Source of the DNA: an uncultured Candidatus Saccharibacteria bacterium
GTDB taxonomy: Bacteria > Patescibacteriota > Minisyncoccia > Phycocordibacterales > Zambryskibacteraceae
Direction: 5' to 3'
DNA length: 64,000 bases
Assembly: GCA_964349945.1 (NCBI GenBank)
Contig: CAYGIH010000001.1
Location: forward strand, 227,718 to 291,717
Below the pieces are notes generated by a model. It searched no databases and had not been told where the DNA came from. It saw only the letters and a list, made by a program, of their open reading frames with translations. Positions within the stretch are counted from its first letter, which is position 1; each line of letters begins with the position of its first letter. Both the position numbers and the translations under genes were made by a program. Positions 1 through 64,000 of this stretch are shown in pieces.

Positions 1-92
1 AGTAATAGATCTTTTTCTATTTGTGGGTCATTCTCATTTTTATATAGAAGGCCTAAATTCCATGTTGTTTGCTTTTGGTTCATGGTGATGAA

Positions 93-959
93 TTATATCC
101 CCTCTTTCTTTAATTCTTCAACTAATTTCTTTTGTTCCTTAGATAATTTTTCTGGAATGTTTACTTTTATACGAACATAAAAATCACCACGGCGATTGAC
201 CGAGTGTGGGACACCCTTACCATTCACACGGAGAATGGTGCCCGTATTTGTGCCGTTAGGAACCTTGAGTTCTATTCGTCCATCTAGTGTATCTAGAGTC
301 TTTGTAGCCCCTAATAAAGCGTCTGTAAGGCTTATAGTGGTGTCCATAATGAGGTTATAGCCCTCTTTTCTTATATGTGGGTGCTTTTGGACAAATATTC
401 TAATAAAAAGGTTGCCTGGGTTTCCACCTTCAATAGTTTCTCCGTAGCCCGGCATTTTTATCATTTGACCGTTTTCTATACCCGCAGGTATTTGAATGGT
501 GACTTCCTTCTCTTTAACTGCCTTACTGTTTATAGAAATCTTTCTGGTGATACCAAAAATTGAATCATGAAAATTAATTTCTATATCTACCTGCACATCT
601 CTGCCTCTCTTCACTCTTCTACCACCAAAGATAGATGAGAGTATGTCTTCGATGTTGCCATTATCAAATCCTCCAGCATTTCCAAAACCAGAGAAATCAA
701 AACCAAAATCATTTGGATTAAATCCTCCTTGGAATCCTCCGCCCATGTTTGGACCAGTCGAACCGAATTGATCATACTGGGCCCGTTTATTCTTATCAGA
801 TAAAACACTGTACGCCCCACTTACCTCTTTGAACTTGGCTTCATTGCCACCCTTTTTGTCTGGATGATGCTCATGAGCAAGCTTTCTAAAAGCTTTTTTT
901 ATTTCTTCTTCACTCGCATTCTTAGAGACTCCTAAAATTTTGTAGTAATCCTTTGACAT
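93..959 (-). CDS. dnaJ: DnaJ-family co-chaperone with J domain, G/F-rich region and C-terminal domains; no Cys-rich zinc finger (type II, CbpA-like)
   Basis: N-terminal 'DYYKILGV...HPDK' J-domain with HPD motif, then a Gly/Phe-rich linker. No CxxCxGxG repeats. Lies downstream of dnaK in a grpE-dnaK-dnaJ order. Confidence 0.85.
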   Translation of the reverse strand: MSKDYYKILGVSKNASEEEIKKAFRKLAHEHHPDKKGGNEAKFKEVSGAYSVLSDKNKRAQYDQFGSTGPNMGGGFQGGFNPNDFGFDFSGFGNAGGFDNGNIEDILSSIFGGRRVKRGRDVQVDIEINFHDSIFGITRKISINSKAVKEKEVTIQIPAGIENGQMIKMPGYGETIEGGNPGNLFIRIFVQKHPHIRKEGYNLIMDTTISLTDALLGATKTLDTLDGRIELKVPNGTNTGTILRVNGKGVPHSVNRRGDFYVRIKVNIPEKLSKEQKKLVEELKKEGI

Positions 960-984
960 AGTTTATAGCTTACTAGCTTTTTAG

Positions 985-2883
985 CTAATTAGCTTTTGGT
1001 TCAGAGTTGTCTCCTTCTTTGAATTCAGCGTCTTTTACCTCACCTTCTGGTTTTGGCTCTGTTTGTGCAGGTTGCTCGGCTTGAGCCTTTTGCATTGCTT
1101 CTCCTATCTTTTGCATTTCAGTTGAAAGAGCCTCTGTAGCTGATTTGATAGATTCTATTGTGCCTGAATCTTTTTCTTTCTTTAAGGAATCTATTTTTGC
1201 TTGGACACTGGATTTTATTTCTTCACTTACACTAGCTCCATTGTCTTTCAAAGCTTTCTCCGCAGTGTAGACTAGTTGTTCTGCAAGGTTCTTTGCATCC
1301 ACTAAATCTTTTTTCTTCTGGTCCTCACTCGCATTAGCTTCTGCATCTTTCTGCATTCGTTCAATGTCTGTCTTAGAAAGTCCAGAAGATGCTTCAATTC
1401 TTATAGATTGTTCTTTGCCAGTAGTTTTATCTTTGGCTTTGACACTAAGGATACCATTAGCATCCACATCAAACGACACTTCGATTTGAGGCATACCACG
1501 AGGGGCCGGAGGTATTCCATCCAATATGAAGCGTCCAAGAGATTTATTGTCTCCCGCCATCGCTCTCTCTCCTTGGACAATATGAATCTCTACAGAAGTC
1601 TGATTATCTGCGGCAGTGGAGAATGTCTGTGATTTAGTTGAAGGAATAGTTGTATTTCTCTCTATGAGTTTAGTAGCTACACCCCCCATAGTCTCTATTC
1701 CTAGTGAGAGAGGGATGACATCAAGGAGAAGTACATCCTTCACATCACCTGCAAGTATTCCTCCTTGGATGGCAGCCCCGAGTGCCACCACTTCATCTGG
1801 GTTAATAGATTTATTAGGTTCCTTGTTGAAAAATTTCTTCACTGCATCGCTTATGGCTGGCATTCTGGTTTGTCCTCCCACTAGGATTATTTCTGCAATC
1901 TCATCTATTTTGAAGGGTGAAGCTTCCATGGCTCTCTTAGTAATGGTCATGGCTCTATCTATAAACTCAGCAGTAAGTTCCTCGAGTTTTGCACGAGTCA
2001 TTTTTAATAGGAGATGTTTTGGACCACTAGCATCAGAAGTTATGAATGGGATATTAATTTCCGTTTCTATTGCAGTAGAAAGTTCGATCTTGGCTTTTTC
2101 CGCGGCTTCATCCAATCGTTGTAGAGCCAGCGCATCAGAACGTACATCTATACCAGATTCTTTTTTGTATTCCTCGGCTATCCAAGCAATAATCTTTTGA
2201 TCGATATCTTTACCACCTAGATGTGAATCTCCATCTGTAGATTTTACTTCTACTACATCATCACCAACCTCGAGGACAGATACATCAAAAGTTCCTCCAC
2301 CGAAGTCAAAGACTACTATCTTCTCATTTTTCTTTTTATCGAACCCATAAGCTAAAGCAGCTGCTGTAGGCTCATTTATAATACGCATCACTTCGAGGCC
2401 GGCAATTTGCCCAGCATCTTTGGTGGCTTTTCTTTGAGCATCATTAAAATATGCAGGGACAGTGATAACTGCCTGAGTAATTTTTTCTCCGAGTTTTGCT
2501 TCTGCATCTACCTTCAACTTCTGAAGAATCATTGCTGAAATTTCTTCTGGACGTTGGTCCTTTTCACCAAGATGAACAATAACTCCTCCATCAGTAGAAT
2601 TTTTTACCTCGAATGGCACAACCGCTTTATCTTTTTGAACCGCAGGATCAGAAAATGTATGACCGATAAATCGCTTAATACCAAAGATAGTGTTCTTTGG
2701 ATTGGTGACAGCTTGCCTTTTAGCCAAAAGACCAACCAGTCTTTCGCCGGTTTTAGAAATAGCCACTATAGAAGGAGTGGTTCGTACACCCTCTGCGTTT
2801 TCAATAATTTTTGGACTGCCAACTTCCATGACTGCGACGGCAGAATTTGTTGTTCCCAAATCTATCCCAATGATTTTTGCCAT
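985..2883 (-). CDS. dnaK: Molecular chaperone DnaK (Hsp70)
   Basis: '[14 protein letters not shown]', 'DLGGGTFD' and '[14 protein letters not shown]' Hsp70 signatures. 632 aa. Sits between grpE and dnaJ. Confidence 0.97.
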
Positions 2884-2917
2884 ATTGTTTTGCAGTTAAA
2901 TTACTAATTGAGGCTTT

Positions 2918-2945
2918 ATTATAAGGGAATTTTAGCTATTGTCAA
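2918..2945 (-). promoter_or_regulatory. sigma70-type promoter of dnaK: TTGACA-N16-TATAAT on the minus strand; no CIRCE element seen
   Basis: On the minus strand TTGACA (+2940..2945) and TATAAT (+2918..2923) are separated by 16 nt and lie about 34 nt upstream of the dnaK ATG. Confidence 0.5.
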
Positions 2946-2950
2946 TAAAT

Positions 2951-3481
2951 TTACTCCTTGTATTCCCCTACTATTACCTTAGCTGGTCTTAAAATTCTCT
3001 CCCCTAACTTATAACCATTTTGAAGTACTTCTAGTACCTTATGGTCATCACTTTTCTCATTAGTTTGTCGCATACTTATAGCCTCACACACATTTGGATT
3101 AAATACTTCGTTTATTGGATTTACTTCTTCCAAACCATTTTGTTTAAGAATCTGTAAAAGTTGGTTCGAAATTGGTTCTACTTCTTTATGACCATGAGTC
3201 AGAGCGTGGTTGAAGCTATCCAGTACAGGAATAATTTGTGAAAGAATGTCAGATTTTGCAAATTTAATGAATTCAATTTTTGCTTCCTCGTCTCTCTTTC
3301 TTAGATTCACAAAATCAGCCTGAGCTCTTTGCCATCCATCTAAATTTTCTTTGGCTTTAGACTCCGCTTCTTTAAGTTTACTTCTTAACTTCTTTATAGT
3401 GTCTCCCTGAGCTTCTTCGGATAAGACAGAATCATCAATTCCTTCCTCTGTATCTAAAATTACATCCTGTTCGTCGTTCAT
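2951..3481 (-). CDS. grpE: Nucleotide exchange factor GrpE
   Basis: 176 aa with a coiled-coil N-terminus and a GrpE-like C-terminal region ('DFVNLRKR', 'GLEEVNPI'). Immediately upstream of dnaK on the same strand. Confidence 0.85.
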   Translation of the reverse strand: MNDEQDVILDTEEGIDDSVLSEEAQGDTIKKLRSKLKEAESKAKENLDGWQRAQADFVNLRKRDEEAKIEFIKFAKSDILSQIIPVLDSFNHALTHGHKEVEPISNQLLQILKQNGLEEVNPINEVFNPNVCEAISMRQTNEKSDDHKVLEVLQNGYKLGERILRPAKVIVGEYKE

Positions 3482-3502
3482 AGACTTAAAGAATATATTA
3501 AA

Positions 3503-3913
3503 TTAACGCTTGCTCCACTGTGGTGCCTTTCGGGCTTTCTTCAATCCGAACTTACGTCGTTCTTTTGCTCTAGGATCTCTCTTTAAGAAGCCCTTCACCT
3601 TAAGCTTAGTTCTTAGGTTTACATCATATCCAAGGAGTGCGCGAGCGATACCATGTCTAAGAGCATCAGCTTGGGAGGAAACTCCACCTCCTTTGATTTG
3701 GGCTGTGACAGCAAATTTTTGTTCAAGGCCTGAAGCGATAAATGCTGACTTTACTGTTTGTCTTAGTTCTGCAGTAGGAAAATAATTTTCGAATTCTCTA
3801 TCGTTTATAGTGATAGAAAATTTGGATGCAGGAGTAATGCGAACACGAGCAGTAGAGGTCTTTCTTCGTCCAACAGCACCAATATATTTCTCTGAATTCT
3901 TTACTGCAGTCAT
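3503..3913 (-). CDS. rpsI: 30S ribosomal protein S9
   Basis: C-terminal '...KKARKAPQWSKR' S9 signature. 136 aa. Follows rplM. Confidence 0.93.
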   Translation of the reverse strand: MTAVKNSEKYIGAVGRRKTSTARVRITPASKFSITINDREFENYFPTAELRQTVKSAFIASGLEQKFAVTAQIKGGGVSSQADALRHGIARALLGYDVNLRTKLKVKGFLKRDPRAKERRKFGLKKARKAPQWSKR

Positions 3914-3914
3914 A

Positions 3915-4259
3915 TTATTCTTTAATGGTTAAGTTAATCATCATCTTCTGTCGAAGTTTATTTTTGGGAAGCATTCCAAGTACTGCCATTCTCAAAACCT
4001 CCTTACCTCCTTTAGAAGCAATCATTTTCTCCATAGACTGGAGTTTGAGTCCTCCTGGGTAACCTGAATGAGTGGCGTATTTCTTGTCTATAAGTTTCTT
4101 TGAATTAAAACTCATTTTACCAGCATTAATTACCTCAATTTTTACTGGAGCAATAGTATTTTTAGAAAAATCAGTTCTGTTCTTACCCATAAGCAAGACA
4201 GCAAGCTCAGTAGCAAGTCGTCCGGGCTTTTTGTCTGTGGCGTCGATTGTGTGTTTCAT
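3915..4259 (-). CDS. rplM: 50S ribosomal protein L13
   Basis: 114 aa L13-like sequence directly upstream of rpsI (canonical rplM-rpsI pair). Confidence 0.85.
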   Translation of the reverse strand: MKHTIDATDKKPGRLATELAVLLMGKNRTDFSKNTIAPVKIEVINAGKMSFNSKKLIDKKYATHSGYPGGLKLQSMEKMIASKGGKEVLRMAVLGMLPKNKLRQKMMINLTIKE

Positions 4260-4260
4260 T

Positions 4261-4611
4261 TTATTTTACAAATTCTATAATTGCCATTTTTGCTCCATCG
4301 GATTGTCGAGCAATCATTTTGGTGATACGAGTATAACCACCATTTCTTTTCATATATTCAGGAGAAAGAATCGTAGCAATTCTCTTAGCTGCAATTTTAC
4401 CAACTCTAGATTCAAGTTCTCGTCTTGAAGCGAGAGTTTGCTTTTTTCCTAGAGTAATGAGCTTTTCTACAAAAGGGCGAATTTCCTTGGCTTTAGGCTC
4501 GGTGGTCTTAATTTTACCCTTAACCACAAGTGAGTAGGCCAAAGACTTTAAAAGAGCTTTTCTCTGGGACTGTTCTCTGCCGAATTTTCTGTTTACGTTA
4601 CCGTGTCGCAT
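4261..4611 (-). CDS. rplQ: 50S ribosomal protein L17
   Basis: 'MRHGNVNRKFGR' L17 N-terminus. Follows rpoA as in the alpha operon. Confidence 0.93.
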   Translation of the reverse strand: MRHGNVNRKFGREQSQRKALLKSLAYSLVVKGKIKTTEPKAKEIRPFVEKLITLGKKQTLASRRELESRVGKIAAKRIATILSPEYMKRNGGYTRITKMIARQSDGAKMAIIEFVK

Positions 4612-4625
4612 GGATGTATACCTTA

Positions 4626-5588
4626 CTAGTTTTTGAGCGTAATGCCAAATTCCCCTAGGGCCTTACGAATCTCATTAATACCCTTAGAGCCTAAACCGTC
4701 TATTTCTAATAGATCTTTCTCCTTTTTTCGTGCGAGTCCACCTACGGTTCTAATGTTTGCTTGTGCAAGTGCGTTTTGGGTTCTGGCAGACATATCCAGA
4801 GTTTCAACCCTGGTTTTTAGAACCTCAGGATCTACACTTGATGAAGAATGAGTGGTTGTTGGTGCTTCTGAATGCTCTTCGACAACAGGTGCCTCTTCTT
4901 TAAACCCGACAACAGCCTTCAGTTGATTAATCATTATCTCAATAGAACGAGTAAGGGCGTCTTTTGGAGAAATAGTACCATCAGTCTCAATAAATAATTT
5001 AAGCTTATTGAAGTCTGTCCTGTCGCCTATGCGCATGTTTTCAACCTCGTAGCTGGCTCGTCGAATAGGAGTAAAGATGCCATCTAATGAAATAGAGCCA
5101 ATATCAACTCGATTCTTTTCAAGAACTTCCTTGGCCACAAATCCAAGACCTTTTTCGGCGGTAATCTCCATTTCTAACTCTCCAGATTTACTTGTGACTG
5201 TAGCAATAATTTGATCAGGATTAAGAATTTCTACCTGACCGGGAACATCTAAATCTGCAGCGGTTACAACCTTCTCACCTTTTACTTTTAGGGTCATGGT
5301 CTGGGGTTCATCTGTTGAAAATCTCATCCTTACCTTCTTTAAGTTTAGAAGAATCGTTATAACATCTTCTTTTACACCATCCATTACTGAGAATTCATGA
5401 CTTATTCCCTTAATTTTCACTGATGTAATTGCTATACCAGGCAGAGAAGAGAGGATAATTCGTCTAAGACTATTACCTAAAGTATGACCATATCCTGGAT
5501 AAAGTCCTTCTATCTCATAAACACCACGCACCCCTTCTTCAGAGATGACTTTTGGTTTCGAAGGTAAAAGTATTGTGTAATCAGCCAT
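4626..5588 (-). CDS. rpoA: DNA-directed RNA polymerase alpha subunit
   Basis: 'GHTLGNSLRRILLSSLPG' alpha N-terminal-domain signature and a C-terminal alpha-CTD. In alpha-operon context. Confidence 0.95.
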   Translation of the reverse strand: MADYTILLPSKPKVISEEGVRGVYEIEGLYPGYGHTLGNSLRRIILSSLPGIAITSVKIKGISHEFSVMDGVKEDVITILLNLKKVRMRFSTDEPQTMTLKVKGEKVVTAADLDVPGQVEILNPDQIIATVTSKSGELEMEITAEKGLGFVAKEVLEKNRVDIGSISLDGIFTPIRRASYEVENMRIGDRTDFNKLKLFIETDGTISPKDALTRSIEIMINQLKAVVGFKEEAPVVEEHSEAPTTTHSSSSVDPEVLKTRVETLDMSARTQNALAQANIRTVGGLARKKEKDLLEIDGLGSKGINEIRKALGEFGITLKN

Positions 5589-5661
5589 TTGAATATAAAA
5601 AATATTAGGTTTAAATTATACGTTATTCTTGCGTTTGATGCAACTTTATGTCCGAACTAAC

Positions 5662-6267
5662 TTATCTACTATAATACTCGAGCACTGCCCCAAGATCGAA
5701 TACATGCTCCCCTGGTATATACACAGGCATGGCTACAATCTTGATTTCCTTTTTCTTTGGATCAAGTTCAATCCACGCGGGCGCGGCTTGAGTCTTGATT
5801 TTCTCTTCAATATCTGCAAACAGTGGGCTGTTCTTGCTTCCTTCTCTAATGCCCACCACGTCTCCAATGTCTAATTTGATTGAAGGAATAGTTACTCTTT
5901 TACCGTTTAGAGTGGTGTGTCCATGAGAGGCCATCTGCCTGCCTAATGCCCGAGTTTTTGCGAAGCCTCCCCTATAGAGAACATTGTCCAAACGAAGTTC
6001 AACAGAACGAAATAGTTTTTGAATTGGTTCTGAAGCACTCAAGGAAGCCTTTGAATACTTTGCGAATTGCTTCTCTGATATGCCATAACTGAATCTCGTT
6101 TTTTGTTTTTCTGTGAGCTGTTTACCGAATTCAGATTTTGGCTTCATTCGCCCCTTCATATTCTTCTCCTTTCTGGTTAGAGACAACGCGTACTTTGCAG
6201 TTTGAGTTTTCTCAAATATTGGGCTACCTAATCTCCTTGCAATTTTGTATTTTGGTCCGATTTTCAT
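5662..6267 (-). CDS. rpsD: 30S ribosomal protein S4
   Basis: 'KIGPKYKIARRLG' S4 N-terminus and an S4 RNA-binding domain. Alpha-operon context. Confidence 0.93.
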   Translation of the reverse strand: MKIGPKYKIARRLGSPIFEKTQTAKYALSLTRKEKNMKGRMKPKSEFGKQLTEKQKTRFSYGISEKQFAKYSKASLSASEPIQKLFRSVELRLDNVLYRGGFAKTRALGRQMASHGHTTLNGKRVTIPSIKLDIGDVVGIREGSKNSPLFADIEEKIKTQAAPAWIELDPKKKEIKIVAMPVYIPGEHVFDLGAVLEYYSR

Positions 6268-6272
6268 ATATT

Positions 6273-6719
6273 TTATGCTCTCCTTGGTCTAGGTGGTTTA
6301 GGACCATTATGTGGAACTGGGGTCATGTCCTGAATTGTTGTGATGTTTATACCTTTAGATATAAATCCTCTAATAGCAGATTCCCGACCAGAACCCACTC
6401 CTTTTACTACTACTTTTACTTCTTTTATACCAAACACAGAGGCTTTTTCTGCAAGTTTCTCTCCAATTTTTGCAGCTGCAAAGGGTGTTCCCTTCTTTGC
6501 TCCCTTAAATCCTATAGCTCCAGATGTAGACCAAGCAAGTGTGTTACCTTTGGGGTCAGTAAGTACTAGTTTAGTATTGTTATAAGTTGATTCTACACAG
6601 AGTATACCTGAATCAAAACGTTTCTTTGAACTAACTGAGGGTGTAGCAGCAACCGATGGGACTATTACATCCTTTTCTTTGTCTGTCTCTTCAGTTTTAA
6701 TTACAGCTCTTTTACCCAT
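6273..6719 (-). CDS. rpsK: 30S ribosomal protein S11 (with N-terminal extension)
   Basis: S11 core ('GSGRESAIRGF', 'ITDMTPVPHNGPKPPRPRR'). Confidence 0.92.
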   Translation of the reverse strand: MGKRAVIKTEETDKEKDVIVPSVAATPSVSSKKRFDSGILCVESTYNNTKLVLTDPKGNTLAWSTSGAIGFKGAKKGTPFAAAKIGEKLAEKASVFGIKEVKVVVKGVGSGRESAIRGFISKGINITTIQDMTPVPHNGPKPPRPRRA

Positions 6720-6737
6720 TTTAATATTTAAATATAA

Positions 6738-7118
6738 TTATTTCTTCTCTGCTATTTTACGACCAGTTCCCATTGTCTTTCGAACATTTCCTCTCCTGGT
6801 GCGAGAATTCGTTTTTGTTCGCTGTCCTCTCACAGGGAGACCTCTAGTATGTCTGACTCCTCTATAAGCCTTTATATCCTTTAATCTCTTTATATTAGAA
6901 GAAACCTCGCGCTTAAGATCTCCTTCGAGTGTCAATGTTTCTATAATGCCTCGAATCTTATTTTCATCCGCCAATTTAATGTCTTTTGGCCTCAAATCTC
7001 CAGACACCTTAGCTTCCTTAAGAATTGCTTGAGCTCTAGACCTTCCTATGCCAAATAAAACGGTCAAACCGATATCAATTCTTTTTTCTTCTGGAATGGT
7101 TATACCTAAAATTCTCAT
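6738..7118 (-). CDS. rpsM: 30S ribosomal protein S13
   Basis: '[18 protein letters not shown]' S13 N-terminus. Confidence 0.93.
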
Positions 7119-7119
7119 T

Positions 7120-7236
7120 TTATCCTTGTCTTTGTTTATGTCTTGCGTTAGCCTTGCAGATCACATAGACATAGCCTTTGCGCCTTACGATTTGGCATTT
7201 TGAGCATATCTTTTTGACTGAAGCTTTAACTTTCAT
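7120..7236 (-). CDS. rpmJ: 50S ribosomal protein L36 (38 aa; missed by the >=60 aa ORF track)
   Basis: Manual translation of the minus strand gives [38 protein letters not shown], the canonical L36 zinc-ribbon pattern. The ORF is 117 nt, sits between infA and rpsM as expected, and its stop lies 1 nt before the rpsM start. Confidence 0.88.
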
Positions 7237-7247
7237 AGTGAATAGCT

Positions 7248-7275
7248 ATTTTAGCTGACTTTGTAAATTTGTCAA
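7248..7275 (-). promoter_or_regulatory. Putative internal promoter (TTGACA-N16-TAAAAT) ending about 11 nt before the rpmJ ATG, giving a near-leaderless transcript
   Basis: On the minus strand TTGACA (+7270..7275) and TAAAAT (+7248..7253). The -10 is fused to an AGCTATT motif. No SD lies between the -10 and the ATG. Confidence 0.4.
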
Positions 7276-7300
7276 ACTGATGGATTTATAACTATGCTAA

Positions 7301-7516
7301 TTATAGTCGTTTTATAATTTTTGCCTTGCCTCCATATGGCTCTAACTGAAGAATAACCTTATCACCAACCAAAACACGTATTCGATGTAACCTCATTTTT
7401 CCTGACAAATATGCTAAGGTATCGACTTCTTCACCGTCAATTCTGACCTTAAACATAATATTTGGAAGGGCCTCCATCACAACCGCTGTTCTTTCTAAGT
7501 CTTTATTGTCTGACAT
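7301..7516 (-). CDS. infA: Translation initiation factor IF-1
   Basis: 71 aa S1-like OB fold ('VVMEALPNIMFKVRIDGEEV...'). Confidence 0.92.
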   Translation of the reverse strand: MSDNKDLERTAVVMEALPNIMFKVRIDGEEVDTLAYLSGKMRLHRIRVLVGDKVILQLEPYGGKAKIIKRL

Positions 7517-7540
7517 TAAATCATTATATACTAAAAACCT

Positions 7541-8878
7541 TTATTTTATAGAATTTTTTACAAGCTTGATGTCTTTAATGCTCAAAGGAAAAGTATTTTT
7601 CCAAAAAGGACGAATCTTGACATTAGCGTTATCAATACTTGGATATTTAGTGAGAATACTTGCCAAATTAGATTTTGATGCTCCTGCCAAATCCTTTTTG
7701 AGATTTTCTTCTGGTACCACGGCTACAGCTTGCGCATTTCCAGATAATTCAAAGCTGATTTGATCAGCTTTTATGAAATCAGTAGCTGTTTGCTTTTGAA
7801 GAGCAGCGCTTAATAAATCCAAGTCAATTATTTCTACGTTCCCAACAATTCCTTGATTAGCCTTTTTTGCAGTTAAATAGTTATTTAAATCGCTTCGTTT
7901 AAACATTATGCCGTAAAAATCAGCTTGTTCATTCAGTGTCACGGTGTCTGTTTTAGGAGATGTTTGCGGTAAATCATAATAGTTAATAACAACCAAATTG
8001 GGATAAAGTATAAAGTCGGCTGGTACCTGCGCTTTGGCTTGATTAAGTAGTTCTGACTTCAGTGATGTTTCCAGAGCAAGTTTTGCTTTAGCTAAATCCG
8101 ATTCACTGACCTGTTTTCTAAGACCAACATAACCACCAGACGTTGCAGTTTTGGAACGAGCATAAACATTTTCATATCTTGGGTCCCCTTTGAGTCCAGG
8201 GACTGTAAAATCAGTTAGTCCGATATTATATTCTGCCCCCGCTTGATCTGCATATAGGTTTACTTCAAGAGAACCAGGAGTTGTGCCTTTCTTTGCAGGA
8301 ATACTTATATCCGCCAAAATTCTAAAAACTTTATTTTCTAAGGATTGAAATCTAGTATTTCTAATTAGTTTGACTACAGAGCTAGTATTGTTATAAACAA
8401 TGGCTTTACCACTTGCTTTAATAGACACTTTTTCTTCACCACTGGCCTTTGCCTCGATTCCTTTTGTACCAGAAAGTTTAACAACACTAAACATCAAATC
8501 CTTTTCTCCTCCTGTCTTATATGCAGTAAAAGAATCTTTATTAAAAGTTAAATTAAATACCTTAGGACTATAAGTTAAAGTCGCACTTTTAAAAATAGAT
8601 AAAAGTGCGAACAATACTACCATCAAACCGATAATTGAAGCTATAACTAAAATCTTTCTTGAAGATTTGTTTTTAGATTTAAATACAAAATTAGAATTAT
8701 CAGTCAATTTCTTTTCCTTTGTCTCATCCGAAGTATTTATATGAATAGGAATTTTTACCTCATTTTTAACTCTTCCTTCTGGAATGGGGACATTCCTTAT
8801 AGATTTTTGATCACCTTTTTTATGAACAATTATGTCTTCAATATTTTTTGGCATATGTTTAATACAATTGTATATCAA
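7541..8878 (-). CDS. Hypothetical bitopic membrane protein (about 77 aa cytoplasmic N-terminus, one TM helix, about 340 aa extracytoplasmic domain)
   Basis: Single hydrophobic segment 'ILVIASIIGLMVVLFALLSIF'. No recognisable catalytic motif. Co-directional with, and 27 nt downstream of, the actin-fold gene. Confidence 0.5.
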   Translation of the reverse strand: MIYNCIKHMPKNIEDIIVHKKGDQKSIRNVPIPEGRVKNEVKIPIHINTSDETKEKKLTDNSNFVFKSKNKSSRKILVIASIIGLMVVLFALLSIFKSATLTYSPKVFNLTFNKDSFTAYKTGGEKDLMFSVVKLSGTKGIEAKASGEEKVSIKASGKAIVYNNTSSVVKLIRNTRFQSLENKVFRILADISIPAKKGTTPGSLEVNLYADQAGAEYNIGLTDFTVPGLKGDPRYENVYARSKTATSGGYVGLRKQVSESDLAKAKLALETSLKSELLNQAKAQVPADFILYPNLVVINYYDLPQTSPKTDTVTLNEQADFYGIMFKRSDLNNYLTAKKANQGIVGNVEIIDLDLLSAALQKQTATDFIKADQISFELSGNAQAVAVVPEENLKKDLAGASKSNLASILTKYPSIDNANVKIRPFWKNTFPLSIKDIKLVKNSIK

Positions 8879-8905
8879 ATTACCAACACTGCAATCTGTG
8901 GACGA

Positions 8906-10042
8906 CTATAAGGCAATGTTTGAGTATGCTGCCAAAATAGAAATTCTCTCATCAACTCTAACTTCGTCGATATAACCTGAAATTAATTTTACTAAATTAC
9001 TATTTTTCCCTACTTGTTCAACCTTATGATTATTGAATGTCCCAGATAAAAGTGTTTTTATTATTGATTCATTTTGTGCTGAACCTATTAGAAATATTTT
9101 ATAAGGGATAACTTGATCCTTAGGTATCTCGCTAGTCACTCTTTCCCATGAACTGGTCCATTCAGTTTCAATATCCCTGAACAATTCCTCAAATTTCCTT
9201 CTGGTATCACTATTAAGCGCTCCATCAGAAAATAGTGAAATATATGAATATGCGATCTCTAAAGGAACATTCATTTTCTTTTGTATGGCTCTGGCTATAT
9301 AGGCAGGTCCGAATGGTAAGGATATAGAAACCAGCGGATACGATTTTTTAACCAAAAGCAAATCAAGAGCTTCATTAGACATATTTACCAATAAAGCTGA
9401 ATGCATATTTTGAAAGGCTCTGGTAAAAACTTTCATAAATACAAACATGAAATTTTCAAATATCATATCGTTTTTAACTCCAATCAAATTAGTAATCTCA
9501 CGTTCTATATTATCTATTGAAGATTTTTGACCAGCGTACATCATAAATTGGATTTCTAAATCATTGGTCTGTTGTGATGCAAAAATATTTGATTCATAAC
9601 CATTTAAAGTAATGTTTGTAATCTTTGAACCAAAAATTTCACTTTTTTCTATATATCTCTTTTCCAAATCATTTTTAAAATTCTCTTCCTCCTCTTTCAA
9701 AATATTTGATATATGCTTTCTGTTTACTAAAAAAGGTTTTTCTGATTTCTGTACATAAGTTCTTAAACGCGATGTTATCCAGGGAGAAGAAAAAGAGACC
9801 AATACTGTATCTACACTAGAGTTTCCTATTTCTTGAATGATTCCTTTGATGTTTCTTAGAAGAGCCTTTTCTATAGAGTTCGAATCAGGTTTATCTTTTA
9901 AATAAAGAGGCACTCTTAAAGTATTAAGAACTAAGGGTATATTTCTTGGCTGTAATTTTATAAGGCCTGCACCCACTGATCCAGAGGATATATCTAATAC
10001 GAGAACAGTTTTAGCAGAACTGAATTTAGACCATAATTTCAT
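8906..10042 (-). CDS. Hypothetical actin-fold (ASKHA) ATPase-like protein, PilM/FtsA-like N-terminus, possibly degenerate
   Basis: N-terminal 'TVLVLDISSGSVGAGLIKL' resembles the phosphate-1 motif of PilM/FtsA/ParM. The second phosphate motif is not clearly conserved. Confidence 0.3.
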   Translation of the reverse strand: MKLWSKFSSAKTVLVLDISSGSVGAGLIKLQPRNIPLVLNTLRVPLYLKDKPDSNSIEKALLRNIKGIIQEIGNSSVDTVLVSFSSPWITSRLRTYVQKSEKPFLVNRKHISNILKEEEENFKNDLEKRYIEKSEIFGSKITNITLNGYESNIFASQQTNDLEIQFMMYAGQKSSIDNIEREITNLIGVKNDMIFENFMFVFMKVFTRAFQNMHSALLVNMSNEALDLLLVKKSYPLVSISLPFGPAYIARAIQKKMNVPLEIAYSYISLFSDGALNSDTRRKFEELFRDIETEWTSSWERVTSEIPKDQVIPYKIFLIGSAQNESIIKTLLSGTFNNHKVEQVGKNSNLVKLISGYIDEVRVDERISILAAYSNIAL

Positions 10043-10046
10043 TTCT

Positions 10047-11783
10047 TTATTCTAACACTGCTTTAATTCTTCTAACACCGGCTGATACTGCTTCTTCTTT
10101 AATAATTCTAAATCTACCTAAGTCTTTTGTGTTTTTTACATGAGGGCCACCACAAAATTCTTTTGACCAAGCTGACTCAAGTTTATCTCCAATAAAATAA
10201 ATTGAAATTTGATCTGGGTATTTTTGATCAAAAAAGTGTCTCGCTCCAGTTCTCATAGCTTCTTCTTTTGGAAGGATTATGTTTTGCATAGGTAAAGCTT
10301 CTTGAATCTTGTGGTTTACTATTTCTTCAACCTTTCCTTTTTCATCATCTGTTAACTTTCTAGGGAAGGAAAAGTCAAATCTAAGCCTTTCTGCTGTGAT
10401 GTTGCTACCTTTCTGTCCTACTTCATCTCCTAATACGTCATGTAAGGCTTGATGAAGTATGTGAGTGGCTGTGTGTAGTTTCGTATTCTCCTCACTTGCA
10501 TCAGATAAACCACCTTTAAACATTCCTGCAGAAGCTGTTCTCGAGGCATTTTGGTGCTCGGCAAATTTTTTATTAAATTCTTCTACATCTATTTTTTTTC
10601 CAGTTTCTTTAGCCATCTCTATACTTAACTCAAGCGGGAACCCATAGGAGGTAAACAAAGTAAATGCATCAACACCCTTTTCAAATTCCCTTAACCCATT
10701 CTCTAGGGTTTTTTCAAATTTTTCTTCTTCTTGCTGTAGATTAGAAAATATGAATTCCTTGTTGTTATTAAGTTCAGGATAAATGTTCTTGTATATCTGA
10801 ACGACAGCACTCGCAATCTCTCGAGTAAAATTATTTATACCTAACTGTTTGCCGTATCTAACTGCTCTTCTTACAAGTCTTCTTAGAACATAGCCTTGTC
10901 CAGTATTAGATGGAGCAATTCCCTTTTCATCTCCTAAAATAAATGTAGCAGTCTTAATATGGTCAGCTATAATTCTAAAAGGTCTTTCATTTCCTTTATA
11001 TTCTTTACCAGATATTTCCTCAATTTTCTTAATAATCGGCAGGAATATATCTGTTTTATAAACATCATCCAAACCATTTAAAGCAACCAGTGTTCTTTCT
11101 AGTCCTCCTCCAAAATCTATATTTTTTTGTTTAGCTTCCTCATAAATTCCCTCTTTATTTTTTATATACTGCATAAGAACATCGTTTCCTATTTCAACCC
11201 AGTTCTTGTTTTCTGGTTCAAATCCTTTCGGTACAGCTTCACTGCCGGTCCAATAAAACATTTCTGTATCTGGTCCACACGGGCCAACCTCTCCAGCTGG
11301 TCCCCACCAGTTATCTTTTTTAGGGAGAAAAGCAATTCTTTCTTTTGGGATCCCTAAGGAAACCCAAATATCAAATGATTCAATGTCTTTAGGAGCATCA
11401 TTATCACCAGCAAAACAACTGACAGCATATTTCTCCAAGGGAATTTTTAATACTTTAGAATGAAATTCAAGAGTCATTTCTATCGCGTCCTTTTTCCAAT
11501 AGTCTCCAAGTGACCAATTACCCATCATTTCAAAAAAAGTAAGGTGTGAGTTATCCCCTACTTCATCAATATCTCCAGTTCTAATACATTTTTGAATATT
11601 TACAAGGCGTTTGCCTGCAGGGTGCTTTTCTCCAAGCAAAAATGGCACAAGTGGGTGCATTCCGGCTGTGGTAAACAATACCGAAGGGTCATTTTCTGGT
11701 ATTAAGGATGCAGAAGGCAGTATTGTATGGCCTTTTTCTTTAAAGAAATTAAGATATTTATCACGAATGTCATTAGAATTCAT
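10047..11783 (-). CDS. alaS: Alanyl-tRNA synthetase, short form (catalytic and editing domains, no C-Ala domain)
   Basis: N-terminal 'FTTAGMHPLVPFLLG...IQKCIRTGDID...FFEMMGNWSLGDY' class-II AlaRS core. 'HTATHILHQALHDVLG' editing-domain motif. 578 aa. Confidence 0.9.
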   Translation of the reverse strand: MNSNDIRDKYLNFFKEKGHTILPSASLIPENDPSVLFTTAGMHPLVPFLLGEKHPAGKRLVNIQKCIRTGDIDEVGDNSHLTFFEMMGNWSLGDYWKKDAIEMTLEFHSKVLKIPLEKYAVSCFAGDNDAPKDIESFDIWVSLGIPKERIAFLPKKDNWWGPAGEVGPCGPDTEMFYWTGSEAVPKGFEPENKNWVEIGNDVLMQYIKNKEGIYEEAKQKNIDFGGGLERTLVALNGLDDVYKTDIFLPIIKKIEEISGKEYKGNERPFRIIADHIKTATFILGDEKGIAPSNTGQGYVLRRLVRRAVRYGKQLGINNFTREIASAVVQIYKNIYPELNNNKEFIFSNLQQEEEKFEKTLENGLREFEKGVDAFTLFTSYGFPLELSIEMAKETGKKIDVEEFNKKFAEHQNASRTASAGMFKGGLSDASEENTKLHTATHILHQALHDVLGDEVGQKGSNITAERLRFDFSFPRKLTDDEKGKVEEIVNHKIQEALPMQNIILPKEEAMRTGARHFFDQKYPDQISIYFIGDKLESAWSKEFCGGPHVKNTKDLGRFRIIKEEAVSAGVRRIKAVLE

Positions 11784-11798
11784 AGCTGAAATATAACA

Positions 11799-12395
11799 CT
11801 AAATGAGAGTTTTTAAAATTTTGAAATCCTCAAATAATATGCCTTTTGAATGTTGGTTATATATAGATACTGAAGGGTGATACAAGGTTACAATTTTTAT
11901 TTTTCCCCACGATACTTTTGCATCAAAAATTTTTCCATGAAGTTCTCCAATAGGTTTTATATCTTTGGTTAAACCATACTTATTCATAATATAAACCATT
12001 GCGAATCTACCTAAAGTAGCAATGACTTTGGGTTTAATAACTTCAATTTGTCTGTCGAGAAACGGAGTGTAAATCTCGATTTCTTCGGGTTTAGGATCTC
12101 TGTTTTTTGGAGGACGATCTTTTACAATACTTGTGATAAACACTGATTCTCTGGGGATTTTTACAGAAACAAGTAATTCATCAAGAAATTTCCCAGAACG
12201 ACCGATAAAGGGTTTTCCCGTTTTGGCCTCATTAGCACCAGGCGCCTCACCAACTAACATAATCGAAGCTTTACTGCTTCCCTCCCCAACCACAGGTAAA
12301 TAGTTATTCTTAATACGTTCATCAACCAAAAAAAATCCCCTAAGAGCCTCTACTTCGTTCGCAATTTCTTTTAATTTCTCTGTACGTTCGTCCAT
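11799..12395 (-). CDS. Uracil-DNA glycosylase superfamily protein (family 4/5-like)
   Basis: 'GEAPGANEAKTGKPFIGRSGKFLDELL' motif A and 'LYHPS' motif B. Confidence 0.8.
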   Translation of the reverse strand: MDERTEKLKEIANEVEALRGFFLVDERIKNNYLPVVGEGSSKASIMLVGEAPGANEAKTGKPFIGRSGKFLDELLVSVKIPRESVFITSIVKDRPPKNRDPKPEEIEIYTPFLDRQIEVIKPKVIATLGRFAMVYIMNKYGLTKDIKPIGELHGKIFDAKVSWGKIKIVTLYHPSVSIYNQHSKGILFEDFKILKTLI

Positions 12396-12862
12396 TAATT
12401 GACACTCTTTTTTAAACTATTACCAGTTATTTTGTGCTCAATAAACCACAACACCGTAAAGGCAAACAGAGTGGCGATAGTAACAAATAGTGCGATTGGC
12501 ATGTATCCATATCCTACAGCCGCTCCAATACCCGCAGTTATCCAAAGACCAGCAGCAGTGGTAATACCAGAAGTGTGATCCTGATTATTCGTGTGGTTAT
12601 GCAAAATAGCACCACCTCCAATAAACCCTATACCCATTATTAATCCTTGGAGTACATACATATGCCCAGGAGAACCTGGATCGACTACCGGTGTGACCAG
12701 TTTGCTTAAAATTATGAATAAACATGAACCCATGGCTACCAATCCATAAGTTCTCATACCAGCAGTCTTCCCGGCGAAAGTTCTTTCAAGTCCTAAGCAT
12801 GCACCTAGAAGCATTGCTATTATTAATTCAAAAAAGAAATTTATTATATCTGCGTTATACAT
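12395..12862 (-). CDS. MgtC/SapB family membrane protein
   Basis: 'LGACLGLERTFAGKTAGMRTYGLVAMGSCLF' MgtC signature. Multiple TM helices. Confidence 0.8.
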   Translation of the reverse strand: MYNADIINFFFELIIAMLLGACLGLERTFAGKTAGMRTYGLVAMGSCLFIILSKLVTPVVDPGSPGHMYVLQGLIMGIGFIGGGAILHNHTNNQDHTSGITTAAGLWITAGIGAAVGYGYMPIALFVTIATLFAFTVLWFIEHKITGNSLKKSVN

Positions 12863-12866
12863 TTGA

Positions 12867-13583
12867 TTATAAATTATTAGGAATTTCTAAAGAATCTAAA
12901 ATACCTGTTTCCTCAATCATATCCTGCAAATTTCCAGTTTCTGGATAATTCCATCCTATCATAGTTAAATTTTTACATTCTCCATAATGAATTGCTGTTG
13001 AAGAAAACTTTGTATTTGTGATTAACCAACCCTCATCCAAGACTCTTTTCTTTCCACCATAATTAAAAACTGTTCCGGCTTCTCGTATGTCATCAAAACG
13101 AGCTTTCACATAAAGTGCCACTTTTAAATCTGACTTGGTTCCAAGTTCATTATGATATTTTGCTTCACACATAATTAGTTTTTCCTTATTCCAAGCCACC
13201 ACATCTATTTCATGAGATACACAACTACCAAGGACTATTTGATCTGTGACAGTCTCATAACCCTTCGCTTCGAGTAGTCGTGCTACAAACTTTTCGAAAG
13301 GAAAACCAGATGGTCCAAGACTCATTACTATTCTTCTTATAGAGTATCTCCTCGCAACCTGTTTTTCGATTTTATGAAGTATGTCAAAAGCATATTTATA
13401 TATATCGCCAGTGCTCATATTATCCTTTAATTCACCTAAAATACGACTGACTACTTTCTCTATAGCACTGTCTGTGGCACCTGCTCTGAATAATGAGGAA
13501 CGCAACTTGTTCATATCAAACGGCTCCCTCTTGCCGTTTGCCTTTAATATAATGATTTCTCTTTCTTCGATGTTTTGATTCAT
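12867..13583 (-). CDS. ATP-cone domain fused to a restriction-endonuclease-like PD-(D/E)xK (Mrr-cat-like) domain
   Basis: N-terminal NrdR-like ATP-cone ('IILKANGKREPFDMNKLRSSLFRAG'). C-terminal 'HEIDVVAWNKEKLIMCEAKYH' D...ExK nuclease core. Confidence 0.6.
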   Translation of the reverse strand: MNQNIEEREIIILKANGKREPFDMNKLRSSLFRAGATDSAIEKVVSRILGELKDNMSTGDIYKYAFDILHKIEKQVARRYSIRRIVMSLGPSGFPFEKFVARLLEAKGYETVTDQIVLGSCVSHEIDVVAWNKEKLIMCEAKYHNELGTKSDLKVALYVKARFDDIREAGTVFNYGGKKRVLDEGWLITNTKFSSTAIHYGECKNLTMIGWNYPETGNLQDMIEETGILDSLEIPNNL

Positions 13584-13608
13584 TCAAAAATTATAGCTTA
13601 AAACTCAT

Positions 13609-14700
13609 TTAACTTATAATTCTATTAATTATCGCTCCACCAATACAATGTTCTCCATCGTAAAACACTATAGACTGACCTTCATTTACTCCCCTAGTTG
13701 GTGACAATAAATCAACAGTATTTGAGTCCATTTTAATAGATATCTTCTCTCCTCTATATCTTATTCGGGCACATAGATTTTTTATTTCCTTATTAACACT
13801 AAAATTAATATTTTTTAATTCTATTAGTCTTGGAGAAAAATTTAATACCTCTACATCGCTATTCGCAACTGTAACGGTGTTCTTCTTCATATCCTTTGAA
13901 ACAACATAATAAGCATTACTTGTTGGACTTTTTATTTCTATATCAAAACCGTGCCTTTCACCCTTGGTATAGTAAATAGCTCCTTTATGAGTACCGATTA
14001 TTTGACCTGATTTGTTTAAAACATTTCCAGGTTGAATGTTTGTGAAGTGTGGCAAAAAATCCTCTAAAGATACTTCTCCAAGGAAACATATACCTTGGCT
14101 ATCCTTTTTGTTTGAAACAGGTATTTCGTATTTTCTTGCGAGCTTCCTCACATATGCCTTATCCAAATCACCAATAGGGAAAATCACATGCTCCAAGTCA
14201 TCTTTTGTTAGTGTCCAAAGGAAATAACTTTGATCCTTCTCCTTATCTACTCCTTCAAATAGCTTTTGATTAATATTTCTTGCATAATGCCCTGTGGCTA
14301 TATAATCAGCTCCTAATTCTTTTGCCTTTCGCCAAAATGCTCCAAATTTAATTTCCCTATTACATAACACATCTGGATTTGGTATTCGACCATCTATATA
14401 CTCATTTATCATATAGTCAGCAACTTCCTTTTTATATTCTTTTTCAAAATCAAAAAAAATGAATGGAATATTCAACTTTGCAGCCACTCTCATTGCATCA
14501 CGCCTCTCATCCTTCCATGTGCAAGGTAAAAATTCAGGCGACCAAACCTTAATAAACACACCAGTGACGTCGAATCCCTGATCTTTCAGTAATGCTGCAG
14601 AAACAGCACTGTCTACACCACCAGACAGTCCAACGAAGACTTTTTTATTTATTGAGATATTTTGCTTTATTTGCTTTGTGCTCATCAAAAGTTCTTGCAT
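13609..14700 (-). CDS. mnmA: tRNA-specific 2-thiouridylase MnmA
   Basis: PP-loop 'VGLSGGVDSAVSAALL'. MnmA catalytic Cys region. 363 aa. Confidence 0.9.
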   Translation of the reverse strand: MQELLMSTKQIKQNISINKKVFVGLSGGVDSAVSAALLKDQGFDVTGVFIKVWSPEFLPCTWKDERRDAMRVAAKLNIPFIFFDFEKEYKKEVADYMINEYIDGRIPNPDVLCNREIKFGAFWRKAKELGADYIATGHYARNINQKLFEGVDKEKDQSYFLWTLTKDDLEHVIFPIGDLDKAYVRKLARKYEIPVSNKKDSQGICFLGEVSLEDFLPHFTNIQPGNVLNKSGQIIGTHKGAIYYTKGERHGFDIEIKSPTSNAYYVVSKDMKKNTVTVANSDVEVLNFSPRLIELKNINFSVNKEIKNLCARIRYRGEKISIKMDSNTVDLLSPTRGVNEGQSIVFYDGEHCIGGAIINRIIS

Positions 14701-15589
14701 AATGCATTATACCCATCTTATCAGTCAAGAAATAAAGGTAAGGAGAGTTTTTTGGGTACAAAGATGCTCTAATAGCATTCATACCGGGATTGTTTAGTGG
14801 ATTCTTTGGTAATCCAATTTCTTTGTATGTATTCATATCTGAATCAACTTGTAGAGGCATATTTATACTAAGTCTTTTCCAAAGAATTCCTGAAGCCATA
14901 GACATTTCTTCTGGTGTTTTTGCCTCTGCTTCTAGTATTGAAGCCATAATTATGATTTCACTTAATGTGCGCTTTGATTTAGATATGTCATCCAATAATG
15001 GAGCAATTTTTTTATTAAAATTATTTTCTAACAAATTTATAGTTGAGGTGGCTGTAGCACTCACCTCTATAAAATATGTATCAGGAAATAAATATCCTTC
15101 TCTCGCTGATTTTAAGAACAATTCATGATCAAATTTACTAAATTTTGGTGTAAATAACTCAGAGATATCTTGTTTTGTAAAACCCTCTGGAATTGTGATT
15201 CTAACTTCCTCTATGTTTCTCATTCCATGTAATATTCTCCACGCAAGTAGAACAGAGTTCTCTGGAGCCTTTAAATAATAGTCACCCGCTTTCATTTTAT
15301 TTTCCCCGCCCAAAAGAATTGCAAAGCTTCTAAAACCAATAGCCGAACGAACTATGTCCTTTTGCTTTAAATCAATTGATAGCGTGTATAAACCAGATCC
15401 TTCTTTTATATTGACGATGCTCTTTGATGGGAAATTAGTTGGAGGACTAATTAAAAGGATATAAAAAAATAATATTAAAAATAAAATTAAAAAAATAACA
15501 TTCTTTCTACTCTGAAAATTATACGTTTTAAGAAAACCATCTAACCAACTAAATAATTTTTCTGCACGAGATAAAAAGGGGTTCTCCAT
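14645..15589 (-). CDS. YceG/MltG-like endolytic transglycosylase paralogue (membrane-anchored)
   Basis: N-terminal TM helix. C-terminal 'GLPKNPLNNPGMNAIRASLYP...YLYF' YceG motif. The annotated 3' end overlaps the mnmA start by 56 nt. Confidence 0.7.
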   Translation of the reverse strand: MENPFLSRAEKLFSWLDGFLKTYNFQSRKNVIFLILFLILFFYILLISPPTNFPSKSIVNIKEGSGLYTLSIDLKQKDIVRSAIGFRSFAILLGGENKMKAGDYYLKAPENSVLLAWRILHGMRNIEEVRITIPEGFTKQDISELFTPKFSKFDHELFLKSAREGYLFPDTYFIEVSATATSTINLLENNFNKKIAPLLDDISKSKRTLSEIIIMASILEAEAKTPEEMSMASGILWKRLSINMPLQVDSDMNTYKEIGLPKNPLNNPGMNAIRASLYPKNSPYLYFLTDKMGIMHYARTFDEHKANKAKYLNK

Positions 15590-15594
15590 AGAAG

Positions 15595-16800
15595 CTACAT
15601 TGGTAAATTCGAAGGAGCTTCTCCCTTTTTAGAAGGTAAACGAGCAAGGGTAGGTGTAGCTGCCACTGTAGAACTAGGGAAATGCCATATAGTGGCCAAC
15701 TCCTCAGATGTCAGGATAAATGGTTTGCCATGGAAATGTTTGAATGGAGAGTTGAAAAATGATCGCCTCTTATAAGCTTCAAGTAGATTAATCTCATTTT
15801 TTCTCTTTCGGATACCCTTAAAATCCTGCCATGGATAATCGTAGCTTGCGTTAAAACTGGGTTTGAATCCATTCAAGTTATTAGAACCAAATTGTTTAAA
15901 ACTCCCTAAGAGACCCCCAATATTGTTTTTATTTAAAACATCCTTTTCTGCTATGTACGCAGCCCTAATCATTGTGTCAAAAGCTGGCTTAGCCAATGTT
16001 CTCTCTATTGCCTTAATCGTGTCATTTTGTGATTCTGATAAATTCAAATAACTAGTCTTCTTTTCATCAGCTGTCTTAAGTGTCGCTTTCTTTAATATTT
16101 CATTAATTTCTTTTTTAACTCCATCTGACCAATCAGGTTTAAGAGAAAGTCGACCAAATTTTATTCCTTCTTTTGTGTGTCCTTGCACTAAAATTTGAAT
16201 CCAAGCTTGCTCTCCTTTTTTTAATGAACCAAGAAATTCAAGTGTGGGTACTATTGGATCATTTTTATATTCCTCTTTTGGATCTTTATCCAGACCATAC
16301 TCTACATAAGTTTTTATCGGATATGCATCTGCCTTTGTGAGGGCAAACTGACCAATCCATCCAAACGAAATCTTCTCTGGATTATAATGAACATCTAAAG
16401 TGTAATCTTTAGCTTCGTGTACCTCTACATTTGGAAATTGAGCATAAAGTTGTGCTTCAATAATATTTTTAAATTTTGGGGAGGTCCAAATATAAAAATG
16501 AACATGCCCTCCTATGGAAGCTATTTCAAGCGAAAACCAAGATCTGACTCTGCCTTTAAAATATACATCTATTAAGCTCCCCACACTCGTTTGATGAAGA
16601 GTATTCATAAATATTTCCATTGATAACGGAGACTTGAGAATCTCATTCGGTATTTTAATCTCAAGAAGAGTACTGCCCTGTTCTTTTATATACTCACGTC
16701 TCTTATAATTCATCCAAGTATCAAACCAAAACAATAGAATAAACACTGGCACCCAAATAGGAGCGTAGTATTCTAATAGAGAAACAGCAGTCATTAACAT
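15595..16800 (-). CDS. Hypothetical protein with N-terminal TM helix (401 aa)
   Basis: Hydrophobic N-terminus 'VSLLEYYAPIWVPVFILLFWF'. No recognised catalytic motif. Conserved-looking C-terminal 'ILTSEELATIWHFPS'. Confidence 0.5.
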   Translation of the reverse strand: MLMTAVSLLEYYAPIWVPVFILLFWFDTWMNYKRREYIKEQGSTLLEIKIPNEILKSPLSMEIFMNTLHQTSVGSLIDVYFKGRVRSWFSLEIASIGGHVHFYIWTSPKFKNIIEAQLYAQFPNVEVHEAKDYTLDVHYNPEKISFGWIGQFALTKADAYPIKTYVEYGLDKDPKEEYKNDPIVPTLEFLGSLKKGEQAWIQILVQGHTKEGIKFGRLSLKPDWSDGVKKEINEILKKATLKTADEKKTSYLNLSESQNDTIKAIERTLAKPAFDTMIRAAYIAEKDVLNKNNIGGLLGSFKQFGSNNLNGFKPSFNASYDYPWQDFKGIRKRKNEINLLEAYKRRSFFNSPFKHFHGKPFILTSEELATIWHFPSSTVAATPTLARLPSKKGEAPSNLPM

Positions 16801-16834
16801 AATTATATTTTACACAACCTGCACACAAAAAGCA

Positions 16835-17917
16835 CTATGCAACTGAATATTTTCCTTCTTTGTCTTTCTTGAAGAATTTGCTGTTCTGAAGATTTACCAT
16901 AATAGTATTTTCTTTCACATACCTCTCTTTGAGAACTTTTTCAATAATTTTATCCTTACTGAGTGGTCCATCTTTCTCCAAAATCTTTTTAATAACATCC
17001 TTGACTACTCCGGACATATAACCCCATTCTGCAAGAGCGTATAAACCTCGTCCCACCAAAACAAATCTTGGATCCTTTATTAATTCATTATGTGTTGTAG
17101 CTACATGTGCTTTTTTGTCAAAATATTGAGAAATGGCCTTTGCTACTTCTTTAAAGTGTATAGGTGACCCATGCTTTCTTATAACCAAGAAAGCATAATC
17201 CCTCATACCTTTGGCATTTACATTTGGGGAAGTAGTTTTACCCCATTCACCTAGAGGGTTTTTGCCAATTTTATGAGAAATAGATAACCATCTCTTTATA
17301 ACTTCTTCATTTTTATATTTCTCATTTATATCCTTAACTTCATCAAGAAAATCATTAATAAGGTCACTCTCAACGACCAATTCATCATCTGAAAGCTTTG
17401 TGTATAATTTCCTTATTGCATTCTGAATTTTCTTTGCGAGCTCTGGGTCGACGTGCCATCTATGTTTAAATTCTTCGTCTTCTTTCTCCTTTTTAAATTC
17501 ATCTCCGATTACCAATAGAAAATTTATGTGATTTTGTGTAACTTGATCCTTAGATAAATGCTTCAATAAATCTTTCTCTGCCACAATACCCCCTAAGCTT
17601 AGAATCAATTCTTTTAATTCAGTGAATGCTAGTTGAGAATCCTTATATGACTTTGACTTGCGAATAGCTGCCAATGAGTGATTTTCAATCTGACGAACTC
17701 TTTCTCTAGTAATCCCATACTTCTTTCCAATAGAATCTAGAGTCATTTTTGTTGCCTTGGTGCCGAGTCCATATCTTGATTCTATGACATCTCGACCTCG
17801 TTTAGTGAGCCCAGAAAGAAGTGACTTGGTCACTTGTTTTGGCTTGAAGCTTAATGTTATTTTTTCACTCATATGTTTATAAAGTTTATTTGTATCACTT
17901 GACGCTATATCTGTCAA
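16835..17917 (-). CDS. Sigma-70 region-4-like HTH protein with C-terminal HARE-HTH-like domain (putative RNAP-associated regulator)
   Basis: 'DVIESRYGLGTKATKMTLDSIGKKYGITRERVRQIENHSLAAIRKS' closely matches the sigma region 4.2 pattern. The C-terminal 'FVLVGRGLYALAEWGY' resembles the HARE-HTH motif of the RNAP delta subunit. Confidence 0.5.
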   Translation of the reverse strand: MTDIASSDTNKLYKHMSEKITLSFKPKQVTKSLLSGLTKRGRDVIESRYGLGTKATKMTLDSIGKKYGITRERVRQIENHSLAAIRKSKSYKDSQLAFTELKELILSLGGIVAEKDLLKHLSKDQVTQNHINFLLVIGDEFKKEKEDEEFKHRWHVDPELAKKIQNAIRKLYTKLSDDELVVESDLINDFLDEVKDINEKYKNEEVIKRWLSISHKIGKNPLGEWGKTTSPNVNAKGMRDYAFLVIRKHGSPIHFKEVAKAISQYFDKKAHVATTHNELIKDPRFVLVGRGLYALAEWGYMSGVVKDVIKKILEKDGPLSKDKIIEKVLKERYVKENTIMVNLQNSKFFKKDKEGKYSVA

Positions 17918-17942
17918 ATTAATATCTTATTTATGAAAACAA

Positions 17943-20183
17943 TTATATCACAATATTGACAATTTTGCCAGCAACAATGATAATTTTTTTAATCTTCTTG
18001 TGGTTGAGCCATTTTTTTACTTCTTTTTGCTCTAAAACCATTTTCTTCAATTCTTCGTCAAAAATGTCAATATGAACCTTTATAGTAGATCTTAATTTGC
18101 CATTTATTTGAATTCCCATGATTACTTCCCTGTTTGTGAGTTTATTTTCATCAAATTTTGGCCACTCTTTATCAAATATTGAAGTTGAATTATTTATTTG
18201 AAGATTAAGTTCCTCACAAACATGAGGAGCAAATGGTGCTAATAATGAAATTAAGATTTCATATTCTTTCTTTGAAATACTTTCTCGCTTTTCTAGTGTG
18301 TTTGCATAAATCATTAAACTAGAGATGGCTGTGTTAAAACCAACATTCTCTAAATCATCTGTAACCTTTTTAATAGTTTGATGCATTAATATCTCATGTT
18401 CAGAAATGATTTCAGCATTTCCTGAATCAATTTTATTTTTTAGTTTCCAGACTTTTTCTATAAATCTCCTTGGACCAACAAGTGAACTTTCATTCCAAGC
18501 AATCGCTTGTTCAAATGGACCCATAAACATCTCATACAAACGAAGAGTGTCGGCACCAAAGCGCCTTATGATGTCATCTGGGTTGATAACATTACCAATT
18601 GACTTACTCATCTTTTCCCCTCCTTCCCCTAATACTAGTCCATGAGATGTTCTTTTTTTATACGGTTCGCTAGTGGGCACCAAACCTATATCGAACAAAA
18701 ACTTATTCCAGAAACGAGAATACAAAAGGTGCAGTGTGGTGTGTTCCATACCTCCGTTATACCAATCCACAGGCATCCAATGCTCTAGTTTTTTCTTCGA
18801 AGCAAACATTGTGTCATTTCTAGGATCTGCATAACGCATAAAATACCAACTAGACCCAGCCCAGTTTGGCATAGTGTCTGTTTCTCTTTTTGCAGCACCT
18901 CCACAGCTTGGACAACTGGTATTTACCCAAGAATCTATGGCTGCGAGTGGTGACTCTCCATTGTCTGTAGGTTCATATTTAGCCACCTCCGGCAACAAAA
19001 CAGGTAAATCTTCCTCTGGTACTGGCACGTTGCCACATTTAAAACAGTGTATAACTGGAATAGGTTCTCCCCAATATCTTTGTCTACTAAAAACCCAATC
19101 TCTAAGTTTGAACCTTGTAACTTTCTGTCCAAAATCCTCAAACCCCGCTTCTTTGTAATCTTTTATAATCGGTAGTTTGTATTTCTTTGCAAATTCCATA
19201 TCTCTCTCATCATCTGCAGGCACTCCCATAATGGCGCCTGTGCCATAATCTGCTGAGACATAATTCACTACCCAAACTGGTATTTTTTCACCACTGGCAG
19301 GATTTGTTACTACGAGCCCAGTATCAACACCAACTTTTTCTTTGTTTTCCCTATCTGTATCAAGAACTACACCAAAATCATCTCCAATCAATTTCTTTGA
19401 AATTTCTGGAGCAATAGCAAGAAAAGTGGCACCAAAGATGGTGTCAGGACGAGTGGTAAAAACTTTTATTTCTTTATCACCATTAAAGACAATCTCCGCT
19501 CCTTCTGACTTGCCTATCCAATTCTTTTGACTTAACTTTACTCTCAGAGGAAAATCTACTGACTCCAAATCCTTGTCTAACCTATCTGCATATTTGGTTA
19601 TGGAGAGCATCCATTGCTCCTTCTCTTTCTTTTCAACCTTTGTACCACACCTCTCACAACAACCATTCACCACTTCTTCATTGGCCAAACCTATTTTATC
19701 TTTTGGACACCAATTGATGGCAATCTTGGCTTTATAAGCTAAATCATGTTTAAGGAATTGCAGGAACAACCACTGGGTCCACTTATAGTATTTTGGATCC
19801 GTTGTATTTATTTCCCTCGACCAATCAAACGAAAGACCAAGAGCTTTTAATTGTCTTCTAAAAACATCGGTATTTTCTTTAGTAACAATTTTTGGGTCTT
19901 TGCCTGTCTTGATGGCATAGTTTTCTGTGGGTAAACCGAAAGCATCCCAACCTATTGGGTAAAGGACGTTGTAGCCCTCCATACGACGTTTACGAGCTAG
20001 TGCGTCTAATGCTGTATAACTCCTTACATGGCCTACATGGAGACCATCTCCTGATGGATATGGAAACTCAACCAACACATAATATCTGGGCTTATTTGAG
20101 TTTTCTTCGGCTGTGCCTGATTTATCCTCTTCCCAAATTTTTTGCCATTTTGATTCTATTTGTTTTGGATCGTAATCCTGCAT
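17943..20183 (-). CDS. leuS: Leucyl-tRNA synthetase (compact, 746 aa)
   Basis: 'PYPSGDGLHVGHVRSYT' HIGH region, 'KMSKSIGN' KMSKS motif, CP1 editing domain. Confidence 0.95.
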   Translation of the reverse strand: MQDYDPKQIESKWQKIWEEDKSGTAEENSNKPRYYVLVEFPYPSGDGLHVGHVRSYTALDALARKRRMEGYNVLYPIGWDAFGLPTENYAIKTGKDPKIVTKENTDVFRRQLKALGLSFDWSREINTTDPKYYKWTQWLFLQFLKHDLAYKAKIAINWCPKDKIGLANEEVVNGCCERCGTKVEKKEKEQWMLSITKYADRLDKDLESVDFPLRVKLSQKNWIGKSEGAEIVFNGDKEIKVFTTRPDTIFGATFLAIAPEISKKLIGDDFGVVLDTDRENKEKVGVDTGLVVTNPASGEKIPVWVVNYVSADYGTGAIMGVPADDERDMEFAKKYKLPIIKDYKEAGFEDFGQKVTRFKLRDWVFSRQRYWGEPIPVIHCFKCGNVPVPEEDLPVLLPEVAKYEPTDNGESPLAAIDSWVNTSCPSCGGAAKRETDTMPNWAGSSWYFMRYADPRNDTMFASKKKLEHWMPVDWYNGGMEHTTLHLLYSRFWNKFLFDIGLVPTSEPYKKRTSHGLVLGEGGEKMSKSIGNVINPDDIIRRFGADTLRLYEMFMGPFEQAIAWNESSLVGPRRFIEKVWKLKNKIDSGNAEIISEHEILMHQTIKKVTDDLENVGFNTAISSLMIYANTLEKRESISKKEYEILISLLAPFAPHVCEELNLQINNSTSIFDKEWPKFDENKLTNREVIMGIQINGKLRSTIKVHIDIFDEELKKMVLEQKEVKKWLNHKKIKKIIIVAGKIVNIVI

Positions 20184-20713
20184 TAGATTGAATCTTTAAA
20201 TTTCCTTACAGCAATCCAAATAAGGATACCAAGAGCTATGGCAAGAATAATAACTTTGATTAGATTGTCTGCACTGGTCCAATATCGCACTGAAGCAATG
20301 ATGAAAGACAAAACACCTGCAATTGATAATGCTTGGCTAATAACTAAATTATTCTTTAGATAATTTCCTAACAAGACACAAAGTGCACCAAGAATAACTA
20401 GAGTAACAAAAACATTTCTATCATAATTCTTTCTTGCTGCATCATATTCTGCTCTACAAGTGAATTGAAGGTCACAATAACCACTGGCTTCCATCTTTTG
20501 TGGAGCATAGGCGGTGTTTTGGTTCCATTGACCACCCTTCGAGACACAGAGGTCTTTTGTGTTTGCTTCTACGACCTGAGCCGTATTAGGACAATAAACA
20601 TCATATGCAGGCTCTTTATAAACTAAAGAAAGAGCATAATTAAAAAACATATTAAGGACTATCACTATACCAATAATAACTGACCACTTAAGAATTTTTG
20701 ATTGATTATTCAT
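20183..20713 (-). CDS. Hypothetical small membrane protein with a Cys-containing exoplasmic loop
   Basis: Three predicted TM segments and a Cys-rich loop ('CPNT...CVSKGG...CDLQFTC'). Confidence 0.45.
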   Translation of the reverse strand: MNNQSKILKWSVIIGIVIVLNMFFNYALSLVYKEPAYDVYCPNTAQVVEANTKDLCVSKGGQWNQNTAYAPQKMEASGYCDLQFTCRAEYDAARKNYDRNVFVTLVILGALCVLLGNYLKNNLVISQALSIAGVLSFIIASVRYWTSADNLIKVIILAIALGILIWIAVRKFKDSI

Positions 20714-20737
20714 TAAGTGATTATAGCAATAATTTAA

Positions 20738-20763
20738 TGAAAAAGGACTAGCTGTGCTAGTCC
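20738..20763 (-). terminator. Intrinsic terminator on the minus strand (GGACTAGC-tgt-GCTAGTCC followed by a U-run)
   Basis: Perfect 8-bp stem; on the minus strand it is followed by TTTTTC. Lies downstream of ychF and the GC-rich small ORF. Confidence 0.6.
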
Positions 20764-20975
20764 TGCTTAATTATAGATTTTCTAGCTTTCAAATCTGCTA
20801 GAATTTGTTTTACTCTTGCTCGTTTACCAGCTCGGACAGCTTCTAGCTGTCTTTTTCCTAACCGACGCTTCATGCCAGCAGTAACTAGCCCTATTTCGTA
20901 ATCACACTCCCGAATCTCTTGCCGGAGACGACGAATTTCAGCATACGGACCAGTCCCACTTATTCCGGGTGTCAT
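20757..20975 (-). CDS. GC-rich small ORF (72 aa, very basic); coding status uncertain, could instead be a structured RNA
   Basis: Has a GGAG about 6 nt upstream and a terminator downstream. Codon and GC composition are atypical for this genome, and there is an internal perfect palindrome at 20835..20851. Confidence 0.25.
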   Translation of the reverse strand: MTPGISGTGPYAEIRRLRQEIRECDYEIGLVTAGMKRRLGKRQLEAVRAGKRARVKQILADLKARKSIIKQD

Positions 20976-21013
20976 AAATGCTCCAGTTAGGGTCTAGATG
21001 AAAGATTACTCCT

Positions 21014-21829
21014 TTATATTAGAAACTCAACCACATCACCATCCTTCATAATATATTCTTTGCCTTCAGTTCTAACCCAGCCCTTAGAGCGAGCAATGGC
21101 ATAAGAGCCGGCTTCTAGTAGTTTCTCATTCTCTATAACTTCAGCACGGATAAACTTCTCCTTAAAATCATTGTGGATTGCTCTCCCAGCCTCTGGAGCT
21201 GTTGAGTTTCTCTTGGTTGTCCAAGCCCTAGATTCCTTTTCTCCAGTAGTGAAAAAAGTTATTAGATCCAAAAGGTCATATCCTGCCTTTATAAGATTAT
21301 CTAAGCCAGTTCCAAAGATTGGGTCTATTTCTATGTAAGGTCCAGGAATCTTTGAAAGCACTTCTCTATGATTCTCAGTAACTTCTGAAGTATTTATCAC
21401 ATATAAGATCGGCTTCTTTATCCCAGCTGCTTCAAGCTCCATATTTATAATCTCTATATCAAAAAGTGGATCTACCTTGTCGTGCACATGAATAATATCC
21501 TTATCTTCAAAAATTCGAACTACCTGAATAATCGCATCAACTTCTCGAATATGAGAGAGAAATTTATTTCCAAGACCAGCACCTTCTGAAGCTCCTTTGA
21601 CTAATCCAGCGATGTCTACGAATTCTACAACAGCAGGAATGACATTTTTGGACTTACTCATCTCAGCTAATTTTGTAAGTCTTTCATCCGGCACAGGCAC
21701 GATACCCACAGATGGGTCTATGGTGCAAAAAGGATAATTCTCTGCAGGCACAGACTTCTTAGTCAAAGCATTGAAAAGCGTAGATTTCCCCACATTTGGT
21801 AACCCAACAATGCCGATTGATAATTTCAT
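21014..21829 (-). CDS. ychF: Ribosome-binding ATPase YchF (short, 271 aa)
   Basis: 'IGIVGLPNVGKSTLFNALT' P-loop; C-terminal TGS-like domain. Confidence 0.85.
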   Translation of the reverse strand: MKLSIGIVGLPNVGKSTLFNALTKKSVPAENYPFCTIDPSVGIVPVPDERLTKLAEMSKSKNVIPAVVEFVDIAGLVKGASEGAGLGNKFLSHIREVDAIIQVVRIFEDKDIIHVHDKVDPLFDIEIINMELEAAGIKKPILYVINTSEVTENHREVLSKIPGPYIEIDPIFGTGLDNLIKAGYDLLDLITFFTTGEKESRAWTTKRNSTAPEAGRAIHNDFKEKFIRAEVIENEKLLEAGSYAIARSKGWVRTEGKEYIMKDGDVVEFLI

Positions 21830-21831
21830 AC

Positions 21832-22803
21832 TTAATTAGAATTTATGGTTTCGTTGCTAAAACTATAAAAAGTAATATTTTTAAATATCTTACTTTTAGT
21901 TATATAACTGTTTAAACTATAAATTCCAAACAATATAACCAAAACAATTAATCCATTAGTAATTAAATAGGGATGTCTTTTGTCTGTTCTTATAAACAAT
22001 TTTAGGATCAGTGCAAGTAAAATAATGGAACCAAATATGACGAAAATTATATTAGCCACATGTCCAGGAGAAGTGACATATTGCATAAATATATTTGACT
22101 TTTGATTTCTTGGTTGAGAAACATCATTATTTATAACTGCTTCAGCTCCAAGGACTTTAACCTCATTTATTTGGGTGGTTGCGGGCTTGCTATTTGATAG
22201 AACTTTCGTAGTTGATACAACAGCAGTTTCTGTCATAGGCCTTGCATAAACTTGAGCGATAAAAATTGTTGGATGGCCCTCAAAGGTACCACTCACTACA
22301 CCCGTACCCATTTCTGTATAAACACCCTTCACTATATTTGCTCTGTGTGTTGGAGAATTCATCCAAGCCAAAGTTACATCTTTAGAATCAGTAAAATCTA
22401 CTGCAAGGTTCTCCCCAGCAAATAGATATTTATAGCCAACTTTATCAAACCAGTACCACGGTGCCTTTCCCTCAGGACTTGTATGAGCGAAGTACCCCTT
22501 CTCAGCCATATCTCTAGCTTTTAATTCTGCTACCTCATTTAAAACAGGATTTATTCTCAAAAGAGCCAAATGATTTTCTTGTCTATTTTGATTCGAAAGA
22601 TCACCTAATACCCCAGGTAAAACTGCAGCAAGGTAACCATTGTATATTGGTCCAATCGTTGGTATATAAGGTATTGCAAATACTCCTAATTCCAAAACAA
22701 AAATTACCAGAATGACAACCCGGATGTTTTTAGAACGTAAAAAATGAGGCTGATGATCGTTCCCTTCATGAGGTATGAAGTGCTTTTTGAGCCATTTAAA
22801 CAT
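21832..22803 (-). CDS. CAP/SCP/PR1-like (YkwD-type) domain protein with N- and C-terminal TM segments
   Basis: 'MNSPTHRANIVKGVYTEMGTGV' CAP signature. Hydrophobic N-terminus and C-terminus. Confidence 0.65.
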   Translation of the reverse strand: MFKWLKKHFIPHEGNDHQPHFLRSKNIRVVILVIFVLELGVFAIPYIPTIGPIYNGYLAAVLPGVLGDLSNQNRQENHLALLRINPVLNEVAELKARDMAEKGYFAHTSPEGKAPWYWFDKVGYKYLFAGENLAVDFTDSKDVTLAWMNSPTHRANIVKGVYTEMGTGVVSGTFEGHPTIFIAQVYARPMTETAVVSTTKVLSNSKPATTQINEVKVLGAEAVINNDVSQPRNQKSNIFMQYVTSPGHVANIIFVIFGSIILLALILKLFIRTDKRHPYLITNGLIVLVILFGIYSLNSYITKSKIFKNITFYSFSNETINSN

Positions 22804-22819
22804 TTAATGATTATAAATC

Positions 22820-22852
22820 AAAAACTCACCCAAGTCTATGGGTGAGTTTTTT
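22820..22852. terminator. Bidirectional intrinsic terminator (ACTCACCCA...TGGGTGAGT flanked by A- and T-runs)
   Basis: 9-bp stem with a T-run on the plus strand and a T-run on the minus strand. Downstream of the beta-helix protein gene. Confidence 0.6.
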
Positions 22853-22873
22853 AAATTATTAGTCTTTGTCTTT

Positions 22874-24925
22874 CTACTGCATAGAGTTAATTTCTGCTTG
22901 TAGCAATACAATCAATTGTCTAATCAAATCTCTCAATTGAACCTTGATTGATTCTATTTGCTGAGCAACAGCCGCAGCATTTTCTGTCTCCGCACCAAGG
23001 ACACGTCCTACGGCTACAGGAGAAGCTTGAGATGGAAGTGATGAAGCAATTCTATTCGCTCCACTGCGTCCACCTGACCTTACTTCTGAGATGGGATCTA
23101 GGTCGCCAAAGGTTGTGAAGTGATATGTCCAGATAATTGTATTTCCAGAATCAGCTACATAACATTCACCAGAAGTGATACCAGGGACTGTCGCACTTGT
23201 ACATTGTGTTGATATGAGATGCCACTCTATAGAGCCTGCTGGTTTATAACCAACTCTACCTGTGACACCCGGAAGTGTAATTTTCACCGCTTTGTCGAAA
23301 GTTAAAGTGAAAAGAGGAGAACCCATTTCAATGACCATATCACCTACTGAGAAACTTGCAGGAGCTGTTCCCGAAGTGCTCCCAACTGTTGGAGCAGACA
23401 TTACTCCATCCCAACCAGCAGCTGTGACTGTTGTGTCAGCGGGAATTTCTACCGTTGCTATACTCGAAGTAAGTGTAGTCTCGGGAATTAGTCCCGTGCC
23501 AGTGACGTCGTCAATAAGTGAATCATAATTTATAGTTGCTCCCACAACGCTACCCAATTCGATTGTAACTGGTGTAGTTGCAGTGACAACAACTTCTTTT
23601 TCTGTTTCAGTTACCGTAGCAGTGCCAGTTTCATCTGGAGTTGTCTGACCTACTGCAAGTAAACTAAATACTCTTGTATTTCCATTATCAACATGAGAAT
23701 ACTGGTGATTTGTATCAATAACTGAAACTGCCTTAGTAGTGTCATCTTCCCAAATAGCAGTAGATTCTGTGTGAGAGCTTGTGCCATTTACTGTTAATGT
23801 AGCAGGACCAACTACTCCATTCCCCAAGTCTACGTTAATACCTCCCCATGAGTTATTTGCAGTTGTAATGTTGTTTACTGTCACAATCGAACCATTAACT
23901 GTTATACCTGATTTGTTGTTATTTGACGAAGTAACAGTATCAAGAATCACATTATTTGCTACGTAAATATTAAACCCATGAATTCCGGTACTTCCGGTTC
24001 CATTTTCAACTAAATTCTTAATTGTTACATCACTACTAGTAATTGTCATGGCAGAATTTGAACCATTGGTTACATTTGCGAATAGTGTATGGCCCAAACC
24101 ATCTATTGTTAGGGCCTTGTTAACAACAATTTGTGACGTTGTCGTTATATCAGAACCCAGTAGAACTGTGGCACCAGCTGAACTGTCTTCCATTACGTCT
24201 AGAAATGCTGCTAAATTTGATGCCTTTGAATACGATAATTTGTAACCACCGTTCCAATTTGAATGAACATAATCATAGTAACTTCCTGTAAAAGAATTAT
24301 TTGTCGCAAGTGACTGTTCATTACTTAGAGTTATTGTTGAGGAAGTTGTGCCACCCATTCCAACTCTTGACATATCTATTTCCTCTGCAATTAGAATTGC
24401 AGTTGAAGACCAACCAGGAACAGTTGCTCCATAACCCACAAAAGCGTTTCCAGTCGTATTAAGATTTGGAGTTGCACTACCATATGGCCAGACAACCACG
24501 CCGTTTCCAACTCCACCTCCAGCTGCTACTGCATCAGGATTGGGCATCTCAAATCTACAATTTGTAATATTCGCTGATTTTGAAACAACATTTACTGCAT
24601 TCTTCAACGAATCACTTCCACCCCCCCGGTTGTATACATTAAGACCGTCTAATGTATCATTGTCACCCTTAAGATTAAAAGTTCCATAAATCTTATTTCC
24701 ACTTGTACCATTAATTGTCACATTAGAGGATGTTACCTCATAAAGCGTATACTCTGTTGTGCTTCCCAATATGCCATCAACAGTAATAATATCTCCAGAG
24801 ATTGCGCTTGAAAGCGCGGCTGTTAACTCTGTTGGTGTTGTTACAGTTGTAGCTGCATAAGCATTTGCTGTAAATACAAAAAACATTGCAAGAAAAGCAA
24901 TAGAAACAAATCTAAGATTTTTCAT
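22874..24925 (-). CDS. Secreted parallel beta-helix (pectate-lyase-fold) repeat surface protein with Thr/Ser-rich region and C-terminal coiled-coil tail
   Basis: Signal peptide 'MKNLRFVSIAFLAMFFVFTANAYA'. Repeated 'NxTIxNxxF/GN' beta-helix rungs. 683 aa; low-complexity T/S/G-rich stretch. Confidence 0.6.
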   Translation of the reverse strand: MKNLRFVSIAFLAMFFVFTANAYAATTVTTPTELTAALSSAISGDIITVDGILGSTTEYTLYEVTSSNVTINGTSGNKIYGTFNLKGDNDTLDGLNVYNRGGGSDSLKNAVNVVSKSANITNCRFEMPNPDAVAAGGGVGNGVVVWPYGSATPNLNTTGNAFVGYGATVPGWSSTAILIAEEIDMSRVGMGGTTSSTITLSNEQSLATNNSFTGSYYDYVHSNWNGGYKLSYSKASNLAAFLDVMEDSSAGATVLLGSDITTTSQIVVNKALTIDGLGHTLFANVTNGSNSAMTITSSDVTIKNLVENGTGSTGIHGFNIYVANNVILDTVTSSNNNKSGITVNGSIVTVNNITTANNSWGGINVDLGNGVVGPATLTVNGTSSHTESTAIWEDDTTKAVSVIDTNHQYSHVDNGNTRVFSLLAVGQTTPDETGTATVTETEKEVVVTATTPVTIELGSVVGATINYDSLIDDVTGTGLIPETTLTSSIATVEIPADTTVTAAGWDGVMSAPTVGSTSGTAPASFSVGDMVIEMGSPLFTLTFDKAVKITLPGVTGRVGYKPAGSIEWHLISTQCTSATVPGITSGECYVADSGNTIIWTYHFTTFGDLDPISEVRSGGRSGANRIASSLPSQASPVAVGRVLGAETENAAAVAQQIESIKVQLRDLIRQLIVLLQAEINSMQ

Positions 24926-25292
24926 TAAAATATGTTTAAAATGTAAGGCTTATTTAAGAGTTATCAGATATATGGCAAACGGGCACATCTGAAGCAACCT
25001 ACATAAGCAGAATAAGTTGTTGTTCTCGGTATACGCCTTAGAACAAGAGGTGTCAATGTAGACAAAGTGCTTAAACTGTGGAGAAACTGTTTACAAGATT
25101 AAACCCTAGAATTTGACTCATAATCCGGCTTTCGGATTACATGGCGCTGTTGCCAATCAGAAACAATGTAGTAGCAAGTATTACTCCAATTGCTATTGGA
25201 TTTTTGGCTGATTCTAATAGTAATTTCATATTGTTGTTATTAATTAACGATTTCTATAACAACAATGACGATATGGACTTTAATCCATTACA

Positions 25293-25970
25293 TTATTTCT
25301 TAAATTTATCCTTACTATCCAAAACTCTTATAACAGTACCCTTGAGTCTCTCAACTTTATCCAACTGATCATCGTTTTGACTATTTTCTGTCCCTTCCTT
25401 CCCTTCTTTAACCTTGGTTTTGATTTTGTCCCTAAAATCCTGTTTTATTTTCTCTGTTTTTTCCTCAACTGCAGAAACTGAATCCTCTGTAGAAGAAGCG
25501 GCAGTATTTATTGCTTCAGCAAATGCTTTGGAATTCTTCTCAAGATTAAAATTTAATTCTTCGGCTTTCTTGTCATCAAGCTTATTTTTGACCGCAAGGG
25601 ATTCTGCTTCTTCAATACGACGAATAACCTTTTCTTCTGTCCAAGCCAAATTTTCTTCTGTAGAAACATTAATCACTCCAATTAATGGTTCGATGGCTCT
25701 TATTTTCATAAAATACAAAACGTCTCCAGGTAATGATTCATCAGAAGCATAAACAACACCTCCACCAATCAATACAGTCACAAAAAAGCTCGCGAACATT
25801 GCCTGTCTTTGATTAGAAAGCACAAATGCGAACATCCGACTATGTTTCATATACGGAGACTTTATGGGTGTTGAGGAGAAGATTCTTTGGAGCATACTGG
25901 CTTTTTCTTCACTGCTCATATTGATTTTCTTTATTTCCTCTATTCCTTTTTTAAATTCTGTTTCATTCAT
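25293..25970 (-). CDS. Putative anti-sigma factor (single-TM membrane protein) cognate to the upstream ECF sigma
   Basis: The ECF sigma stop (25972) and this start (25970) are 1 bp apart, so the two are translationally coupled. TM helix 'FASFFVTVLIGGGVVYA' with cytoplasmic N-terminus. Confidence 0.55.
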   Translation of the reverse strand: MNETEFKKGIEEIKKINMSSEEKASMLQRIFSSTPIKSPYMKHSRMFAFVLSNQRQAMFASFFVTVLIGGGVVYASDESLPGDVLYFMKIRAIEPLIGVINVSTEENLAWTEEKVIRRIEEAESLAVKNKLDDKKAEELNFNLEKNSKAFAEAINTAASSTEDSVSAVEEKTEKIKQDFRDKIKTKVKEGKEGTENSQNDDQLDKVERLKGTVIRVLDSKDKFKK

Positions 25971-25971
25971 A

Positions 25972-26493
25972 TTATTGTTCTTTAATACCCATAAGCTTTC
26001 TCAAATCCTCTAACCCTCTATTGATTCGCACGGATACAGTACCCGCATTAATATTCAACATTAGTGCAATGTCCTTTGGTGGGAAACCTTCTATATAATT
26101 TAGATATATTACCTCTCTGTATAGTGGATTCATATTATTAAGTATTGTAAGTGCTTTCTTCGCATCAGAATGTATTTCAATATTTGAGAGGGCCTCTTCA
26201 TCTGGTACTTCAAACTTAATACCATCCTCTTCAGAAAGTGACTCTAATGAGATTGATTTGCTTTTTTTATACCAATCTATAATAAGATGTCTGACCACCA
26301 CAAAGAGATATGCTCGAGGGTTCTCTATGGCTTTACCAGATGAGACTGCGACCCAATAGCGAGTGAAGCTCTCGGCCACAATATCAAGCGCTTGCTCCCT
26401 GTCCGAAACCCTAAGTAAACAAAATCTAAAAAGAGAGCCACTTTCTCTATTATAGATTTCAGTAAAACGCTTTTTATCATCTTCTACTATCAT
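25972..26493 (-). CDS. ECF-type RNA polymerase sigma factor (sigma-70 regions 2 and 4)
   Basis: Region 2 'FTRYWVAV...AYLFVVVRHLIIDWYKK'; region 4 'YREVIYLNYIEGFPPKDIALMLNINAGTVSVRINRGLEDLRK'. Confidence 0.85.
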   Translation of the reverse strand: MIVEDDKKRFTEIYNRESGSLFRFCLLRVSDREQALDIVAESFTRYWVAVSSGKAIENPRAYLFVVVRHLIIDWYKKSKSISLESLSEEDGIKFEVPDEEALSNIEIHSDAKKALTILNNMNPLYREVIYLNYIEGFPPKDIALMLNINAGTVSVRINRGLEDLRKLMGIKEQ

Positions 26494-26500
26494 AACGATT

Positions 26501-26515
26501 AGGAAATTGTTTCCT
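26501..26515. promoter_or_regulatory. Perfect inverted repeat AGGAAA-ttg-TTTCCT in the divergent sigma / FN3-protein control region
   Basis: 6-bp arms with a 3-bp spacer, 8..22 nt upstream of the sigma start codon. A candidate operator or autoregulatory site. Confidence 0.35.
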
Positions 26516-26656
26516 TACAAAGAAACTATTCTAAACATTATGCTTTAAATTTTGTATTTGTCCATGAAAGACTTGCTCCAACTCACTCGTCTCTATTTAT
26601 AGCGGCGAATATTGACGCTGAGTAATTACTGAAAATTAATAATTAAATTAAAATGC

Positions 26657-27520
26657 ATGTCTAGTAAATTTTTAAAGAACTTCATGTTGGGTACAATGGT
26701 CACTCTCTTCGCAGTTACCCCGATGTTGTCGTACGCGAAGGATAAAGATAAGGAGAAGAACGAGAATTCACGTTCTAACTCTTCATCATGTATAAAGGCC
26801 TTTGGTCATCTCATCGCTCCTGGGTATATCAAAATAAAGGGGGAAGCAGATTTTAGACAGAGTTGTTTCTACCCTTTCGGTATAAACAAAAAAATTGGTG
26901 GTAATGCAAGCTCAACTCCTGACACACTAGCTCCAATCATTAGTAATGTTTCAATCTCACCAAAGATTACAACTGCCAATATTGTTTGGAAAACTAATGA
27001 GAGGTCAAATAGTACAGTTTTTTGGAGTTTATCTACTCCAGTGAATACTGTCAGTGCTTCATCCACGAGCCAAAACAAGCTTACCAAGGATCACAAGCTA
27101 AAGATAAGTGGGTTGGTTGCGGGCACTGCGTATCACTTCGTAGTTAGATCTACTGACGTTGCCGGCAATGTTTTCACTTCAAACGAAGGCACGTTTACTA
27201 CTAAAACTCCTGACTTGGATGCAGTCACTCCAATAATATCCAATGTTGCCTCTCTTGCTGGGTCTACTACAATAAATGTTAGTTGGAAGACAAACGAGCA
27301 ATCTTCATCTAAATTATTTTATTCGACCGTGAACCCACTTGTTATCTCTGCCAGCACCACGAACTTCGTTTCATCTGAATCACTTGTATTAAACCACGCC
27401 TTAGGTATTACTGGACTAGCCACTGGCACTCCATATAGCCTAGTAATTCAATCAAAAGATTCTGCTGGGAACATCACCACTTCTCCACAGTTTACGTCCA
27501 CTACTACTTCTGGATTATAG
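26657..27520 (+). CDS. Secreted protein with two tandem FN3-like repeats
   Basis: Signal peptide; internal duplication 'PIISNVSISPKITTANIVWKTNERSNSTVFWS' and 'PIISNVASLAGSTTINVSWKTNEQSSSKLFYS'. Divergent from the ECF sigma gene. Confidence 0.6.
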   Translation: MSSKFLKNFMLGTMVTLFAVTPMLSYAKDKDKEKNENSRSNSSSCIKAFGHLIAPGYIKIKGEADFRQSCFYPFGINKKIGGNASSTPDTLAPIISNVSISPKITTANIVWKTNERSNSTVFWSLSTPVNTVSASSTSQNKLTKDHKLKISGLVAGTAYHFVVRSTDVAGNVFTSNEGTFTTKTPDLDAVTPIISNVASLAGSTTINVSWKTNEQSSSKLFYSTVNPLVISASTTNFVSSESLVLNHALGITGLATGTPYSLVIQSKDSAGNITTSPQFTSTTTSGL

Positions 27521-27550
27521 GTATCTCCTATTGAATTCATGATCAACTAA

Positions 27551-27580
27551 AAACAGCGCTCCCGCGCTGTTTTTATTGTT
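27551..27580. terminator. Bidirectional intrinsic terminator (CAGCGC-tccc-GCGCTG with flanking T/A runs)
   Basis: GC stem followed by TTTTTATTGTTTTATTTT on the plus strand and by a T-run on the minus strand. Lies between convergent genes. Confidence 0.65.
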
Positions 27581-28168
27581 TTATTTTGCCTTTTGCCCGA
27601 GGTTATAAACACTTTTTTTCATCCTCTCTCTGCGCCACATACCAAAATGCTTTAAATAACCAAATTTGTGTACATATATAGGACCAAAACCTGCAAACCA
27701 CAAAATCCCTTTTCTCAATTCATTCGTCGTATCACCAAAAACAATTCGTTGAACAATTGGAGCAGTATCAGAAGTCACAATCATTGAAGCGGATTTACCT
27801 TTTAATAATTTTTTCCACATATAACCACCATCAACAAAACTATATGCAAAATTTGGTAACCAAGCCCTATCAAAAAGGCCCTTAAGCTTCGCTGGCATAG
27901 AAGACCACCAAGAAGGATAAATAATTACTAAATGATCAGCCCATCTCACGTTTTCTTGAAAAGCTAAAAGATCTGGTTCAAGTTCCTGCTTGAGTCTGTA
28001 ACCATGATGGAGCATTGGATCAAAGTTCATTTCCCCAACATTCATTCTTCGTACATCATGGCCATTTTCCATAGCCCCTCTTTCGTATTCGTTAGCCAAA
28101 GTTGCGTTCAAGCTATCCGTGTCTGGGTGCCCAAGCAAAATAAAGATTTTTTTGGTTTTCTTACTCAT
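27581..28168 (-). CDS. Flavodoxin-like fold NAD(P)H-dependent oxidoreductase (NQO1/KefG/MdaB family)
   Basis: 'KIFILLGHPDTDSLNATLANEY' N-terminal signature of Flavodoxin_2 family. Confidence 0.7.
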   Translation of the reverse strand: MSKKTKKIFILLGHPDTDSLNATLANEYERGAMENGHDVRRMNVGEMNFDPMLHHGYRLKQELEPDLLAFQENVRWADHLVIIYPSWWSSMPAKLKGLFDRAWLPNFAYSFVDGGYMWKKLLKGKSASMIVTSDTAPIVQRIVFGDTTNELRKGILWFAGFGPIYVHKFGYLKHFGMWRRERMKKSVYNLGQKAK

Positions 28169-28389
28169 AGCAACTTTTGGAATTCTGCTTGATGCTTGCG
28201 CATTACCTCCATAGAAGCTTCCATCTCTGACTTCCCCGCTTTCTTCTTGGCCTCAATTTCCTCTCCAATCATCTTAAAAAATTCTGGATTTCTCTCCATG
28301 GCTCCAAGGAGCTTCTCCTGCTGAGCCTCTGGTACTCCCTTCATTTTAGATTTTAATATTTGTCTGGTGAAAAAGCTTTTGATTCCCAT
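28165..28389 (-). CDS. Hypothetical small protein (74 aa); its 3' end overlaps the start of the oxidoreductase gene by 4 nt (ATGA)
   Basis: Charged, helical composition. The TATAATAGCTAT motif directly abuts the ATG. Confidence 0.4.
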   Translation of the reverse strand: MGIKSFFTRQILKSKMKGVPEAQQEKLLGAMERNPEFFKMIGEEIEAKKKAGKSEMEASMEVMRKHQAEFQKLL

Positions 28390-28428
28390 ATATAGCTATT
28401 ATACTTGCACTAACTCATATTTCCAAAC

Positions 28429-28452
28429 AAAAAAACAGCCGAAGCCGTTTTC
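28429..28452 (-). terminator. Intrinsic terminator on the minus strand (AACGGC-UUCG-GCUGUU followed by a U-run) after the zinc-ribbon gene
   Basis: UUCG tetraloop hairpin followed on the minus strand by TTTTTTTG. Confidence 0.55.
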
Positions 28453-28476
28453 CTGAATAAACATTATTTTATTAAA

Positions 28477-28644
28477 TTACTTCTTTGCTGAAGGAAGGAT
28501 TTTGTACATTCCTGTGCCACAAACGGTACAAGTACCCTTTGCTGCTGGACGTCCAGGCTTGATTTCAACCTTTTTAACATCCTTCATCTCTCTCTTCTCT
28601 TTGCACTTTACACAATAACCTATGATTTTTTCATTTGTATCCAT
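28477..28644 (-). CDS. Small zinc-ribbon protein (CxxC...CxxC), about 55 aa from the internal ATG
   Basis: 'YCVKCKEK...CTVCGTGMYK' four-Cys ribbon. The longer track ORF relies on a TTG start; the ATG at 28642..28644 is the likelier start. Confidence 0.5.
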   Translation of the reverse strand: MDTNEKIIGYCVKCKEKREMKDVKKVEIKPGRPAAKGTCTVCGTGMYKILPSAKK

Positions 28645-28698
28645 CCGAGTACTATACCATTTAGCAAACAAAAAGCAATACAATCAAGCCTAAATATG

Positions 28699-28769
28699 TG
28701 GACCTAGCGGGAATCGCACCCGCGATTCGTCCATGCCATGGACGCGTGTTACTACTATACTATAGGCCC
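28699..28769 (-). tRNA. tRNA-Ala (anticodon GGC)
   Basis: Cloverleaf with 7-bp acceptor stem carrying the G3:U70 alanine identity pair, anticodon loop AUGGCAU, and a GC-rich T-stem GCGGG/CCCGC. The T-loop UGCGAUU is slightly non-canonical. CCA is not encoded. Confidence 0.6.
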
Positions 28770-28908
28770 AGAATAGCTATTAGCTGATAGCTTTTTAGCT
28801 ATTTAGTTTTAATACTTTATCAAAATAACATTTGAAAATAAATCAATTTCCCTGTATTCTAGTAATTCAGCTAAAAAAGCTAACAACTGAAAGCTGAAAG
28901 CTGTTTTA

Positions 28909-28984
28909 GGGCCCTTAGCTTAGTTGGTAGAGCGCCTCATTTGCAATGAGGAGGTCACCGGTTCGAATCCGGTAGGGTCCACCA
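28909..28984 (+). tRNA. tRNA-Ala (anticodon UGC), CCA encoded
   Basis: GGGCCCU acceptor with G3:U70, D-arm AGCUUAGUUGGUAGAGC, anticodon loop UUUGCAA, T-arm GGUUCGAAUCC, 3' ACCA. Confidence 0.9.
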
Positions 28985-29364
28985 TGACGAGCGTAGTTGA
29001 GAAGTTGTTTGATAAAGAAAACGGGAATTTAGTTGTCCCGTTAGCTCTGTTTATATTGTTTTTTATTCTTAAAGCTTTTGCTGGCTTTTCTGAACTGACT
29101 TCAACAATAATCGCGATATTATTCAGTGCCACCATCTTTAAGGTCAGAATTCATAAAGGTGAATACAAAGTATTTCTGCTTGGTCTATTTATTGGCTCTT
29201 TTATAGAAATTGTTCTCGGCCTAGTATCAAGAAAACAATTCTGGGATGATGCGTCTCTTTTGGGTGTGCCTGCTTGGCTCCCTATTGCTTGGGCTATAGG
29301 TTTTGTAGTCATCACAAGAGTTGGAATGACTATTGAAGGTTTTAAATGGAAAAATGGGGATTAA
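28984..29364 (+). CDS. Hypothetical small membrane protein (about 126 aa from the ATG at 28984)
   Basis: Three or four hydrophobic helices. The longer track ORF begins with TTG inside the tRNA; the ATG overlaps the last tRNA base. Confidence 0.4.
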   Translation: MTSVVEKLFDKENGNLVVPLALFILFFILKAFAGFSELTSTIIAILFSATIFKVRIHKGEYKVFLLGLFIGSFIEIVLGLVSRKQFWDDASLLGVPAWLPIAWAIGFVVITRVGMTIEGFKWKNGD

Positions 29365-29576
29365 GCGACTTCCCTCTTTCTCTCTTCGTTTGCCTTTAGT
29401 ATATCTCTTGCAGCCTGACGAGCTCTCTCCATTATTTGTTCATCATTTAATCCTTCTTTTTCTTTCATTCTTTTTATTGCCTCAATAGGAAATCTTACAA
29501 ATGGAATATCAGGATTACCTATATCTGGTCCTTCTTTCTTTTCTGGTTCCTGTGGAGGAATATCAAAATTAAGCAT
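29361..29576 (-). CDS. Hypothetical small charged protein (71 aa)
   Basis: ORF only; no motif recognised. Confidence 0.3.
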   Translation of the reverse strand: MLNFDIPPQEPEKKEGPDIGNPDIPFVRFPIEAIKRMKEKEGLNDEQIMERARQAARDILKANEERKREVA

Positions 29577-29615
29577 TTATGTGATTATTACTCTTAATAG
29601 GTTAATTATATCAAT

Positions 29616-30608
29616 TTATTTAGTTTCGCGCGCCAGTACGAGTACATGCTCCAAAAATCTCTCAGGACTTGAGCCTATATAATCCAACGATTTATGTAAG
29701 AGCGAATCTTTAGAAAAATCAGGTAAAGCTCCAGTTTCTAAGACATAAACCTTGCCTTGCGGGGTGAGAATCAAATCAGAATATGAATAATGCCTTAAAC
29801 CTAATGCTTCATGGGCCTTCTTAGCTGCATGTTCTAAAATCTTCTTTTCATTAGGAGAGAAACTGGTTTCGTGTAGATATTCATGAACAGAATTAAATTT
29901 TTTATCATAATCAGGCATTAGCTGATTACGTTTTGGGGTAAATACTTCAACAGGAACAAGTGCATAATGTTTTTCTCCTCTAAATCCCTCTATGACTCCA
30001 CATCTAGCTTCCCTACCCCTTATAAATTCTTCAACAATCACTTTTGGAGAATATTCTAAAGCTTCATCAATATATTTGGCTAACTCTTCAAATGTATAAG
30101 CCAATCTAACTCCTCGTCTATAATTCTCACTACTAGGTTTAATTACCAAGGGGTGCATATAATTCCTAAATATTTCCACCAATTTTTCTAATTCTTCTTC
30201 TCCTGTAAGTATTTCAAATCTTGGAGTGAGAAGTCCATAGTTTGAATAAGCATTTTTAGCCAAATCCTTGTTTAGCGCCATAACTGATCCAAGCGCTGTT
30301 GAACCTGTATAAGGTTTGCTCATTGATGCAAGCATTTTTTGAACACTACCCTCATCGGCAAATTTACCTTGAAGTGCATTAAAAGCAATGTCTGCATATT
30401 CAAGAGCCTTATGCGGTGGAACTTTTACTCCCTTTAAATGCCATTCACCATTTTTGGATATAAAAATATCTATTGGTTCATAATTATCAAGTTTTTCTCT
30501 AAGAAGATAAAGTGCATGCTCTCCTGTTTTAAGAGACGCATCATACTCCTCTGAAGGTCCACCACGTAAAACCGCAACCTTAATTTTTGAATTAGAAGAA
30601 ATACCCAT
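29616..30608 (-). CDS. ddl: D-alanine--D-alanine ligase family ATP-grasp enzyme
   Basis: 'KVAVLRGGPSEEYDASLKTGEHAL' Ddl N-terminal domain. ATP-grasp core. 330 aa. Confidence 0.75.
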   Translation of the reverse strand: MGISSNSKIKVAVLRGGPSEEYDASLKTGEHALYLLREKLDNYEPIDIFISKNGEWHLKGVKVPPHKALEYADIAFNALQGKFADEGSVQKMLASMSKPYTGSTALGSVMALNKDLAKNAYSNYGLLTPRFEILTGEEELEKLVEIFRNYMHPLVIKPSSENYRRGVRLAYTFEELAKYIDEALEYSPKVIVEEFIRGREARCGVIEGFRGEKHYALVPVEVFTPKRNQLMPDYDKKFNSVHEYLHETSFSPNEKKILEHAAKKAHEALGLRHYSYSDLILTPQGKVYVLETGALPDFSKDSLLHKSLDYIGSSPERFLEHVLVLARETK

Positions 30609-30615
30609 GAGGAAA

Positions 30616-31809
30616 TTATATCCTAAATCCCTTGCTTCGCAATTTACGGTGATAGGTTATAGCGAACCTATGAGCTTCAGTGTTCGCAAGGAGAATTGAT
30701 TTGCCCCATTTTTCTACAGTACCTTTGAGGCCCAAAATATCTTTAGCTTTATGCCTTTCATCCTTTACTACAGAAACAATTTCGATTAGGAAGCCTCTAT
30801 CTTTCAAAATACTTCTAGCTGCATTAATCTGCGCAGTACTTCCGTCTATGACTATTAAATTTGGAAGAGACCATTCTGCATGACCAAGACGTCGTCTAAT
30901 TATTTCCCTTAAATTCGCTGTATCATCTATACTAACTTTTTTGTTTTGTCCAATTATTTTAAACTTTCTGTATTGATCTTTAGCCAATTCTCCATCTATA
31001 ACTACAGTCATCACCCCAACAGTATCTTTACCTGAAAGATGCGCAATATCAAAAGCCTCTATTCTATATGCGCTTTCATTATTATCTCTTTCTATATCTC
31101 TTCTAATTAGTGCAATATCTTGAATATGCTCTAGAGAGTAGATGGTTCTTTTCAACTGCTCAGCTTGCTCAAACCTTTCTTCTTTGGCCGAAGATTTCAT
31201 CTCTTTCTCTAAATCCTTAATAAGCAAATTTTTTTTGGCTTCAAAAAATAGTTTTATGTATTTAATTCTTTTTTTATATTCCCTTTTGTTCATTAACCCT
31301 GCACAAACTCCAGGACATAGTCCAATTTGTGAGTTGAAACAGGGTTTCTTCATAGTGCATTTGTTATCTCTATATGGGAATATTCGTCTAATTATCTTTA
31401 AAGCTTCTCTTAATTCACTACTATTTGGGAATGGACCGTATGTGCCGTTACCACGAGTTATAAATATTTGAGGAAAGTCTTCGTCGGTGACAGTCACATA
31501 GTTATAACTCTTATCATCTTTCTCTCTCGAATTAAAATACGGTTGATGTTTCTTTATTTGATTAGCTTCCAGAATCAAGGCTTCAAGCACTGATTGAGTT
31601 TGAATAAATTTTATATCTTGAGCCCTTTCTAACATTTGTACTAATCTTGGTCCACGAGTATTCATGAGGTCTCTGGAGAAATAACTTTTCACTCTGTCTC
31701 TCAAACTGGTAGCCTTGCCTATATATAAAATTTCTTTTTTTGGTCCAAAGAAAAAATACACCCCAGGAGCGTCAGGTAATTTGAGTTTTTTATAGCCTTG
31801 ACTGTTCAT
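30616..31809 (-). CDS. uvrC: Excinuclease ABC subunit C (compact UvrC, about 397 aa from the internal ATG)
   Basis: GIY-YIG 'GVYFFFGPKKEILYIGKATSLRDR'. The 59-codon N-terminal extension of the track ORF depends on a GTG start running through a GC-rich island and is probably spurious. Confidence 0.8.
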   Translation of the reverse strand: MNSQGYKKLKLPDAPGVYFFFGPKKEILYIGKATSLRDRVKSYFSRDLMNTRGPRLVQMLERAQDIKFIQTQSVLEALILEANQIKKHQPYFNSREKDDKSYNYVTVTDEDFPQIFITRGNGTYGPFPNSSELREALKIIRRIFPYRDNKCTMKKPCFNSQIGLCPGVCAGLMNKREYKKRIKYIKLFFEAKKNLLIKDLEKEMKSSAKEERFEQAEQLKRTIYSLEHIQDIALIRRDIERDNNESAYRIEAFDIAHLSGKDTVGVMTVVIDGELAKDQYRKFKIIGQNKKVSIDDTANLREIIRRRLGHAEWSLPNLIVIDGSTAQINAARSILKDRGFLIEIVSVVKDERHKAKDILGLKGTVEKWGKSILLANTEAHRFAITYHRKLRSKGFRI

Positions 31810-31864
31810 TATTTCTATCTTACTATCATAAAAGACTAAGCACAAACCCTTTCTGAGAGGCACT

Positions 31865-32038
31865 ATGACTGTCGCCAAGGACGGCCAGAATGGTCCACGA
31901 GCCGAAAGAACTGTTCGTGAACTCGACAAGGAAACTCTCAATTTGCTCAACAGTGCAACTCCTGACAACTCAGCACATGTTGACACAAGAGTGAGGAGCG
32001 ACGGAGTAACCGAAACCAGACCAGCATCGTCTGAGTAG
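31865..32038 (+). CDS. GC-rich small ORF (57 aa, hydrophilic, likely disordered) with SD and terminator; coding status uncertain, RNA alternative
   Basis: GAGAGG lies 5 nt before the ATG. The ORF ends inside the terminator hairpin. Antisense to the flanking genes. Confidence 0.3.
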   Translation: MTVAKDGQNGPRAERTVRELDKETLNLLNSATPDNSAHVDTRVRSDGVTETRPASSE

Positions 32039-32061
32039 CAGAGCTAGCGCTCTGCTTTTTT
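32038..32061 (+). terminator. Intrinsic terminator on the plus strand (GCAGAGC-uagc-GCUCUGC followed by UUUUUU)
   Basis: Perfect 7-bp stem followed by T6 on the plus strand. Overlaps the uvrA stop codon on the opposite strand. Confidence 0.65.
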
Positions 32062-34683
32062 CTTACTCTTTTTTAATATTTTTCTTAGATAAACACCTGT
32101 ATGAGTATCTGTGTTTGCCACTTCTTCCGGTGTCCCACAGGCGACTAATTCCCCACCACTATTTCCACCTTCTGGGCCAATATCTAATACGTAGTCACAA
32201 CTTTTAATAAAATCTAAATTATGTTCAATGACTATAACTGTATTACCTTTGTCTACTAGTATTTGGAGAATTTCTATAAGCTTCTTTACATCCTCATAAT
32301 GAAGTCCAATTGTTGGCTCGTCCAAAATATATATGGTTTTTTGATGTTGAGGACGATAAAGCTCCGAAGCAATCTTCACTCGTTGAGCCTCTCCACCAGA
32401 GAGAGTGGTGGCTGACTGACCGAGTTTTAAATAGCCTAGCCCCACATCACTCATACATTTTAATCTGTCATAGATAGCAGGTATATCCTCATAGAAAGTC
32501 TGTGCCTCCTCAACTGTCATTTCCAATACCTGAAATATATTTTTCTTTTTATATTCAACCTCTAACGTCTCTTTCATAAACCTCTTACCCTTACAGACAT
32601 CACAAGGCACATAAACAGTAGGAAGAAAATGCATTTCAACTTCAATCATCCCATTGCCTTGACATGTCTCACATCTACCACCCTTCACATTGAACGAAAA
32701 TCTATTAGCCTTCCATCCACGTGCACGTGCTTCTGTAGACTCAGCGAACAAATCACGAATAAAAGTAAACGCTCCAGTATATGTGGCTGGATTACTTCGA
32801 GGAGTTCGACCGATTGGAGATTGATCAATCATAATCGCTCTCCCCAGATACTCACTGCCAGTGAAAGATTGTGCATTGTATGTTTCTGCACTTCTATATC
32901 TCTTCTCTAATCGTGCTTGTAGATTTTTATATAAAATTTCATAAACAAAAGAAGATTTACCTGAGCCTGACACTCCGGTGACTGCAATTAGACGATTTAA
33001 AGGAATGTCCACATTCAAGTGCTTAATGTTGAATATTTTTCCAGCGCGAATTTTTATTTCCCCCTTCTCACCTGTTCTACGTACTTCTGGGGTTTCAATT
33101 TTTGTTTCCTCTCGCAGATATGAAAGTGTGAGCGACTTTGAATCATTTTTCTTGGCAGTAAGTAAGGTGTCCAAATAGTCAGCCACCACCACGTGTCCTC
33201 CATGAGTACCTGCACCTGGACCTATATCTACAATATAATCAGAAGAGTAAATTGTATCTTCATCATGCTCAACAATGAGTATGGTGTTTCCTAAATCACG
33301 TAGTTCATGGAGAGTTTTAATAAGCCTATCATTATCTCTACTGTGTAGTCCTATCGTTGGCTCATCGAGCACATAAAGTGCTCCCACGAGCCCAGAACCG
33401 AGCTGAGATGCAAGTCTAATGCGCTGTGCTTCTCCACCCGAGAGAGTGTGCGCCCGTCTATCTAGGGTCAAATAATCAATGCCTACATTCAACATAAATT
33501 CTAATCTGGCCTCAATTTCTTTGGTCACCACCTTAGAAATATTCTTCTCTCTAATTGTTAATTTAAGTTTCTTAAAGAATTCATTTGCATCATGAATAGA
33601 CAGAGACACTAATTCAACAATATTCTTGCCACCAATCAAAACATGCAGAGCCTCTTCTCTGAGTCTCTTACCTTTACACTTTTCACACGGAGTACTACCA
33701 AACAAATATTTTGTCCCTAGACCATTACATTCTGGACATGCTCCGTAAGGAGAATTAAATGAGAACAAACGAGGTTCAATTTCTGGGAAGGAGAAACCGT
33801 CTTTTGGACAAGCCCACTTCGCAGACATAAGGAATTCTTCTGCTTCTTTTTGTTCTTTTTTTGGTTTCTGTTCATTAGCCAAATCTCTAAATCTCACTAC
33901 CAAAAGTCCATCTGATTCATGAATAGCTTTCTCTATTGCTTCACTCAACCTTTCGTTGGCAGTTTTCTCATCTGTCTTAAACTCATTCAAACTAATCGAA
34001 TCAACCAATACTGATATGTTGTGCACTTTGGTTTTAGTTAAAACAATTCTCTCTCGCAGTTTTTTTCTTTCTCCATCGACTAATACTTCTGTGTAACCCT
34101 TACCTAATAAGTCATACAAAAGTTGATAGTATTCCCCTTTTCTCCCTCTTACTATTGGAGAATATATTTCCACATAAACAGGCAATTCAAGTTTTTTATT
34201 TTTTGGTTTACTGGATTCATATTCACCAATTTTCTCCAATACAAAAGTTTTTATTTCTTCGTTAGAAAGTTTTTTTATCTCACTTCCGCACACCAAACAA
34301 TGTGGTCGACCAATGCGTGCATACAAAATTCTTAGATAGTCATAAATTTCTGTGATAGTAGCAACTGTTGAGCGTGGATTATTAGAACGAGATTTTTGAT
34401 CAATCGAAATGGCTGGTGAAAGACCACTAATCTCATCTACATCTGGCTTTTGCATTTGCTTCAAAAACTGACGAGCATATGAAGAAAGTGATTCTACATA
34501 ACGCCTTTGTCCCTCGGCAAAAATAGTGTCGAAGGCCAAGGAAGACTTGCCCGAACCAGAAAGTCCAGTGAATACAGTCATTTTGTTGCGTGGCATCTCC
34601 ACACTTAAGTTCTTTAAATTGTGTGTTCGAGCGCCCTTCACTATAATTTTATCTTCTTTGTTTTTATTTTTGTTTTTATCCAT
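32044..34683 (-). CDS. uvrA: Excinuclease ABC subunit A
   Basis: Two ABC modules ('[10 protein letters not shown]', 'GVSGSGKSS') with zinc-finger Cys clusters. 879 aa. Confidence 0.95.
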
Positions 34684-34769
34684 ATACTCAAATTCCCCAC
34701 GGTTTGGCCCATGGGGTTTGACACGAACGGATTATATCATCCTAAATAATTCTTATCCACTTTTTTCTA

Positions 34770-35127
34770 TATAAATAAAAATTACACGTGATATTTTAAA
34801 TAAGGGTCAGTTCCTTGTTAAACCTTAAAGCACTGGGCCATGCTAACCTTCGCAGAGTTCAAGCAGAGGAGCTGCACGGAAAAAATTCCATATGCAAGAC
34901 GTGGAATTGCATGGGCTGAGGCACAGAGACTCGGAGAGGGAAACCAAGTCTATGAATGTCTCTTTCACAAACACTATCATGTTGGTCGGCCTGCATCGAA
35001 GCAGATAATTAGGCGCATGTTACTCAAGCTTTTGGTTTTTCGTGAAGTAGAGAGAAAGAGAAGGCACCATCGCAGGATGCGCTTTCTCAATCGTCCTGGT
35101 GCACGCAGGCAACACTTCAATTACCGC
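34770..35127 (+). ncRNA. Candidate structured RNA or foreign mini-gene: GC-rich island between uvrA and uvrB ending in a plus-strand terminator; class unassigned
   Basis: About 50% GC against an AT-rich background. Contains a 98-aa Arg-rich ORF (34840..35136) with no SD, typical of translating a structured RNA. Antisense to both flanking genes. Confidence 0.3.
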
Positions 35128-35156
35128 GCAGCCTAGATATTGGGCTGCTTTTTCTT
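35128..35156 (+). terminator. Intrinsic terminator on the plus strand (GCAGCC-loop-GGCUGC followed by a U-run)
   Basis: 6-bp GC stem with an 8-nt loop, followed by TTTTTCTTTTC. The uvrB stop codon lies inside it on the opposite strand. Confidence 0.6.
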
Positions 35157-37166
35157 TTCTAATTTTGCTTCGAGCATTCTGATTTCATCCCTTATAAGTG
35201 CTGCTGTTTCAAAGTCTAAATCTTTCACCGCTTCTTCCATTTCTTGCCTCTTCACTTTTATAAATTTCTTTGGATTTTTATTAAACAAAGCTTCATCAGT
35301 TTCCATGAGCAATCCAACAGCATTATGATGTTCTCGCTCAAGGGTGTCTGTAATATCTTTAATTTTCTTTTTGATACTAATCGGAGTGATGTTGTGCTTT
35401 TTGTTGTAGGCCATTTGTATTTTCCTTCTTCGAAGCGTCTCACTCATTGCTCTTTCTATAGATCCAGTGACATTGTCCGCATAGAGAATTACTTTGCCCT
35501 CAAGGTTTCTGGCTGCACGACCAATAATTTGAATCAATGATGTTTCTGAACGAAGAAAACCTTCTTTGTCTGCATCAAGTATTCCTATGAAAGTCACTTC
35601 AGGAAGATCTAACCCCTCTCGTAGAAGATTCACTCCAACCAAACAGTCAAACGTGCCCTTTCTAAATTCTGTAAGGATCTCTATGCGTTCTATGGTTTTT
35701 ATCTCACTATGTAAATACCTTGCCTTTATCTTTTTCTCCTTTAGGTATTCAGCCAAATCTTCGGCCATTTTCTTAGTCAGAGTAGTAGCTATCACTCGTC
35801 CACCTTTCTTAATAGCTTTTTCTGTTTCTTCTATGAAGTCTTTCACTTGCCCTTCATACTTACCTTTGCTCTGTATTGGGCGAACTGTCACTTCTGGATC
35901 AATAAGACCGGTTGGACGAATCACCTGCTCCACCAATTCCCCACTATGTTCTAGTTCAAATTTTCCTGGAGTAGCGCTGGTAAATATTATCTGGCCGACT
36001 CTTTCCTTAAATTCTTCTATCCTAAGAGGTCTATTGTCTCTAGCACTAGGTAATCTAAAACCATGTTCAATAAGAGTATCTTTTCTGGATTTATCTCCCG
36101 CATACATACCTCCGATTTGCGGGAGTGAGACGTGGGACTCATCAATGATAGTCAAAAAATCTGGTGTACCATCTAGTTTATGAGGAAAATATGAAAGCAA
36201 AGTGTCTGGAGCTTCCCCAGGTCTTCTGTTTGAAAAAAGCCTGGAATAATTTTCTATCCCATTGCAATAACCCACCTCTCGAATAAGTGCGAGGTCATAA
36301 GAAGTTCTGCGCTTTAATCTTTCAGCTTCGAGTAACTTCCCTTCTTTTTTGAATTTTTCTAATTGTTCTTCTAGTTCTAATTTGATTTTTTGTATTGCTT
36401 TCTTGTTTGTATCATCATTAGTGATGAAGTGCTTCGCAGGGAAAAGGAAAAATGAATCTGGTTCACTAATAATTGTTCGACTGACAGCATCAATACGTTT
36501 TATAGATTTGATTTGTCCTTCTTCTAATTCAATTCTATAAATTATCCTTTCTCCTGTGGGCATTATCTCTACTGCATTACCTAAAGCCCTAAATGTCCCT
36601 GGCTTCACATCAGCATTTGTTCTAGAAAAATGAATATCTATAAGATCGCGTATAAAATCAGCACGACTAAGTTTGTCCCCTTTCACTATCTTCATGTTCA
36701 CCCTCTCATATTCTGCTGGAGAACCAAGGCCATAAATACAAGATACAGAAGCTACAATTATTACGTCCTTCCTAGTAAGTAAGGCTTGGGTCGAAGCATG
36801 ACGAAGTCTATCTATCTCTTCATTAATCATCGCCTCCTTCTCAATATAAGTATCTGTGACCGGCATATAAGCCTCTGGCTGATAGTAGTCATAGTAAGAC
36901 ACGAAGTAGTGCACTGCATTGTCTGGGAAGAATTCTCGATATTCTTGGGCTAACTGTGCCGCAAGGGTTTTGTTGTGCGCAATGACCAAGGTTGGCTTAC
37001 CAATTTTCTCTATCACATTCGCCGCGGTGAAAGTCTTTCCAGAACCAGTCACGCCCAAAAGAGTTTGATATCGTTTACCTTTCCTTAGTCCTTCGACCAA
37101 CTCTTTGATCGCTTTTGGTTGGTCTCCAGCTGGTTTAAAGTCATTTTTTATCTTAAAAACTGTCAT
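35133..37166 (-). CDS. uvrB: Excinuclease ABC subunit B
   Basis: 'LLGVTGSGKTFT' Walker A, helicase motifs, C-terminal UVR domain ('ALIRDEIRMLEAKL'). Confidence 0.95.
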   Translation of the reverse strand: MTVFKIKNDFKPAGDQPKAIKELVEGLRKGKRYQTLLGVTGSGKTFTAANVIEKIGKPTLVIAHNKTLAAQLAQEYREFFPDNAVHYFVSYYDYYQPEAYMPVTDTYIEKEAMINEEIDRLRHASTQALLTRKDVIIVASVSCIYGLGSPAEYERVNMKIVKGDKLSRADFIRDLIDIHFSRTNADVKPGTFRALGNAVEIMPTGERIIYRIELEEGQIKSIKRIDAVSRTIISEPDSFFLFPAKHFITNDDTNKKAIQKIKLELEEQLEKFKKEGKLLEAERLKRRTSYDLALIREVGYCNGIENYSRLFSNRRPGEAPDTLLSYFPHKLDGTPDFLTIIDESHVSLPQIGGMYAGDKSRKDTLIEHGFRLPSARDNRPLRIEEFKERVGQIIFTSATPGKFELEHSGELVEQVIRPTGLIDPEVTVRPIQSKGKYEGQVKDFIEETEKAIKKGGRVIATTLTKKMAEDLAEYLKEKKIKARYLHSEIKTIERIEILTEFRKGTFDCLVGVNLLREGLDLPEVTFIGILDADKEGFLRSETSLIQIIGRAARNLEGKVILYADNVTGSIERAMSETLRRRKIQMAYNKKHNITPISIKKKIKDITDTLEREHHNAVGLLMETDEALFNKNPKKFIKVKRQEMEEAVKDLDFETAALIRDEIRMLEAKLEKKKQPNI

Positions 37167-37188
37167 ATTTGCGCATTATAGCAAATTA

Positions 37189-38394
37189 CTATTTTAAGTA
37201 TTTTTTCAAAAAACTATCTTTATACTCCTTGAAATTTCCATCCAAAATACTTTGTCTCATTTTCTTTACTAAATTTATTATAAAGTAGAGATTATGAATT
37301 GAACCAAGGGTAGCAAACAGCATCTCATGAGAACGATTAAGGTGAGATAAATATCCTAATGAATAGTTTTTACAAGTAGAACATCCACATTCTGGATCTA
37401 TTGGTCCTTGAGCATCTACAAATTTAGCATTACCTATATTAATAGTTCCATTATTTGTATACAAAGTTCCTCCGCGTGCTCGACGAGTAGGAGCCACACA
37501 ATCAAACAAATCCACTCCATTTTCTACACCCATAAACAAATCCTCCGGTTCCCCTATACCTAATAAATGTCTAGGTTTATCTTTGGGTAATATCTCATTC
37601 ACCCATTTGACCGCAGTACTCATATCTTCCTTGGCAAAACTGCCACCAATACCAAAACCATCAAAATCTAAACTAGAAATATATTCTGCAGATTTTTTTC
37701 TAAGTGATTCTTCCCTGCCACCCTGAACAACTCCAAACAATGCTTGTGTTTCTGCATTGGGTTTCGATTTATGATACTCCAAACTCTTCTTCGCCCATCT
37801 ATGTGTTCTATCTAAAGCCTCTTCTTGATATGCAAATTTTTCTGTTGGAGAAGTACATTCATCGAATGCAAATATGATATCTGCTCCGAGATTGTGCTGA
37901 ATCTCTATAGATTTCTCAGGAGTGATGTAGTGTAGAGAACCGTCAATATGTGAGCGAAAAGACACACCATCAGAACCAATGGTGGCCAAACGTGGAGCAT
38001 CTCCTTCATTTGAGCGTTCAGAGATAAGTAGTGATGGATCAGAAATAGACACTACTTTATTCAACGCCTTGCCATACGCAGCACCGAGTGAAAATACTTG
38101 GAAACCACCAGAATCAGTCATAAGTGGTCCATGCCAATTCATAAACTTATGTAAACCACCAAATTTTTTTACCCTCTTATCTCCTGGTTGAAGATAAAGA
38201 TGGTAGGTATTTGCAAGCACCACATCCGCTCCAGCTTTTAAAATATCTTCTGGACTAAGTGCTTTCACTGTTGCCTTGGTACCCACAGTCACAAACGCAG
38301 GAGTCAAAATATCTCCATGTGGAGTTTGAATTTTCCCCGCTCGACCCATTTCGCCATCGAGTTCTTTTTGGATAGTAAACTTTATTGGCTTCAC
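37189..38394 (-). CDS. tgt: Queuine tRNA-ribosyltransferase (tRNA-guanine transglycosylase)
   Basis: 'LMTDSGGFQVFSL', 'FDEC', and zinc site 'CGCSTCKNYSLGYLSHL'. Confidence 0.9.
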   Translation of the reverse strand: MKPIKFTIQKELDGEMGRAGKIQTPHGDILTPAFVTVGTKATVKALSPEDILKAGADVVLANTYHLYLQPGDKRVKKFGGLHKFMNWHGPLMTDSGGFQVFSLGAAYGKALNKVVSISDPSLLISERSNEGDAPRLATIGSDGVSFRSHIDGSLHYITPEKSIEIQHNLGADIIFAFDECTSPTEKFAYQEEALDRTHRWAKKSLEYHKSKPNAETQALFGVVQGGREESLRKKSAEYISSLDFDGFGIGGSFAKEDMSTAVKWVNEILPKDKPRHLLGIGEPEDLFMGVENGVDLFDCVAPTRRARGGTLYTNNGTINIGNAKFVDAQGPIDPECGCSTCKNYSLGYLSHLNRSHEMLFATLGSIHNLYFIINLVKKMRQSILDGNFKEYKDSFLKKYLK

Positions 38395-39411
38395 TTATCT
38401 CTTCGCTATTATAGATTTCTTATAAACATCCAAATGGTCAAGGGCTACACCAGTTCCTTTAGCAACACAATAAAGTGCATCTTTGGCTAAAACCGCTTTC
38501 ACTCCGGTTCTACGAAAAACTAATTCAGGAAGGTGTCTAAGCATTGAAGAACCACCAGTCATAATGATACCTCTATCAATAATATCTGAAGAAAGTTCTG
38601 GTGGAGTTTCTTGGAGAACATCTTTTATTGCCTTAATCATTTCTCTTAGCTCCTTACTTATTGCTTTAGTAATCTCGTTTGATTTTATTTCAATTGTTCT
38701 TGGGAGGCCTAAAACATAATCCCTACCCTTCACACTCATCACTAATTCCTCATCAATGGGCATAGCCGAACCAATTTTTATTTTTATATCTTCTGCGGTT
38801 TTATCACCGATTGCAAGATTATATGTTTTCTTTATATAGTCTGCGATAGCTAAATCAATTTTGTTGCCAGCCACTTTCACTGAGGTTGAAGCCACAATAC
38901 CTCCAAGAGAAATAACCGCCACGTCTGTGGTACCCCCTCCAATATCAACAATCATATGTCCAGCGGCCTCTTGGATAGGAATACCCGCACCTATCGCTGC
39001 GAGGATTGGCTCTTTCACCACATATGCATTTTTAGCTCCAGCTTTAATAGCTGCTTCTACTACCGCTCGTCGTTCCGTGGAAGTTACTCCAGCTGGCACA
39101 GAAATCAAAACATCTGGTTTGAAAATATTCCATTTACCTAATGCTTTGTTAATGTAATATCGAAGCATTGCTTCAGTCACTCTATAATCCGCAATAACTC
39201 CATCCTTCATAGGTCTATATGCCACAATGTTGTCTGGTGTCCTACCAATCATGGTCTTAGCTTCTGCACCTATAGCAAGTATTTTGTTGTCATCCTCAGA
39301 AACAGCCACCACAGAAGGCTCATTAAGAACAATGCCTACTCCAGGCACAAAAACGAGTATATTTGTAGTACCTAGGTCAATTCCTAGTTTTTTTGTCCCA
39401 AAAGCTGTCAT
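38395..39411 (-). CDS. mreB: Rod-shape determining actin homologue MreB
   Basis: '[14 protein letters not shown]', 'IVDIGGGTTDVAVIS'. Confidence 0.9.
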   Translation of the reverse strand: MTAFGTKKLGIDLGTTNILVFVPGVGIVLNEPSVVAVSEDDNKILAIGAEAKTMIGRTPDNIVAYRPMKDGVIADYRVTEAMLRYYINKALGKWNIFKPDVLISVPAGVTSTERRAVVEAAIKAGAKNAYVVKEPILAAIGAGIPIQEAAGHMIVDIGGGTTDVAVISLGGIVASTSVKVAGNKIDLAIADYIKKTYNLAIGDKTAEDIKIKIGSAMPIDEELVMSVKGRDYVLGLPRTIEIKSNEITKAISKELREMIKAIKDVLQETPPELSSDIIDRGIIMTGGSSMLRHLPELVFRRTGVKAVLAKDALYCVAKGTGVALDHLDVYKKSIIAKR

Positions 39412-39439
39412 TCCAATATGATACCGTTATAATAGCCTT

Positions 39440-41353
39440 ATGAAAAGAGAACGAAAAAGCGACGTACTTAAAGTAGTAACTGTCATCCCTGTGAGTAAAT
39501 CAATGCTTCGTTCGACCCTTTCTTACTTCACCAAAGATGATGTCTCTATCGGTTCATTTGTAAAAATTAGCATTAGAAATAAAACTAGTCTCGGTTTGGT
39601 GACGAATGTGGCTAGCGCAAGATCAGTAAAATCTGACTTGAAAAATTCCTCCTTTGCACTAAAGAAATTATCAAAAGGAAACTCTGCAAAACTTTCTGCT
39701 GGGTTTATTAAAGCTTGCGAACAAACTGCCTTTTATTATGCAACCACGACTGGAAGCGTCCTTAGTACTATATTACCTAAATTTTTTCTTGAATTTCCTG
39801 AACTTATCCAAAGTTACAAAAAAAATGAAAATAAATCAGATACATTGCATGAACCTTATCTAATTCAATTACCACTAGAAGAAAGATTTGGCGAGTATAA
39901 AACTATAATTCGTGAATCATTTGCACGGAGCAGTTCTGTACTATTCATTGCTCCCACTATTGAGGAAGCTCAAAGATCATATGAAATCTTATCCAAAGGT
40001 ATACATGAGTACGCTTTCACTACCGTTGGCCAAAGCCAGAAAAAACTAAAAGAAATATTTATTGAATGTCACAAAGAGAAACACCCAATTATGCTTATTA
40101 CTACTCCGTCTTATGGGGCATTTGATAGACCAGACTTAAATACTATCATTCTAGAAAGAGAAAATTCTCGGTCATATAAAACTCTTTCTAAACCATATAT
40201 AGACATAAAAACATTTTTTGAAATGCTGGCCAAGGAAACTGGCAAGACACTAATTCTCGGTGATTCTGTACTATCTATAAAATCCCTTTGGTTAGAAAAG
40301 CAAGGCAAGTTTGCTGAGTTGTCTCCATTGAAATGGAAAACTCGCTTTGATACACAGACAAGGATAATAGATATGAAGGCACCACTCATTAGTGAAGATG
40401 AGGTTCAAAAATTTAGAATACTTTCAAAGGAAATTATTGAACTTATTAATAAGTCTATTAGTGAGAAAAAAAAAGTTTTTCTCTTCGGAACTCGTAAGGG
40501 ATTGGCTCCATCAACAATATGTGTTGATTGTGGAAATTTACTTGAATGTTCAAATTGCAAAGCGCCTTTGGTACTCCATGAGAGCAAGGGAAAGGAGAGA
40601 ATTTATCTTTGTCATGCCTGTGGAGCCAAAAGAACTTCTGAGACCAGATGCGACAAATGCAATAGTTGGAATTTGAATCCATTGGGAATAGGTATAGATA
40701 AAATTGCGAACGAAGTTAGAAATGAATTTCCCACAGCAAATGTGTATGTCTTAGACAAAGATAAAGCCACCACACCTCAAAAAGCTTCAGCAATTATTAA
40801 TAAATTTCTAAATGATGACCACGGTATACTCGTGGGAACTGAATTAGCTCTACTTTATACAGAGAAAGTTCCTTATGTGGGTGTAATATCACTTGATTCA
40901 TTATTTTCTATCCCAGATTTTAGTGTTAATGAAAGAATATTTTATTTAGTAAACAGAATCATAGAAAAATGCGAATCTCAATTTATAATTCAAACAAGAA
41001 ATATTGGACGAGAAATCCTTAGTCTAGCTACCAGAGGTGACATTCTCGAGTTTTATAGAAAAGAAATTCAAGAAAGGGATGAATTACAATATCCACCCAT
41101 CTCTCTATTCATTAAGGTTATCACTGAAGGTGCATCAATAGATCTAGAAAAAAAATCTATCTTCCTGCTTCAATGTTTTGGTGAACACAATCCAGATTTT
41201 ATTAAATCGAAGGGTATGAAAAGTGGCAAAATTAGCCTTTCGATGATCATTAGATTAAAGCGCGGTGATTGGCCAAATAAAGACTTGATTGAAAAATTAC
41301 TTTTGCTAAGTCCTGAATTTTTGATTAAAGTAGACCCTGAAAGCATCATATGA
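39440..41353 (+). CDS. PriA-like primosomal helicase homologue with degenerate Walker A/B but intact Cys-rich zinc-ribbon region
   Basis: Cys-rich region 'CVDCGNLLECSNCKAPLVLH...LCHACGAKRTSETRCDKCNS' matches the PriA lobe-2 insert. Motif Ia-like 'VLFIAPTIEEAQ'. Walker A position reads 'FGEYKT' (no GxGKT), and the DEEH-box position reads 'ERENSRSYK'. Confidence 0.6.
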   Translation: MKRERKSDVLKVVTVIPVSKSMLRSTLSYFTKDDVSIGSFVKISIRNKTSLGLVTNVASARSVKSDLKNSSFALKKLSKGNSAKLSAGFIKACEQTAFYYATTTGSVLSTILPKFFLEFPELIQSYKKNENKSDTLHEPYLIQLPLEERFGEYKTIIRESFARSSSVLFIAPTIEEAQRSYEILSKGIHEYAFTTVGQSQKKLKEIFIECHKEKHPIMLITTPSYGAFDRPDLNTIILERENSRSYKTLSKPYIDIKTFFEMLAKETGKTLILGDSVLSIKSLWLEKQGKFAELSPLKWKTRFDTQTRIIDMKAPLISEDEVQKFRILSKEIIELINKSISEKKKVFLFGTRKGLAPSTICVDCGNLLECSNCKAPLVLHESKGKERIYLCHACGAKRTSETRCDKCNSWNLNPLGIGIDKIANEVRNEFPTANVYVLDKDKATTPQKASAIINKFLNDDHGILVGTELALLYTEKVPYVGVISLDSLFSIPDFSVNERIFYLVNRIIEKCESQFIIQTRNIGREILSLATRGDILEFYRKEIQERDELQYPPISLFIKVITEGASIDLEKKSIFLLQCFGEHNPDFIKSKGMKSGKISLSMIIRLKRGDWPNKDLIEKLLLLSPEFLIKVDPESII

Positions 41354-41886
41354 AAACCTTAATCAAGCAAATGACGGCACCTGTTCTGAGAGAGCAAGCA
41401 AAACACGTCAAAATAGAAGAGATAAAAACCAAAAAAATCCAAACAATTTTGGATAAGATGAAAAGCGCCCTCAAAAAGGAGGAGGATGGCGTGGCTATAG
41501 CCGCGCCCCAAATAGGAGAAGGTTTACGAATTTTTATAATTAGTGGTCGAACAATTTCGATTATAAATAACGAAGGTGAAGATATAGACAAAAATATCAT
41601 ATACCCCGATCAAGTTTTCATAAATCCAATAATTAAAAAACTATCAAAAACAAAGAAGAAAATGGAGGAAGGATGTCTTTCTGTTAGGTGGTTATATGGA
41701 CAAGTAGAGAGAAGTACAAAAGCCACAATAGAAGCCTATGATGAACACGGTAAAAAGTTTCAGAAAGGAGCCTCTGGACTAATGGCTCAAATATTTCAAC
41801 ATGAAGTAGATCACTTGAACGGTATACTTTTTATTGATAAAGCAGAAAATATAGAGAATATTCCTCCACAAAAAAATGCAAAATAA
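41350..41886 (+). CDS. def: Peptide deformylase
   Basis: 'GVAIAAPQIG', 'EGCLSV', 'QHEVDHLNG' motifs. Confidence 0.92.
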   Translation: MKTLIKQMTAPVLREQAKHVKIEEIKTKKIQTILDKMKSALKKEEDGVAIAAPQIGEGLRIFIISGRTISIINNEGEDIDKNIIYPDQVFINPIIKKLSKTKKKMEEGCLSVRWLYGQVERSTKATIEAYDEHGKKFQKGASGLMAQIFQHEVDHLNGILFIDKAENIENIPPQKNAK

Positions 41887-42619
41887 TATTCGTTTTATTT
41901 ATTTTGGTTCATCAGAATTTTCTAAACATGTTTTAAACGAACTTGAAGCCAAAGGGTTAGTGCCGGTTTTGTCCATTACTTCTGCTCATGAACCATTGGA
42001 TAAAGAAAAGCTTGAATCAATGAAAGCTGACGTATTTATAGTGGCTTCTTTTGGGAAAATCCTCCCTGATTGGCTCATATATATGCCGAAGTTTAAGACC
42101 TTGAATGTTCATCCATCTCTCCTCCCTAAACTTCGTGGCCCCTCACCTATTCAGGGAGCAATTTTATCTGAAGAAAAAACCGGTGTTACTATACAGAGAA
42201 TAAATGAAAGGATGGATGAAGGACCGATTATTGCTCAAAGAGAAGTGGAACTATCAAGCAACATTGGTTATATAGAAGCAGAAAAAATATTGGCTAAAGT
42301 TGGAGGAGAAATGCTTATAGAAATTTTACCTAAATATATAAGTGGTGAAATAAAAGAAGTTGAACAATCGAGTGAAGGTGCTACTTACACAAAGATGATA
42401 AGGAAGGAAGATGCTGACATCTCAAATGACTCTGCAGAAATTGCTCTAAGAAAAGTCCGTGCATATGAAGTTTGGCCCAGAGCTCGCAAGGGAGAATTAG
42501 TTATCACTAAAGCCCATATTGAGGGTGACAAATTCATGCCAGACAGAGTTATTCCTCCGGGTAAGAAAGAGATGGATTATAAAGATTATCTTCGAGGCAA
42601 CCCAAAAGTAATTTTATAA
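41876..42619 (+). CDS. fmt: Methionyl-tRNA formyltransferase (compact)
   Basis: 'LNVHPSLLPKLRGPSPIQGAIL' formyltransferase core. Follows def. Confidence 0.85.
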   Translation: MQNNIRFIYFGSSEFSKHVLNELEAKGLVPVLSITSAHEPLDKEKLESMKADVFIVASFGKILPDWLIYMPKFKTLNVHPSLLPKLRGPSPIQGAILSEEKTGVTIQRINERMDEGPIIAQREVELSSNIGYIEAEKILAKVGGEMLIEILPKYISGEIKEVEQSSEGATYTKMIRKEDADISNDSAEIALRKVRAYEVWPRARKGELVITKAHIEGDKFMPDRVIPPGKKEMDYKDYLRGNPKVIL

Positions 42620-42628
42620 AAGTAATAA

Positions 42629-42840
42629 GCGCCCACTCGTGAGAGGGGCGCTGCAATAATAATAATTATGTGTGTCAGTGACCGAAGTCACAGAAAGAGC
42701 GAGTGGTAGTGCGGTGTTCGCTGACACCGCACTACCCGGCGACCCATCGACTATACTTCAGTCCGCGCCTAGGCGTAATGCTACTACGGCTGGCCATGAG
42801 AGGGTCACCGAAACCATCCAAGTGAGGTAATTTTCACCCC
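42629..42840. ncRNA. Candidate structured RNA: GC-rich, hairpin-dense intergenic region between convergent fmt and hpf; class unassigned
   Basis: GCGCCC...GGGCGC hairpin (42629..42651). Perfect 12-bp hairpin GTAGTGCGGTGT-ucgcug-ACACCGCACTAC (42706..42735). GC far above background; no ORF. Confidence 0.3.
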
Positions 42841-42926
42841 ACTCCTCAAGTATACACCTTTCATGGGTTTTGTCAAGCACTTCTATTGATATGTGAAAAT
42901 AGGCCTATTTTGAGCCATTTTACAGA

Positions 42927-43322
42927 CTAAAGCTTTGGTTTTCTAAAACGCTTTAATGCCCATGGGAAATCTTTCATTAAATCTTTGATAGCTCTCTGCC
43001 CACGACGAAGTAGTTTGAGTCTTCTACTCTTCCCTTGTACTAATTCTCTCTGTACATCTGCCTCTACGAGGTCTATGGCCGCATATAAATCTTCGGCTTC
43101 AGCTACTGAATATATATCGAGCCCTCCACCAGTAACATTTACCTCTGCCTTAAACACATCACCTCCTTTATGATGTTTTGTTGTCTTCCCTACTTCAATT
43201 CTAAATATTACTCCATCGGATCTTTTGTCTACAAACTTCTCAAGGGTTTTAATTTTCTTAGTAGCATAATCTGTAATTGCGTCCGTTAACTCTATTCCTG
43301 TTCCCTTGAGATTTATTTTCAT
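42927..43322 (-). CDS. hpf: Ribosome hibernation promoting factor (HPF/RaiA family)
   Basis: 'MKINLKGTGIELTDAITDYATKKI' S30AE family N-terminus. Confidence 0.85.
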   Translation of the reverse strand: MKINLKGTGIELTDAITDYATKKIKTLEKFVDKRSDGVIFRIEVGKTTKHHKGGDVFKAEVNVTGGGLDIYSVAEAEDLYAAIDLVEADVQRELVQGKSRRLKLLRRGQRAIKDLMKDFPWALKRFRKPKL

Positions 43323-43379
43323 GAAGTTTTTACAAATTACTTTTAATACTCACATTATACTATGCACCTCACATTTAAA

Positions 43380-43778
43380 TCATTCTGTAGTCACACCATC
43401 AAATTCTGGTCCATTGGCCTCTGCTTCGGCCTTAGTTAATCTCACCACACCATCTTTATGATGTGCTGGTGAATATATCGTGTAAAGCTTTAAGTCTTCT
43501 GTTGTAGAAGTATTTATAACATTATGCTTTGCTCCAAAAGGTACCACTATGGCTGAACCGTCACTTAGTTCGTATTCGTTTCCATCAATAATACATTTAC
43601 CGCTTCCCTTTTCTATTCTAAAAAACTGGTCATTTTCTGTATGAATTTCTTCTCCAATTTCTTCTTGGGGTTTCAAATTCATCAATACTAACTGACTATG
43701 TTTACCTGTATAGAGCACTTTTCTAAAGTTGCTATTCTCTAACGTGTCGTTTTCTATATTTGAGTGAAAGCCTTTCAT
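43380..43778 (-). CDS. Cupin-fold protein
   Basis: 'IVVPFGAKHNVINTS' cupin motif-2-like region. 132 aa. Confidence 0.5.
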   Translation of the reverse strand: MKGFHSNIENDTLENSNFRKVLYTGKHSQLVLMNLKPQEEIGEEIHTENDQFFRIEKGSGKCIIDGNEYELSDGSAIVVPFGAKHNVINTSTTEDLKLYTIYSPAHHKDGVVRLTKAEAEANGPEFDGVTTE

Positions 43779-43819
43779 ATTTTTATTATTTATTCTTATT
43801 ATTATTTATTCTTATTATA

Positions 43820-44902
43820 CTACTTTCCCTGTCCGTAATACTTCTTCAGTTGCTTCACGTGGTCAGCATAGGTATCTGAACAATGAAATCCTCCTCTTCT
43901 ATCATGAAAATAGAACAGACAAGTAGTTTTAATGGGATTAAGAGCAGCAAGGATAGCAGCCACAGAAGGGTTGGCTATGGGGGCTGGAGGCAATCCAGAA
44001 TTCAAATAAGTATTATACGGTGACTTTATATATTTATCTTTGGATAAAACAGTTGGCCACCAGATTGAAGTGCTCTTGCTACTGGCCCTTGCATATTGGA
44101 GAGTAGCGTCTATCTGTAGATTCATACCTTTAAAGATTCTGTTCCAAATAATGCCTGATATTTCTCTCATGTCTTCTGTGCCCAAAGTCTCTCTTTCTAT
44201 AAGTGACGCGATTGTTAAGGCGGTTTTGAGTGGCACAATTTTCTCTACAGATGCACCATAGTGAGAAAGTACTTCTTCGCTGAATCTTTTATTTACTAAC
44301 TCTTGCGCTTGTTCTGGGGTTGTACCAAGATTAACTAAATATGTTTCTGGGAAAAAAGAACCCTCAATATGCGGTAGCAAGGAACCACTCGGCGCTGTCA
44401 AAAAATTAGTTCTATCATCCGTATCCCAAGAAAGGGCCTTAGAGAATAAATTCGCAACTTGTTCTTTTCTTAGACCGGGTGTAATGGTGACTAGTTTGCC
44501 TCCTCCAGCGAATGCCAGATTTTGATACACGGACGTGTTTGCTAAGGCTATTGAAATCCATTTATATATATCCCCGACCGTTTCAGAAATATTAAAAACC
44601 GAGGCTTGAAGTGGAGAATCTGGACTAGTTAAATACTGATTAACTAACTCGTTCTCTGTTATAGTTTTATTTTGAGGGTCCACAGTTACTGGGAATTGAC
44701 TCTGTATGTTTGAGGCTCTTCGTTCTTGCCAATATTTAACTTGAACAATAAACACTGCGGGCAGAACCAGGATTAAACATCCAACTATGAATAATGCAAT
44801 AAATGTCTTGCGAAATTTCTTTATTGAAGCATTAAAATTATTTAATACCATGATCTTTATAATTATAATCATATTTGCTTGAATCACTAAATTTGATATC
44901 AT
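43820..44902 (-). CDS. mltG: Endolytic murein transglycosylase MltG (YceG)
   Basis: N-terminal TM helix. 'YNTYLNSGLPPAPIANPSVAAILAALNP...YFHDRRGGFHCSDTYADH' canonical MltG motifs. Confidence 0.85.
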   Translation of the reverse strand: MISNLVIQANMIIIIKIMVLNNFNASIKKFRKTFIALFIVGCLILVLPAVFIVQVKYWQERRASNIQSQFPVTVDPQNKTITENELVNQYLTSPDSPLQASVFNISETVGDIYKWISIALANTSVYQNLAFAGGGKLVTITPGLRKEQVANLFSKALSWDTDDRTNFLTAPSGSLLPHIEGSFFPETYLVNLGTTPEQAQELVNKRFSEEVLSHYGASVEKIVPLKTALTIASLIERETLGTEDMREISGIIWNRIFKGMNLQIDATLQYARASSKSTSIWWPTVLSKDKYIKSPYNTYLNSGLPPAPIANPSVAAILAALNPIKTTCLFYFHDRRGGFHCSDTYADHVKQLKKYYGQGK

Positions 44903-44910
44903 CAGAACAT

Positions 44911-44983
44911 TCCGCGTTAGCTCAGTCGGTAGAGCGCCTCCCTGTTAAGGAGGATGTCCTAGGTTCGAGCCCTAGACGCGGAG
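44911..44983 (+). tRNA. tRNA-Asn (anticodon GUU)
   Basis: Acceptor UCCGCGU/ACGCGGA, D-arm GCUCAGUCGGUAGAGC, anticodon loop CUGUUAA, T-arm CUAGGUUCGAGCCCUAG. Confidence 0.85.
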
Positions 44984-45029
44984 CATTATATATGTGGGTG
45001 GAATTCTGACTTTTTGATATACTACAAGT

Positions 45030-45575
45030 ATGAAAACACTCTTTAAAATAATCGTTGTTGTCCTAATAGTTCTGGGTATTTGGTTTCTTTATAATAAAAC
45101 ATCAAACGCCCCAACTTCAGACGATATAGTAAATCAAGCCTTACTAACTCACCCTGACCCATCCAATGCTACCTTTGAATTTGAGGATGAATCCGTAACA
45201 TTAAAAAATGGGATTCACGAAGGGAAGATTGAAAATAGTTCTGCCACCGTTGAAACAACATTATTAGATGTAATTGGTTACGGTGACCTAAACAATGACA
45301 AAAAGGAGGATGCAGTTGTAGTACTTCTTCAAGATGGCGCTGGTTCAGGATTATTTGTATACGTTGCCGGTTACGTTTCTGCGCCACTAAATTACATTGG
45401 TTCAAATGCTCTATTTATTGGTGATAGAATAGAACCAAAATCTATTGCTATTAAGAATGAATTAATTACTCTCACTTATTTAGACAGAAAAGCAAATGAG
45501 CCAATGTCTGCAGAGCCGACTGTTATGAAAACAAAGAATTATAAGTATACAAAGGGAACGTTGGCTGAAATATAA
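45030..45575 (+). CDS. Hypothetical secreted or membrane-anchored protein (181 aa)
   Basis: N-terminal hydrophobic segment 'LFKIIVVVLIVLGIWFLY'. Confidence 0.45.
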   Translation: MKTLFKIIVVVLIVLGIWFLYNKTSNAPTSDDIVNQALLTHPDPSNATFEFEDESVTLKNGIHEGKIENSSATVETTLLDVIGYGDLNNDKKEDAVVVLLQDGAGSGLFVYVAGYVSAPLNYIGSNALFIGDRIEPKSIAIKNELITLTYLDRKANEPMSAEPTVMKTKNYKYTKGTLAEI

Positions 45576-45907
45576 TAAACCAAAAGCCTCCGCATTTAGC
45601 GAAAGGCCTTGGTGTTGCAGCTCACCCCTCTTAGGAAGCGACCACTTTAATTAAATTATTATTGTCTCTAATCAGGTTCATAACTCCCGACAAAACGAGA
45701 CTTTTATCTATTGTTGGTGCTCCTCACAAGGACTGAGGTATCTTAATTGTTGACCCTATACAATATAAGTCAATGTAGTGCAACTAGTCATTTGGTGCAA
45801 AACCTGTGCACTAATTGTGGGTAAGTAGAGAAAATAGTGGAAAATTTGATTGCCTATTTCTTTTTTTTATGCTTTAATTGTTTCTCTCGGCACTAGCCGT
45901 TTTTATT

Positions 45908-47713
45908 ATGGAAATTCGTAACATAGCCATCATAGCTCACGTTGACCACGGCAAAACAACCTTGACTGATGCTTTAATGCGCCAGACAGGTATGGTTGAA
46001 GAAGGTGTGTCTATGGACTCAAACGACCTTGAAAAGGAACGTGGTATTACTATATATTCAAAGAACACTTCAATCTTTTATAAAGATACAAAAATTAACA
46101 TAGTAGATACACCCGGTCACTCTGATTTCGGTTCGGAAGTAGAACGAGTACTTCGTTCAATAGACACAGTTTTACTTGTTGTTGACGCTCAAGAAGGACC
46201 GATGCCTCAAACTCGTTTTGTGTTAAAAAAATCTCTTGAGCTCGGACTTAAGCCGATTGTTGTTATAAACAAAATTGATAAGCCTGCAGCTAGACCTGAA
46301 ATAGTGCATGAAATGGTATTAGAGTTATTCCTCGAACTTGGAGCCAACAATGAACAAATAGATTTCCCTACTGTTTATGCCATAGGTCGAGAAGGTGTGG
46401 CTAAGAAAAATTTATCTGATGAATTCCCTACAGGTTCAAACGGTCTTGCCCCTTTATTGGACGTAGTTCTAGATCACGTTCCTCCTGCTCCACAAAATAC
46501 CGAAGCAGTAGTTCGTCTCCAACCTTTTAACCTCGCATATGATAACTTTCTCGGTCGTTTAGCTATTGCCCGTGTTTATGAAGGAACAATCAAAAATGGT
46601 CAAGAAGTTTGGGTAAAAAAACCAGATGGGAAAACTTATAAAGGCAAAATTACTAAATTATTCACATTTGAGGGAATAAAGAGAATTGAAAATGAGTTCG
46701 CCATAGCAGGAGACATTTGTATGGTAGCTGGATTATCAGAAATTTATATTGGTGATACTATCGGCGGTTCTGACTCCATAGAGGCCCTTCCTGCTATTAA
46801 TGTAGATGAACCAACTATTTCCTTAAACTTCTTTGTGAATGACTCTCCTTTCGCTGGAAAAGAAGGTAAATATGTGACTGGTCGACAGATACGAGAGCGA
46901 TTAGAGCGAGAGCTTGAAGTAAACGTTGGTCTAAAGGTGGATTTTTCATCTACAGATGAGCTAACGGTCTATGGTCGTGGTGAACTACACATTGCTATTC
47001 TTCTTGAGAACATGCGACGTGAAGGTTTTGAGGTTCAGGTGTCTCAACCACATGTAATCATTAAAGAAGAAAATGGTAAAAAACAAGAGCCATATGAAGA
47101 AGTAGTCATTGATGTACCAGAGGAGGCCAGTGGTGGAGTTATTTCTAAACTAACAGAAAGACGTGCGATTCTAATGGACATGAAAACAGAGCATGGACAA
47201 ACACGCCTTATACTCGAAGCCCCTACTCGTGGACTACTTGGATATCGTGGACAATTCGTGGTGGACACTCGAGGATTGGGCATATTCTCATCTCGCTTCA
47301 CAAACTTCAAGGATTATGCTGGAGAAATCAAACATAAACATGTAGGTGCCATGGTCTCAATGGAAAACGGAAAGGTCTTGGCCTTCTCACTCGATAACCT
47401 CCAACAACGAGGAGTATTATACATCTCTCCAGGTACTGAAATTTATGAAGGTCAAGTAATAGGCAATACTTCAAAGGGTGAAGATTTGTATGTAAACCCA
47501 ACCAAAGGCAAACAGCTGACAAACATGCGTGCTTCAGGTACTGATGATGGTATTTTCTTGGTGCCAGCTTGGACACTTACTATAGAGCGAGCCATGGAAA
47601 TTATGAACGAAGATGAATATATTGAAATCACACCAACTTCAACCAGATTGCGTAAGCAACATTTAACTCAACAAGAACGTTCAAAGGCACTCAGAAAAGA
47701 TTTGAAGCTATAA
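45908..47713 (+). CDS. typA: Translational GTPase TypA/BipA
   Basis: 'IRNIAIIAHVDHGKTTLTDALM' G1 motif and 'DTPGHSDF' motif; EF-G-like domains. Start moved to the ATG at 45908 (the track ORF extends 10 codons upstream). Confidence 0.9.
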   Translation: MEIRNIAIIAHVDHGKTTLTDALMRQTGMVEEGVSMDSNDLEKERGITIYSKNTSIFYKDTKINIVDTPGHSDFGSEVERVLRSIDTVLLVVDAQEGPMPQTRFVLKKSLELGLKPIVVINKIDKPAARPEIVHEMVLELFLELGANNEQIDFPTVYAIGREGVAKKNLSDEFPTGSNGLAPLLDVVLDHVPPAPQNTEAVVRLQPFNLAYDNFLGRLAIARVYEGTIKNGQEVWVKKPDGKTYKGKITKLFTFEGIKRIENEFAIAGDICMVAGLSEIYIGDTIGGSDSIEALPAINVDEPTISLNFFVNDSPFAGKEGKYVTGRQIRERLERELEVNVGLKVDFSSTDELTVYGRGELHIAILLENMRREGFEVQVSQPHVIIKEENGKKQEPYEEVVIDVPEEASGGVISKLTERRAILMDMKTEHGQTRLILEAPTRGLLGYRGQFVVDTRGLGIFSSRFTNFKDYAGEIKHKHVGAMVSMENGKVLAFSLDNLQQRGVLYISPGTEIYEGQVIGNTSKGEDLYVNPTKGKQLTNMRASGTDDGIFLVPAWTLTIERAMEIMNEDEYIEITPTSTRLRKQHLTQQERSKALRKDLKL

Positions 47714-48457
47714 AAAATATTCCCCTACTCTGGTGCGTTTTATCCAAAAAGCTATGGCTTCACTTCCAAAGTATTTACCCATTTCATTAGCTAATCCGCG
47801 TATATATGTGCCACTACTGACACTTGCATTAAATTTTGATATGAGAAAGTTTTCTTCTCCTGATTGTTTTATTGCATCATTCCATTTTCCCAATATTTCC
47901 TGTTGACGAAAATCTCCTTTTACTAAACTAACTCTAGTGTGGATCTCATTAAGTAATTCTTGTTTTGAAACAAGTCTAGAATCAACATGATTTATAGAGA
48001 AAATTTTAATTCCTCTTTCTGGTACATCAATTTCTTCAATTCTATTTTCTCTTGCCCATTCAAATAATGGTTTACCATTAACTGTTTTTGATGAATATGG
48101 AGGATAAGATTGATTTTTCTTTTCTCTAATAGTATCCAAAAGACTTGGCATTCTTTCCTCAATTCTTTTTGGAGTAACACCTGTACCAATTGTAACTAAA
48201 CCTAAAATATCATAAGTATCTGTTCCAAATCCCCAAAGAATTTCAAATTCGTATGTTTTATCCATAGACAAATACACTTCCTTCTCCTTTGTATTATGAG
48301 CAAGCACCAATAGTAATCCTTCAGCCAAGGGATCAAGACGCCCCAAATAAGTCATTTTAGTTTCCTTATACGTAGGATTATCCAGTCTAAACCGCTCGAT
48401 ACACTCAAGTGGGGTTTCTCCGAGCTGTTTATATAAGGTTAAAACTTTAGTTTCCAT
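47708..48457 (-). CDS. truB: tRNA pseudouridine(55) synthase TruB
   Basis: 'LGRLDPLAEGLLLV' catalytic Asp motif. Confidence 0.85.
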   Translation of the reverse strand: METKVLTLYKQLGETPLECIERFRLDNPTYKETKMTYLGRLDPLAEGLLLVLAHNTKEKEVYLSMDKTYEFEILWGFGTDTYDILGLVTIGTGVTPKRIEERMPSLLDTIREKKNQSYPPYSSKTVNGKPLFEWARENRIEEIDVPERGIKIFSINHVDSRLVSKQELLNEIHTRVSLVKGDFRQQEILGKWNDAIKQSGEENFLISKFNASVSSGTYIRGLANEMGKYFGSEAIAFWIKRTRVGEYFL

Positions 48458-48493
48458 GCAATGCTTAACCCAATATAGATAATTTGCTATACT

Positions 48494-49573
48494 TTGTCCA
48501 TGTCAAACAAACTAAGTACAGATTCATATAAGGGGGTTCGAGATTTTTACCCAGAAGACCAATTCGTTCAAAACTACATTTTTGGAGTTTGGAAGAAGAC
48601 TGCAGAAAGTTTTGGTTATGTTGAATATGGAGCATCTATCCTCGAACCTTCAGAGATTTATAAAGAGAAATCAGGTGAAGAAATAGTGAACGAGCAGACA
48701 TTCACTTTCATAGACAGAGGAGAAAGAGAGGTGACACTCAGGCCCGAAATGACACCTACAGTGGCTCGTATGGTAGCAGCGCATAAACGAGAGCTCGGAT
48801 TTCCTCTTCGTTGGTATTCTGTTCCTAATTTATTTCGCTATGAAGCGCCGCAAAGAGGTCGACTAAGAGAGCACTGGCAATTGAACGTAGATATATTTGG
48901 CTCTGGGGCACTTGAAGCAGATGTAGAAATAATAAATATTGCATATAGAATAATGTGCAATTTTGGGGCAAAGGATAGTGACTTTGAAATTAGATTAAAC
49001 AGTCATTCTAATAATGATGATTTAAACAAAGTCGTCTCAGCTCTGCGAGGGTTAGGTATTAATAATACTAAAATTGATGAAACCTTGGCTCGCGGACAGG
49101 CATACTATACAGGAGTGGTTTTTGAATTCTTTGATACTGATCCTGCGAACCCTCGTTCAATTCTTGGTGGTGGAAGATATGATAATCTCATAGATTTATT
49201 TTCTAGTGATAATGTCCCCGCTGTTGGCTTTGGAGCTGGTGACGTAACAATCAAGGATTTCCTTATAACTCACAATCTTTTACCTTCATTTAATTCAACT
49301 ACAAGCCTATATATCGCTTTATTATCTACTGACTTTATTCAATACGCAGGAGAGATGGCTGACACCCTAAGACAAAATGGAGTAAATGTTGAGATAGATT
49401 TTAGTGGACGCAAGGTTGGCGATCAGATTAAAACTGCCGACAAACACAAAATACCGTTTTTGATTGTTATTGGTGACGAGGAAATTAATTCCAATACCTT
49501 TAAACTCAAAGATCTCAGAACTGGAGAGGAAAAGCAGGTGACCGCAAACGAAATCCCAACATGCGTAAAATAG
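48494..49573 (+). CDS. hisS: Histidyl-tRNA synthetase (compact, 359 aa)
   Basis: 'GVRDFYPED' motif, motif-2-like 'FRYEAPQRGRLREHWQLNVDIFG'. C-terminal anticodon-binding domain ('IPFLIVIGDEEI'). Confidence 0.8.
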   Translation: MSMSNKLSTDSYKGVRDFYPEDQFVQNYIFGVWKKTAESFGYVEYGASILEPSEIYKEKSGEEIVNEQTFTFIDRGEREVTLRPEMTPTVARMVAAHKRELGFPLRWYSVPNLFRYEAPQRGRLREHWQLNVDIFGSGALEADVEIINIAYRIMCNFGAKDSDFEIRLNSHSNNDDLNKVVSALRGLGINNTKIDETLARGQAYYTGVVFEFFDTDPANPRSILGGGRYDNLIDLFSSDNVPAVGFGAGDVTIKDFLITHNLLPSFNSTTSLYIALLSTDFIQYAGEMADTLRQNGVNVEIDFSGRKVGDQIKTADKHKIPFLIVIGDEEINSNTFKLKDLRTGEEKQVTANEIPTCVK

Positions 49574-50136
49574 TTTTTGATATAGAAACAAAAAATGTCT
49601 TTGCAGATGTGGGTAAAAATGATCCTTCACTATTAGACATATCTGTTGTTTGTATTCATGATTCGGAAACCGATTCATATTCTTCGTATTTAGAAGAAGA
49701 TTTACCAAAACTTTGGCCAATACTTGAAAGGGCTGACATGCTCATAGGGTACAACTCTGATCATTTTGACATACCACTACTAAACAAATATTATCCTGGT
49801 GATTTAACCAAAATTAAATCCTTGGATATCCTTAAAGAAATACAAAAATCATTTGGTCGCCGTATGAAACTTGACCAAATTGCTGAAGGCACATTAGGAA
49901 AGAATAAAACAGGTCATGGCTTTGATGCGATAACCTGGTGGAAAAAAGGTGAAATAGATAAGATAATTAAATACTGTCTTGAAGATGTGAAGATAACTAA
50001 AGAAGTATATGAATATGCCAGAGCAAATAATAAACTAATTTTCAAAGAAGGAGGGGTTATGAATGATATTAAGCTTGATACTTCAGGCTGGGAGGAACCA
50101 AAAGAAAATAAATTAACCTTTACTCTACCTTTTTAG
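49561..50136 (+). CDS. Stand-alone DEDD 3'-5' exonuclease related to the PolB exonuclease domain
   Basis: Exo I 'FDIET', Exo II 'YNSDHFDIPLL' (PolB-type YN..FD), Exo III 'YCLEDVKITKEVY'. Confidence 0.65.
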   Translation: MRKIVFDIETKNVFADVGKNDPSLLDISVVCIHDSETDSYSSYLEEDLPKLWPILERADMLIGYNSDHFDIPLLNKYYPGDLTKIKSLDILKEIQKSFGRRMKLDQIAEGTLGKNKTGHGFDAITWWKKGEIDKIIKYCLEDVKITKEVYEYARANNKLIFKEGGVMNDIKLDTSGWEEPKENKLTFTLPF

Positions 50137-50930
50137 AAAAAATATAATATTAGAACAGCAAGGCCAATACGATACCAGATAAATATATAAAGTTTGTGAG
50201 TTTTTAAATACTGTATCAAAAAGTGAATGGATGCTAACCCCACGGTAAATGAGACTAGAAAGCCTATACCCAGAGGGAGTGAACCAATCGACGCTATCTC
50301 ACCCGCTCTATAAACTTCCATAAAGGATTTTAAGCCCGCTCCAACAATAATTGGGAAGGATAGTAAGAAGCTAAATCTAGTTGCCATCTCTCGAGTTAAA
50401 CCTAAAAATAATCCACCAGAAATAGTTGCGCCAGAACGAGATACACCAGGCACAAGAGCTAAACTTTGAAACAAACCAATAATAAATCCCTTACCTGTGC
50501 TTAAAATTTTATTTTGCCTTGCATATTTCTCTGCCAAAAACATTAATAACGATCCAGCCAGAAGTGACCAGGCCACTAGATGAGCACTCCTAAACGTAGT
50601 TTCCATATATTTCTCTACATAGAGTCCAATTATTACAGCAGGTATAGTGCTTATAATAATTGCTTGAATCATAATTTTATCTTCATTTGCAACAATTTTC
50701 CTAAGACCCATCCTTATAAATACCTTGAAAAGATGACATAAATCAGACCAAAAATATACTAAAACAGCCAAAATTGTCGCAGATTGAAAAATAGCATCAA
50801 CACTGAGACTTTCTATACCTTGAATATTTAATATTTTATGGCTCAAAATTAAATGGCCAGAGGAAGATATAGGAATAAATTCTGTTGCCCCTTCCACAAT
50901 GCCTAAAATTATGGCGTGCCAAACTGACAT
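50133..50930 (-). CDS. uppP: Undecaprenyl-diphosphatase UppP (BacA)
   Basis: 'PGVSRSGATISGGLFLGLTRE' BacA signature. Polytopic. Confidence 0.88.
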   Translation of the reverse strand: MSVWHAIILGIVEGATEFIPISSSGHLILSHKILNIQGIESLSVDAIFQSATILAVLVYFWSDLCHLFKVFIRMGLRKIVANEDKIMIQAIIISTIPAVIIGLYVEKYMETTFRSAHLVAWSLLAGSLLMFLAEKYARQNKILSTGKGFIIGLFQSLALVPGVSRSGATISGGLFLGLTREMATRFSFLLSFPIIVGAGLKSFMEVYRAGEIASIGSLPLGIGFLVSFTVGLASIHFLIQYLKTHKLYIFIWYRIGLAVLILYFF

Positions 50931-50987
50931 ATTTACATTTTAGCATACGTGATATAATTCACTGCATACAAATTAATTTTTAGAATA

Positions 50988-51716
50988 ATGATTAAAAAAG
51001 ACAATCCATTAGTTGTTCCAATATCTATAATTATTGCTGGCGGACTTATTGCCATTGCAATATATTTAGGTGGAAAGAGTAACCAACAATATGCAGCCGC
51101 CCCTACAAATAACAACCAACAACAGCAACAACAGCAACCACAACAACCACAACAACCAAATGGACAAGTGGCTCCTGTTACTGATAAAGATAATATTGTT
51201 GGAAGCAGGGATGCCAAGGTTATCATTGTGGAATATTCCGATTCTGAATGTCCTTTCTGTAGATCATTCCATAAAACTATGCTTCAAGTAGTAAAGGAAT
51301 ATAAACCAAGTGAAGTAGCTTGGGTTTATAGACAATTCCCTATTGCCCAGCTTCACCCAAATGCACCTAAGCAGTCAGAAGCAATGTATTGTGCGAACGA
51401 TCTCGGAGGAAACAAGGGCTTTTGGTCATTTACAAATAGACTCTTTGAAGTTGCTGGAGCAGGTGGACCATTAGATATGAATGAACTCCCTAAGATTGCT
51501 AGTTTTGCTGGTCTCGATACAGATGCATTTAATCAATGCCTATCAAGCGGTAAGTTTACTAAGGCTGTTCAAGATGCAGTGAGTGCAGCAGGCGCAGCAG
51601 GAGCACAAGGAACTCCATACTCAGTAGCTATTAGTAAGTCAGGACAGCAACTTGTTATCAGTGGCGCCCAACCATTTGAACAAGTAAAGTCAACAATTGA
51701 TTCTCTACTAAAATAA
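50988..51716 (+). CDS. DsbA-like thiol:disulfide oxidoreductase with N-terminal TM anchor and Gln/Pro-rich linker
   Basis: 'CPFC' CxxC active site in a thioredoxin fold. 'NNNQQQQQQQPQQPQQPNG' linker encoded by a CAA/CAG/CCA-rich repeat. Confidence 0.75.
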   Translation: MIKKDNPLVVPISIIIAGGLIAIAIYLGGKSNQQYAAAPTNNNQQQQQQQPQQPQQPNGQVAPVTDKDNIVGSRDAKVIIVEYSDSECPFCRSFHKTMLQVVKEYKPSEVAWVYRQFPIAQLHPNAPKQSEAMYCANDLGGNKGFWSFTNRLFEVAGAGGPLDMNELPKIASFAGLDTDAFNQCLSSGKFTKAVQDAVSAAGAAGAQGTPYSVAISKSGQQLVISGAQPFEQVKSTIDSLLK

Positions 51717-51718
51717 AA

Positions 51719-53227
51719 TTGGAAAACAAAAAGCAAGTTATTCTATCTAAAACTAATTACATTCTCTACAGAGATTGTCCGAAGAATACTTGGCTCAAAA
51801 TCCATAAACCAGACGTTTACTTCAAGTCAGAGCTTTCTGATTTTGAAAAATCAATTATAGAAACAGGAAACGAAGTAGAATTAGAAGCTAGAAAACTGTT
51901 CCCTACTGGTGTTCTCATCGAAGGACGTGATGAAGACGCTCAAAAATTAACGGCAGATTATATTAGAGAAAAACAGCCAACATTCTTTCAGGCTGTTTTT
52001 TCTATTAATGACTATCTGGCAGCTACAGACATTTTGAAATTTCATCCAGAAACTAATTCGTATTCTATATACGAAGTGAAAGCTTCAAATAGTGTAGATT
52101 TAAAGGTTCATATTCATGACCTGGCCTTTCAGGTTAATGTCTTACGACAAGTTGGGTTAACAGTCACAAGTGCCGTTGTTATCCATTTGAATCCAGAATA
52201 TGTAAGAGATGGAGAACTTGAGATTACTAAGCTCTTTCAGGAAACAAATGTTACTAAACAGGTCGAAGAAATTTCTATGGAGGTTTGGGATGAAATGAAT
52301 TTTGCCTTAAAGTATTTGAGAGATGAGAATGAACCCACTGGTCCATGTTCATGTCTACGCAAGGGCCGTTCGAAACACTGCACTACATTCCACTACTCAA
52401 ACCCTCAAGTACCTGATTATAGTGTCCATGATATAGCCAGAATTGGTTTGAGTAAGGTTAAACTTACTGAGCTTGTTGACTCAAACATCTTTCACATCAA
52501 AGATGTGCCTAGAGAATTTGAACTATCAGAAACCCAGAGAAATCAAATTGATTCATATGTTTTCGACAGAGTTATAATTGACCATGACAAAATCAAAGAA
52601 GAATTTGAAGATTTAGTGTTCCCTCTTTATTTCCTAGACTATGAGACCTTCCCCGCTGCCATACCACGCTTCGATGGATTTTCACCCTATCAGCAAATTC
52701 CCTTTCAATATTCTCTACATGTTGTAGACAAGCCAGAAAGTGAGCCAAAACATTTTGAATTTCTCTATACAGAAAACGGTGACCCTAGTCACTCCTTTGT
52801 AGAGTCAATGCAAAAACACATAGGTAAAGTTGGAAGTATAATTGTCTGGCACAAAAGTTTTGAATGTAGCAGAAATAAGGAATTAGCCACAAGAATACCC
52901 GAAGCAAAAAGTTTCTTAAATGACATTAATAACCGCACTTATGACCTTGAGGATATCTTCAAGAAGCAATACCATGTCCACAAAGACTACAAAGGTAGTA
53001 GCTCTATCAAGAAAGTTTTACCAGTTCTTGCTCCAGATTTGTCATATAAGAACCTAGAAATCCAAGAAGGCGGCAGCGCAACTCAAGCATGGAACAAAGT
53101 TGTCACTGCAGAATTAGAACCATTTGAACGGGAAACAATTATAGATAACCTTAAAAACTATTGTAAGTTAGATACTTACGCCATGTATGCTATTTGGAGA
53201 GAACTCAATAGTCTAATATCCTCTTAG
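51719..53227 (+). CDS. PD-(D/E)xK (Cas4/RecB-like) nuclease fused to a C-terminal DUF2779-type RNase-H-like exonuclease domain
   Basis: N-terminal '[10 protein letters not shown]' followed by 'IYEVKAS' ExK core. Central Cys cluster '[12 protein letters not shown]'. C-terminal 'LYFLDYETF' and '[13 protein letters not shown]' DEDD-like motifs. Confidence 0.6.
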
Positions 53228-54457
53228 ACGGTTTATTTTATCGTGCTGACGAATCTTCTCATGAGCCTTGGCTTCGATTTGTCGAATACGCTCTCGAGTG
53301 ACACCAAAGACTTTTCCCACTTCCTCTAGTGTATGAGTATATCCATCAAGGAGGCCGTGGCGCATTTCAAGAATTTTACGTTCCTTTGGAGGAAGATCAT
53401 TAAGGATTTCTCTCACTTGGTCCTGAATAATTCTACGAGAGGATTCCATATCTGGAGAAAGAATTTTGTCATCAGCGATGAAATCTCCGAGCTTGCTCTT
53501 ATCATCTCCGTCATCCCCCACTGGGTTCTCCAAAGATACAGTTGATTGATCAATCTTTTCAATTTGATAAATCTTATCTACATCAAGGTTCATCTCTGTG
53601 GCAATTTCCTCCTGTAGAGGCTCACGACCCAAATCTTGTGTTAAACGTCTTACAACTTGTTTATATTTAGCAATAGTTTCCACCATATGCACTGGCACGC
53701 GGATAGTCCTAGATTGGTCGGCCAAAGCACGTGTAATAGCCTGTCTAATCCACCAAGTGGCGTAAGTAGAGAACTTATAGCCCTTTGTCCAATCAAACTT
53801 GTCTACGGCCTTAAATAGCCCCAAATTACCCTCTTGGATGAGGTCTAGGAGAGTTAGATCAGGTGAACGGTTAGCGTATTTCTTGGCTATAGAGACAACC
53901 AAACGGAGGTTAGCCTTGGCTAGGAGGTTTTTAGCATCCTCATCTCCGGCTTCAATTCTCTTTGCCAGTTCCTTCTCCATATTCCCAGAAATAAGTGGGT
54001 ACTGCCCAATTTCCTTGAGATACATTTGGATAGAATCGTATGCAGAATCAGACTTTCCATAAGAATATTTTTTACCTGTTTCCTCTACGGGCATTTCTAG
54101 TAATCCTCCACTTTCAAGTACATCAATGCCTAATATGTGAAGTTTGGTGTATAGCTCGTCTAAGAAAATAATATCATTTTCAATAGTTGGAAATTCCTTT
54201 AATATTTCATCATAAGTAACAAATCCTTTTTCTTTACCCCTTGATGTTAGCTTATTAAGCTTATGTAGAATATCCAAATCTTTTTTAGAAGTAGAAACCT
54301 TTTTAGTTTTCTCAACTTTTTTTGAAACCTTTTTGGCTTTAACTTTTTTAACAACTTTTTTCTTTATGCTTTTTGCCTTTTTGGAAACCCTTTTAGCCAA
54401 CTTTTTAGCGGGCTTGGTTTTCTTATTCAACTTTTTTATTTTTTTATTTTTGGGCAT
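53213..54457 (-). CDS. rpoD: Primary RNA polymerase sigma factor RpoD with Lys-rich (histone-H1-like) N-terminal extension
   Basis: Region 2 '[40 protein letters not shown]'. Region 4 '[22 protein letters not shown]'. N-terminal about 55 aa is K/A/V-rich. Confidence 0.93.
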
Positions 54458-54468
54458 TTATGTATATA

Positions 54469-56061
54469 TTATACGAGTTTTCGTTTCTCCACATCTCTTT
54501 TCTTATCTATAGCATGAATTTTTCTATTTATCTCCTCATCATCACCTCCACTATGCAACTCATCTACTAATCCTTGCCGTTCTTCATCTAGAACGGCAAT
54601 ATTTAGACGAATCTTGAGTTCTTCTTCCTCTTTTATTAAAGCTTCCAATTCTTTTGACTCAGGAGCAAACTCCTTTTGCCATTCTAGAACTTCTTGCAAA
54701 CGGGCTTCAATTTTTTCCCTTGGAGAAACTATGAGTGAAGAAATTTCTTCTGTTTCTATATTACTTTCAACAAGATTCTCAATCTGAACACTTTTTACCT
54801 TTCTCAAATCGTCCCAAATTATTTCTTCTTTTATTCCTGATTTTTTTGAAATCAAAGAAATAAAATGTGATTTCTCAATCGTGCTCTCGATTAAACTCAC
54901 AAGTGGCAAGATATTTCTTTCTATTAGTTTGCCAACTTTTCTTTTGTCCTTCTCCTCTCTAATAATTCTATCTAACGCATACTCTATTGCATGCTTTGCC
55001 TCTCTAAGAATGTCCTTCCAACTATCTGGTGACTTATTAGCTTGATCTGCGGGGTCACTTCCATCTGGGAGCTTTGCTATCTTTACCTCCATTCCTATAG
55101 ATAGTCCCAAAACAGCACTTTTTTCAGCAGCCTTTTCTCCAGCCATATCCCCATCAAAGGCAAGTAACACTCTATTTGAAAGCTTTTTAAGTCTTTCTAA
55201 ATGCTCCCTAGTAAAGGCTGTGCCAGATGAAGCCACTGTATTCTTGACTCCAACCTGATGAGACAGAACCAAATCAATCTGTCCTTCTACTAAGACAGAG
55301 TAATTCTTCTTGCGAATTTCATCTTTGGCCTTATCTAAACCATATAAAACTTCGCTTTTGTTAAAGAGTACTGTCTCCGGGGTATTTAGATACTTTGCCA
55401 AAGCATCTTTCTCCAAAGATCTACCAGAAAACGCGATAACCCTACCTGTTGAATCAAAGATTGGGAAGATAATACGGTTTCTAAAAACATCGTAAGCCTC
55501 TTTGCCCAAATCTTCTCCTTGTTTAATGAGTCCGGCCTTCAATAGTAATTCTTTGGAGTACCCAAGTGACTTGAGATACTCAAACGCGCTCCGCCACTCA
55601 TCGAGGGCGAATCCTAATCTCCATTCTTTGATTGATTCTGAATTAATACCTCTGGATTTTAAATATTCCAAGGATAATTCACTGTTTTTTAAGTTATCTT
55701 CAAAGAATAGAGTGACAGCGTTTAAGACTTCATAGAGCTTTTCTTTCTCTTCTTTTGATTCACCACTTTTACCCCTGTATTCCTCAAGTTCCACTCCCGC
55801 TCTTTCGGCCAAAGATTTTAAAGCGGTTTTAAAATCCACACCTTCCATCTCTTGAACAAAAGTAAATATGTCACCTTTAGCTCCACAACCAAAACAATAA
55901 TATCCTTGACGGTTTTGAGACACTGAAAAAGATGCTGTTTTCTCGTTGTGGAACGGACATTTACCCTTATAGTTTTTGCCCGCTTTCTCGAGTTTAATGT
56001 AGGAACCTAATACTTCGACTATATCTAGTCGATCTTTGATGGTGTCGACTGTTCCTCGCAT
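54469..56061 (-). CDS. dnaG: DNA primase DnaG
   Basis: CHC2 zinc finger 'CPFHNEKTASFSVSQNRQGYYCFGCG'. TOPRIM domain ('EGQIDLVLSHQ', 'LAFDGDMAG'). Confidence 0.92.
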   Translation of the reverse strand: MRGTVDTIKDRLDIVEVLGSYIKLEKAGKNYKGKCPFHNEKTASFSVSQNRQGYYCFGCGAKGDIFTFVQEMEGVDFKTALKSLAERAGVELEEYRGKSGESKEEKEKLYEVLNAVTLFFEDNLKNSELSLEYLKSRGINSESIKEWRLGFALDEWRSAFEYLKSLGYSKELLLKAGLIKQGEDLGKEAYDVFRNRIIFPIFDSTGRVIAFSGRSLEKDALAKYLNTPETVLFNKSEVLYGLDKAKDEIRKKNYSVLVEGQIDLVLSHQVGVKNTVASSGTAFTREHLERLKKLSNRVLLAFDGDMAGEKAAEKSAVLGLSIGMEVKIAKLPDGSDPADQANKSPDSWKDILREAKHAIEYALDRIIREEKDKRKVGKLIERNILPLVSLIESTIEKSHFISLISKKSGIKEEIIWDDLRKVKSVQIENLVESNIETEEISSLIVSPREKIEARLQEVLEWQKEFAPESKELEALIKEEEELKIRLNIAVLDEERQGLVDELHSGGDDEEINRKIHAIDKKRDVEKRKLV

Positions 56062-59000
56062 ATGAGTTTTTCTTTATAGCCTCCCTTAAACCCTGTACCC
56101 GCTGGAATCATACGACCAATAATAACATTCTCCTTCAAGCCTAATAATTCATCCTCCACACCTCTAATCGCAGCTTGTATAAGAACACGAGGGGTATGTT
56201 GAAATGAAGCAGCAGAGAGGAAACTTGCTCTTGAGAGAGAAACCTCGGAGATACCCATGATAACTGAGTCACCCTTTGCTTCTTCTTTGTTTTTACCTTT
56301 AGTTTCTTCATTTACAGCCATATAATCTGACATCTCAACGATATCTCCTCTGGTAAATGTTGTTTCTCCAATACTTCTAATTTTTCGTCTTGAGAACATT
56401 TGGCGAACAATGAGTTCAATATGCTTGTGAGACACAGCTGCACCTTGTAGTTCATAAAGTTTGGAAACTTCATGAATAATATAATTTTCTGTCTTCTCTC
56501 GACCAGCATATCTAAACAATTCATCTAAGTCAGCAGATCCATCTGTTAGGAAGTCCCCCTTTTTCACTTCTTGACCAACCTTTACCAAAATAGTTCTCAT
56601 CACACTAACCCCATATTCATTATCAAGTTTTTTTGTTTTCTTCTTTTCCTCTTTTATCTCTGGAGTAATGACAATTGTTCTATCGCTTCCATCAATTCTG
56701 ATTTCAGAAATAATACCATCCATATGAGCAATAGATGCTGGATTCTTTGGCTTCCTCTTCTCAAAGATTTCTTCAACACGAGGCAAACCAGCGGTAATAT
56801 CTCCACCAACTGAGGCGATACCTCCAGCGTGGAAGGTACGCATTGTAAGCTGTGTTCCTGGTTCACCAATAGCTTGAGCCGCGATTGTTCCTACTGCTTC
56901 TCCAAGTTCTACGATTTTGTTTGTTCCCAAATCTGCACCATAACATTTAATACATACTCCTTGGAGAGATTTACAGGCCATCGGTGAGCGAACGGCGATT
57001 GCGGGTACATTAGCTTTGTCTATAATTTCAGCATCATTCTTGGTGACAAAGTGTCCTTTCTTAAAGAGAACATTTCCATTTGAATCCACAACATCAGCCG
57101 CAAGGAATCTGCCCTTGAGAGTTTTTGTATATGGCATTTCTATTCCTGATGCAGTCATCTTGGTAATAGTTGTGAATTCTTTTGTACCACATTCTTCTTC
57201 TGAAACTATCTCGTCTTGTGCTACATCAAAGAGTCTTCGAGTTAGATAACCCGCCTTCGAGGTATTTAGAGCTGTGTCTGTGAGACCTTTTCTTGAACCG
57301 TGAGTAGTGATGAAATATTCAAGCGGAGTCAAACCCTCCTTATAACAAGAAAGAATTGGGAATTCCAAGGCTTCTCCAGAAACATTTTGAATAATACCTA
57401 TCACTCCAGCCATCTGGTTAATCTGACCCAGGGATCCTCTGGCTCCTGATTTAATCAAGTCGTGGACAGAACCTTTGTCTCCTAAAGTTGCAGGGATAAG
57501 AGCTTCTACTTCACCCTTAACTCCTTGCCAAGCTTCGACTGATTTCTGGATACGTTCACGTTCAGAAATAAGTCCGTCATTAAATTGATCAACAATAATC
57601 TTTATGCTTTCGCGTCCAGCCTGAATCAATCCCTTCTTTTCTTCTGGAATTTTAACATCAGTTAAACTCCATGTAGTTCCTGATTGAGTAGCGTATTTGA
57701 AGCCAAATGATTTAATTCGATCAATAATTGGAGGAATATTCTCTAAAGTATAATGTTCTATCAAATCATCAATGAGAGTTCCCATTTTTTTATTGTTGAT
57801 TTCATAGTTTTGGAACGGATAATCAGCTGGCAAAACAGCATTGAAGAGAAGACGCCCAACAGAGGTCTCAAATATTTTGCCTTCAAAGACTTTGTACTTT
57901 GGAGAATCAGTAGGCATGACATGAATCTTGGCTTGAAGACTTATGGCATCAAAATCTTTCAAAAGAATCGCGCTATTAGGACTAGAGAAATATTTCCCTT
58001 CTCCTTTTTCACCTGCCACAATTCTAGTCGCCCAATAACTTCCTAGAACTAAATCCAATTTATCGATTGAGAGAACGAGATTTCCGTTACCTGGTTTAAG
58101 TATATTTCTATCTGCAGCCATGATAAGTCTCGCTTCAGCTTGAGCCTCATCTGAAAGTGGTACATGAACAGCCATTTGGTCTCCATCGAAGTCCGCATTG
58201 AAGGCAGTACAAACAAGAGGGTGAAGCTGAATAGCATTCCCTTCAATCAAAACTGGTTGAAAAGCCTGAATACCAAGTCTGTGCAGAGTAGGAGCACGGT
58301 TTAAGAGCACATATTTTCCTTTAATTATTTCTTCAAGAATAGCCCATACTTCAGGAATGGCATCTTCTATTAATCGTCTTGCTCCAGGAATATTGTATGC
58401 AAGTTCTTTTTTTAGAAGTTCAGAAATTATGAAGGGTTTAAACAATTCAAGAGCCATATGTTTAGGCAACCCGCATTGATGAAGATGAAGTTCTGGACCC
58501 ACCACAATTACCGAACGTCCAGAATAATCTACACGCTTTCCTAATAAGTTTGCACGGAACAATCCTCGTTTACCTTTGAGGTTATCTGAAAGAGACTTTA
58601 GGGGACGACGCTGAGATTGATTACCTGAAGCTTGTCCATGTCGAATTGAGTTATCAATAAGTGCGTCTACTGCTTCTTGAAGAATTCTTTTTTCATTACG
58701 GAGAATAACATCAGGAGCGCTGATATCCATAAGTTTCTTTAGACGATTGTTTCTGTTTATTACTCGTCTATAAAGATCATTCACATCGCTTGTTGCATAA
58801 CGCCCTCCATCCAAAGGCACCATTGGACGTATGGCTGGAGGAATAACTGGAATACGTGTAAGGAACATCCATTCAGGACGTATGCCCGCGCGCTTCATCC
58901 ACTCTATAGTGCTTGAACGTTTATGCAGTCTTGAGATTTCAGTAGCTGGTGCTGTTTCTATTTGAGTCTCGATTTCCTTGAGCAACTTGTCCATATCTAC

Positions 59001-59687
59001 CGCCTTCAGAATATCGAAGATTGCCTCTGCACCAATCCCCGCTTCGAAGATTGTTGAATATTTCATGGAGAAACGATGATATTCAACTTCATCAAGAACT
59101 CTACCCAATTCAATTGATTCAATATCTTTTTTGGCAGCAAGGGCAAGTTCCTTTAGAGCGTCTTTTGACTTTTCATCTTGAAGAGACTTTGTTTTTGATT
59201 TAAATTCTGAATCAAGATCTTTTAGAACTCTAGTTTTCTCTGCTTCTGAGACCGCGGTCACAATATATCCAGCGAAGTAAATTACCTTCTCAAGATCAGC
59301 AACTGGAATACCCATTACTAATGAAATTCTTGAAGGTACATTTTTAAGGAACCAAATATGTGCGACAGGAGAAGCGAGTTCAATGTGACCCATTCTCTCT
59401 CGACGAACAATTGAGCGAGTTATCTCTACCCCACATTTCTCACAAACAATCCCCTTATATCTTATACCTCTATATTTACCGCAATAACATTCGAAATCCT
59501 TGTCTGGACCGAATATTTTTTCATCAAAGAGACCGTTTCTCTCACTTCGTTGAGTTCTATAGTTGATGGTTTCTGGTTTGGTAACTTCACCGAATGACCA
59601 CTCCTTGATTCTCTCTGGAGACGCCAACTTGATAGAAATCAAATCGAAATCATTTGTGTCTATGTTTTTGTTTCGTGGGATGTTCAT
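56025..59687 (-). CDS. rpoC: DNA-directed RNA polymerase beta' subunit
   Basis: 'NADFDGDQMAVHVPL' active-site motif. 1220 aa. Its 3' end overlaps the dnaG start by 37 nt. Confidence 0.97.
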   Translation of the reverse strand: MNIPRNKNIDTNDFDLISIKLASPERIKEWSFGEVTKPETINYRTQRSERNGLFDEKIFGPDKDFECYCGKYRGIRYKGIVCEKCGVEITRSIVRRERMGHIELASPVAHIWFLKNVPSRISLVMGIPVADLEKVIYFAGYIVTAVSEAEKTRVLKDLDSEFKSKTKSLQDEKSKDALKELALAAKKDIESIELGRVLDEVEYHRFSMKYSTIFEAGIGAEAIFDILKAVDMDKLLKEIETQIETAPATEISRLHKRSSTIEWMKRAGIRPEWMFLTRIPVIPPAIRPMVPLDGGRYATSDVNDLYRRVINRNNRLKKLMDISAPDVILRNEKRILQEAVDALIDNSIRHGQASGNQSQRRPLKSLSDNLKGKRGLFRANLLGKRVDYSGRSVIVVGPELHLHQCGLPKHMALELFKPFIISELLKKELAYNIPGARRLIEDAIPEVWAILEEIIKGKYVLLNRAPTLHRLGIQAFQPVLIEGNAIQLHPLVCTAFNADFDGDQMAVHVPLSDEAQAEARLIMAADRNILKPGNGNLVLSIDKLDLVLGSYWATRIVAGEKGEGKYFSSPNSAILLKDFDAISLQAKIHVMPTDSPKYKVFEGKIFETSVGRLLFNAVLPADYPFQNYEINNKKMGTLIDDLIEHYTLENIPPIIDRIKSFGFKYATQSGTTWSLTDVKIPEEKKGLIQAGRESIKIIVDQFNDGLISERERIQKSVEAWQGVKGEVEALIPATLGDKGSVHDLIKSGARGSLGQINQMAGVIGIIQNVSGEALEFPILSCYKEGLTPLEYFITTHGSRKGLTDTALNTSKAGYLTRRLFDVAQDEIVSEEECGTKEFTTITKMTASGIEMPYTKTLKGRFLAADVVDSNGNVLFKKGHFVTKNDAEIIDKANVPAIAVRSPMACKSLQGVCIKCYGADLGTNKIVELGEAVGTIAAQAIGEPGTQLTMRTFHAGGIASVGGDITAGLPRVEEIFEKRKPKNPASIAHMDGIISEIRIDGSDRTIVITPEIKEEKKKTKKLDNEYGVSVMRTILVKVGQEVKKGDFLTDGSADLDELFRYAGREKTENYIIHEVSKLYELQGAAVSHKHIELIVRQMFSRRKIRSIGETTFTRGDIVEMSDYMAVNEETKGKNKEEAKGDSVIMGISEVSLSRASFLSAASFQHTPRVLIQAAIRGVEDELLGLKENVIIGRMIPAGTGFKGGYKEKLICEEQSTPSKID

Positions 59688-59691
59688 GGTT

Positions 59692-62600
59692 TTATTCGTT
59701 AGTTGATGAAGCCTCTGGTAATACTCTCTTTTTCTTTTTTAACTCCATGTCCAAACCTAAGCCACGAAGATTATTCAAGAGCACATTAAATGATGCTGGT
59801 GTATTCGGAAGAGGAATCTTTTCTCCTTTCACTATGGCATCAAAGGCGGCTGAACGTCCTGTAATATCATCAGACTTTATAGTAAGCATTTCTCGTAGAG
59901 TATGTCCTGCGCCGTGTCCAAGAAGTGCCCACACTTCCATTTCTCCGAATCTCTGACCTCCATTTTGAGCTTTTCCTCCAAGAGGTTGTTGAGTGATAAG
60001 AGAATAAGGACCGATAGAACGCATGTGAATCTTGTCTTCAACCATGTGGTGAAGTTTGAGGATATACATATATCCAACAGCAATATCCTGTTCGAATTCC
60101 TCACCGGTTCTTCCGTCAAACAATTTAACCTTGCCTGATTTTTCGAATCCTGATTTGACTAATTCTTCTCTAATTTCTTCTTCTGTTGCTCCAGCAAATG
60201 GAGGCACAATAGCTTGATAATTTAGAGTGTGAGCTGCAAGCCCAAGGTGAAGTTCAAGGATTTGTCCTAGGTTCATACGTGAGGGCACCCCGAGTGGTGT
60301 GAGGATAATGTCTATAGGAGTTCCGTCCGCCATATATGGCATTTCTTCTACTGGTAGAATCCTTGAGATAACTCCCTTGTTTCCATGCCTTCCGGCGAGT
60401 TTATCTCCCACAGAAACATTTCTGAGTTCTGCTACTTGGATGTGAATTTGTTTAATGATTCCTGAATCCAATTTGTCTCCCTTTTCTCTAGAAAATACTT
60501 GAACAGAAATAATACGTCCTCGTTTTCCTCCTTCCATTCTCTTCGAAGTATCCTTTACATCACGAGCTTTTTCTCCGAATAGTGAGCGAAGCAATCTTTC
60601 TTCTGGAGTAAGTTGAGACTCGCCCTTTGGAGTAATCTTGCCTACTAGGATGTCTCCTGGACGAACTTCTGCACCAACACGGATGATACCGTCCTCAGCA
60701 AGGTTCTTGAGTTTTGATTCACCAACATTTGGGATGTCACAGGTAGTGACTTCTGGTCCAAGTTTTGTCTCTCGAACGTTTATGGTGAAGTCTTCAATGT
60801 GAACAGAAGTAAACTTTGATTCTTTAACCAATCTTTCAGAAAGAATAATGGCGTCTTCATAGTTTGCTCCTGACCAAGACATAAAGGCTACTAATATATT
60901 TTGTCCAAGTGCCATTTGACCATGGTCTGAGGTAGAAGTATCTGCGAGCACATCACCTTTCTTTACTTTTTGCCCAATTTCTACAATTGGTCTCTGATGA
61001 AAAGCGGTAAAAGTGTTGGTCATAGAGAAGTTTACGAGTTTGAAATTAATCTTTTCTCCCTTGGTATTCTCCAAGACTATTTTCTTACCATCTACAGCAA
61101 CAACTGTGCCTGCTTCTGGAGCAATAACTAATCTACCTATATCTCGAGCAGCCTTTTCCTCTATACCTGTAGCCACAAGTGGTGCTTCAGGGATAATACA
61201 AGGAGTACCCTGTTTCTGCATGTTAGAACCCATGAGTGCTCGACTCGCATTGTTGTGGTTCAGGAAAGGAATCATTGAAGTCACAATAGAAAAAGCTTGA
61301 TTTGTAGCCACATCAATATAATTAACATGACTTCTTTCTACTGTAATAGGAGTGCCTTTGTGTCTGACTTCTACAGTATCTGGAATAATGTGACCACTTG
61401 GATCAATTGGAGTTGCTCCGTGGGCAATATTATGTGCTTCCTCTTCAAGAGCATTGAGATATTTTATCTCCTTTGTTACCTTTCCATCCTTCACAACTGC
61501 ATAAGGTGTCTCTATCATGCCAAAGTCATTTACACGTGCATATGAAGCGAGACGCAAAATAAGACCGATGTTTGGTCCTTCTGGAGTTTGAATAGGACAA
61601 AGACGACCATAATGAGATGGGTGAACATCACGCACTTCATAACCAGCACGAGCACGAGACAAACCTCCAGGACCTAGAGCTGAAAGTGTTCGAAGGTGTT
61701 CGAGCTCTTCTGTGGCATTTGTTTGTTGCATGAACTGAGAGAGTTGGTTCGTAGTGAAGAACTCCTTCATTCTGGCTTGAAGTGGTTTAGGAGAAATAAA
61801 GTTCACAGGCAAAGTCACATCCGTATCAATAGTGGACATCCTGTTTTGAATATTTCTCTTGATTTGAGCCATACCAACTCGGATTTTTTGCTGGAAAAGT
61901 TCACCGACGTATCTAACTCGTCTTGAACCAAGGTGATCTATGTCATCTTCAACTGAACCAGGAGTAGAGTTGAGCATCGCTATGTGCGACAAAATCAAAA
62001 CTAAATCTTCAATCGAAAGGGTTCTGCGCTCAATCTCTTTTGGGGTCTCCTTTAATCCAAATCGCCTTATAAAAGCGTAGCGACCAACTTTGTGTATGTC
62101 GTATCTTTCTTCATTAAAGATTGATTCGACGAATTCACGCGCATTATCTGCAGAAGCGAGATCTCCATCTCGAAGTCTTTTATGGATTTCTATACAAGCT
62201 TCATCAACATTTGTGGTATGATCCTTCGCTAGTGATTTCTCAATAAAATGCTTTGCATCAGGATAATCCTTAAATAGAGCCATTATTTTCTCATTTGTGG
62301 CTACTCCAAAGGCTCGAAGAAGAACTGTGACAGGGAATTTTCTCTTTCTGTCTATACGAACATAAATAACTCCGTCTAAATCTGTTTCAAACTCTATCCA
62401 GGCTCCACGAGCTGGGATGATTTTCCCTCCAAATGTTTTCTTGCCTTTTAATTCCTGAGAAGTAAAAAACACACCGAAAGAACGAGCTAATTGTGGAACG
62501 ATCACACGCTCGATGCCAGAGATAATAAATGTTCCATGGGAAGTCATGAGTGGGAAATCTGCCATGAAAATCTCTTGTTCCTTCTCTGTCTTCATGATGT

Positions 62601-62919
62601 GATTCTTCAAACGAATCTTCACCTTTAGAGGTGCTTCGTATGAGAGCTTCAAATCCTTTGCCTCATATTCATTTAGCTTTGGTTTCTCTAATTCAAATCC
62701 AACAAAATCAAGCTGGAATTTTCTTCCAGAGAAATCTTGAATTGATGAAAACTCCTCAAATACTTCCTTGAGACCCTTTTCTATTAACCATTTAAACGAA
62801 TCTACTTGAGAGATTACCAGGTTTGGCATCTCTGTCAGCGGTTCACGAAACTTTCCGAAAAACTTCTTCTCTCGGAGCTTCATCGTAGGATTAGCTCCTT
62901 TTGTTTTATGTATAGACAT
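59692..62919 (-). CDS. rpoB: DNA-directed RNA polymerase beta subunit
   Basis: 1075 aa with beta-subunit conserved regions ('GPGGLSRARAGYEVRDVHPSHYGR', 'NMQKQGTP'). Immediately upstream of rpoC. Confidence 0.97.
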   Translation of the reverse strand: MSIHKTKGANPTMKLREKKFFGKFREPLTEMPNLVISQVDSFKWLIEKGLKEVFEEFSSIQDFSGRKFQLDFVGFELEKPKLNEYEAKDLKLSYEAPLKVKIRLKNHIMKTEKEQEIFMADFPLMTSHGTFIISGIERVIVPQLARSFGVFFTSQELKGKKTFGGKIIPARGAWIEFETDLDGVIYVRIDRKRKFPVTVLLRAFGVATNEKIMALFKDYPDAKHFIEKSLAKDHTTNVDEACIEIHKRLRDGDLASADNAREFVESIFNEERYDIHKVGRYAFIRRFGLKETPKEIERRTLSIEDLVLILSHIAMLNSTPGSVEDDIDHLGSRRVRYVGELFQQKIRVGMAQIKRNIQNRMSTIDTDVTLPVNFISPKPLQARMKEFFTTNQLSQFMQQTNATEELEHLRTLSALGPGGLSRARAGYEVRDVHPSHYGRLCPIQTPEGPNIGLILRLASYARVNDFGMIETPYAVVKDGKVTKEIKYLNALEEEAHNIAHGATPIDPSGHIIPDTVEVRHKGTPITVERSHVNYIDVATNQAFSIVTSMIPFLNHNNASRALMGSNMQKQGTPCIIPEAPLVATGIEEKAARDIGRLVIAPEAGTVVAVDGKKIVLENTKGEKINFKLVNFSMTNTFTAFHQRPIVEIGQKVKKGDVLADTSTSDHGQMALGQNILVAFMSWSGANYEDAIILSERLVKESKFTSVHIEDFTINVRETKLGPEVTTCDIPNVGESKLKNLAEDGIIRVGAEVRPGDILVGKITPKGESQLTPEERLLRSLFGEKARDVKDTSKRMEGGKRGRIISVQVFSREKGDKLDSGIIKQIHIQVAELRNVSVGDKLAGRHGNKGVISRILPVEEMPYMADGTPIDIILTPLGVPSRMNLGQILELHLGLAAHTLNYQAIVPPFAGATEEEIREELVKSGFEKSGKVKLFDGRTGEEFEQDIAVGYMYILKLHHMVEDKIHMRSIGPYSLITQQPLGGKAQNGGQRFGEMEVWALLGHGAGHTLREMLTIKSDDITGRSAAFDAIVKGEKIPLPNTPASFNVLLNNLRGLGLDMELKKKKRVLPEASSTNE

Positions 62920-63114
62920 TAGACAGAAAATTTAAACACCACCACACTAGGTTGTGTTTCTTATAAAATTAACTATTAAGCAAAACGGAACTTTTTTAAC
63001 AAATGCGCCTTGTTATTTCCACTTTTTGCTTCGATTTGGTCATAACTAAATCGTTCTCGAAGTTGGGCATAGTATATAGACTGCATGAATATGTGTCAAT
63101 CACCTTATCCCCAG

Positions 63115-63143
63115 TTAAAAAAGAACCATCACTTGGATGGTTC
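63115..63143 (-). terminator. Intrinsic terminator on the minus strand (GAACCAUC-loop-GAUGGUUC followed by U6) between trmD and the rpoB promoter region
   Basis: 8-bp perfect stem followed on the minus strand by TTTTTT. Confidence 0.6.
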
Positions 63144-63326
63144 AATCTGTCTCTCGTGTCTGGGCTCCATGAACCCACCTCTCTCCACACATTCAACGAT
63201 AGTGTAGAGACGACCCTTCCTTACCTTCTCAGTATCGACGTATCCGACGATAAGTGTATTGGTCTTGAGCGCCACATGGTCAATCTCTTGCCAACCACAC
63301 CGCCCACAAGGAAGCTTGCTATACAT
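63129..63326 (-). CDS. GC-rich small ORF (65 aa, CxxC-containing) with strong SD, ending in the terminator; coding status uncertain
   Basis: GAGGG lies 6 nt before the ATG. 'LPCGRCGW' motif. Locally elevated GC. Occupies the slot where rplS would normally follow trmD, but it is not L19-like. Confidence 0.3.
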   Translation of the reverse strand: MYSKLPCGRCGWQEIDHVALKTNTLIVGYVDTEKVRKGRLYTIVECVERGGFMEPRHERQIEPSK

Positions 63327-63376
63327 GGTTAATCCCTCAATAACCGGGTTTGAAGAACATCTACAACTACCCTATA

Positions 63377-64000
63377 TTATTTTCTCTTTTTCTTCCACTC
63401 CTCTATTTTGGCTTGATGGCCTGAGAGTAAAATTTTAGGCACTTTATATTTCTTACCTTTATATTCAAATACTTCTGGGCGAGTATAAACTTCACTAGTT
63501 GATATTCGACTTTCTTCTAAAGAATCAAAATTACCCAAAACTCCTTCAACTTGTCTGGCCATCACATCTATCATAAGCATTGCTGGAAGTTCCCCACCAG
63601 TGAGCACAAATGGTCCGATAGAAATATCCTCCATTTTGAAAACCTTTTTGATGCGTACATCTATACCTTCGTAGCGTCCAGAGACAATAATGATGCTTTT
63701 GTACTTCTTTGAAACATTCTTCGCATATTCGTTTGTGAACTGCTTGCCCGAAGGACTTAGAAAAATAATCTTAACTGGTTTACCCTTTGCAGTCTTAACA
63801 GCTTTCTCTATAGCCTTTATAACTGGCTCGGCCTGAATAACCATCCCTGGACCACCACCAAATGGACGTCTATCTATACGGTCATGTTTATTGTCTGCGA
63901 AGTCTCTTGGATTATAAAAGCTAACCCTAAGCTTTTTGTCTTCTATGGCGCGCTTAAGAATCGACTCACCAAGGTAGGAGTCAAATGCATGTGGGAAAAG
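63377..64000 (-). CDS. trmD: tRNA (guanine37-N1)-methyltransferase TrmD, 5'-partial (continues past the window edge)
   Basis: 'GRYEGIDVR', 'ISIGPFVLTGGELPAMLMIDV' SPOUT knot motifs. The in-frame translation continues upstream to position 64000 ('RDFADNKHDRIDRRPFGGGPGM'). Confidence 0.85.
   Translation of the reverse strand, partial: LFPHAFDSYLGESILKRAIEDKKLRVSFYNPRDFADNKHDRIDRRPFGGGPGMVIQAEPVIKAIEKAVKTAKGKPVKIIFLSPSGKQFTNEYAKNVSKKYKSIIIVSGRYEGIDVRIKKVFKMEDISIGPFVLTGGELPAMLMIDVMARQVEGVLGNFDSLEESRISTSEVYTRPEVFEYKGKKYKVPKILLSGHQAKIEEWKKKRK

Follow-up and report, generated by a model that had tools for sequence, protein, structure and literature searches.

The spacer between uvrA and uvrC in the window (i.e., the whole 64,000-nt stretch of DNA that was analysed) is likely to house a compact, independently expressed gene for a 57-aa protein, termed p57, which would have been inserted antisense, in a CPR bacterium of the Paceibacteria/Minisyncoccia type, between uvrA and uvrC genes that were tightly joined in the ancestral state. 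In the model that we favour, a sigma-70-type promoter (TTGACT-17-TACTAT), whose -35 box coincides with uvrC codons 2-4, would drive the synthesis of a ~230-nt mRNA comprising a 32-nt leader, a Shine-Dalgarno (SD) sequence GAGAGG and a 57-codon open reading frame (ORF), and transcription would end at a terminator with the uvrA stop codon in its loop. Sister lineages carry other small hydrophilic ORFs in the same slot, some of them tied to p57 via shared modules and others unrelated to it.

Results

The uvrA-uvrC spacer and its features

Proteins encoded in the window matched MAG proteins labelled Minisyncoccia, Paceibacterota or Parcubacteria, i.e., CPR/Patescibacteria. The spacer (hereafter also the island) has core housekeeping genes as neighbours, namely uvrB, uvrA, uvrC, ddl, mreB, tgt, priA, def and fmt. 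The features of the locus are as follows.

29616-30608, minus strand: ddl
30616..31809, minus strand: uvrC, 397 aa; start codon ATG at 31807-31809 (CAT on the plus strand); its first codons supply the -35 box of the small gene
31798..31803, plus strand: -35 box TTGACT from the promoter scan, corresponding to uvrC codons 2-4 (N-S-Q) read from the opposite strand
31817..31845, minus strand: predicted uvrC promoter; -35 box TTGTGC (31845 to 31840), 17-nt spacer, -10 box TAAGAT (31822 to 31817)
31821..31826, plus strand: -10 box TACTAT from the promoter scan, after a 17-nt spacer; predicted transcription start at ~31833
31833..31864, plus strand: predicted 5' UTR of ~32 nt; SD sequence GAGAGG at 31855-31860
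31865..32038, plus strand: p57 coding sequence, 57 codons, MTVAKDGQNGPRAERTVRELDKETLNLLNSATPDNSAHVDTRVRSDGVTETRPASSE; ATG at 31865-31867, TAG at 32036-32038 included; peptide segments ELDKETLNLLNSATPDNSAHVDTR and SDGVTETRPASSE
32037 to ~32061/32062, plus strand: predicted intrinsic terminator; 8-bp stem AGCAGAGC/GCTCTGCT, loop TAGC, T-run
32044..34683, minus strand: uvrA, 879 aa, flanking the spacer; its stop codon at 32044-32046 (CTA on the plus strand) lies within the terminator of the small gene
35133-37166, minus strand: uvrB

From the uvrC start to the uvrA stop, the spacer spans 31810-32043 (234 nt). Its GC content was 0.474 (0.47), compared with a window mean of 0.373 (0.37), and values that high were reached by only 0.8% of 234-nt windows across the 64 kb. 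This agrees with the GC-rich segment of ~230 bp described between uvrC and uvrA in the initial annotation, and the GAGAGG motif, the ATG at 31865, the 57-codon ORF and the perfect plus-strand terminator reported there were likewise all recovered in place. With a view to the attC-like imperfect inverted repeats that delimit integron-type gene cassettes, a repeat search of the 64-kb window revealed no paralogue or repeat touching the island, and the corresponding borders in relatives were examined by eye. There was no integrase among the genes neighbouring the island, and the site is not marked by a tRNA or by repeats.

In AT-rich genomes, GC-rich islands are a classical signature of structured RNA genes, and the composition of the spacer (GC 0.47 vs. 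0.37, within the top 0.8% of windows) would fit a structured non-coding RNA or cis-regulatory element on either strand. However, Rfam searches at the gathering threshold and at E values up to 10 returned tRNAs elsewhere and chance-level snoRNA matches but no family for the island, and the fold stability of its RNA was not in excess of that of shuffled sequences (MFE z -0.9 on the plus and 0.0 on the minus strand). Moreover, substitutions were codon-periodic rather than pair-covarying. A terminator-like hairpin on the minus strand (32034-32016), which falls within the p57 C-terminal codons, was also rejected because it is lost in L003, the closest homologue, although the amino acids there are kept. 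A structured RNA is thus a highly improbable explanation of the island.

The start of uvrC

A GTG-started uvrC ORF in the annotation track (GTG at 31986, 456 aa) crosses the island with an extension of 59 codons. Were this the true gene, the island would be the 5' part of uvrC and UvrC would have a longer N-terminus, a reading which has in its favour that the frame in the window is open for 78 codons upstream of the ATG. In 11 relatives, however, the same frame was open for only 0-44 codons upstream, and in L003 the stretch is interrupted by a stop. Furthermore, the spacer cannot be aligned among relatives with 82-89% identical UvrC, and many relatives have no spacer. UvrC begins with M(N/K/R)SQ, just before the GIY-YIG region, in all relatives, and two independent gene calls gave a UvrC of 397 aa. 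A conserved extension of the UvrC N-terminus upstream of GIY-YIG was looked for in homologous genomes and not found. We therefore agree with the initial annotation, which had suspected the GTG-started extension of being an artefact and had taken the ATG at 31807-31809 to be the real uvrC start, and we give next to no credence to the island as uvrC coding sequence.

The uvrA-uvrC junction in related bacteria

Approximately 170 loci were collected around UvrC homologues, and uvrA was directly upstream of uvrC in 107 of these. The gap between the two genes was <150 nt in 40 loci (often 0-10 nt, as in many Parcubacteria) and 150-2800 nt in 67. Given that uvrA and uvrC abut in many relatives, the island represents an insertion. 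In tight-junction relatives, the UvrA C-terminus reads ...YLKKVLKK, whereas UvrA of the window adds a 7-aa tail, SKKKAER (32047-32067, minus strand), derived from the terminator T-run and 3' stem. Such a terminator-encoded 7-aa tail was found only in insert-bearing relatives and was absent from tight-junction relatives. Taken together, the UvrA tail and the tight gaps point to an ancestral tight uvrA-uvrC pair into which a module was inserted at the uvrA stop. The ancestral pair was probably translationally coupled.

Predicted promoters and terminator

The predicted plus-strand promoter of the small gene scores 9/12. In 14 aligned loci, TTGACT and positions 1, 2 and 6 of the -10 box (T, A and T) are invariant and their spacing is constant, and the pattern TTGAYW-16..18-TAnnnT was present at this position in 26/67 insert-bearing loci vs. 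0/40 tight-junction loci. By its hexamers, their spacing and the conserved key positions, this element qualifies as a predicted sigma-70-type promoter. The start codon lies 30-40 nt past the -10 box in ten close relatives. At the equivalent position, nine of the ten have a GGAG/GAGG-type SD 4-8 nt 5' of the start, the exception being L084 with a weak TGAG; in the window, only 4 nt separate the SD from the ATG, which is a short distance.

At the 3' end of the small gene, positions 32037-32044 pair with 32049-32056 over 8 perfect bp, five of them G-C pairs, around a loop at 32045-32048, and the hairpin is followed by T6. Terminator-like sites in the 900 nt scanned numbered three, compared with 0.6 expected. 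In 14/14 loci, the slot closes at its 3' end with a hairpin and T-run; the stems differ, notably in the more distant loci. The hairpin has the attributes of an intrinsic (Rho-independent) terminator, and would be unidirectional since no U-tract follows it on the minus strand. The uvrA stop codon, which had been placed inside the stem, does overlap the hairpin but runs from the last base of the stem into the loop, and is therefore not wholly within the stem. Nevertheless, the independent plus-strand unit of SD, ATG and terminator that the initial annotation proposed is upheld, in that the promoter, the SD-start position and the hairpin with its T-run are kept in 14 related loci.

On the opposite strand, the predicted uvrC promoter matches the consensus at 7/12 and falls below the threshold of a generic promoter scan. 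In the 14-locus alignment, the plus-strand CAA (i.e., the minus-strand TTG, 31845 to 31843) is invariant, the minus-strand TA..AT is invariant or nearly so at constant spacing, and the -10 box ends exactly 7 nt ahead of the ATG in all 14 aligned sequences. The pattern TTGnnn-16..18-TAnnnT-5..9-ATG occurred in 22/55 non-redundant insert loci vs. 1/34 tight loci. No SD is present at the uvrC start, and the location of the -10 box 7 nt before the ATG implies that the uvrC mRNA would be leaderless. The -10 boxes on the two strands share the TA at 31821-31822, such that RNA polymerase could occupy only one promoter at once. From these features we infer that the block likely contains overlapping back-to-back promoters, one for the small gene and one for a leaderless uvrC mRNA. 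As the more tentative part of our model, the same 60-bp block would also fire the opposite-strand promoter to yield this leaderless mRNA, and the promoter pair would replace the uvrA-uvrC coupling that the insertion broke. Binding of polymerase to the uvrC promoter would preclude its binding to that of the small gene and vice versa, and the small-gene transcript would be convergent with any uvrA read-through.

The p57 protein family

An open frame of 57 codons is by itself not significant here (P ~0.07), and the significance of the ORF thus rests on comparison with relatives. To find relatives of p57, 5.8 billion protein clusters were searched with a word index, 1.84 billion representatives were scanned exhaustively with HMMER, and a second profile search was run. 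Five homologues, all from CPR/Patescibacteria, were identified among ~15 billion predicted proteins: the word-indexed search yielded P0001 (labelled by NCBI as hypothetical protein WAV25_02605), the HMMER scan added P0122, P0123 and P0126, and the second profile search P0128. All five are encoded antisense between uvrC and uvrA, and p57 is retained where UvrC identity to that of the window falls to 60-62%. The four full-length members are 53-59 aa long, with start, stop and length retained, and share the pattern M-x-x-A-x-DG...P(R/K)...REL..E...VD-x-R....G..ETRPA-x-SE.

Between the p57 sequences of the window and L003, differences at codon positions 1, 2 and 3 numbered 16, 11 and 30, respectively, with 22 codons showing synonymous differences only and 18 non-synonymous ones. 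Among the synonymous switches, some of them multi-nucleotide, were TCT to AGC (Ser) and AGA to CGA (Arg). For this pair, pS was 0.70 and pN 0.21 (dN/dS ~0.12, an estimate from a family of only six members with saturated synonymous sites), and pS in the flanking genes was 0.55-0.67. All six full-length p57 pairs exhibited pS values of 0.70-0.87 (saturated) and pN values of 0.21-0.43. As neutral DNA so diverged would not align, these data argue for selection on the p57 amino-acid sequence. Part of the codon periodicity is not strand-specific, since the antisense frame with shared wobble positions kept 63% amino-acid identity between the window and L003; in L003, however, this frame is interrupted by a stop, and in the other relatives it is closed. 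Finally, the ORF was open from the SD-linked start to within a few nt of the terminator in ten relatives (Fisher p 7e-5, one per family). Overall, these comparisons favour the ORF being a real protein gene, with the amino-acid sequence of p57 under purifying selection.

With a GRAVY of -1.02 and a pI of 5.3, p57 is hydrophilic, as had been noted initially. It was also said to be of low complexity, but this did not hold, as the protein uses 15 residue types and has an entropy of 3.7 bits. The atypical, GC-rich codon usage attributed to the ORF was borne out by a GC3 of 0.46 vs. 0.28-0.33 for uvrA, uvrB and uvrC. An AlphaFold model of p57, of low confidence (pLDDT 68, pTM 0.26), contained a helix at ~17-31, a beta-hairpin at 39-43/49-53 and an acidic tail. 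Neither p57 nor p98 nor any of nine slot ORFs had a significant match in Pfam, PADLOC or PHROGs, and no relative of p57 was detected in the PDB, either by sequence profile or by Foldseek with the low-confidence AF2 model. Similarly, no p57 relative was found in a scan of IMG/VR viral contigs, no second copy was found by tblastn within the 64 kb, and a metagenome scan using a two-sequence p57 alignment, the N-terminal patterns of which were poor, gave no match. A search of the literature on CPR small proteins or hypervariable loci yielded nothing relevant. Judged from these comparisons, p57 is a new orphan small-protein family, tiny, not described before and known only from this slot. Our best guess is that this 6.2-kDa protein, which is predicted to be soluble, is an accessory binding protein that works in trans; any link to nucleotide excision repair seems doubtful to us.

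Variation of the slot among relatives

The window, L003, L004, L083, L084, L164 and L166 have UvrC proteins that are mutually 82-89% identical, and the promoter block is common to all. Within this genus-level clade, the slot contains ORFs of at least five families, given here with those from beyond the clade.

Family A (p57): window and L003
Family B: L084 and L166
Family C: L164
Family D: L083
Family H: L004
Beyond the clade: family E, L085; family F, L167; family G, L005

Several observations speak for exchange over gradual divergence. Nucleotide identity in the flanks is 74-88%, but no alignment is obtained for the spacer bodies. The first 39 nt and the last 28 nt of the spacer in the window match L084 at 92% and 100%, respectively. 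In the window, an L003-like ORF is combined with a 3' end and a UvrA tail that resemble those of L084, which points to recombination inside the spacer.

Several slot ORFs share modules. The ORF of L171 joins a C-type N-terminus (z 13.8) to a p57 C-terminus, that of family E shares LAAERPSGL(L/I)PP with L168 and L170 (z 9.3), and that of family G shares SxEEIAxGxSGLL with L171. A second ORF of 49 aa (MKRSDWFELYMILVH..GNGQTLVDG) lies 1-2 codons after the p57-type ORF in L003 (3618-3764, minus strand) and L171 (3693-3839, plus strand), the two copies being 69% identical. The only slot ORF of L004 is distantly related to this 49-aa ORF, which the window does not have. L097 and L020, with UvrC proteins that are 97% identical, have spacers of 421 and 786 nt, respectively. 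Their first ORFs differ, one product being a hydrophobic peptide of 59 aa and the other a Cys-rich, zinc-ribbon-like protein of 70 aa. The two spacers have in common a 142-nt module, 97% identical but at different positions, and their flanks are ~88% identical; this suggests a recent exchange of spacer modules.

A p57-family HMM gave no significant match to the other slot ORFs (families B-H), and we therefore do not claim homology of all slot ORFs. Sub-threshold similarities between p57 and these ORFs were weak, and pairwise tests showed shared modules for families C, E and G. In view of the weak similarities, some of the families deemed unrelated may be extremely diverged homologues and not replacements. 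Replacement is favoured, however, because p57 is kept down to 60% UvrC identity and yet is absent from lineages with 82-89% identical UvrC. The fluidity of the slot most likely stems from recombination, both inside the spacer and around it. Apart from L005, in which the two are equal (0.55), the GC3 of each slot ORF exceeds that of the host uvrC. The raised GC3 could reflect the avoidance of stop codons, which are AT-rich, a foreign origin or, if the slot is a hot spot of recombination, biased gene conversion.

An alternative reading of this turnover is that the ORF is recently acquired or decaying foreign or junk DNA, i.e., a functionless proto-gene or pseudogene that is transcribed via the slot signals. 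This would be consistent with its atypical codons (GC3 0.46 vs. 0.28), the fast change of ORFs in the slot, the absence of a detectable domain in an orphan family, and the occurrence in L003 and L171 of a second ORF that is missing from the window. We nevertheless consider it very unlikely, given that purifying selection was seen in six out of six full-length pairs, that start, stop and length (53-59 aa) are retained, and that lineages whose UvrC is 60% identical have kept the motifs REL..E and VDxR....G..ETRPAxSE.

Alternatively, the product might be a non-coding antisense RNA, or antisense transcription itself might act in cis on uvrA-uvrC read-through or on the uvrC promoter, with the ORF being incidental or held open only to protect the RNA. 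The transcript would be fully complementary to any uvrA-to-uvrC read-through RNA. Across the clade, conservation is higher for the promoter block, the position of the start and the terminator than for the ORF body, and ORF content varies among close relatives. Against this reading, p57 amino acids are conserved when synonymous sites are saturated, with multi-nucleotide synonymous switches, and the family persists to 60% UvrC identity. The SD and start codon are also conserved, and there is neither an Rfam match nor excess folding. We attach little likelihood to an RNA product; a cis effect may exist alongside the protein product, but cannot be the sole constraint.

Discussion

We favour the reading that the island carries a protein-coding gene with its own expression signals, an arrangement for which there are several partial precedents. 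Phage morons are autonomous transcription units that lie, as insertions, between conserved genes of a phage (PMC3594210). Like these, the island is extra DNA between genes that abut in relatives, has its own predicted promoter and factor-independent terminator, deviates in GC content from its neighbours and harbours a small gene of accessory character. Unlike morons, however, it resides in a core CPR chromosome and not in a phage or prophage, and it has no relative in IMG/VR or PHROGs. The promoter and terminator are, furthermore, fixed and interlocked with the flanking genes, only the ORF between them changing among relatives. In view of the chromosomal setting and the absence of viral relatives, we describe the island as moron-like and not as a moron.

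Hot spots of accessory-gene turnover that are flanked by core genes are an established concept in comparative genomics. The slot is similar to these in that its flanks are conserved and its content is variable, with mosaic and incongruent segments. It differs in being a miniature of 170-800 bp with one or two ORFs of 37-104 aa, in having no integrase, tRNA or repeats, and in that the expression signals are common to all alleles. The predicted promoters are arranged in the manner of back-to-back promoters, each -35 box lying within the transcribed region of the other unit and the opposite -10 boxes sharing a TA. The geometry at uvrC (-10 box 7 nt before the ATG, no SD) would be in keeping with a leaderless mRNA, as predicted here from sequence.

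A fixed "expression socket" may be envisaged, in which a terminator and two interlocked back-to-back promoters, made in part of coding sequence from the essential genes on either side, receive mosaic small-protein alleles. These would be swapped between lineages by recombination, under diversifying selection, and transcription of the locus would compete directly with that of a leaderless uvrC. We rate this scenario as unlikely; if it were true, the slot would be a polymorphic small-protein locus involved, for example, in phage conflict or host-cell interaction.

In common with type I and type II toxin-antitoxin systems, the slot has small ORFs that are antisense to neighbouring genes, and L003 and L171 each have two tandem ORFs. 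In contrast to such systems, the window has a single hydrophilic ORF (GRAVY -1.0), no hydrophobic toxin-like peptide and no partner gene. A toxin-antitoxin component or small anti-phage defence protein was hence rejected as a candidate, there being a single hydrophilic ORF and no Pfam or PADLOC match.

To our knowledge, the small proteins of CPR/Patescibacteria are almost unexplored. The p57 ORF was missed by the gene caller of the source contig and lay hidden under the spurious 59-codon extension of uvrC, and the annotation of the contig can now be amended by correcting the uvrC start and adding one gene. As a family, p57 is an orphan defined by position and not by similarity. The locus would also illustrate how an antisense insertion with its own promoter pair and terminator can split a core operon, and how very rapidly small, mosaic ORFs can turn over while their expression context stays fixed. 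The predicted competition between the two promoters is concrete and testable.

Other features of the window

The uvrB-uvrA spacer (34684-35160), described as a first island in the initial annotation, contains a 98-aa plus-strand ORF (34840-35136) with a very basic product (pI 11.5). The TAG of this ORF and the uvrB stop overlap, forming a CTAG palindrome (35133-35136), and the ORF ends in a hairpin, GCAGCC..GGCTGC, and a T-run. Fast-diverging homologues of the 98-aa protein occur in L003 and L004 (~31-39% identity), with a shared Cys/His motif, SCT.K...Y.C.C.RPD.P..EH(Y/W)H(V/Y)G. L003 is 93% identical to the window over the 123 nt beside the uvrA start, which include an inverted repeat, CCCCACGG..CCATGGGG.

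A 307-nt spacer at 42620-42926 (GC 0.48), situated between fmt-like and ribosome-hibernation-factor-like genes, is dense in strong hairpins, e.g., GCGCCCACTCGTGAGAGGGGCGC and GGTAGTGCGGTG..CACCGCACTACC. It had no Rfam match at the gathering threshold, and looks like a candidate structured RNA. At 20757-20975 (minus strand), a somewhat GC-richer spacer contains a 72-aa basic ORF on the strand of its neighbours, with GC1/2/3 values of 0.60/0.46/0.29; this is probably another unannotated small protein gene. Lastly, two tRNA-Ala genes at 28698-28984, GGC (minus strand) and TGC (plus strand), face away from each other. Mechanically called ORFs at 28920-29135 and 28924-29364 overlap the second of these tRNA genes, and their 5' parts are therefore probably spurious.

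Follow-up and report, generated by a model that had tools for sequence, protein, structure and literature searches.

Gene neighbourhood of the priA-like locus

The window, i.e. the 64-kb stretch of DNA that was analysed, harbours a priA-like open reading frame (ORF) with mreB on one side and def and fmt on the other (Table 1). The ORF has exactly the position given in an earlier note on this DNA, which had also correctly placed mreB divergently across a short gap and def and fmt downstream. The overlap of the priA stop codon with the def start suggests translational coupling of the two genes. The encoded methionyl-tRNA formyltransferase is a short form, matching Pfam Formyl_trans_N with an E-value of 7.4e-26, while its C-terminal domain scores just E 0.0078.

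In a comparison of 80 related loci, def was found downstream of priA in 76, fmt downstream in 71, and mreB upstream and divergent in 70. The annotation of a Clostridia record likewise shows the order coaBC-priA-def, and the priA-def linkage therefore predates the Parcubacteria lineage and does not represent a new association. A promoter-like site ends 6 nt ahead of the priA ATG with no Shine-Dalgarno sequence in between, and the priA mRNA may thus be leaderless. Pfam scans covering 36 of the 56 predicted ORFs of the window detected no DnaB, helicase loader or SSB.

Table 1. Features of the priA-like locus; positions are those of the window, residue numbers those of the encoded protein.
Feature	Position	Strand	Description and basis
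mreB	38395..39411	-	divergent, 28 bp upstream of priA; Pfam MreB_Mbl, E 1.4e-132
Promoter-like site CTGTCA-17-TATAAT	39405..39433	+	consensus match only
priA-like ORF	39440..41353	+	637 aa plus stop codon; PriA orthologue without canonical ATPase motifs; ORF list and homology
3'-DNA-end-binding domain (aa 11-118)	39470..39793	+	Pfam PF17764 PriA_3primeBD and alignments
Linker (aa 119-139, 21 residues)	39794..39856	+	short and poorly conserved; hhalign gaps, conservation, pLDDT
RecA-like lobe 1 (aa 140-300)	39857..40339	+	DSSP; pLDDT 93-98 across aa 141-300
Former Walker A (motif I), Q143-L-P-L-E-E-R149-F150	39866..39889	+	versus E. coli G224-VTGSGK230-T231; profile alignment to 4nl4
FGEYKT (aa 150-155)	39887..39904	+	inside helix alpha-1; aligns with E. 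coli T231-EVYLS236
Former Walker B (motif II), E239-R240-E241-N242	40154..40165	+	versus E. coli D320-E321-E322-H323; alignments
Aromatic-rich loop remnant, P252-Y253-I254	40193..40201	+	versus E. coli W333-R334-Y335; alignments
Former motif III, G274-D-S-V277	40259..40270	+	versus E. coli G355-S-A-T358; D275 in 437/455 family members
RecA-like lobe 2 (aa 301-552)	40340..41095	+	alignment, AF2 model, family counts
Cys-rich region, eight Cys	40511..40684	+	C361/364, C370/373, C391/394, C404/407
Former motif VI, LVNRIIEKC (aa 503-511)	40946..40972	+	versus E. coli Q580-VAGRAGR587; alignments, family counts
C-terminal domain (aa 553-637)	41096..41350	+	beta-alpha-beta fold; DSSP, pLDDT; within Foldseek alignment to PriA structures
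def (peptide deformylase)	41350..41886	+	start overlaps priA stop codon by 4 nt; Pfam Pep_deformylase, E 4.3e-43
fmt (methionyl-tRNA formyltransferase, short form, 247 aa)	41876..42619	+	overlaps def by 11 nt

The ORF encodes an orthologue of PriA

Based on homology, fold and operon position, the ORF encodes a PriA orthologue. It matches the NCBIfam model TIGR00595 (priA) with an E-value of 1.8e-57 at 195.1 bits, which lies under the curated equivalog cut-off of 230.35. The sequences of the Klebsiella and E. coli PriA crystal structures were matched with E 2.5e-23 when the single sequence was used and with E 1.2e-50 when a family profile was used, and hhalign against seven canonical PriA proteins gave a probability of 100 (E 3.6e-78). 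The AF2 model of the protein (pLDDT 90.2, pTM 0.90) was compared with known structures using Foldseek, and the nine top matches were all PriA chains (TM 0.63-0.74), including 8fak_H (E 1.4e-35, TM 0.71) and 6dcr (TM 0.74). The next family, Mfd, reached a TM-score of just 0.3-0.4. According to model and structural search, the protein folds into two RecA-like SF2 lobes in the manner specific to PriA.

The order of domains is a 3'-end-binding domain, two RecA-like lobes, a Cys-rich region predicted to bind two zinc ions and a C-terminal domain; the winged-helix domain is missing. The 3'-DNA-end-binding domain is present (Pfam PF17764 at aa 16-113, 26.0 bits versus a gathering score of 22.7). Within it, Y29 and K76 are the counterparts of Y18 and K61, which belong to the 3'-end pocket residues named for E. 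coli PriA (PMC5778457), and S28 stands in for D17. In a family pool of 455 unique full-length members collected down to 30% identity, Y29 is found in 448/455 and K76 in 431/455 sequences, and the D17 position is occupied by S or T.

The circularly permuted winged-helix domain, about 75 residues long in canonical PriA, is replaced by a linker, with E. coli residues ~109-200 gapped in the hhalign alignment. This linker represents the protein-wide minimum in both conservation and pLDDT. The top TM-score of the model was obtained with the E. coli PriA structure from which the winged-helix domain had been deleted (6dcr). Lobe 1 shows a mean major-residue frequency of 0.57, compared to 0.49-0.61 in the other domains (linker excluded); it is catalytically degenerate, yet its conservation is on par with that of the rest of the protein.

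The Cys-rich region is inserted in lobe 2 and follows the pattern CxxC-x5-CxxC-x17-CxxC-x9-CxxC, the four pairs beginning at aa 361, 370, 391 and 404. The eight cysteines have their E. coli counterparts in C436/439/445/448/463/466/476/479 and show no variation in alignment A1, which bears out the earlier description of a PriA-like protein with an intact Cys-rich region. Across the family, C361, C364, C404 and C407 are present in 455/455 members and the inner four in 430-445/455. The Pfam model Zn_ribbon_PriA scored 19.1, under its gathering cut-off of 26. The region corresponds to the PriA pattern for binding of two zinc ions, and metal binding is predicted on this basis. The SSB-binding module, which the earlier note counted among the retained parts, is putative. 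Elsewhere in lobe 2, the motif IV core (R352-K-G354) and motif V (G466-T-E; GT[EQ] in the family) are retained, and motif VI is lost.

No canonical ATPase motif is left

In the segment corresponding to Walker A, all glycines are gone, Lys230 of E. coli is replaced by Arg149, and the surroundings have become acidic. These replacements are themselves strongly conserved (R149 in 454/455, Q143 in 437/455 and E/D148 in 417/455 members), showing that the same degeneracy runs through the relatives. The mean net charge of aa 144-148 is about -2.5 and thus unfavourable to triphosphate binding. In the AF2 model, DSSP assigned a strand to residues 140-143 and a helix to residues 146-162, separated by a loop of just two residues. 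Because the helix begins two residues past strand beta-1, the model leaves no phosphate-binding loop; the P-loop geometry is predicted to be replaced by a helix.

The earlier note had taken FGEYKT for the Walker A site, which turned out to be five residues off. Both the profile alignment to Klebsiella PriA and hhalign set Y153 on Y234, which pairs K154 with E. coli L235 and T155 with S236 and places both inside helix alpha-1; FGEYKT is therefore no Walker A. The P-loop equivalent lies five residues upstream and is Q143-LPLEER-F150, since K230 aligns with R149 and Y234 with Y153. While the Y234/Y153 match was obtained with both methods, the K230/R149 match comes from the profile (ungapped HMM). 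A plain MAFFT alignment with E. coli PriA and the hhalign global alignment scatter gaps near the P-loop, and here we relied on the ungapped HMM together with the predicted secondary structure. That a P-loop is absent is more certain than that R149 and K230 are equivalent at the residue level. The wrong register of FGEYKT leaves unchanged the conclusion that Walker A and B are degenerate and the ATPase likely dead.

For Walker B, the suggestion that the DEEH box is replaced by ERENSRSYK (aa 239-247) was correct, DEEH aligning with E239-R240-E241-N242. In DExH motifs, the Glu in second position is the catalytic residue. Here it is changed to Arg, and position 240 is R in 288, K in 91, H in 25 and E in 19 of the 455 members (R/K in 379/455). 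At the other positions of the motif, we counted 387 E and 68 D at 239, 444 E at 241, and 240 N, 136 S and 14 H at 242. A few family members, among them L044 and P0177, carry DEEH or a similar sequence at this site, and the decay of Walker B is therefore not uniform. Such members may represent intermediates.

The degeneration extends further than the earlier note had described. In addition to the predicted helix in place of the P-loop and the missing winged-helix domain, motif III, two key aromatics and motif VI are lost. In the aromatic-rich loop, W333 and Y335 of E. coli are replaced by P252 (452/455) and I254; in E. coli PriA, the substitutions W333A and Y335A lower ATPase activity 12- to 14-fold and leave no helicase activity (PMC5175346). 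In motif VI, which reads QxxGRxGR in canonical PriA, both arginines are gone and five residues are deleted.

Scanning the full protein sequence for GxxxxGK[ST], DExH, SAT and GRxGR gave no match at all, and no canonical GxGKT or DExH was found anywhere in the protein that a misread register might have concealed. A lone GKT at aa 268-270 was considered as a hidden P-loop and rejected; it is not conserved (G in 229, K in 75 and T in 60 of 455 members) and is flanked by a helix and a strand. As an internal control, UvrB encoded within the same window shows the canonical GVTGSGKT and DESH. Thus, no canonical ATPase motif survives in the PriA-like protein.

The degenerate family is widespread and under selection

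Full-length orthologues were found in 245 GTDB species representatives by a genome scan using family-specific peptide patterns, which a canonical PriA copy would escape. All members with a lineage name belong to the Parcubacteria/Paceibacteria, and the NCBI name, where present, is "hypothetical protein" for most of them. Among clusters formed at 50% identity, none of the 150 best representatives contained GK[ST], and GxxxxGK[ST] occurred by chance in two family members at positions unrelated to the P-loop. The earlier note regarded such a protein as an unusual replication-restart factor in a reduced genome; the loss of the motor stands, but it is no oddity of one genome and is instead fixed in a very large Parcubacteria/Paceibacteria family.

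The family contains dozens of invariant positions, including replaced motif residues. Because the replacement residues are strongly conserved across the family, the gene is selected and not decaying; strong purifying selection acts on these residues in hundreds of species. An exhaustive phmmer search over 1.84 billion representatives, a second homologue search starting from the remotest representative (P0267, 30% identity) and the GTDB scan with its family-specific patterns all gave degenerate-motif members only, and the boundary between this family and canonical PriA was therefore never reached. Literature on PriA in Patescibacteria, CPR or Parcubacteria yielded nothing relevant, the paper containing both terms treating a different phylum.

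Proposed function

Judging from sequence and predicted structure, the priA orthologue of the Parcubacteria (Paceibacteria/Minisyncoccia) probably is a pseudohelicase, which would have kept the fold and the modules for recognition and assembly and lost the binding and hydrolysis of ATP. Its most likely role, by analogy, is that of a non-enzymatic adaptor that recognizes forks and helps in primosome assembly, like PriA K230R and the PriA of Deinococcus radiodurans. The K230R substitution alone abolishes ATPase and helicase activity in E. coli, while primosomes are still assembled and the cells remain viable (PMC4504706, PMC5778457), and the corresponding allele, priA300, is competent in the PriA-PriB pathway (PMC5778457). 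The D. radiodurans protein has no ATPase or helicase activity and still binds single-stranded DNA, forks and DnaB (Lopper, Boone & Morrow 2015, PLoS One, PMC4504706).

Abandoned forks and D-loops would be recognized via the 3'-end pocket (Y29, K76) together with surfaces of the helicase core and the Cys-rich region. The protein could then nucleate reloading of the replicative helicase, either contacting DnaB itself, as D. radiodurans PriA is reported to do, or working via an adaptor. A duplex lagging-strand arm could presumably not be unwound by the Parcubacteria protein, and restart would therefore be limited to forks exposing single-stranded lagging-strand template, or rely on another helicase.

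It is also conceivable, if improbable, that the protein derives from PriA and has taken on another job, for instance as a DNA-structure sensor or a regulator linked to cell shape or translation, with restart carried out elsewhere or absent. The tight conserved linkage to mreB, def and fmt, the loss of the winged-helix domain and of D17 in the 3'-end pocket, and the mere "hypothetical protein" label of most NCBI-named members would fit such a scenario. However, the priA-def linkage is older than the lineage, as seen from the Clostridia record, and the equivalents of Y18 and K61 as well as the entire Cys-rich region are conserved. Moreover, E. coli can restart replication with a PriA that has no ATPase activity, and D. 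radiodurans PriA retains binding to forks and DnaB.

We consider it quite unlikely that the protein is an extra, inactive paralogue in a genome that has a canonical PriA at another place. The contig is at least 381 kb long, of which the window covers 64 kb, and the patterns of the genome-wide scan are blind to a canonical copy; on the other hand, the gene occupies the conserved priA-def-fmt position (76/80), with priA-def also linked in the Clostridia record, and the outward search to 30% identity brought up no intact P-loop in 455 members. Moreover, genomes of this kind are very small, and duplicates of replication genes are rarely retained in them.

An active ATPase or helicase working through a non-canonical site, for example with Arg149 taking the place of the Walker A lysine and Glu239 and Glu241 binding Mg2+, is very unlikely as well. 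An Arg at the Lys position, the two acidic residues left in the Walker B region, and the preserved motif IV core and motif V GT[EQ] would be compatible with it. Against this, K230R by itself inactivates E. coli PriA, the glycines of the P-loop are all gone from a strongly acidic segment predicted to be helical, the second Glu of DEEH is Arg or Lys in 379/455 members, the motif VI arginines are deleted, and the aromatic-rich loop has lost the residues that ATPase coupling requires. That the gene is a decaying pseudogene or results from an error of assembly or annotation, to which the score under the curated PriA cut-off might point, is effectively refuted by the conservation data. Full-length orthologues occur in 245 species representatives, and dozens of positions, replaced motif residues among them, are invariant. 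In addition, the 637-aa ORF is intact, the predicted structure is confident, and the start/stop overlap with def suggests translational coupling.

Returning to the pseudohelicase, the former nucleotide pocket would be lined by the acidic N-terminus of the helix, with Arg149 facing E239-R240-E241. More speculatively, a salt-bridge network between Arg149 and E-R-E may fix the two lobes in a single conformation in place of a nucleotide. A charge-covariation test of positions 146-148 versus 240 revealed a weak swap (146/240), which is confounded by phylogeny. For E. coli PriA, a weaker second nucleotide site has been proposed (PMC5778457). In its broadest form, the proposal would be that throughout a class-level Parcubacteria/Paceibacteria radiation (possibly more than 1000 clusters at 50% identity) PriA acts as a purely structural fork-recognition adaptor whose pocket has been rebuilt as a lobe-locking network of acidic helix, Arg149 and E-R-E; this we regard as tentative and rather doubtful in its entirety. 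If an adaptor with a rebuilt pocket and no winged-helix domain does operate in these bacteria, restart would proceed without any PriA motor step, and its partners would differ from those in the schemes of E. coli (PriB/DnaT) and Bacillus (DnaD/DnaB/DnaI).

The Parcubacteria protein would be the second natural pseudohelicase PriA after that of Deinococcus, more extreme and found in a much larger group. All sampled members of the family, which is present in 245 species-representative genomes, have kept the fold, the 3'-end pocket and the zinc region and lack the canonical ATPase motifs. As a natural experiment, this would support the idea that the indispensable job of PriA is fork recognition and primosome nucleation and not unwinding. 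A compact (~630 aa) PriA without winged-helix domain, and possibly locked by nature, could also aid structural work on helicase-independent restart. Furthermore, inventories of metabolism and replication may wrongly call replication restart absent in such genomes, because the family scores under the PriA cut-off and is mostly labelled as hypothetical protein.

Comparison with known PriA systems

Comparing our results to canonical PriA (E. coli and K. pneumoniae; 4NL4, 6DGD, 8FAK), the 3'-end-binding domain, the two-lobe SF2 core and the C-terminal domain are held in common, as is the four-CxxC zinc region inserted in lobe 2 (TM 0.71-0.74). Overall identity is ~18%, and the Parcubacteria protein differs in lacking the winged-helix domain, motifs I, II, III and VI and the key aromatics. 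The same domain composition is found in the E. coli winged-helix-deletion construct (PDB 6DCR), the top structural match (TMq 0.74). However, in 6DCR the domain was removed from an active enzyme by engineering, whereas it is naturally absent from the Parcubacteria protein, where its absence comes with an ATPase site that is probably dead.

The laboratory mutant E. coli priA300 shares the change from Lys to Arg at the Walker A lysine. Here, a single engineered substitution leaves the motor otherwise intact, while in the Parcubacteria protein the entire site is rebuilt. In addition, the priA300 mutant needs PriB, and no PriB is known in the present case, nor was one seen in this analysis.

The closest parallel is the PriA pseudohelicase of Deinococcus-Thermus, which belongs to a different lineage. 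The two proteins are naturally occurring orthologues of PriA, with Arg for the Walker A Lys and with motifs I and II degenerate lineage-wide. What the published text says on the Deinococcus-Thermus protein is limited to the exchange of Lys for Arg and weak agreement with motifs I and II (PMC4504706), and a search of the plasmid collection returned no Deinococcus or Thermus PriA sequence. Set against that description, the Parcubacteria protein is without the whole glycine-rich loop, its place predicted to be helical, and also without motif III, the key aromatics, motif VI and the winged-helix domain. The functional model proposed for Parcubacteria PriA, a protein seen here through its sequence and a structural model, is taken from the D. 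radiodurans orthologue.

PriA identity and domain architecture

The window protein, encoded by an intact ORF at the coordinates given in the earlier note, is PriA by homology, fold and position. The NCBIfam model TIGR00595 (priA) matches aa 154-566 (E 1.8e-57; 195 bits, below the curated cut-off of 230), and Pfam found the PriA 3'-DNA-binding domain above the gathering score, the PriA zinc ribbon weakly and no helicase domain above threshold. The sequences of the Klebsiella and E. coli PriA crystal structures were matched with E 2.5e-23 in a single-sequence query and with E 1.2e-50 against a 112-sequence profile of the family, i.e. the Parcubacteria/Paceibacteria relatives; hhalign of the family with seven canonical PriAs from five phyla gave a probability of 100 and E 3.6e-78. 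AlphaFold2, run on the family alignment, gave a high-confidence model (mean pLDDT 90.2, pTM 0.90), whose nine best Foldseek matches in the PDB are all PriA chains (TM 0.63-0.74), followed by Mfd as the next family at only TM 0.3-0.4.

The canonical PriA winged-helix domain is absent, with E. coli residues ~109-200 aligning with gaps (hhalign); the highest TM-score was obtained with 6dcr, the E. coli winged-helix-deletion structure. As the earlier note had read from the sequence, the Cys-rich region is kept, with four CxxC pairs starting at aa 361, 370, 391 and 404; these eight cysteines, predicted to bind zinc, pair one-to-one with E. coli C436/439/445/448/463/466/476/479 in the alignment. In the 3'-end pocket, Y29 and K76 are the counterparts of E. 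coli Y18 and K61, and E. coli D17 is replaced by Ser or Thr in the family. The motif IV core (R352-K-G354) and the G-T-E of motif V are kept.

Coordinates of features in the window and of domains in the window protein
Feature	Position	Strand	Remarks
priA-like gene	39440-41353	+	637 aa
3'-end-binding domain	aa 11-118
Poorly conserved linker	aa 119-139
RecA-like lobe 1	aa 140-300
RecA-like lobe 2	aa 301-552
Cys-rich region	aa 358-415		inserted in lobe 2
C-terminal domain	aa 553-637
Promoter-like site	39405-39439 region		CTGTCA-17-TATAAT; consensus match only
fmt	41876-42619	+	247 aa; N-terminal formyltransferase domain clear (E 7.4e-26)
uvrC, uvrA, uvrB	30616-37166	-	adjoining
Two YceG/MltG-like paralogues	14645-15589; 43820-44902	-	PF02618, each E about 1e-51
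Large ORFs (445, 378, 401, 683 aa)	7541-8878; 8906-10042; 15595-16800; 22874-24925	-	no Pfam match at E <= 1e-5
360-aa protein	16835-17917	-	N-terminal sigma-70 region 4 and HARE-HTH domain

Replacement of the ATPase motifs

The FGEYKT stretch, which the earlier note had taken for the Walker A site, is present at aa 150-155, but the register was five residues off: K154 and T155 correspond to E. coli L235 and S236 inside helix alpha-1. In the profile alignment, the near-invariant Arg149 falls on E. coli K230, the lysine of Walker A, an equivalence resting on the ungapped profile alignment and the predicted secondary structure, and Tyr153 falls on E. coli Y234 in both this alignment and hhalign. 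ERENSRSYK is found where the note had placed it (aa 239-247), with ERE-N242 occupying the place of DEEH.

Helicase motifs mapped by ungapped count back from aligned residues (E. coli numbering)
Motif	E. coli PriA	Window protein	Change
I (Walker A)	G224-VTGSGK-T231	Q143-LPLEER-F150	all glycines gone, Lys to Arg
II (Walker B)	D320-E-E-H323	E239-R-E-N242	second-position (catalytic) Glu to Arg
Aromatic-rich loop	W333-R-Y335	P252-Y-I254
III	S356-A-T358	D275-S-V277
VI	Q580-VAGRAGR587	LVNRIIEKC	both arginines gone, 5-residue deletion

In E. coli PriA, W333A and Y335A reduce ATPase activity by a factor of 12 to 14 and leave no helicase activity (PMC5175346). The structure prediction suggested earlier as a check on P-loop geometry shows a helix where the loop should be: helix 146-162 begins only two residues after strand 140-143, so that the model lacks the strand-loop-helix arrangement by which a P-loop binds phosphate. 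The family-wide mean net charge of aa 144-148 is about -2.5, judged from sequence the reverse of what would favour binding of a triphosphate.

A regular-expression search of the whole window protein for GxxxxGK[ST], DExH, SAT and GRxGR returned nothing, and the mis-registered canonical motif that the earlier note had allowed for did not turn up. The sole GKT tripeptide (aa 268-270) was rejected as a P-loop, being unconserved and in the wrong structural context. As UvrB in the same window carries canonical GVTGSGKT and DESH, the motif loss is specific to PriA and not compositional.

Conservation across the family

The same degeneracy proved to be a very broad family trait. The replaced motifs are common to the 120 best database homologues (42-80% identity), of which every lineage-named one comes from a Parcubacteria or Patescibacteria metagenome-assembled genome. 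Scanning GTDB at one genome per species turned up relatives in 245 genomes; the best 80 (35-76% identity) are Zambryskibacteria, Taylorbacteria, Campbellbacteria, Paceibacterota and generic Parcubacteria records, and third-party "Saccharibacteria" labels on some of these are probably loose. Every motif-covering sequence among the 80 has Q-x4-[ED]-R-[FYLMIV]-x2-[YH] as motif I. When 1.84 billion representatives clustered at 50% identity were searched exhaustively with phmmer, 1,752 matches reached E <= 1e-30, and GK[ST] is absent from all of the best 150 (31-59% identity). Seeding a search with the most distant phmmer representative (30% identity) again returned only GK[ST]-less proteins, and none of these searches reached a boundary with canonical PriA.

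Residue counts over 455 pooled unique full-length sequences are high at the replaced positions: R149 (454/455), Q143 (437), E or D at 148 (417), Y153 (432), E or D at 239 (455), R, K or H at 240 (404), E241 (444), P252 (452) and D275 (437). With these positions strongly conserved and lobe 1 showing no lower conservation than the remaining domains, the sequences indicate a new, selected motif set rather than drift.

A minority of members keep a canonical or nearly canonical Walker B of the DEEH, EEEH or DEES type (e.g. L044 and P0177, DEEH; P0166, EEEH), and L047 has EHEH. Those with motif I covered already show the E-R replacement there; L044 ends at a contig end and lacks this region. Such members may represent transitional stages in the loss of the ATPase site, or reversions. 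C361, C364, C404 and C407 are each present in 455/455 sequences and C370, C373, C391 and C394 in 430-445. In about 10-25 members the inner pairs have other residues, chiefly Ser, Thr or Asp, and, the outer pairs being invariant, one of the two zinc sites may have been lost in some lineages.

Genomic context

The neighbourhood is as the earlier note had described: a divergent mreB (MreB_Mbl, E 1.4e-132, Pfam) lies 28 bp away, this being the entire intergenic gap, and def and fmt follow as overlapping genes, the start of def and the priA stop overlapping by 4 nt and fmt (short form) overlapping def by 11 nt. Among 80 related loci, def follows the priA-like gene in 76 and fmt lies downstream in 71; in 70 of the loci mreB is found on the upstream side in divergent orientation. 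In a Clostridia record the annotated order is coaBC-priA-def. Bacillus subtilis likewise has the order priA-def-fmt. This recurrent linkage places the gene at the ancestral priA locus and, on the 64 kb of the genome analysed, speaks for the orthologue and against an additional copy.

The promoter-like site ends 6 nt before the priA ATG with no Shine-Dalgarno in between, so the priA-def-fmt transcript may be leaderless. The C-terminal tRNA-binding domain of fmt matches with E 0.0078 over about 40 residues, and the gene looks truncated or highly diverged. UvrC is short (456 aa): its GIY-YIG match scores 21.7 bits, just under the gathering score of 22.6 bits, and its RNase H-like domain ends 13 residues before the C-terminus, with no HhH domain detected after it. 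Between uvrA and uvrB, the opposite strand carries a 98-aa ORF of no known family. The pairing of sigma-70 region 4 with HARE-HTH in the 360-aa protein is unusual. Elsewhere the window (G+C 32-41%) contains ordinary housekeeping genes, besides the uvr genes tgt, dnaK, dnaJ, rpoA, rpoB, rpoC, rpoD-dnaG, typA, hpf and several aminoacyl-tRNA synthetase genes; among 36 of its 56 predicted ORFs scanned with Pfam, there was no DnaB, loader, SSB or PriB.

Proposed mode of action

E. coli PriA K230R (priA300) lacks ATPase, helicase and translocase activity; its primosome assembly is intact and cells are nearly wild type, helicase activity being required for some pathways and substrates only (PMC5778457, PMC4504706). 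D. radiodurans PriA, with the same Lys-to-Arg change, neither hydrolyses ATP nor unwinds DNA at a measurable level; its affinity for ssDNA and forks is nonetheless close to normal, and it complexes with the DnaB of its own species (PMC4504706). According to cryo-EM, E. coli PriA recognises a fork through contacts with all three arms, and its Cys-rich region shifts around lagging-strand DNA that is single-stranded, uncovering the surface on which partners dock; with a duplex lagging arm the shift is not triggered, which points to a need for PriA to unwind that arm first (PMC10175261, PMC13594977).

With motifs I, II, III and VI replaced, the likely ATPase-dead PriA scaffold of the earlier note is supported; the loss of activity, like all we say on the function of the window protein, we infer from sequence, predicted structure and precedent. 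By analogy with these proteins, Parcubacteria PriA would bind abandoned forks and D-loops via its conserved 3'-end pocket, core surface and Cys-rich region and nucleate reloading of the replicative helicase. Presumably unable to open a duplex lagging arm on its own, it would support restart only at forks whose lagging-strand template is exposed, or would depend on another helicase. Speculatively, the remodelled pocket, made up of the acidic N-terminus of the helix, R149 and E239-R240-E241, could act as a salt-bridged latch; the one hint of this is that position 146 is basic in 43% of sequences when 240 is acidic and in 8% otherwise (n=21), a signal confounded by phylogeny.

Comparison with known systems

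Among other records, the E. coli PriA match in the reduced insect symbiont Candidatus Stammera capleta (CP144833.1) spans residues 232-364 only (18% coverage, 29% identity), and its PriA may be strongly degenerate or fragmentary. Several 2-5.5 Mb "plasmid" records carrying priA (e.g. NZ_CP141089.1, CP125156.1, NZ_CP093325.1) appear to be chromosomes filed as plasmids.

A 2017 review named Deinococcus as the only exception to the conservation of PriA helicase activity (PMC5778457). Full-text literature searches found no paper describing the Parcubacteria case; the variant is real and well supported, and apparently not yet described. The closest known system is the Deinococcus-Thermus PriA pseudohelicase, which shares with the window protein the defining Lys-to-Arg change and the lineage-wide loss of motifs I and II. 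In contrast to it, the window protein comes from a different lineage, has its P-loop fully erased and also lacks motifs III and VI, the key aromatic residues of the aromatic-rich loop and the winged-helix domain. Its mechanism is anticipated by the work on priA300 and Deinococcus.

Follow-up and report, generated by a model that had tools for sequence, protein, structure and literature searches.

Results

A GC-rich, structured spacer between convergent fmt and hpf

The DNA analysed here (the window, a stretch of 64 kb) belongs to a genome of the Parcubacteria/Minisyncoccia (CPR) group that is AT-rich (37% GC), and the best homologues of its fmt gene are found in MAGs annotated as Minisyncoccia or Parcubacteria. 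In this window fmt and hpf converge on a spacer of 307 bp, with the following landmarks:

41876-42619, plus strand: fmt (methionyl-tRNA formyltransferase, PF00551), flanking the predicted RNA and lying outside it
42616..42651, minus strand: predicted intrinsic terminator, consisting of the hairpin GCGCCCCUCUCACGAGUGGGCGC (42629-42651) and the tail UUAUUACUUUUAU (42616-42628), from sequence and fold
42616..42843, minus strand: predicted RNA of ~225 nt, placed from the promoter and terminator positions
42849..42854, minus strand: putative -10 box TATACT, a sigma-70 consensus match
42871..42876, minus strand: putative -35 box TTGACA, a sigma-70 consensus match
42927-43322, minus strand: ribosome hibernation factor of the hpf/raiA family (PF02482), the upstream flank, on the same strand as the RNA

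The spacer holds the GC peak of the entire window, 0.60 in 120-nt windows (42621-42859) against a background with a mean of 0.373 and an sd of 0.056, and 100-nt windows reach up to 0.60 at 42700-42799. An earlier note on this DNA had pointed to a block between the two convergent genes with a GC content far over background and with a GCGCCC...GGGCGC hairpin right past the fmt stop, and we find all of these features, the hairpin occupying 42629-42651 and starting 10 nt past the stop codon. The same note had described a perfect 12-bp stem at 42706..42735; the stem is indeed perfect, but it measures 13 bp (42705-42717 with 42724-42736, separated by a 6-nt loop), and by our own estimate ~0.006 such inverted repeats would be expected by chance in 64 kb. 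Compared with dinucleotide shuffles, the region folds with a z of -6.15 (minus strand, the predicted RNA) or -4.35 (plus strand), 0 of 200 shuffles being as good, and the z of the RNA body alone is -6.4. The GC and structure signal of the spacer is real and well beyond chance.

For comparison, relatives' contigs were gathered via homologues of fmt and hpf, and 80 loci from species-representative genomes were added. A GC-rich block of the same layout is present in seven lineages: the window; L097; L102/L103; L003/L004/L009; L005/L006/L089/L096; L015; and L018. The L097 copy is partial, with an fmt 87% identical to that of the window, and the hpf of L102/L103 is likewise 87% identical. In all seven lineages the putative RNA gene comes next after hpf, or after hpf and a 53-aa ORF, on the same strand, and is convergent with fmt; the predicted length of the RNA ranges from ~180 to ~420 nt. 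The ~53-aa ORF that follows hpf in L005 (1813-1974), L007 and L015 is conserved, apparently encodes a membrane protein and is missing from the window. The RNA promoter of L005 and L015 has its -35 box inside the last codons of this ORF.

Signals for transcription from the minus strand

The near-consensus sigma-70 promoter TTGACA-16-TATACT (42876..42849, minus strand; 11 of 12 consensus matches, 16-nt spacer) would place the start of the RNA at ~42843-42841, 6-8 nt past the -10 box, and the RNA would end in the U-rich stretch overlapping the fmt stop codon. TTGAC(A/C) is equivalently placed in L102, L003, L005, L015 and L018, and the form TTGAC(A/C)-16/17-TAT... is seen in the six lineages sequenced across it, the window included (L097 is cut short); the promoter block AGTGCTTGACAAAACC...GAAAGGTGTATACT is near-identical among the window, L102 and L003. 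TATAAT-type boxes are clearly used in the host genome, often just 5-10 nt ahead of start codons, and such TATAAT-like boxes are found 5' of the ATG of, for example, 13609-14700, 20183-20713, 29616-30608, 35133-37166, 39440-41353 and 53213-54457. Shine-Dalgarno motifs are rare in the window, where most genes are without one and look leaderless, and the sequence suggests that leaderless mRNAs are widespread in this organism.

At the other end of the block, the minus-strand GCGCCC hairpin is followed by UUAUUACUUUU, and the predicted terminator abuts the fmt stop. The earlier note had seen no U-run on either side, which is right for the plus strand, where no U-tail follows this hairpin, and wrong for the minus strand, where the hairpin runs into its U-rich tail; having given neither strand, promoter nor tail, the note had also missed what now points to a gene on the minus strand. 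On the hpf strand, six of the seven lineages share the stem GCGCYC...GRGCGC and a U-rich tail past it, and the terminator of L102 is a different GC-rich hairpin, GGCGCUUCC...GGAGGCGCC, which has a U-rich tail too. The minus-strand tails after the hairpin in relatives read UUUUUC, UAUUUUC, UUUCUCUUU, UAUUCUUUU or CUUUCUUUU. A simple terminator scanner made no call at this site, and the likely cause is the 11-nt loop left by the plain 6-bp stem, a loop outside the scanner's rules.

What a bacterial sRNA gene is expected to have is thus found here as follows: a promoter of its own, as predicted from the sequence; an intrinsic terminator, in the form of a U-tailed GC-rich hairpin on the minus strand of all seven lineages; and no conserved coding capacity, as judged from six-frame translations of five lineages, which share no ORF on either strand. 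The promoter, the U-tailed hairpin ~225 nt from it and a hairpin loop that reads UUCG on the minus strand only together define a candidate minus-strand gene running from ~42843 to 42616, and we infer that the locus is transcribed into a stable RNA of ~225 nt.

A 9-nt direct repeat, AAAAGTAAT, occurs at 42604-42612 and 42618-42626. Its first copy forms the last codons of fmt and the second, just past the stop, forms the U-rich tail of the minus-strand terminator; the repeat may be a trace of the joining of the RNA module to fmt.

Parts of the predicted RNA and conservation of its pairing

From its 5' end, the predicted RNA would comprise the following parts, all on the minus strand, before the terminator listed above:

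42820..42844, minus strand: 5' hairpin GAGUGGGGUGA AAA UUACCUCACUU, in MFE and centroid structures; part of the 5' half that varies between subtypes
42737..42810, minus strand: central multi-branch region closed by CGGUGACCC / GGGUCGCCG, in the MFE structure
42764..42770, minus strand: helix 1, 5' strand AGGCGCG, pairing with 42695-42701 (6 pairs)
42749..42763, minus strand: hairpin 2, GACUG AAGUA UAGUC, with one compensatory change against L102
42705..42736, minus strand: hairpin 3, the inverted repeat, a perfect 13-bp stem with loop CAGCGA
42692..42701, minus strand: pyrimidine segment CGCUCUUUCU, in which CGCUCUU is the 3' strand of helix 1, then UUUCU
42678..42691, minus strand: small clamp hairpin GUGAC UUCG GUCAC, found in all seven lineages
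42652..42677, minus strand: AU-rich linker from clamp hairpin to terminator, 9 to ~110 nt across lineages and variable in sequence

The closest complete relative is L102, and 108 columns of the 3' domain were aligned for the window, L102 and the partial L097. Over 29 proposed pairs, 72 of 72 cells are paired, with no disruption, and all pairs of the four helices are kept in L102. Seven pairs vary, two of them by compensatory changes from window to L102 (U-A to C-G, once in hairpin 3 and once in hairpin 2) and five by one-sided changes to or between G.U. Helix 1 has three variable pairs, changed on one side (A-U/G.U, G-C/G.U) and still paired, and both of its strands are also present in L018; that AGGCGCG and CGCUCUU recur together in the window, L102 and L018 would be because helix 1 pairs them. 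Hairpin 3 shows, against L102, its one compensatory change and two changes to G.U, and its stem is identical in L097. Sliding the 3' partners by 1-3 columns lowers the pairing to 29-64%, and in a shuffle control of the three-sequence alignment, weak with three rows, 83 of 500 shuffles reach the observed value. On the plus strand each of these G.U pairs would turn into a C.A mismatch, so that the substitutions agree with an RNA made from the minus strand.

The covariance model built on the 3' domain (R1) finds L005 full-length (29 bits, E 2e-6) and L015 (21 bits, E 4e-4), and its matches in both are colinear, running from the helix-1 strand through the hairpin(s) and CGCUCUUUC to the clamp hairpin. 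In the R1-fitted alignment of six rows, pairing holds in 97.5% of the cells, both sides are changed in 8 pairs and 0 of 500 shuffles do as well, figures to be read with the fact that the rows are fitted to the structure model and include one palindrome artefact. The covariation rests on few events, in seven lineages of which only two or three are of the window subtype. Conservation of the stems across relatives was the check that the earlier note had set for its proposal of a structured RNA, and the compensatory and wobble changes that keep the stems in relatives bear it out.

At the pyrimidine segment (42692..42701) there is an exact identity of 26 nt with L005, and the segment itself reads CGCUCCUUCU in L097, CGUUCUUUCU in L102, GUUCUUUCC in L015 and CGCUCUUUC in L018. 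Its UUUC(U) tract is predicted to be mostly unpaired in four of five RNAs (probabilities mostly 0.7-0.99, with some positions lower), the exception being L015 (0.27-0.63). Directly 5' of the clamp hairpin, the motif YUCUUUC is present in six of the seven lineages; L003 has no CGCUCUUUC tract and carries a U7 run in its place. The clamp hairpin itself follows the form GUGRC-loop-GYCAC, its fourth pair alternating between A-U and G-C across the seven lineages: it is found as GUGAC/GUCAC with loop UUCG or UAAG, as GUGGC/GCCAC (L018) and as GUGGCC/GGCCAC (L003).

As modelled, the helix CGGUGACCC / GGGUCGCCG would form a pseudoknot with helix 1 or be an alternative to it; L102 could form an analogous helix, GGCGAUCCC / GGGGUCAGCC, as read off its sequence. 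A 10-nt complementarity between the loop of hairpin 3 and the sequence past the clamp hairpin is not kept in L102, is probably due to chance and was set aside.

Patchy distribution and dissimilar bodies

The convergent layout of fmt and hpf is widespread among relatives, and most lineages have no spacer between them, the genes abutting or overlapping by 4 nt; this tight overlap looks ancestral. The block is absent from the same spacer in many relatives, very close ones included (L104, L007, L098, L099). Presence and absence are interleaved on a neighbour-joining tree of fmt, a single-gene tree that is indicative only: L104 and L007 lie without the block inside a clade of carriers, and the carriers L015 and L018 stand beside sisters that are without it (L016, L021).

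Only ~20-30 nt are conserved across all lineages. The 5' halves, or bodies, of different subtypes show no significant similarity (local-alignment z <1 against shuffles, 2.5 for L015-L018), despite the fact that the Fmt proteins of the window, L003, L005 and L097 are 83-87% identical. In L003 the promoter, the clamp hairpin and the terminator are kept around an unrelated body of ~290 nt, and L097 is a mosaic of a window-type body and a terminator of the L005/L003 type. The bodies of L005, L003 and L015 are mildly structured (z ~ -1.7). The shared 8-11-mers UUCGGUGAC, AGGCGCGG and GGUGACAGCAA were tried as a common core and rejected, the bodies aligning no better than shuffles, except marginally for L015-L018; one shared short motif holds up, the AGGCGCG of the 5' strand of helix 1. 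Metagenomes scanned for the 21-nt 3' motif yielded nothing but further copies of the L005 type and chance matches in coding regions of high-GC organisms.

At the same junction, L017 (2740-3090), L022 (3330-3850) and L074 (3320-3620) hold unrelated small protein genes, partly GC-rich, and the convergent fmt/hpf junction looks like an insertion hotspot. In its patchy presence, its bodies that differ between subtypes and its place at a permissive junction occupied elsewhere by other genes, the RNA gene behaves like a piece of accessory DNA, subject to gain, loss or exchange.

Two further observations were made in relatives. In L003, a 136-aa ORF without Pfam match has been annotated across the RNA locus (3746-4156), on the opposite strand and through the terminator hairpin, and is probably spurious. 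In the distant relatives L031 (3804-3980), L045 (3985-4110) and L071 (4015-4150), a second GC-rich block lies between hpf and tRNA-Asn and starts with the same bases as the downstream tRNA-Asn, TTCCGGTGTAGCTCAGTGGTGGAG...; ARAGORN made no call in it and Rfam gave no match at E<=0.1, and the block may be a tRNA copy, degenerate or interrupted, or else some other unclassified RNA.

Known RNA families, coding capacity and repeats

Scans with Rfam 15 gave no family for the spacers of the window, L015 and L018, either at the gathering threshold or at E<=10; only tRNAs or noise were returned for L003, L005, L007 and L008 at E<=1, and for the whole 64-kb window at E<=0.5. The families without a match include RNase P, 6S, SRP, tmRNA, raiA, HEARO, riboswitches and ribozymes. 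ARAGORN calls neither a tRNA nor a tmRNA in the fmt/hpf spacer, here or in the relatives; its three tRNA predictions for the window all lie outside the spacer. Two divergent tRNA-Ala genes, GGC (minus strand) and UGC (plus strand), lie 140 bp apart at 28698-28984 of the window.

Mechanical ORFs of 37-52 aa do exist in the spacer, and the earlier note's statement that it holds no ORF fails on this point, but none of them is kept in relatives, so that its substance stands. A plus-strand small protein, with GAAAGAG/GAAGGAG as ribosome binding site before a GTG, was rejected, no start or frame being conserved in L005, L015 or L018. The R1 model has no second copy in the 64-kb window and none in 83 other fmt-hpf loci, and neither terminal inverted repeats nor flanking target duplications are found at the block; an origin from a repeat, MITE or IS was rejected on these grounds. 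A phage or viral origin was likewise rejected, as phage and viral collections contain no match. Our literature search retrieved no published description of this RNA or of similar lineage-specific RNAs of CPR/Patescibacteria, and the literature on ncRNAs near hpf in CPR/Parcubacteria holds nothing that describes it.

The earlier note had offered two alternatives, one of the missing housekeeping RNAs or a novel RNA, and had asked for an Rfam scan. With no family found even at E<=10, the first is disfavoured, the RNA being moreover absent in close relatives and specific to a subtype in its 5' half; a novel structured RNA agrees with the conserved promoter, terminator and stems and with the lack of a conserved ORF.

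Discussion

The spacer between fmt and hpf most likely holds an unclassified, lineage-restricted gene for a structured sRNA, on the strand of hpf. The fuller reading, in which this is a stand-alone minus-strand gene whose product is a structured small non-coding RNA of ~225 nt, trans-acting and accessory, seems to us probable, though far from certain. Transcription would start from the gene's own sigma-70-type promoter (TTGACA-16-TATACT) and would stop at an intrinsic terminator with a U-rich tail right next to the fmt stop codon. The transcript would combine a lineage-variable 5' half with a conserved 3' domain of ~100 nt, in which helix 1 (AGGCGCG/CGCUCUU) would enclose hairpins 2 and 3 and be followed by UUUCU, the clamp hairpin, the AU linker and the terminator. 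An exposed tract clamped by helices near the terminator is the usual platform where trans-acting sRNAs meet a chaperone or a purine-rich target, and it is the likeness of the pyrimidine tract to this platform that favours an RNA acting in trans, a step that we propose with low confidence. The single-stranded pyrimidine tract, held between stable hairpins, could contact a purine-rich RNA target or an RNA-binding protein, and the variable 5' domain may provide stability or a specificity of each lineage; whether regulatory or protein-binding, the specific mode of action is put forward tentatively, as a model. The sequence CUCUUUCU, which we take to resemble the 3' end of 16S rRNA, had been considered as an anti-Shine-Dalgarno mimic, and this was downgraded: with few Shine-Dalgarno sites in the genome, most genes of the window being without one and leaderless-looking, a model in which an anti-SD seed blocks ribosome binding sites is weakened.

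Among known sRNAs, the nearest in organization are DapZ and MicL, enterobacterial sRNAs embedded in the 3' end of a gene and expressed from an internal promoter. Like them, the hpf-side RNA gene begins immediately past the 3' end of the coding sequence upstream of it, or within that end, with a predicted promoter of its own, a Rho-independent terminator and a conserved single-stranded tract near the terminal hairpins. Unlike them, and without any sequence relation to them, the hpf-side RNA is far more structured and GC-rich, and it is conserved in its 3' domain, its 5' half being swapped between lineages.

The comparison that its neighbourhood invites is with the raiA motif RNA, whose independent transcripts of ~200 nt, usually beside raiA (hpf-family) genes, have six covarying stems, two pseudoknots and ~51 highly conserved nucleotides (PMC10861870). 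The two RNAs share a structured fold, a length of ~200 nt, a promoter and a terminator of their own (predicted in our case) and the neighbourhood of a raiA/hpf-family gene. In spite of these similarities, the hpf-side RNA departs from the raiA family in every respect tested: (i) the raiA covariance model gives no match, either for the window, L015 and L018 at E<=10 or for L003 and L005 at E<=1. (ii) The raiA RNA usually lies upstream of raiA and downstream of comFC, whereas the hpf-side RNA lies downstream of hpf in all seven lineages. (iii) The hpf-side RNA is without the ~51 invariant nucleotides, the stems P1-P6 and the two pseudoknots. The two also differ in distribution: the hpf-side RNA occurs in Parcubacteria/CPR, where it is patchy and appears accessory, whereas the raiA RNA is found in other phyla (Bacillota, Actinomycetota), clade-wide.

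A role like that of raiA is a separate matter from membership. An abundant structured scaffold RNA with a protein or the ribosome as its partner, working alongside HPF and not as a base-pairing regulator, would suit the strong promoter, the complex fold with its possible pseudoknot and the constant place behind hpf, and by analogy of position a link to ribosome hibernation is possible. Yet most hpf-bearing relatives are without the RNA, no large set of invariant nucleotides is present, the gene lies on the wrong side of hpf for the analogy and the raiA model does not match, and the shared location may merely reflect a single insertion site; we regard such a role as unlikely. A different proposal is that the block was carried along or left behind by a mobile or recombining accessory element; settled in a safe junction hotspot and of little or no function for the cell, it would spread among relatives through recombination. 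Presence/absence polymorphism among very close relatives (L104 and L007; L018/L015 against L016/L021), the mosaic of L097, the unrelated protein genes at the junction in L017, L022 and L074 and the apparently ancestral 4-nt overlap are in its favour. What speaks against it is the lack of terminal inverted repeats, target duplications, a second copy in the window or the 83 other loci, matches in phage or viral collections and any nearby transposase or integrase, and also the survival of promoter, terminator and base pairs through substitution, which argues for selection on an expressed RNA; we give this proposal, too, only a small chance.

Very unlikely, in our judgement, is a purely cis-acting 3'-end structure, a bidirectional terminator or insulator that would keep convergent transcription of def-fmt and hpf apart and would have no RNA product of its own. 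It would explain why GC-rich hairpins stand between convergent genes right past the fmt stop, and the hairpin could stop fmt transcripts too; but a conserved near-consensus promoter points into the block, ~150 nt of further conserved structure are superfluous for termination, no U-tail follows the hairpin on the plus strand, an fmt terminator exists in L005 besides the block, and in many relatives fmt and hpf overlap without any spacer. A highly diverged housekeeping RNA (RNase P RNA, 6S, SRP RNA or tmRNA) is harder still to believe. Helix 1, with its one mismatched position, may loosely resemble the P4 helix of RNase P, and none of the four RNAs is found elsewhere in the 64-kb window; the window, though, covers just a part of its contig (at least 381 kb), and those RNAs may lie elsewhere. 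None of the conserved RNase P core motifs could be recognised in the sequence. A GC-rich structured RNA with a strong promoter in an AT-rich genome does resemble 6S and CPR RNase P RNAs, and diverged CPR RNase P RNAs that fall below Rfam thresholds are documented (PMC8172020). Nonetheless, targets of 326-501 nt gave no match to RNase P RNA, 6S, SRP RNA or tmRNA at E<=10, ARAGORN called no tRNA or tmRNA in the spacers, and the MFE and centroid structures are multi-branched and not the rod with a central bubble of 6S. RNase P RNA is moreover essential and expected in every related genome, and a body that is not conserved between subtypes, in an RNA missing from the fmt/hpf spacer of many relatives, close ones included, would sit badly with a universal catalytic core.

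A bolder variant of the preferred reading, that of a trans-acting accessory sRNA, would make it a modular RNA exchanged horizontally among CPR, in which a constant promoter and 3' scaffold (helix 1, long hairpin, pyrimidine tract, clamp hairpin and terminator) frame a swappable 5' domain of 100-300 nt. The 5' cassettes would then give specificity as guide, decoy or sponge, for instance in symbiont-host or anti-phage interactions, via a partner protein encoded elsewhere. We rate this variant as a long shot.

CPR RNA biology is poorly known, even the housekeeping RNAs of the group are atypical (PMC8172020), and the family described here is small. The locus is nevertheless a clean and testable candidate, with a strong predicted promoter, a defined terminator, a paired 3' domain of ~100 nt and a presence/absence polymorphism which, occurring among close relatives, would permit comparative and co-occurrence analysis. 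Should the RNA be only a lineage-specific sRNA, its value would lie in better annotation, as with the spurious-looking ORF laid over the L003 copy; should it be functionally tied to hpf, it would be of wider interest, as an echo of the still-unexplained raiA motif RNA.

Follow-up and report, generated by a model that had tools for sequence, protein, structure and literature searches.

Two nuclease genes of a conserved Parcubacteria housekeeping block: a probably clamp-docking PolB-type exonuclease and a DUF2779 protein with two predicted nuclease domains

Introduction

DUF2779 was recorded together with DUF83 in an earlier classification (PMC3985635), and HHpred analysis of one member, MMSYN1_0389, which is quasi-essential in JCVI-syn3.0, gave the same two-domain reading (PMC13621843) that we reach below for a 502-aa protein of this already described family. 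The M. bovis homologue is known from a transposon mutant that is growth-deficient in cell culture (PMC7373297). For small stand-alone exonucleases, comparison is possible with B. subtilis MrfB, which is structurally PolB-exo-like and consists of a DEDDh nuclease and a TPR domain (PMC11194089), and with mycobacterial DnaQ, whose C-terminal motif Q[Y/L]ALF binds DnaN (PMC11348249). The consensus of β-clamp-binding peptides is QL(D/S)LF, typically found in flexible termini (PMC6511837).

Here, we analyse a DUF2779 protein and a 191-aa exonuclease (exo191) encoded close to each other in the window, that is, the whole 64,000-nt stretch of DNA under study. What is new is the coupling of exo191 to hisS and its invariant, predicted disordered LTFTLPF tail, which, with the clamp-type ends of distant stand-alone relatives, suggests a clamp-tethered editing/repair exonuclease, of a type for which we found no report in the literature searched.

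The locus and its gene order

The two nuclease genes and their neighbours are as follows.

48494-49573, + strand: hisS, short (359-aa) histidyl-tRNA synthetase (Pfam tRNA-synt_His and HGTP_anticodon), directly 5' of exo191
49561-50136, + strand: exo191, predicted 191-aa stand-alone PolB-type DEDDy 3'-5' exonuclease, ATG start
50133-50930, - strand: uppP/bacA, undecaprenyl-diphosphatase (PF02673, 5e-76), part of neither nuclease function
50988-51716, + strand: dsbA, DsbA-like thioredoxin-fold protein (PF13462, 1.8e-21; PF01323, 1.1e-14)
51719-53227, + strand: DUF2779-family protein, 502 aa, TTG start
53213-54457, - strand: rpoD, primary sigma factor (Pfam sigma-70 regions r1-r4; synteny)

A sequence-only reading of this DNA had described two nuclease ORFs flanking uppP and dsbA, with which the coordinates and the Pfam assignments of both intervening genes agree, and a 13-nt overlap between exo191 and hisS, which is exact (hisS TAG at 49571-49573, exo191 ATG at 49561). 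The dsbA stop lies 2 nt ahead of the TTG of the 502-aa gene, and rpoD, which is convergent with the latter and overlaps it by 15 nt, opens a conserved rpoD-dnaG-rpoC-rpoB block. Both nuclease ORFs are also called in public assemblies and, judging by their thousands of homologues, are conserved genes and no chance ORFs.

The order typA-truB-hisS-exo-(uppP or PAP2)-dsbA-[slot]-rpoD-dnaG-rpoC is kept across several clades of Parcubacteria, with a PAP2 phosphatase taking the position of uppP in related loci, and a gene combining UvrD-helicase and PDDEXK_1 (AddA-like) replacing DUF2779 between dsbA and rpoD in related genomes. Directly 5' of the exonuclease gene, hisS is found in 15 of 17 loci, the spacing mostly lying between a 13-nt overlap and a 9-nt gap, and the adjacency recurs in three further exonuclease-seeded loci; the two genes are probably translationally coupled and co-translated. 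Identity of exo191 across syntenic loci (63-78%) is comparable to that of TypA (64-81%) and above that of HisRS (56-69%). Other genes in the window include dnaK/dnaJ/grpE, rpoA, alaS, leuS, uvrABC, priA, mreB, rpoD, dnaG and rpoBC, and homologues are named Minisyncoccia or Parcubacteria. The window is thus a housekeeping stretch of a Parcubacteria/Minisyncoccia (CPR) chromosome, in which base composition is not anomalous and we found neither a CRISPR array nor flanking repeats, and no integrase, terminase or methylase genes. It also holds no DNA polymerase or primase-polymerase partner, which the sequence-only reading had advised looking for in the genome; dnaG, two genes downstream of the nucleases, is a member of the conserved rpoD-dnaG block.

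The stand-alone exonuclease

The family of exo191 was assigned by Pfam (PF13482, 43.3 bits for a cut-off of 22, 5e-11; PF10108, 25.5 bits for a cut-off of 24, 1.2e-5) and by a PHROG match (phrog_403 'DNA polymerase exonuclease subunit', 3e-20). Its AF2 model (pLDDT 89, pTM 0.87) retrieves as top Foldseek matches the exonuclease domains of archaeal PolB, RB69/T4 gp43 and T7 polymerase (TMq 0.54-0.64, E down to 5e-7). Homologues fall into 7884 clusters, the best 120 of which are all 191 aa long and at least 75% identical. Conservation, scored on an alignment of 28 sequences, picks out three motifs.

49579-49587, + strand: Exo I, D7-I-E9, invariant, on strand β1 of the model
49753-49770, + strand: Exo II, N65-S-D-H-F69-D70, PolB-type NxxxFD; H68, F69 and D70 invariant, N65 at least 90% conserved
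49972-49986, + strand: Exo III, Y138-C-L-E-D142, YxxxD and hence DEDDy type; Y138, C139 and D142 invariant, in a long helix (132-156)

The Exo II stretch was aligned by phmmer to the PolB 'YNGDxFD'. The three DEDD motifs and PolB-type Exo II seen by the sequence-only reading are therefore borne out by conservation and by the PolB/T7 fold matches, and exo191, judged from sequence and model, looks active and is a stand-alone DEDDy 3'-5' exonuclease belonging to the PolB-exo/MrfB-like branch.

The C-terminal tail and the sliding clamp

Beyond the catalytic core, a variable linker leads to a conserved end.

50113-50133, + strand: exo191 tail, L185-TFTLPF191, putative β-clamp-docking peptide (conservation, predicted disorder)

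T186, L189, P190 and F191 are invariant in the 28 sequences, the motif is kept in 120 of 120 close homologues, and residues ~175-191 are probably disordered since their pLDDT is ~50. Using regular expressions drawn up after the sequences had been seen, we counted ends of the QxxLF, L[ST]LP[FL] or QMTLG type in 39 of 111 distant representatives of stand-alone size, versus one of 924 control ORFs (Fisher p = 6e-40); none of 21 relatives longer than 300 aa (fusions to helicase, WYL and other domains) has one, and exo191 is the sole real gene in the window that does. The ends of distant stand-alone relatives (...KQLGLF, ...QKGLF, ...QTLF, ...QSLF) match the clamp-binding consensus QL(D/S)LF (PMC6511837). 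The tail of exo191 itself, however, is without the leading Gln. LTFTLPF resembles hexapeptide clamp motifs such as the QLSLPL of Hda.

On these features, the tail of exo191 probably anchors the enzyme to the DNA sliding clamp. In the mechanism that we propose, the LTFTLPF peptide would bind the β sliding clamp DnaN, and the exonuclease thus held would cut back 3' ends that are mismatched or damaged where primer and template meet, acting as a trans-acting editing or gap-repair enzyme.

The DUF2779 protein

Two predicted nuclease domains are joined by a helical linker in the 502-aa protein.

51719-52414, + strand: N-terminal Cas4/RecB-type PD-(D/E)xK domain, aa 1 to ~232
52028-52081, + strand: catalytic D104 and E119-x-K121 (YEVK), invariant
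51776-51778 and 52346-52381, + strand: putative Cys ligands C20 (YRDCPKNTW) and C210/C212/C221, invariant
52619-53224, + strand: C-terminal DUF2779/DEDDy exonuclease domain, aa ~301-502
52637-52645, + strand: D307-Y-E309 (FLDYET), D307 and E309 invariant
52850-52864, + strand: H378-KSF-E382 (HKSFE), F381 and E382 invariant
53159-53173, + strand: Y481-CKL-D485, Y481 and D485 invariant

Pfam, which the sequence-only reading had named as the check for both proteins, returned PF11074 (148 bits, aa 304-429) here and PF13482/PF10108 in exo191, but neither PDDEXK_1 nor Cas_Cas4 matched the 502-aa protein at E<=0.01. The PD-(D/E)xK domain was likewise undetected by hhalign against a Cas4-like family and by hmmsearch of the PDB. 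Fold comparison confirms it, and the basis of the assignment is the predicted fold, together with the motifs and published work. The proposed architecture (a Cas4/RecB-type nuclease, a Cys cluster and a DUF2779 DEDD domain) holds up in the invariant residues and the fold comparison, and no catalytic residue is missing in either protein, which argues against inactive scaffolds. We thus read the protein, from sequence and model, as a Cas4-like PD-(D/E)xK nuclease fused to a PolB/MrfB-like DEDDy 3'-5' exonuclease. Its four invariant Cys are arranged 1+3, as in the 4Fe-4S clusters of Cas4 and AddB, and by analogy it may bind such a cluster.

By comparison with Cas4, single strands would be the substrate of the N-terminal nuclease, which would degrade them 5'-3' or cut them endonucleolytically. 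Since this activity would join that of a 3'-5' exonuclease, the protein may be a helicase-less, two-polarity DNA-end-processing nuclease, serving recombinational repair or the degradation of linear DNA. Other DUF2779 copies adjoin a PIF1 helicase and a Cas4-like nuclease, or an ExoX-like exonuclease.

Two independent genes and a mobile sister clade

Conservation of the pairing, which had been suggested as a check, did not materialise: the nucleases are neighbours in just 12 of 83 DUF2779-seeded and one of six exonuclease-seeded loci, only in lineages sharing the whole housekeeping block. Their genes lie on the same strand, separated by the opposite-strand uppP and by dsbA, and profile comparison detects no relatedness between the two proteins.

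The same reading had considered such nucleases more typical of phage or defence contexts, which does not apply to this locus, a conserved housekeeping block without mobile genes, but is true of a sister clade of DUF2779. Relatives ~60% identical adjoin terminase (large subunit, phrog_38, 1e-76), large serine integrase (phrog_95), ParB-methyltransferase (phrog_498) and defence-type genes, with SF1 helicase-MTES_1575, WYL, SIR2_2, SNF2, type I RM and GmrSD as further neighbours. A DUF2779 - ParB/MTase - TerL - SerInt module recurs on two IMG/VR contigs, and full-length homologues are found on 30 plasmids. Some DUF2779 relatives are thus truly linked to phages and, because 25 of the 83 loci have mobile or defence-type surroundings, the protein may act against mobile DNA or in its service. 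No locus with the rpoD/dnaG block also has mobile neighbours.

Discussion

Might exo191 be an MrfB-type repair exonuclease, clearing bulky adducts or crosslinks with an MrfA-like helicase encoded elsewhere, instead of a clamp-tethered editor? We consider this unlikely, even though MrfB has a PolB-exo-like fold (PMC11194089) and relatives 33-41% identical over the full exonuclease core are C-terminal fusions to helicases (DEAD + Helicase_C + WHD_HRQ1 + MZB, the MrfA Zn-binding domain, in the long relatives sampled), which explains the mis-annotation 'DEAD/DEAH box helicase domain protein' in public records. No MrfA-like helicase is encoded in the window or in the 6-7 kb flanks of six exonuclease-seeded loci, exo191 is DEDDy and without TPR, whereas B. 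subtilis MrfB is DEDDh with TPR (PMC11194089), PDB sequence searches did not retrieve MrfB (8UN9), and clamp-type tails are specific to stand-alone forms, being absent from the MrfA-type fusions of other lineages. The two roles can coexist. An action on RNA, such as RNase D-like trimming of tRNA 3' ends, would explain the overlapping or abutting hisS in 15 of 17 loci and the proximity of truB, and DEDDy enzymes do include RNase D and NrnC (PMC11194089). This is highly improbable, however, given top structural matches to DNA polymerase proofreading domains, relatives fused to DNA-repair helicases and C-terminal motifs matching sliding-clamp ligands; gene order, moreover, says little about function in genomes as compact as those of CPR bacteria.

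For the DUF2779 protein, the alternative is that its main task is to break DNA down into mononucleotides for salvage, not repair, in hosts without de novo nucleotide synthesis (CPR bacteria, mollicutes). Conservation in two reduced-genome groups, quasi-essentiality in JCVI-syn3.0 (PMC13621843), NUDIX and HIT genes adjoining DUF2779 in one Parcubacteria clade, and the complete digestion expected of an opposite-polarity exonuclease pair would all fit, as would the M. bovis growth-deficiency screen, which also gave nanoRNase NrnA and GdpP mutants (PMC7373297). Yet genes of replication and repair also came out of that screen (PMC7373297), free-living bacteria with complete nucleotide synthesis (such as Planktothrix, Salinibacter, Paraburkholderia and Azospirillum) widely carry full-length homologues, and the AddA-like gene that elsewhere occupies this slot, like the PIF1 and Cas4-like neighbours, points to end processing, which makes salvage decidedly unlikely. 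We give least credence to both nucleases being a phage-derived or anti-phage defence module, or its remnants, inserted in a housekeeping neighbourhood. The mobile DUF2779 loci, contigs and plasmids described above speak for it, as do the PHROG match of exo191 and its best PADLOC hit, a CRISPR-associated DEDDh model (E 1.1e-5, partial coverage), although neither nuclease has a significant PADLOC defence match. Among 50,697 phage records, the 502-aa protein has no match and exo191 three weak ones, the latter being also absent from IMG/VR by pattern search; the window lacks mobile genes, repeat boundaries and a GC shift, several Parcubacteria clades share the gene order of the entire block, block and mobile loci are disjoint, and the nucleases rarely co-occur locally and have an opposite-strand gene between them.

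We therefore favour, with a probability of about 0.6, the view that both nuclease genes serve genome maintenance, are conserved vertically and independently of each other, adjoin only through lineage-specific synteny and form no system, exo191 being clamp-tethered and the DUF2779 protein end-processing. Clamp tethering need not define the function of exo191, since in mycobacteria the clamp-binding motif of DnaQ is dispensable for antimutator function (PMC11348249). The role proposed for exo191 would be analogous to that of clamp-bound mycobacterial DnaQ or E. coli epsilon.

The two nuclease genes and their neighbourhood

Two nuclease genes flanking uppP and dsbA had been described by the sequence-only reading, and that description is accurate to the nucleotide: both open reading frames (ORFs) are where it had placed them, every motif that it quoted is found in the sequence, and the 13-nt overlap between hisS, which ends at 49573, and the first nuclease gene is exact. 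Independent gene calls in public assemblies of the same sequence give the identical two nuclease ORFs. The genes of the locus are:

48494-49573, +, hisS (HisRS, 359 aa)
49561-50136, +, exo191, the smaller nuclease gene (191 aa, ATG start)
50133-50930, -, BacA/UppP gene, between the two nuclease genes
50988-51716, +, DsbA-like gene, between the two nuclease genes
51719-53227, +, DUF2779 gene, the larger nuclease gene (502 aa, TTG start 2 nt past the dsbA stop)

Homologues of both proteins carry names such as Minisyncoccia, Parcubacteria, Giovannonibacteria and Zambryskibacteria, and the window is an ordinary stretch of CPR chromosome with dnaK/dnaJ/grpE, rpoA, alaS, leuS, mnmA, a family-4 UDG gene, uvrA/uvrB/uvrC, tgt and mreB, as well as priA, def/fmt, typA, truB, hisS, rpoD, dnaG and rpoC/rpoB. 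The GC content of the locus (0.36-0.39) is the same as that of the remainder of the window, with a flat profile. No CRISPR or tandem arrays were found in the window, the repeats flanking both nuclease genes are short ones at chance level with no mobile-element boundary, and neither cas genes (cas1/cas2) nor a DNA polymerase gene were seen among the window ORFs. A promoter/terminator scan returned no more sites than in shuffled sequence and is therefore uninformative.

Some neighbouring genes have peculiarities of their own. HisRS is short in the window, and its Pfam catalytic-domain match is split, the best piece running from position 1 to 146 of the 308-position profile. The HisRS of relatives range from 314 to 440 aa in public gene calls, which suggests that the catalytic-domain insertion has shrunk to varying degrees in this lineage. 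An N-terminal tract of low complexity, rich in Asn/Gln (NNNQQQQQQQPQQPQQPN, 51105-51160), is present in the DsbA-like protein, and the reverse strand of this tract gives an antisense ORF (50933-51226, -; 97 aa) with a poly-Cys run that is spurious and not a gene. Two further ORFs have no Pfam match, one of 181 aa upstream of typA (45030-45575, +) that is retained with the syntenic genes at 30-73% identity across 12 loci and one of 401 aa (15595-16800, -). Finally, the 238-aa product of 12867-13583 (-) joins an ATP-cone to a restriction-endonuclease-like domain (Mrr_cat), and such a nucleotide-sensing nuclease-like fusion is unusual amid housekeeping genes.

A stand-alone exonuclease with a putative clamp-binding tail

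The smaller protein had been read as a PolB-type DEDD nuclease, and this is borne out by profiles, fold and residues alike. It scores above the Pfam cut-offs for both PF13482 (RNase_H_2; 43.3 bits against 22) and PF10108 (DNA_pol_B_exo2; 25.5 bits against 24), and its PHROGs match is a 'DNA polymerase exonuclease subunit' (3e-20). Its AlphaFold (AF2) model (pLDDT 89, pTM 0.87) has an RNase H-like exonuclease fold, which Foldseek matches best to proofreading domains in the PDB, those of archaeal PolB, RB69/T4 gp43 and T7 DNA polymerase (TMq 0.54-0.64, probability 1.0). The protein carries Exo I DxE, Exo II NxxxFD and Exo III YxxxD, and an alignment of 28 sequences shows no variation at D7, E9, D70, Y138 and D142 and conservation of 90% or more at N65. 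Loss of catalytic Asp or Glu residues, which would have pointed to an inactive scaffold, was looked for in this alignment and none is missing, which argues for a complete DEDDy enzyme. On sequence and model, exo191 is a PolB-exo-like DEDDy exonuclease with predicted 3'-5' activity.

A homologue search gave 7884 clusters, the best 120 of which are all exactly 191 aa long and at least 75% identical, and across syntenic loci its identity is 63-78%, compared with 64-81% for TypA, 70-88% for RpoD, 56-69% for HisRS and 45-56% for DnaG. The gene directly upstream is hisS in 15 of 17 loci, usually with anything from a 13-nt overlap to a 9-nt gap, and also in three further loci collected by their exonuclease gene. 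Among 1.84 billion representative proteins, 2299 relatives were found (76 below 1e-30), and those examined come in three forms: (i) stand-alone proteins of ~190 aa, (ii) proteins of ~265-370 aa, several with a WYL domain, and (iii) proteins of ~570-1000 aa in which a DEAD + Helicase_C + WHD_HRQ1 + MZB (MrfA Zn-binding) helicase precedes the exonuclease. Many 191-aa homologues (P0126, P0131, P0139, P0140 and others) are publicly named 'DEAD/DEAH box helicase domain protein' while having no helicase domain, a name that has probably been propagated from the MrfA-helicase-exonuclease fusions.

The end of the protein is informative too. In the final ~17 residues, which are predicted to be disordered in the AF2 model, a linker of variable sequence leads to an invariant end, (L/M/I/V)T(F/Y)(T/S)L(P/G)F, read as LTFTLPF in the window (last 12 residues, PKENKLTFTLPF). 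Hexapeptide variants of the clamp-binding motif occur in Hda and Pol IV, and the TFTLPF of the window would fit this hexapeptide type, minus the Gln. Many distant stand-alone-size relatives end in ...QTLF, ...QSLF, ...QKGLF, ...KQLGLF or ...QALF and others in ...L[ST]LP[FL] or ...QMTLG[VL], ends that agree with the hexapeptide variants. They also agree with the bacterial clamp-binding consensus QL(D/S)LF, which is usually found in flexible termini (PMC6511837). When such ends were counted with two regular expressions patterned on the consensus forms, they were present in 120 of 120 close homologues and in 39 of 111 stand-alone-size representatives, in none of 21 representatives longer than 300 aa and in one of 924 control ORFs from the same loci. 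The corresponding enrichment (Fisher test, p = 6e-40) is only indicative because the expressions were written after inspection of the data. Among the real genes of the 64-kb window, exo191 alone has an end of this type.

On this evidence exo191 probably binds the beta clamp (DnaN) via its tail, a reading to which we assign a probability of about 0.65. Since clamp-type ends occur in stand-alone forms and in none of those exceeding 300 aa, the clamp may recruit the stand-alone enzymes and the helicase the fused ones. An SSB-tail-like reading of '...LPF' was considered and rejected, because the tail is not acidic and its counterpart in relatives is a canonical QxxLF clamp motif. The clamp-type tail is apparently unreported: open-access papers yielded no description of a clamp-binding PF13482/PF10108 exonuclease, an absence that carries little weight given this scope, and nothing relevant on the DnaQ status of Parcubacteria.

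A Cas4-like/DEDDy nuclease of the DUF2779 family

The 502-aa protein has a single Pfam match, DUF2779 (PF11074), at aa 304-429 (1.7e-43; 148.3 bits, cut-off 23.3; the whole 126-position profile covered), and its AlphaFold model (pLDDT 84, pTM 0.71) has two globular halves. In the N-terminal half D104...E119-x-K121, a PD-(D/E)xK signature, is invariant, as are C20 and C210-x-C212-x8-C221, placed one plus three as in Cas4/AddB Fe-S clusters, so that the protein would be expected to bind such a cluster (region 216-234 is modelled at low confidence). In the C-terminal half, which has an RNase H-like exonuclease fold, D307-x-E309, (H/N/S)-K-x-F381-E382 and Y481-xxx-D485 are invariant; judged by these residues, the site is DEDDy-type with a Glu in Exo II.

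These invariant residues (PD-(D/E)xK, Cys and DEDDy) vindicate the earlier proposal of a Cas4/RecB-type nuclease fused to a DUF2779 exonuclease domain. The PD-(D/E)xK fold with its catalytic D...(D/E)xK was recognised by fold search alone, profile methods being blind to this half: neither PF01930 (Cas_Cas4) nor PF12705 (PDDEXK_1) matched in Pfam at E<=0.01, phmmer and hmmsearch against the PDB returned nothing relevant for this domain, and hhalign, run against a Cas4-like family from a neighbouring gene that Pfam had verified, paired the D and ExK motifs but gave no significant score. Because there are no CRISPR array and no cas genes in the window, the domain is at best 'solo Cas4-like'. Against UU173_fam (NCBIfam NF045869) the protein scores 84 bits, below the cut-off of 225 and over its C-terminal part only. 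Full-length DUF2779 homologues are also found on 30 plasmids in very different phyla (27-35% identity, 97-99% coverage).

Gene contexts in related genomes

Comparison of gene contexts was based on 86 loci collected by their DUF2779 gene, or 83 once window copies and one duplicate had been dropped, and on six loci collected by their exonuclease gene, with flanks of 6-7 kb. A single-protein scan of genome contigs gave only 3 of the DUF2779 loci, and an alignment-based scan of metagenomes gave 80. A block typA-truB-hisS-exo191-(uppP or PAP2)-dsbA-[slot]-rpoD-dnaG-rpoC-rpoB recurs in several clades, the slot being the position filled by the DUF2779 gene in the window. The two nuclease genes themselves do not make a conserved pair, since they are neighbours in few of the loci: exo191 is found five genes or fewer from DUF2779 in 12 of 83 DUF2779-seeded loci (upstream sequence reaches 2.5 kb or more in 52 of the 83), and DUF2779 is found within 6-7 kb of exo191 in one of six exonuclease-seeded loci, there on the opposite strand. 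Nor do their exonuclease domains qualify as a duplicated pair, an idea that was dropped because hhalign of the two family alignments (shallow profiles, Neff ~2) gave nothing significant and aligned the YCxxD motif alone; they are treated as members of the same superfamily.

The slot is filled in related Parcubacteria either by DUF2779, in either orientation, or by an AddA-like gene of 971-990 aa with UvrD-helicase and PDDEXK_1 domains, which is present in four of the six exonuclease-seeded loci (slot coordinates: window, 53213-53227 region; L087, 7324-10239; L088, 7777-10749; L095, 9380-12352; L097, 8823-11780; L096, 8761-10272). This suggests that the dsbA/rpoD interval is a recurrent 'nuclease slot', whose DUF2779 and AddA-like occupants are possibly functionally equivalent. 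Within the same block, BacA/UppP (50133-50930, -) is replaced in many related loci by a PAP2-family phosphatase in the same position on the other strand (L003, 6371-6877; L088, 6614-7084; L095, 7595-8059; L096, 7576-8064; L097, 7578-8060), which looks like in-situ non-orthologous displacement, assuming that PAP2 is also an undecaprenyl-pyrophosphate phosphatase.

Elsewhere, DUF2779 forms part of a NUDIX-...-ADH-SIMPL-HIT-dnaG-rpoD block, or adjoins either a Cas4-like PDDEXK_1 gene with a PIF1 helicase or an ExoX-like exonuclease, and in 25 of 83 loci it lies amid mobile or defence-type genes. Average-linkage clustering of the DUF2779 proteins by pairwise identity gives clades that follow these contexts. 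One clade of 17 loci has mobile or defence-type neighbours wherever the flanks are informative, including a terminase large subunit (phrog_38, 1e-76), a large serine integrase (phrog_95) and a ParB-methyltransferase (phrog_498), in addition to an SF1 helicase-MTES_1575 protein, WYL, PHP-AAA, Fic, type I RM and GmrSD. A DUF2779 - ParB/MTase - TerL - SerInt module is seen on three Parcubacteria-like metagenome contigs (L009, L013 and L026) and on two IMG/VR contigs (L090, 2685-10403; L094, 1-9458). Often this module is adjoined by a defence-type gene that varies (an SF1 helicase, WYL or another), and one 55-kb viral contig has two DUF2779 copies.

The suspicion that such nucleases belong to phage or defence contexts, which had been voiced from the sequence, is thus right for part of the DUF2779 family and wrong for the window locus. 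The loci with mobile neighbours and those in the rpoD/dnaG block do not overlap. A defence system was rejected on the grounds that the PADLOC matches are weak (exo191, CRISPR-associated DEDDh model, 1.1e-5, aa 32-111; 502-aa protein, PDC-S02, 0.0055) and that no partner genes of PADLOC defence systems are found in the window. A phage origin was likewise rejected: in phage records DUF2779 is absent and exo191 has three weak matches, and in IMG/VR DUF2779 has rare matches and a pattern search gave no exo191.

Possible functions

If the clamp reading is correct, exo191 would be a DEDDy 3'-5' DNA exonuclease that is tethered to the clamp and shortens 3' ends where primer and template meet, which could serve either replication proofreading or repair, be it MrfAB-like or of gaps. 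A bolder proposal, which we regard as unlikely, is that exo191 is a trans-acting clamp-tethered replisome proofreader of Parcubacteria, that is, a PolB-lineage (DEDDy) replacement for DnaQ/epsilon that is conserved nearly as well as ribosomal factors and co-translated with HisRS, with stand-alone MrfB/PolB-like exonucleases bearing QxxLF tails making up, across many bacteria, a class of sliding-clamp clients that has gone unrecognised. The putative clamp-binding tail bears on 3'-end editing in CPR bacteria, which have minimal replication and repair sets, and the identity of the protein would correct a widespread 'DEAD/DEAH box helicase domain protein' mis-annotation.

The DUF2779 protein may be a helicase-less nuclease of two polarities, combining a Cas4-type 5' or endonucleolytic activity with a DEDDy 3'-5' activity, stabilised by its putative Fe-S cluster, which would process or destroy DNA ends. 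The alternation with an AddA-like gene in the slot, together with the PIF1 and Cas4-like neighbours seen elsewhere, favours recombinational end processing; nucleotide salvage is a possible role too, as is one for or against mobile DNA. Because the Cas4-like + DEDDy architecture has already been described computationally, in 2014 and 2026, there is little new for the large protein as such. Three points are nevertheless useful: (i) the Parcubacteria version retains the full four-Cys cluster, (ii) a second group of organisms with reduced genomes conserves the family strongly and (iii) the family splits into chromosomal-block clades and prophage/defence-linked clades, which makes these comparisons good material for approaching the function of an uncharacterised, apparently important nuclease.

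Comparison with known systems

The top structural matches of both proteins are Family B polymerase proofreading domains (archaeal PolB, RB69/T4 gp43, E. coli Pol II; PF10108 'DNA_pol_B_exo2'), with which they have in common NxxxFD and YxxxD motif types (with a Glu in Exo II in the 502-aa site), whereas both are devoid of a polymerase domain.

For the 502-aa protein, the closest known systems for the N-terminal half are Cas4 (SSO0001, 4IC1; Pcal_0546, 4R5Q; G. sulfurreducens Cas4-Cas1, 7MI4) and the AddB/AdnAB nuclease domains. It differs from Cas4 in being fused to a 3'-5' exonuclease, in having neither cas1/cas2 nor a CRISPR array nearby and in its Cys spacing (CxC-x8-C). DUF2779 was classified by Majorek et al. 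as family F.17, co-occurring with the PD-(D/E)xK-like DUF83, and 3'-5' exonuclease activity was predicted (PMC3985635). MMSYN1_0389 of JCVI-syn3.0 is quasi-essential and has Cas4-like and DEDD(y) parts, with MrfB as top match of its C-terminal half (PMC13621843, 2026), and a transposon mutant in the M. bovis homologue (Mbov_0804) is growth-deficient in cell culture (PMC7373297). The 502-aa protein has the same Cas4-like PD-(D/E)xK + DEDD(y) architecture as these two, with a Tyr before the last Asp, and conserves the catalytic D...ExK and four acidic residues of the family. It is shorter than the UU173 type (~650 aa), and it has all four Cas4-type cluster Cys, whereas MMSYN1_0389 retains just two (PMC13621843).

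B. subtilis MrfB (YprB) is a DEDDh enzyme with an N-terminal insertion and a C-terminal TPR domain (PMC11194089). By contrast, exo191 is a 191-aa DEDDy core with a short tail and no adjacent helicase gene, and is no MrfB orthologue, having Tyr138 in place of His and no TPR domain. MrfA-type helicase fusions are found only among its more distant relatives, and sequence searches of the PDB with exo191 did not retrieve MrfB (8UN9).

The nearest experimentally supported analogue of exo191 is mycobacterial DnaQ, which binds DnaN through a C-terminal Q[Y/L]ALF and acts as a second proofreader (PMC11348249). On the model proposed here for exo191, it would resemble mycobacterial DnaQ and E. coli Pol III epsilon in being a stand-alone 3'-5' exonuclease whose flexible C-terminus has, at its end or close to it, a short motif of the clamp type. 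These two are DnaQ-type DEDDh enzymes, the former with a BRCT domain and the latter binding the alpha subunit, whereas exo191 belongs to the PolB-exo/DEDDy branch and consists of core and tail only.
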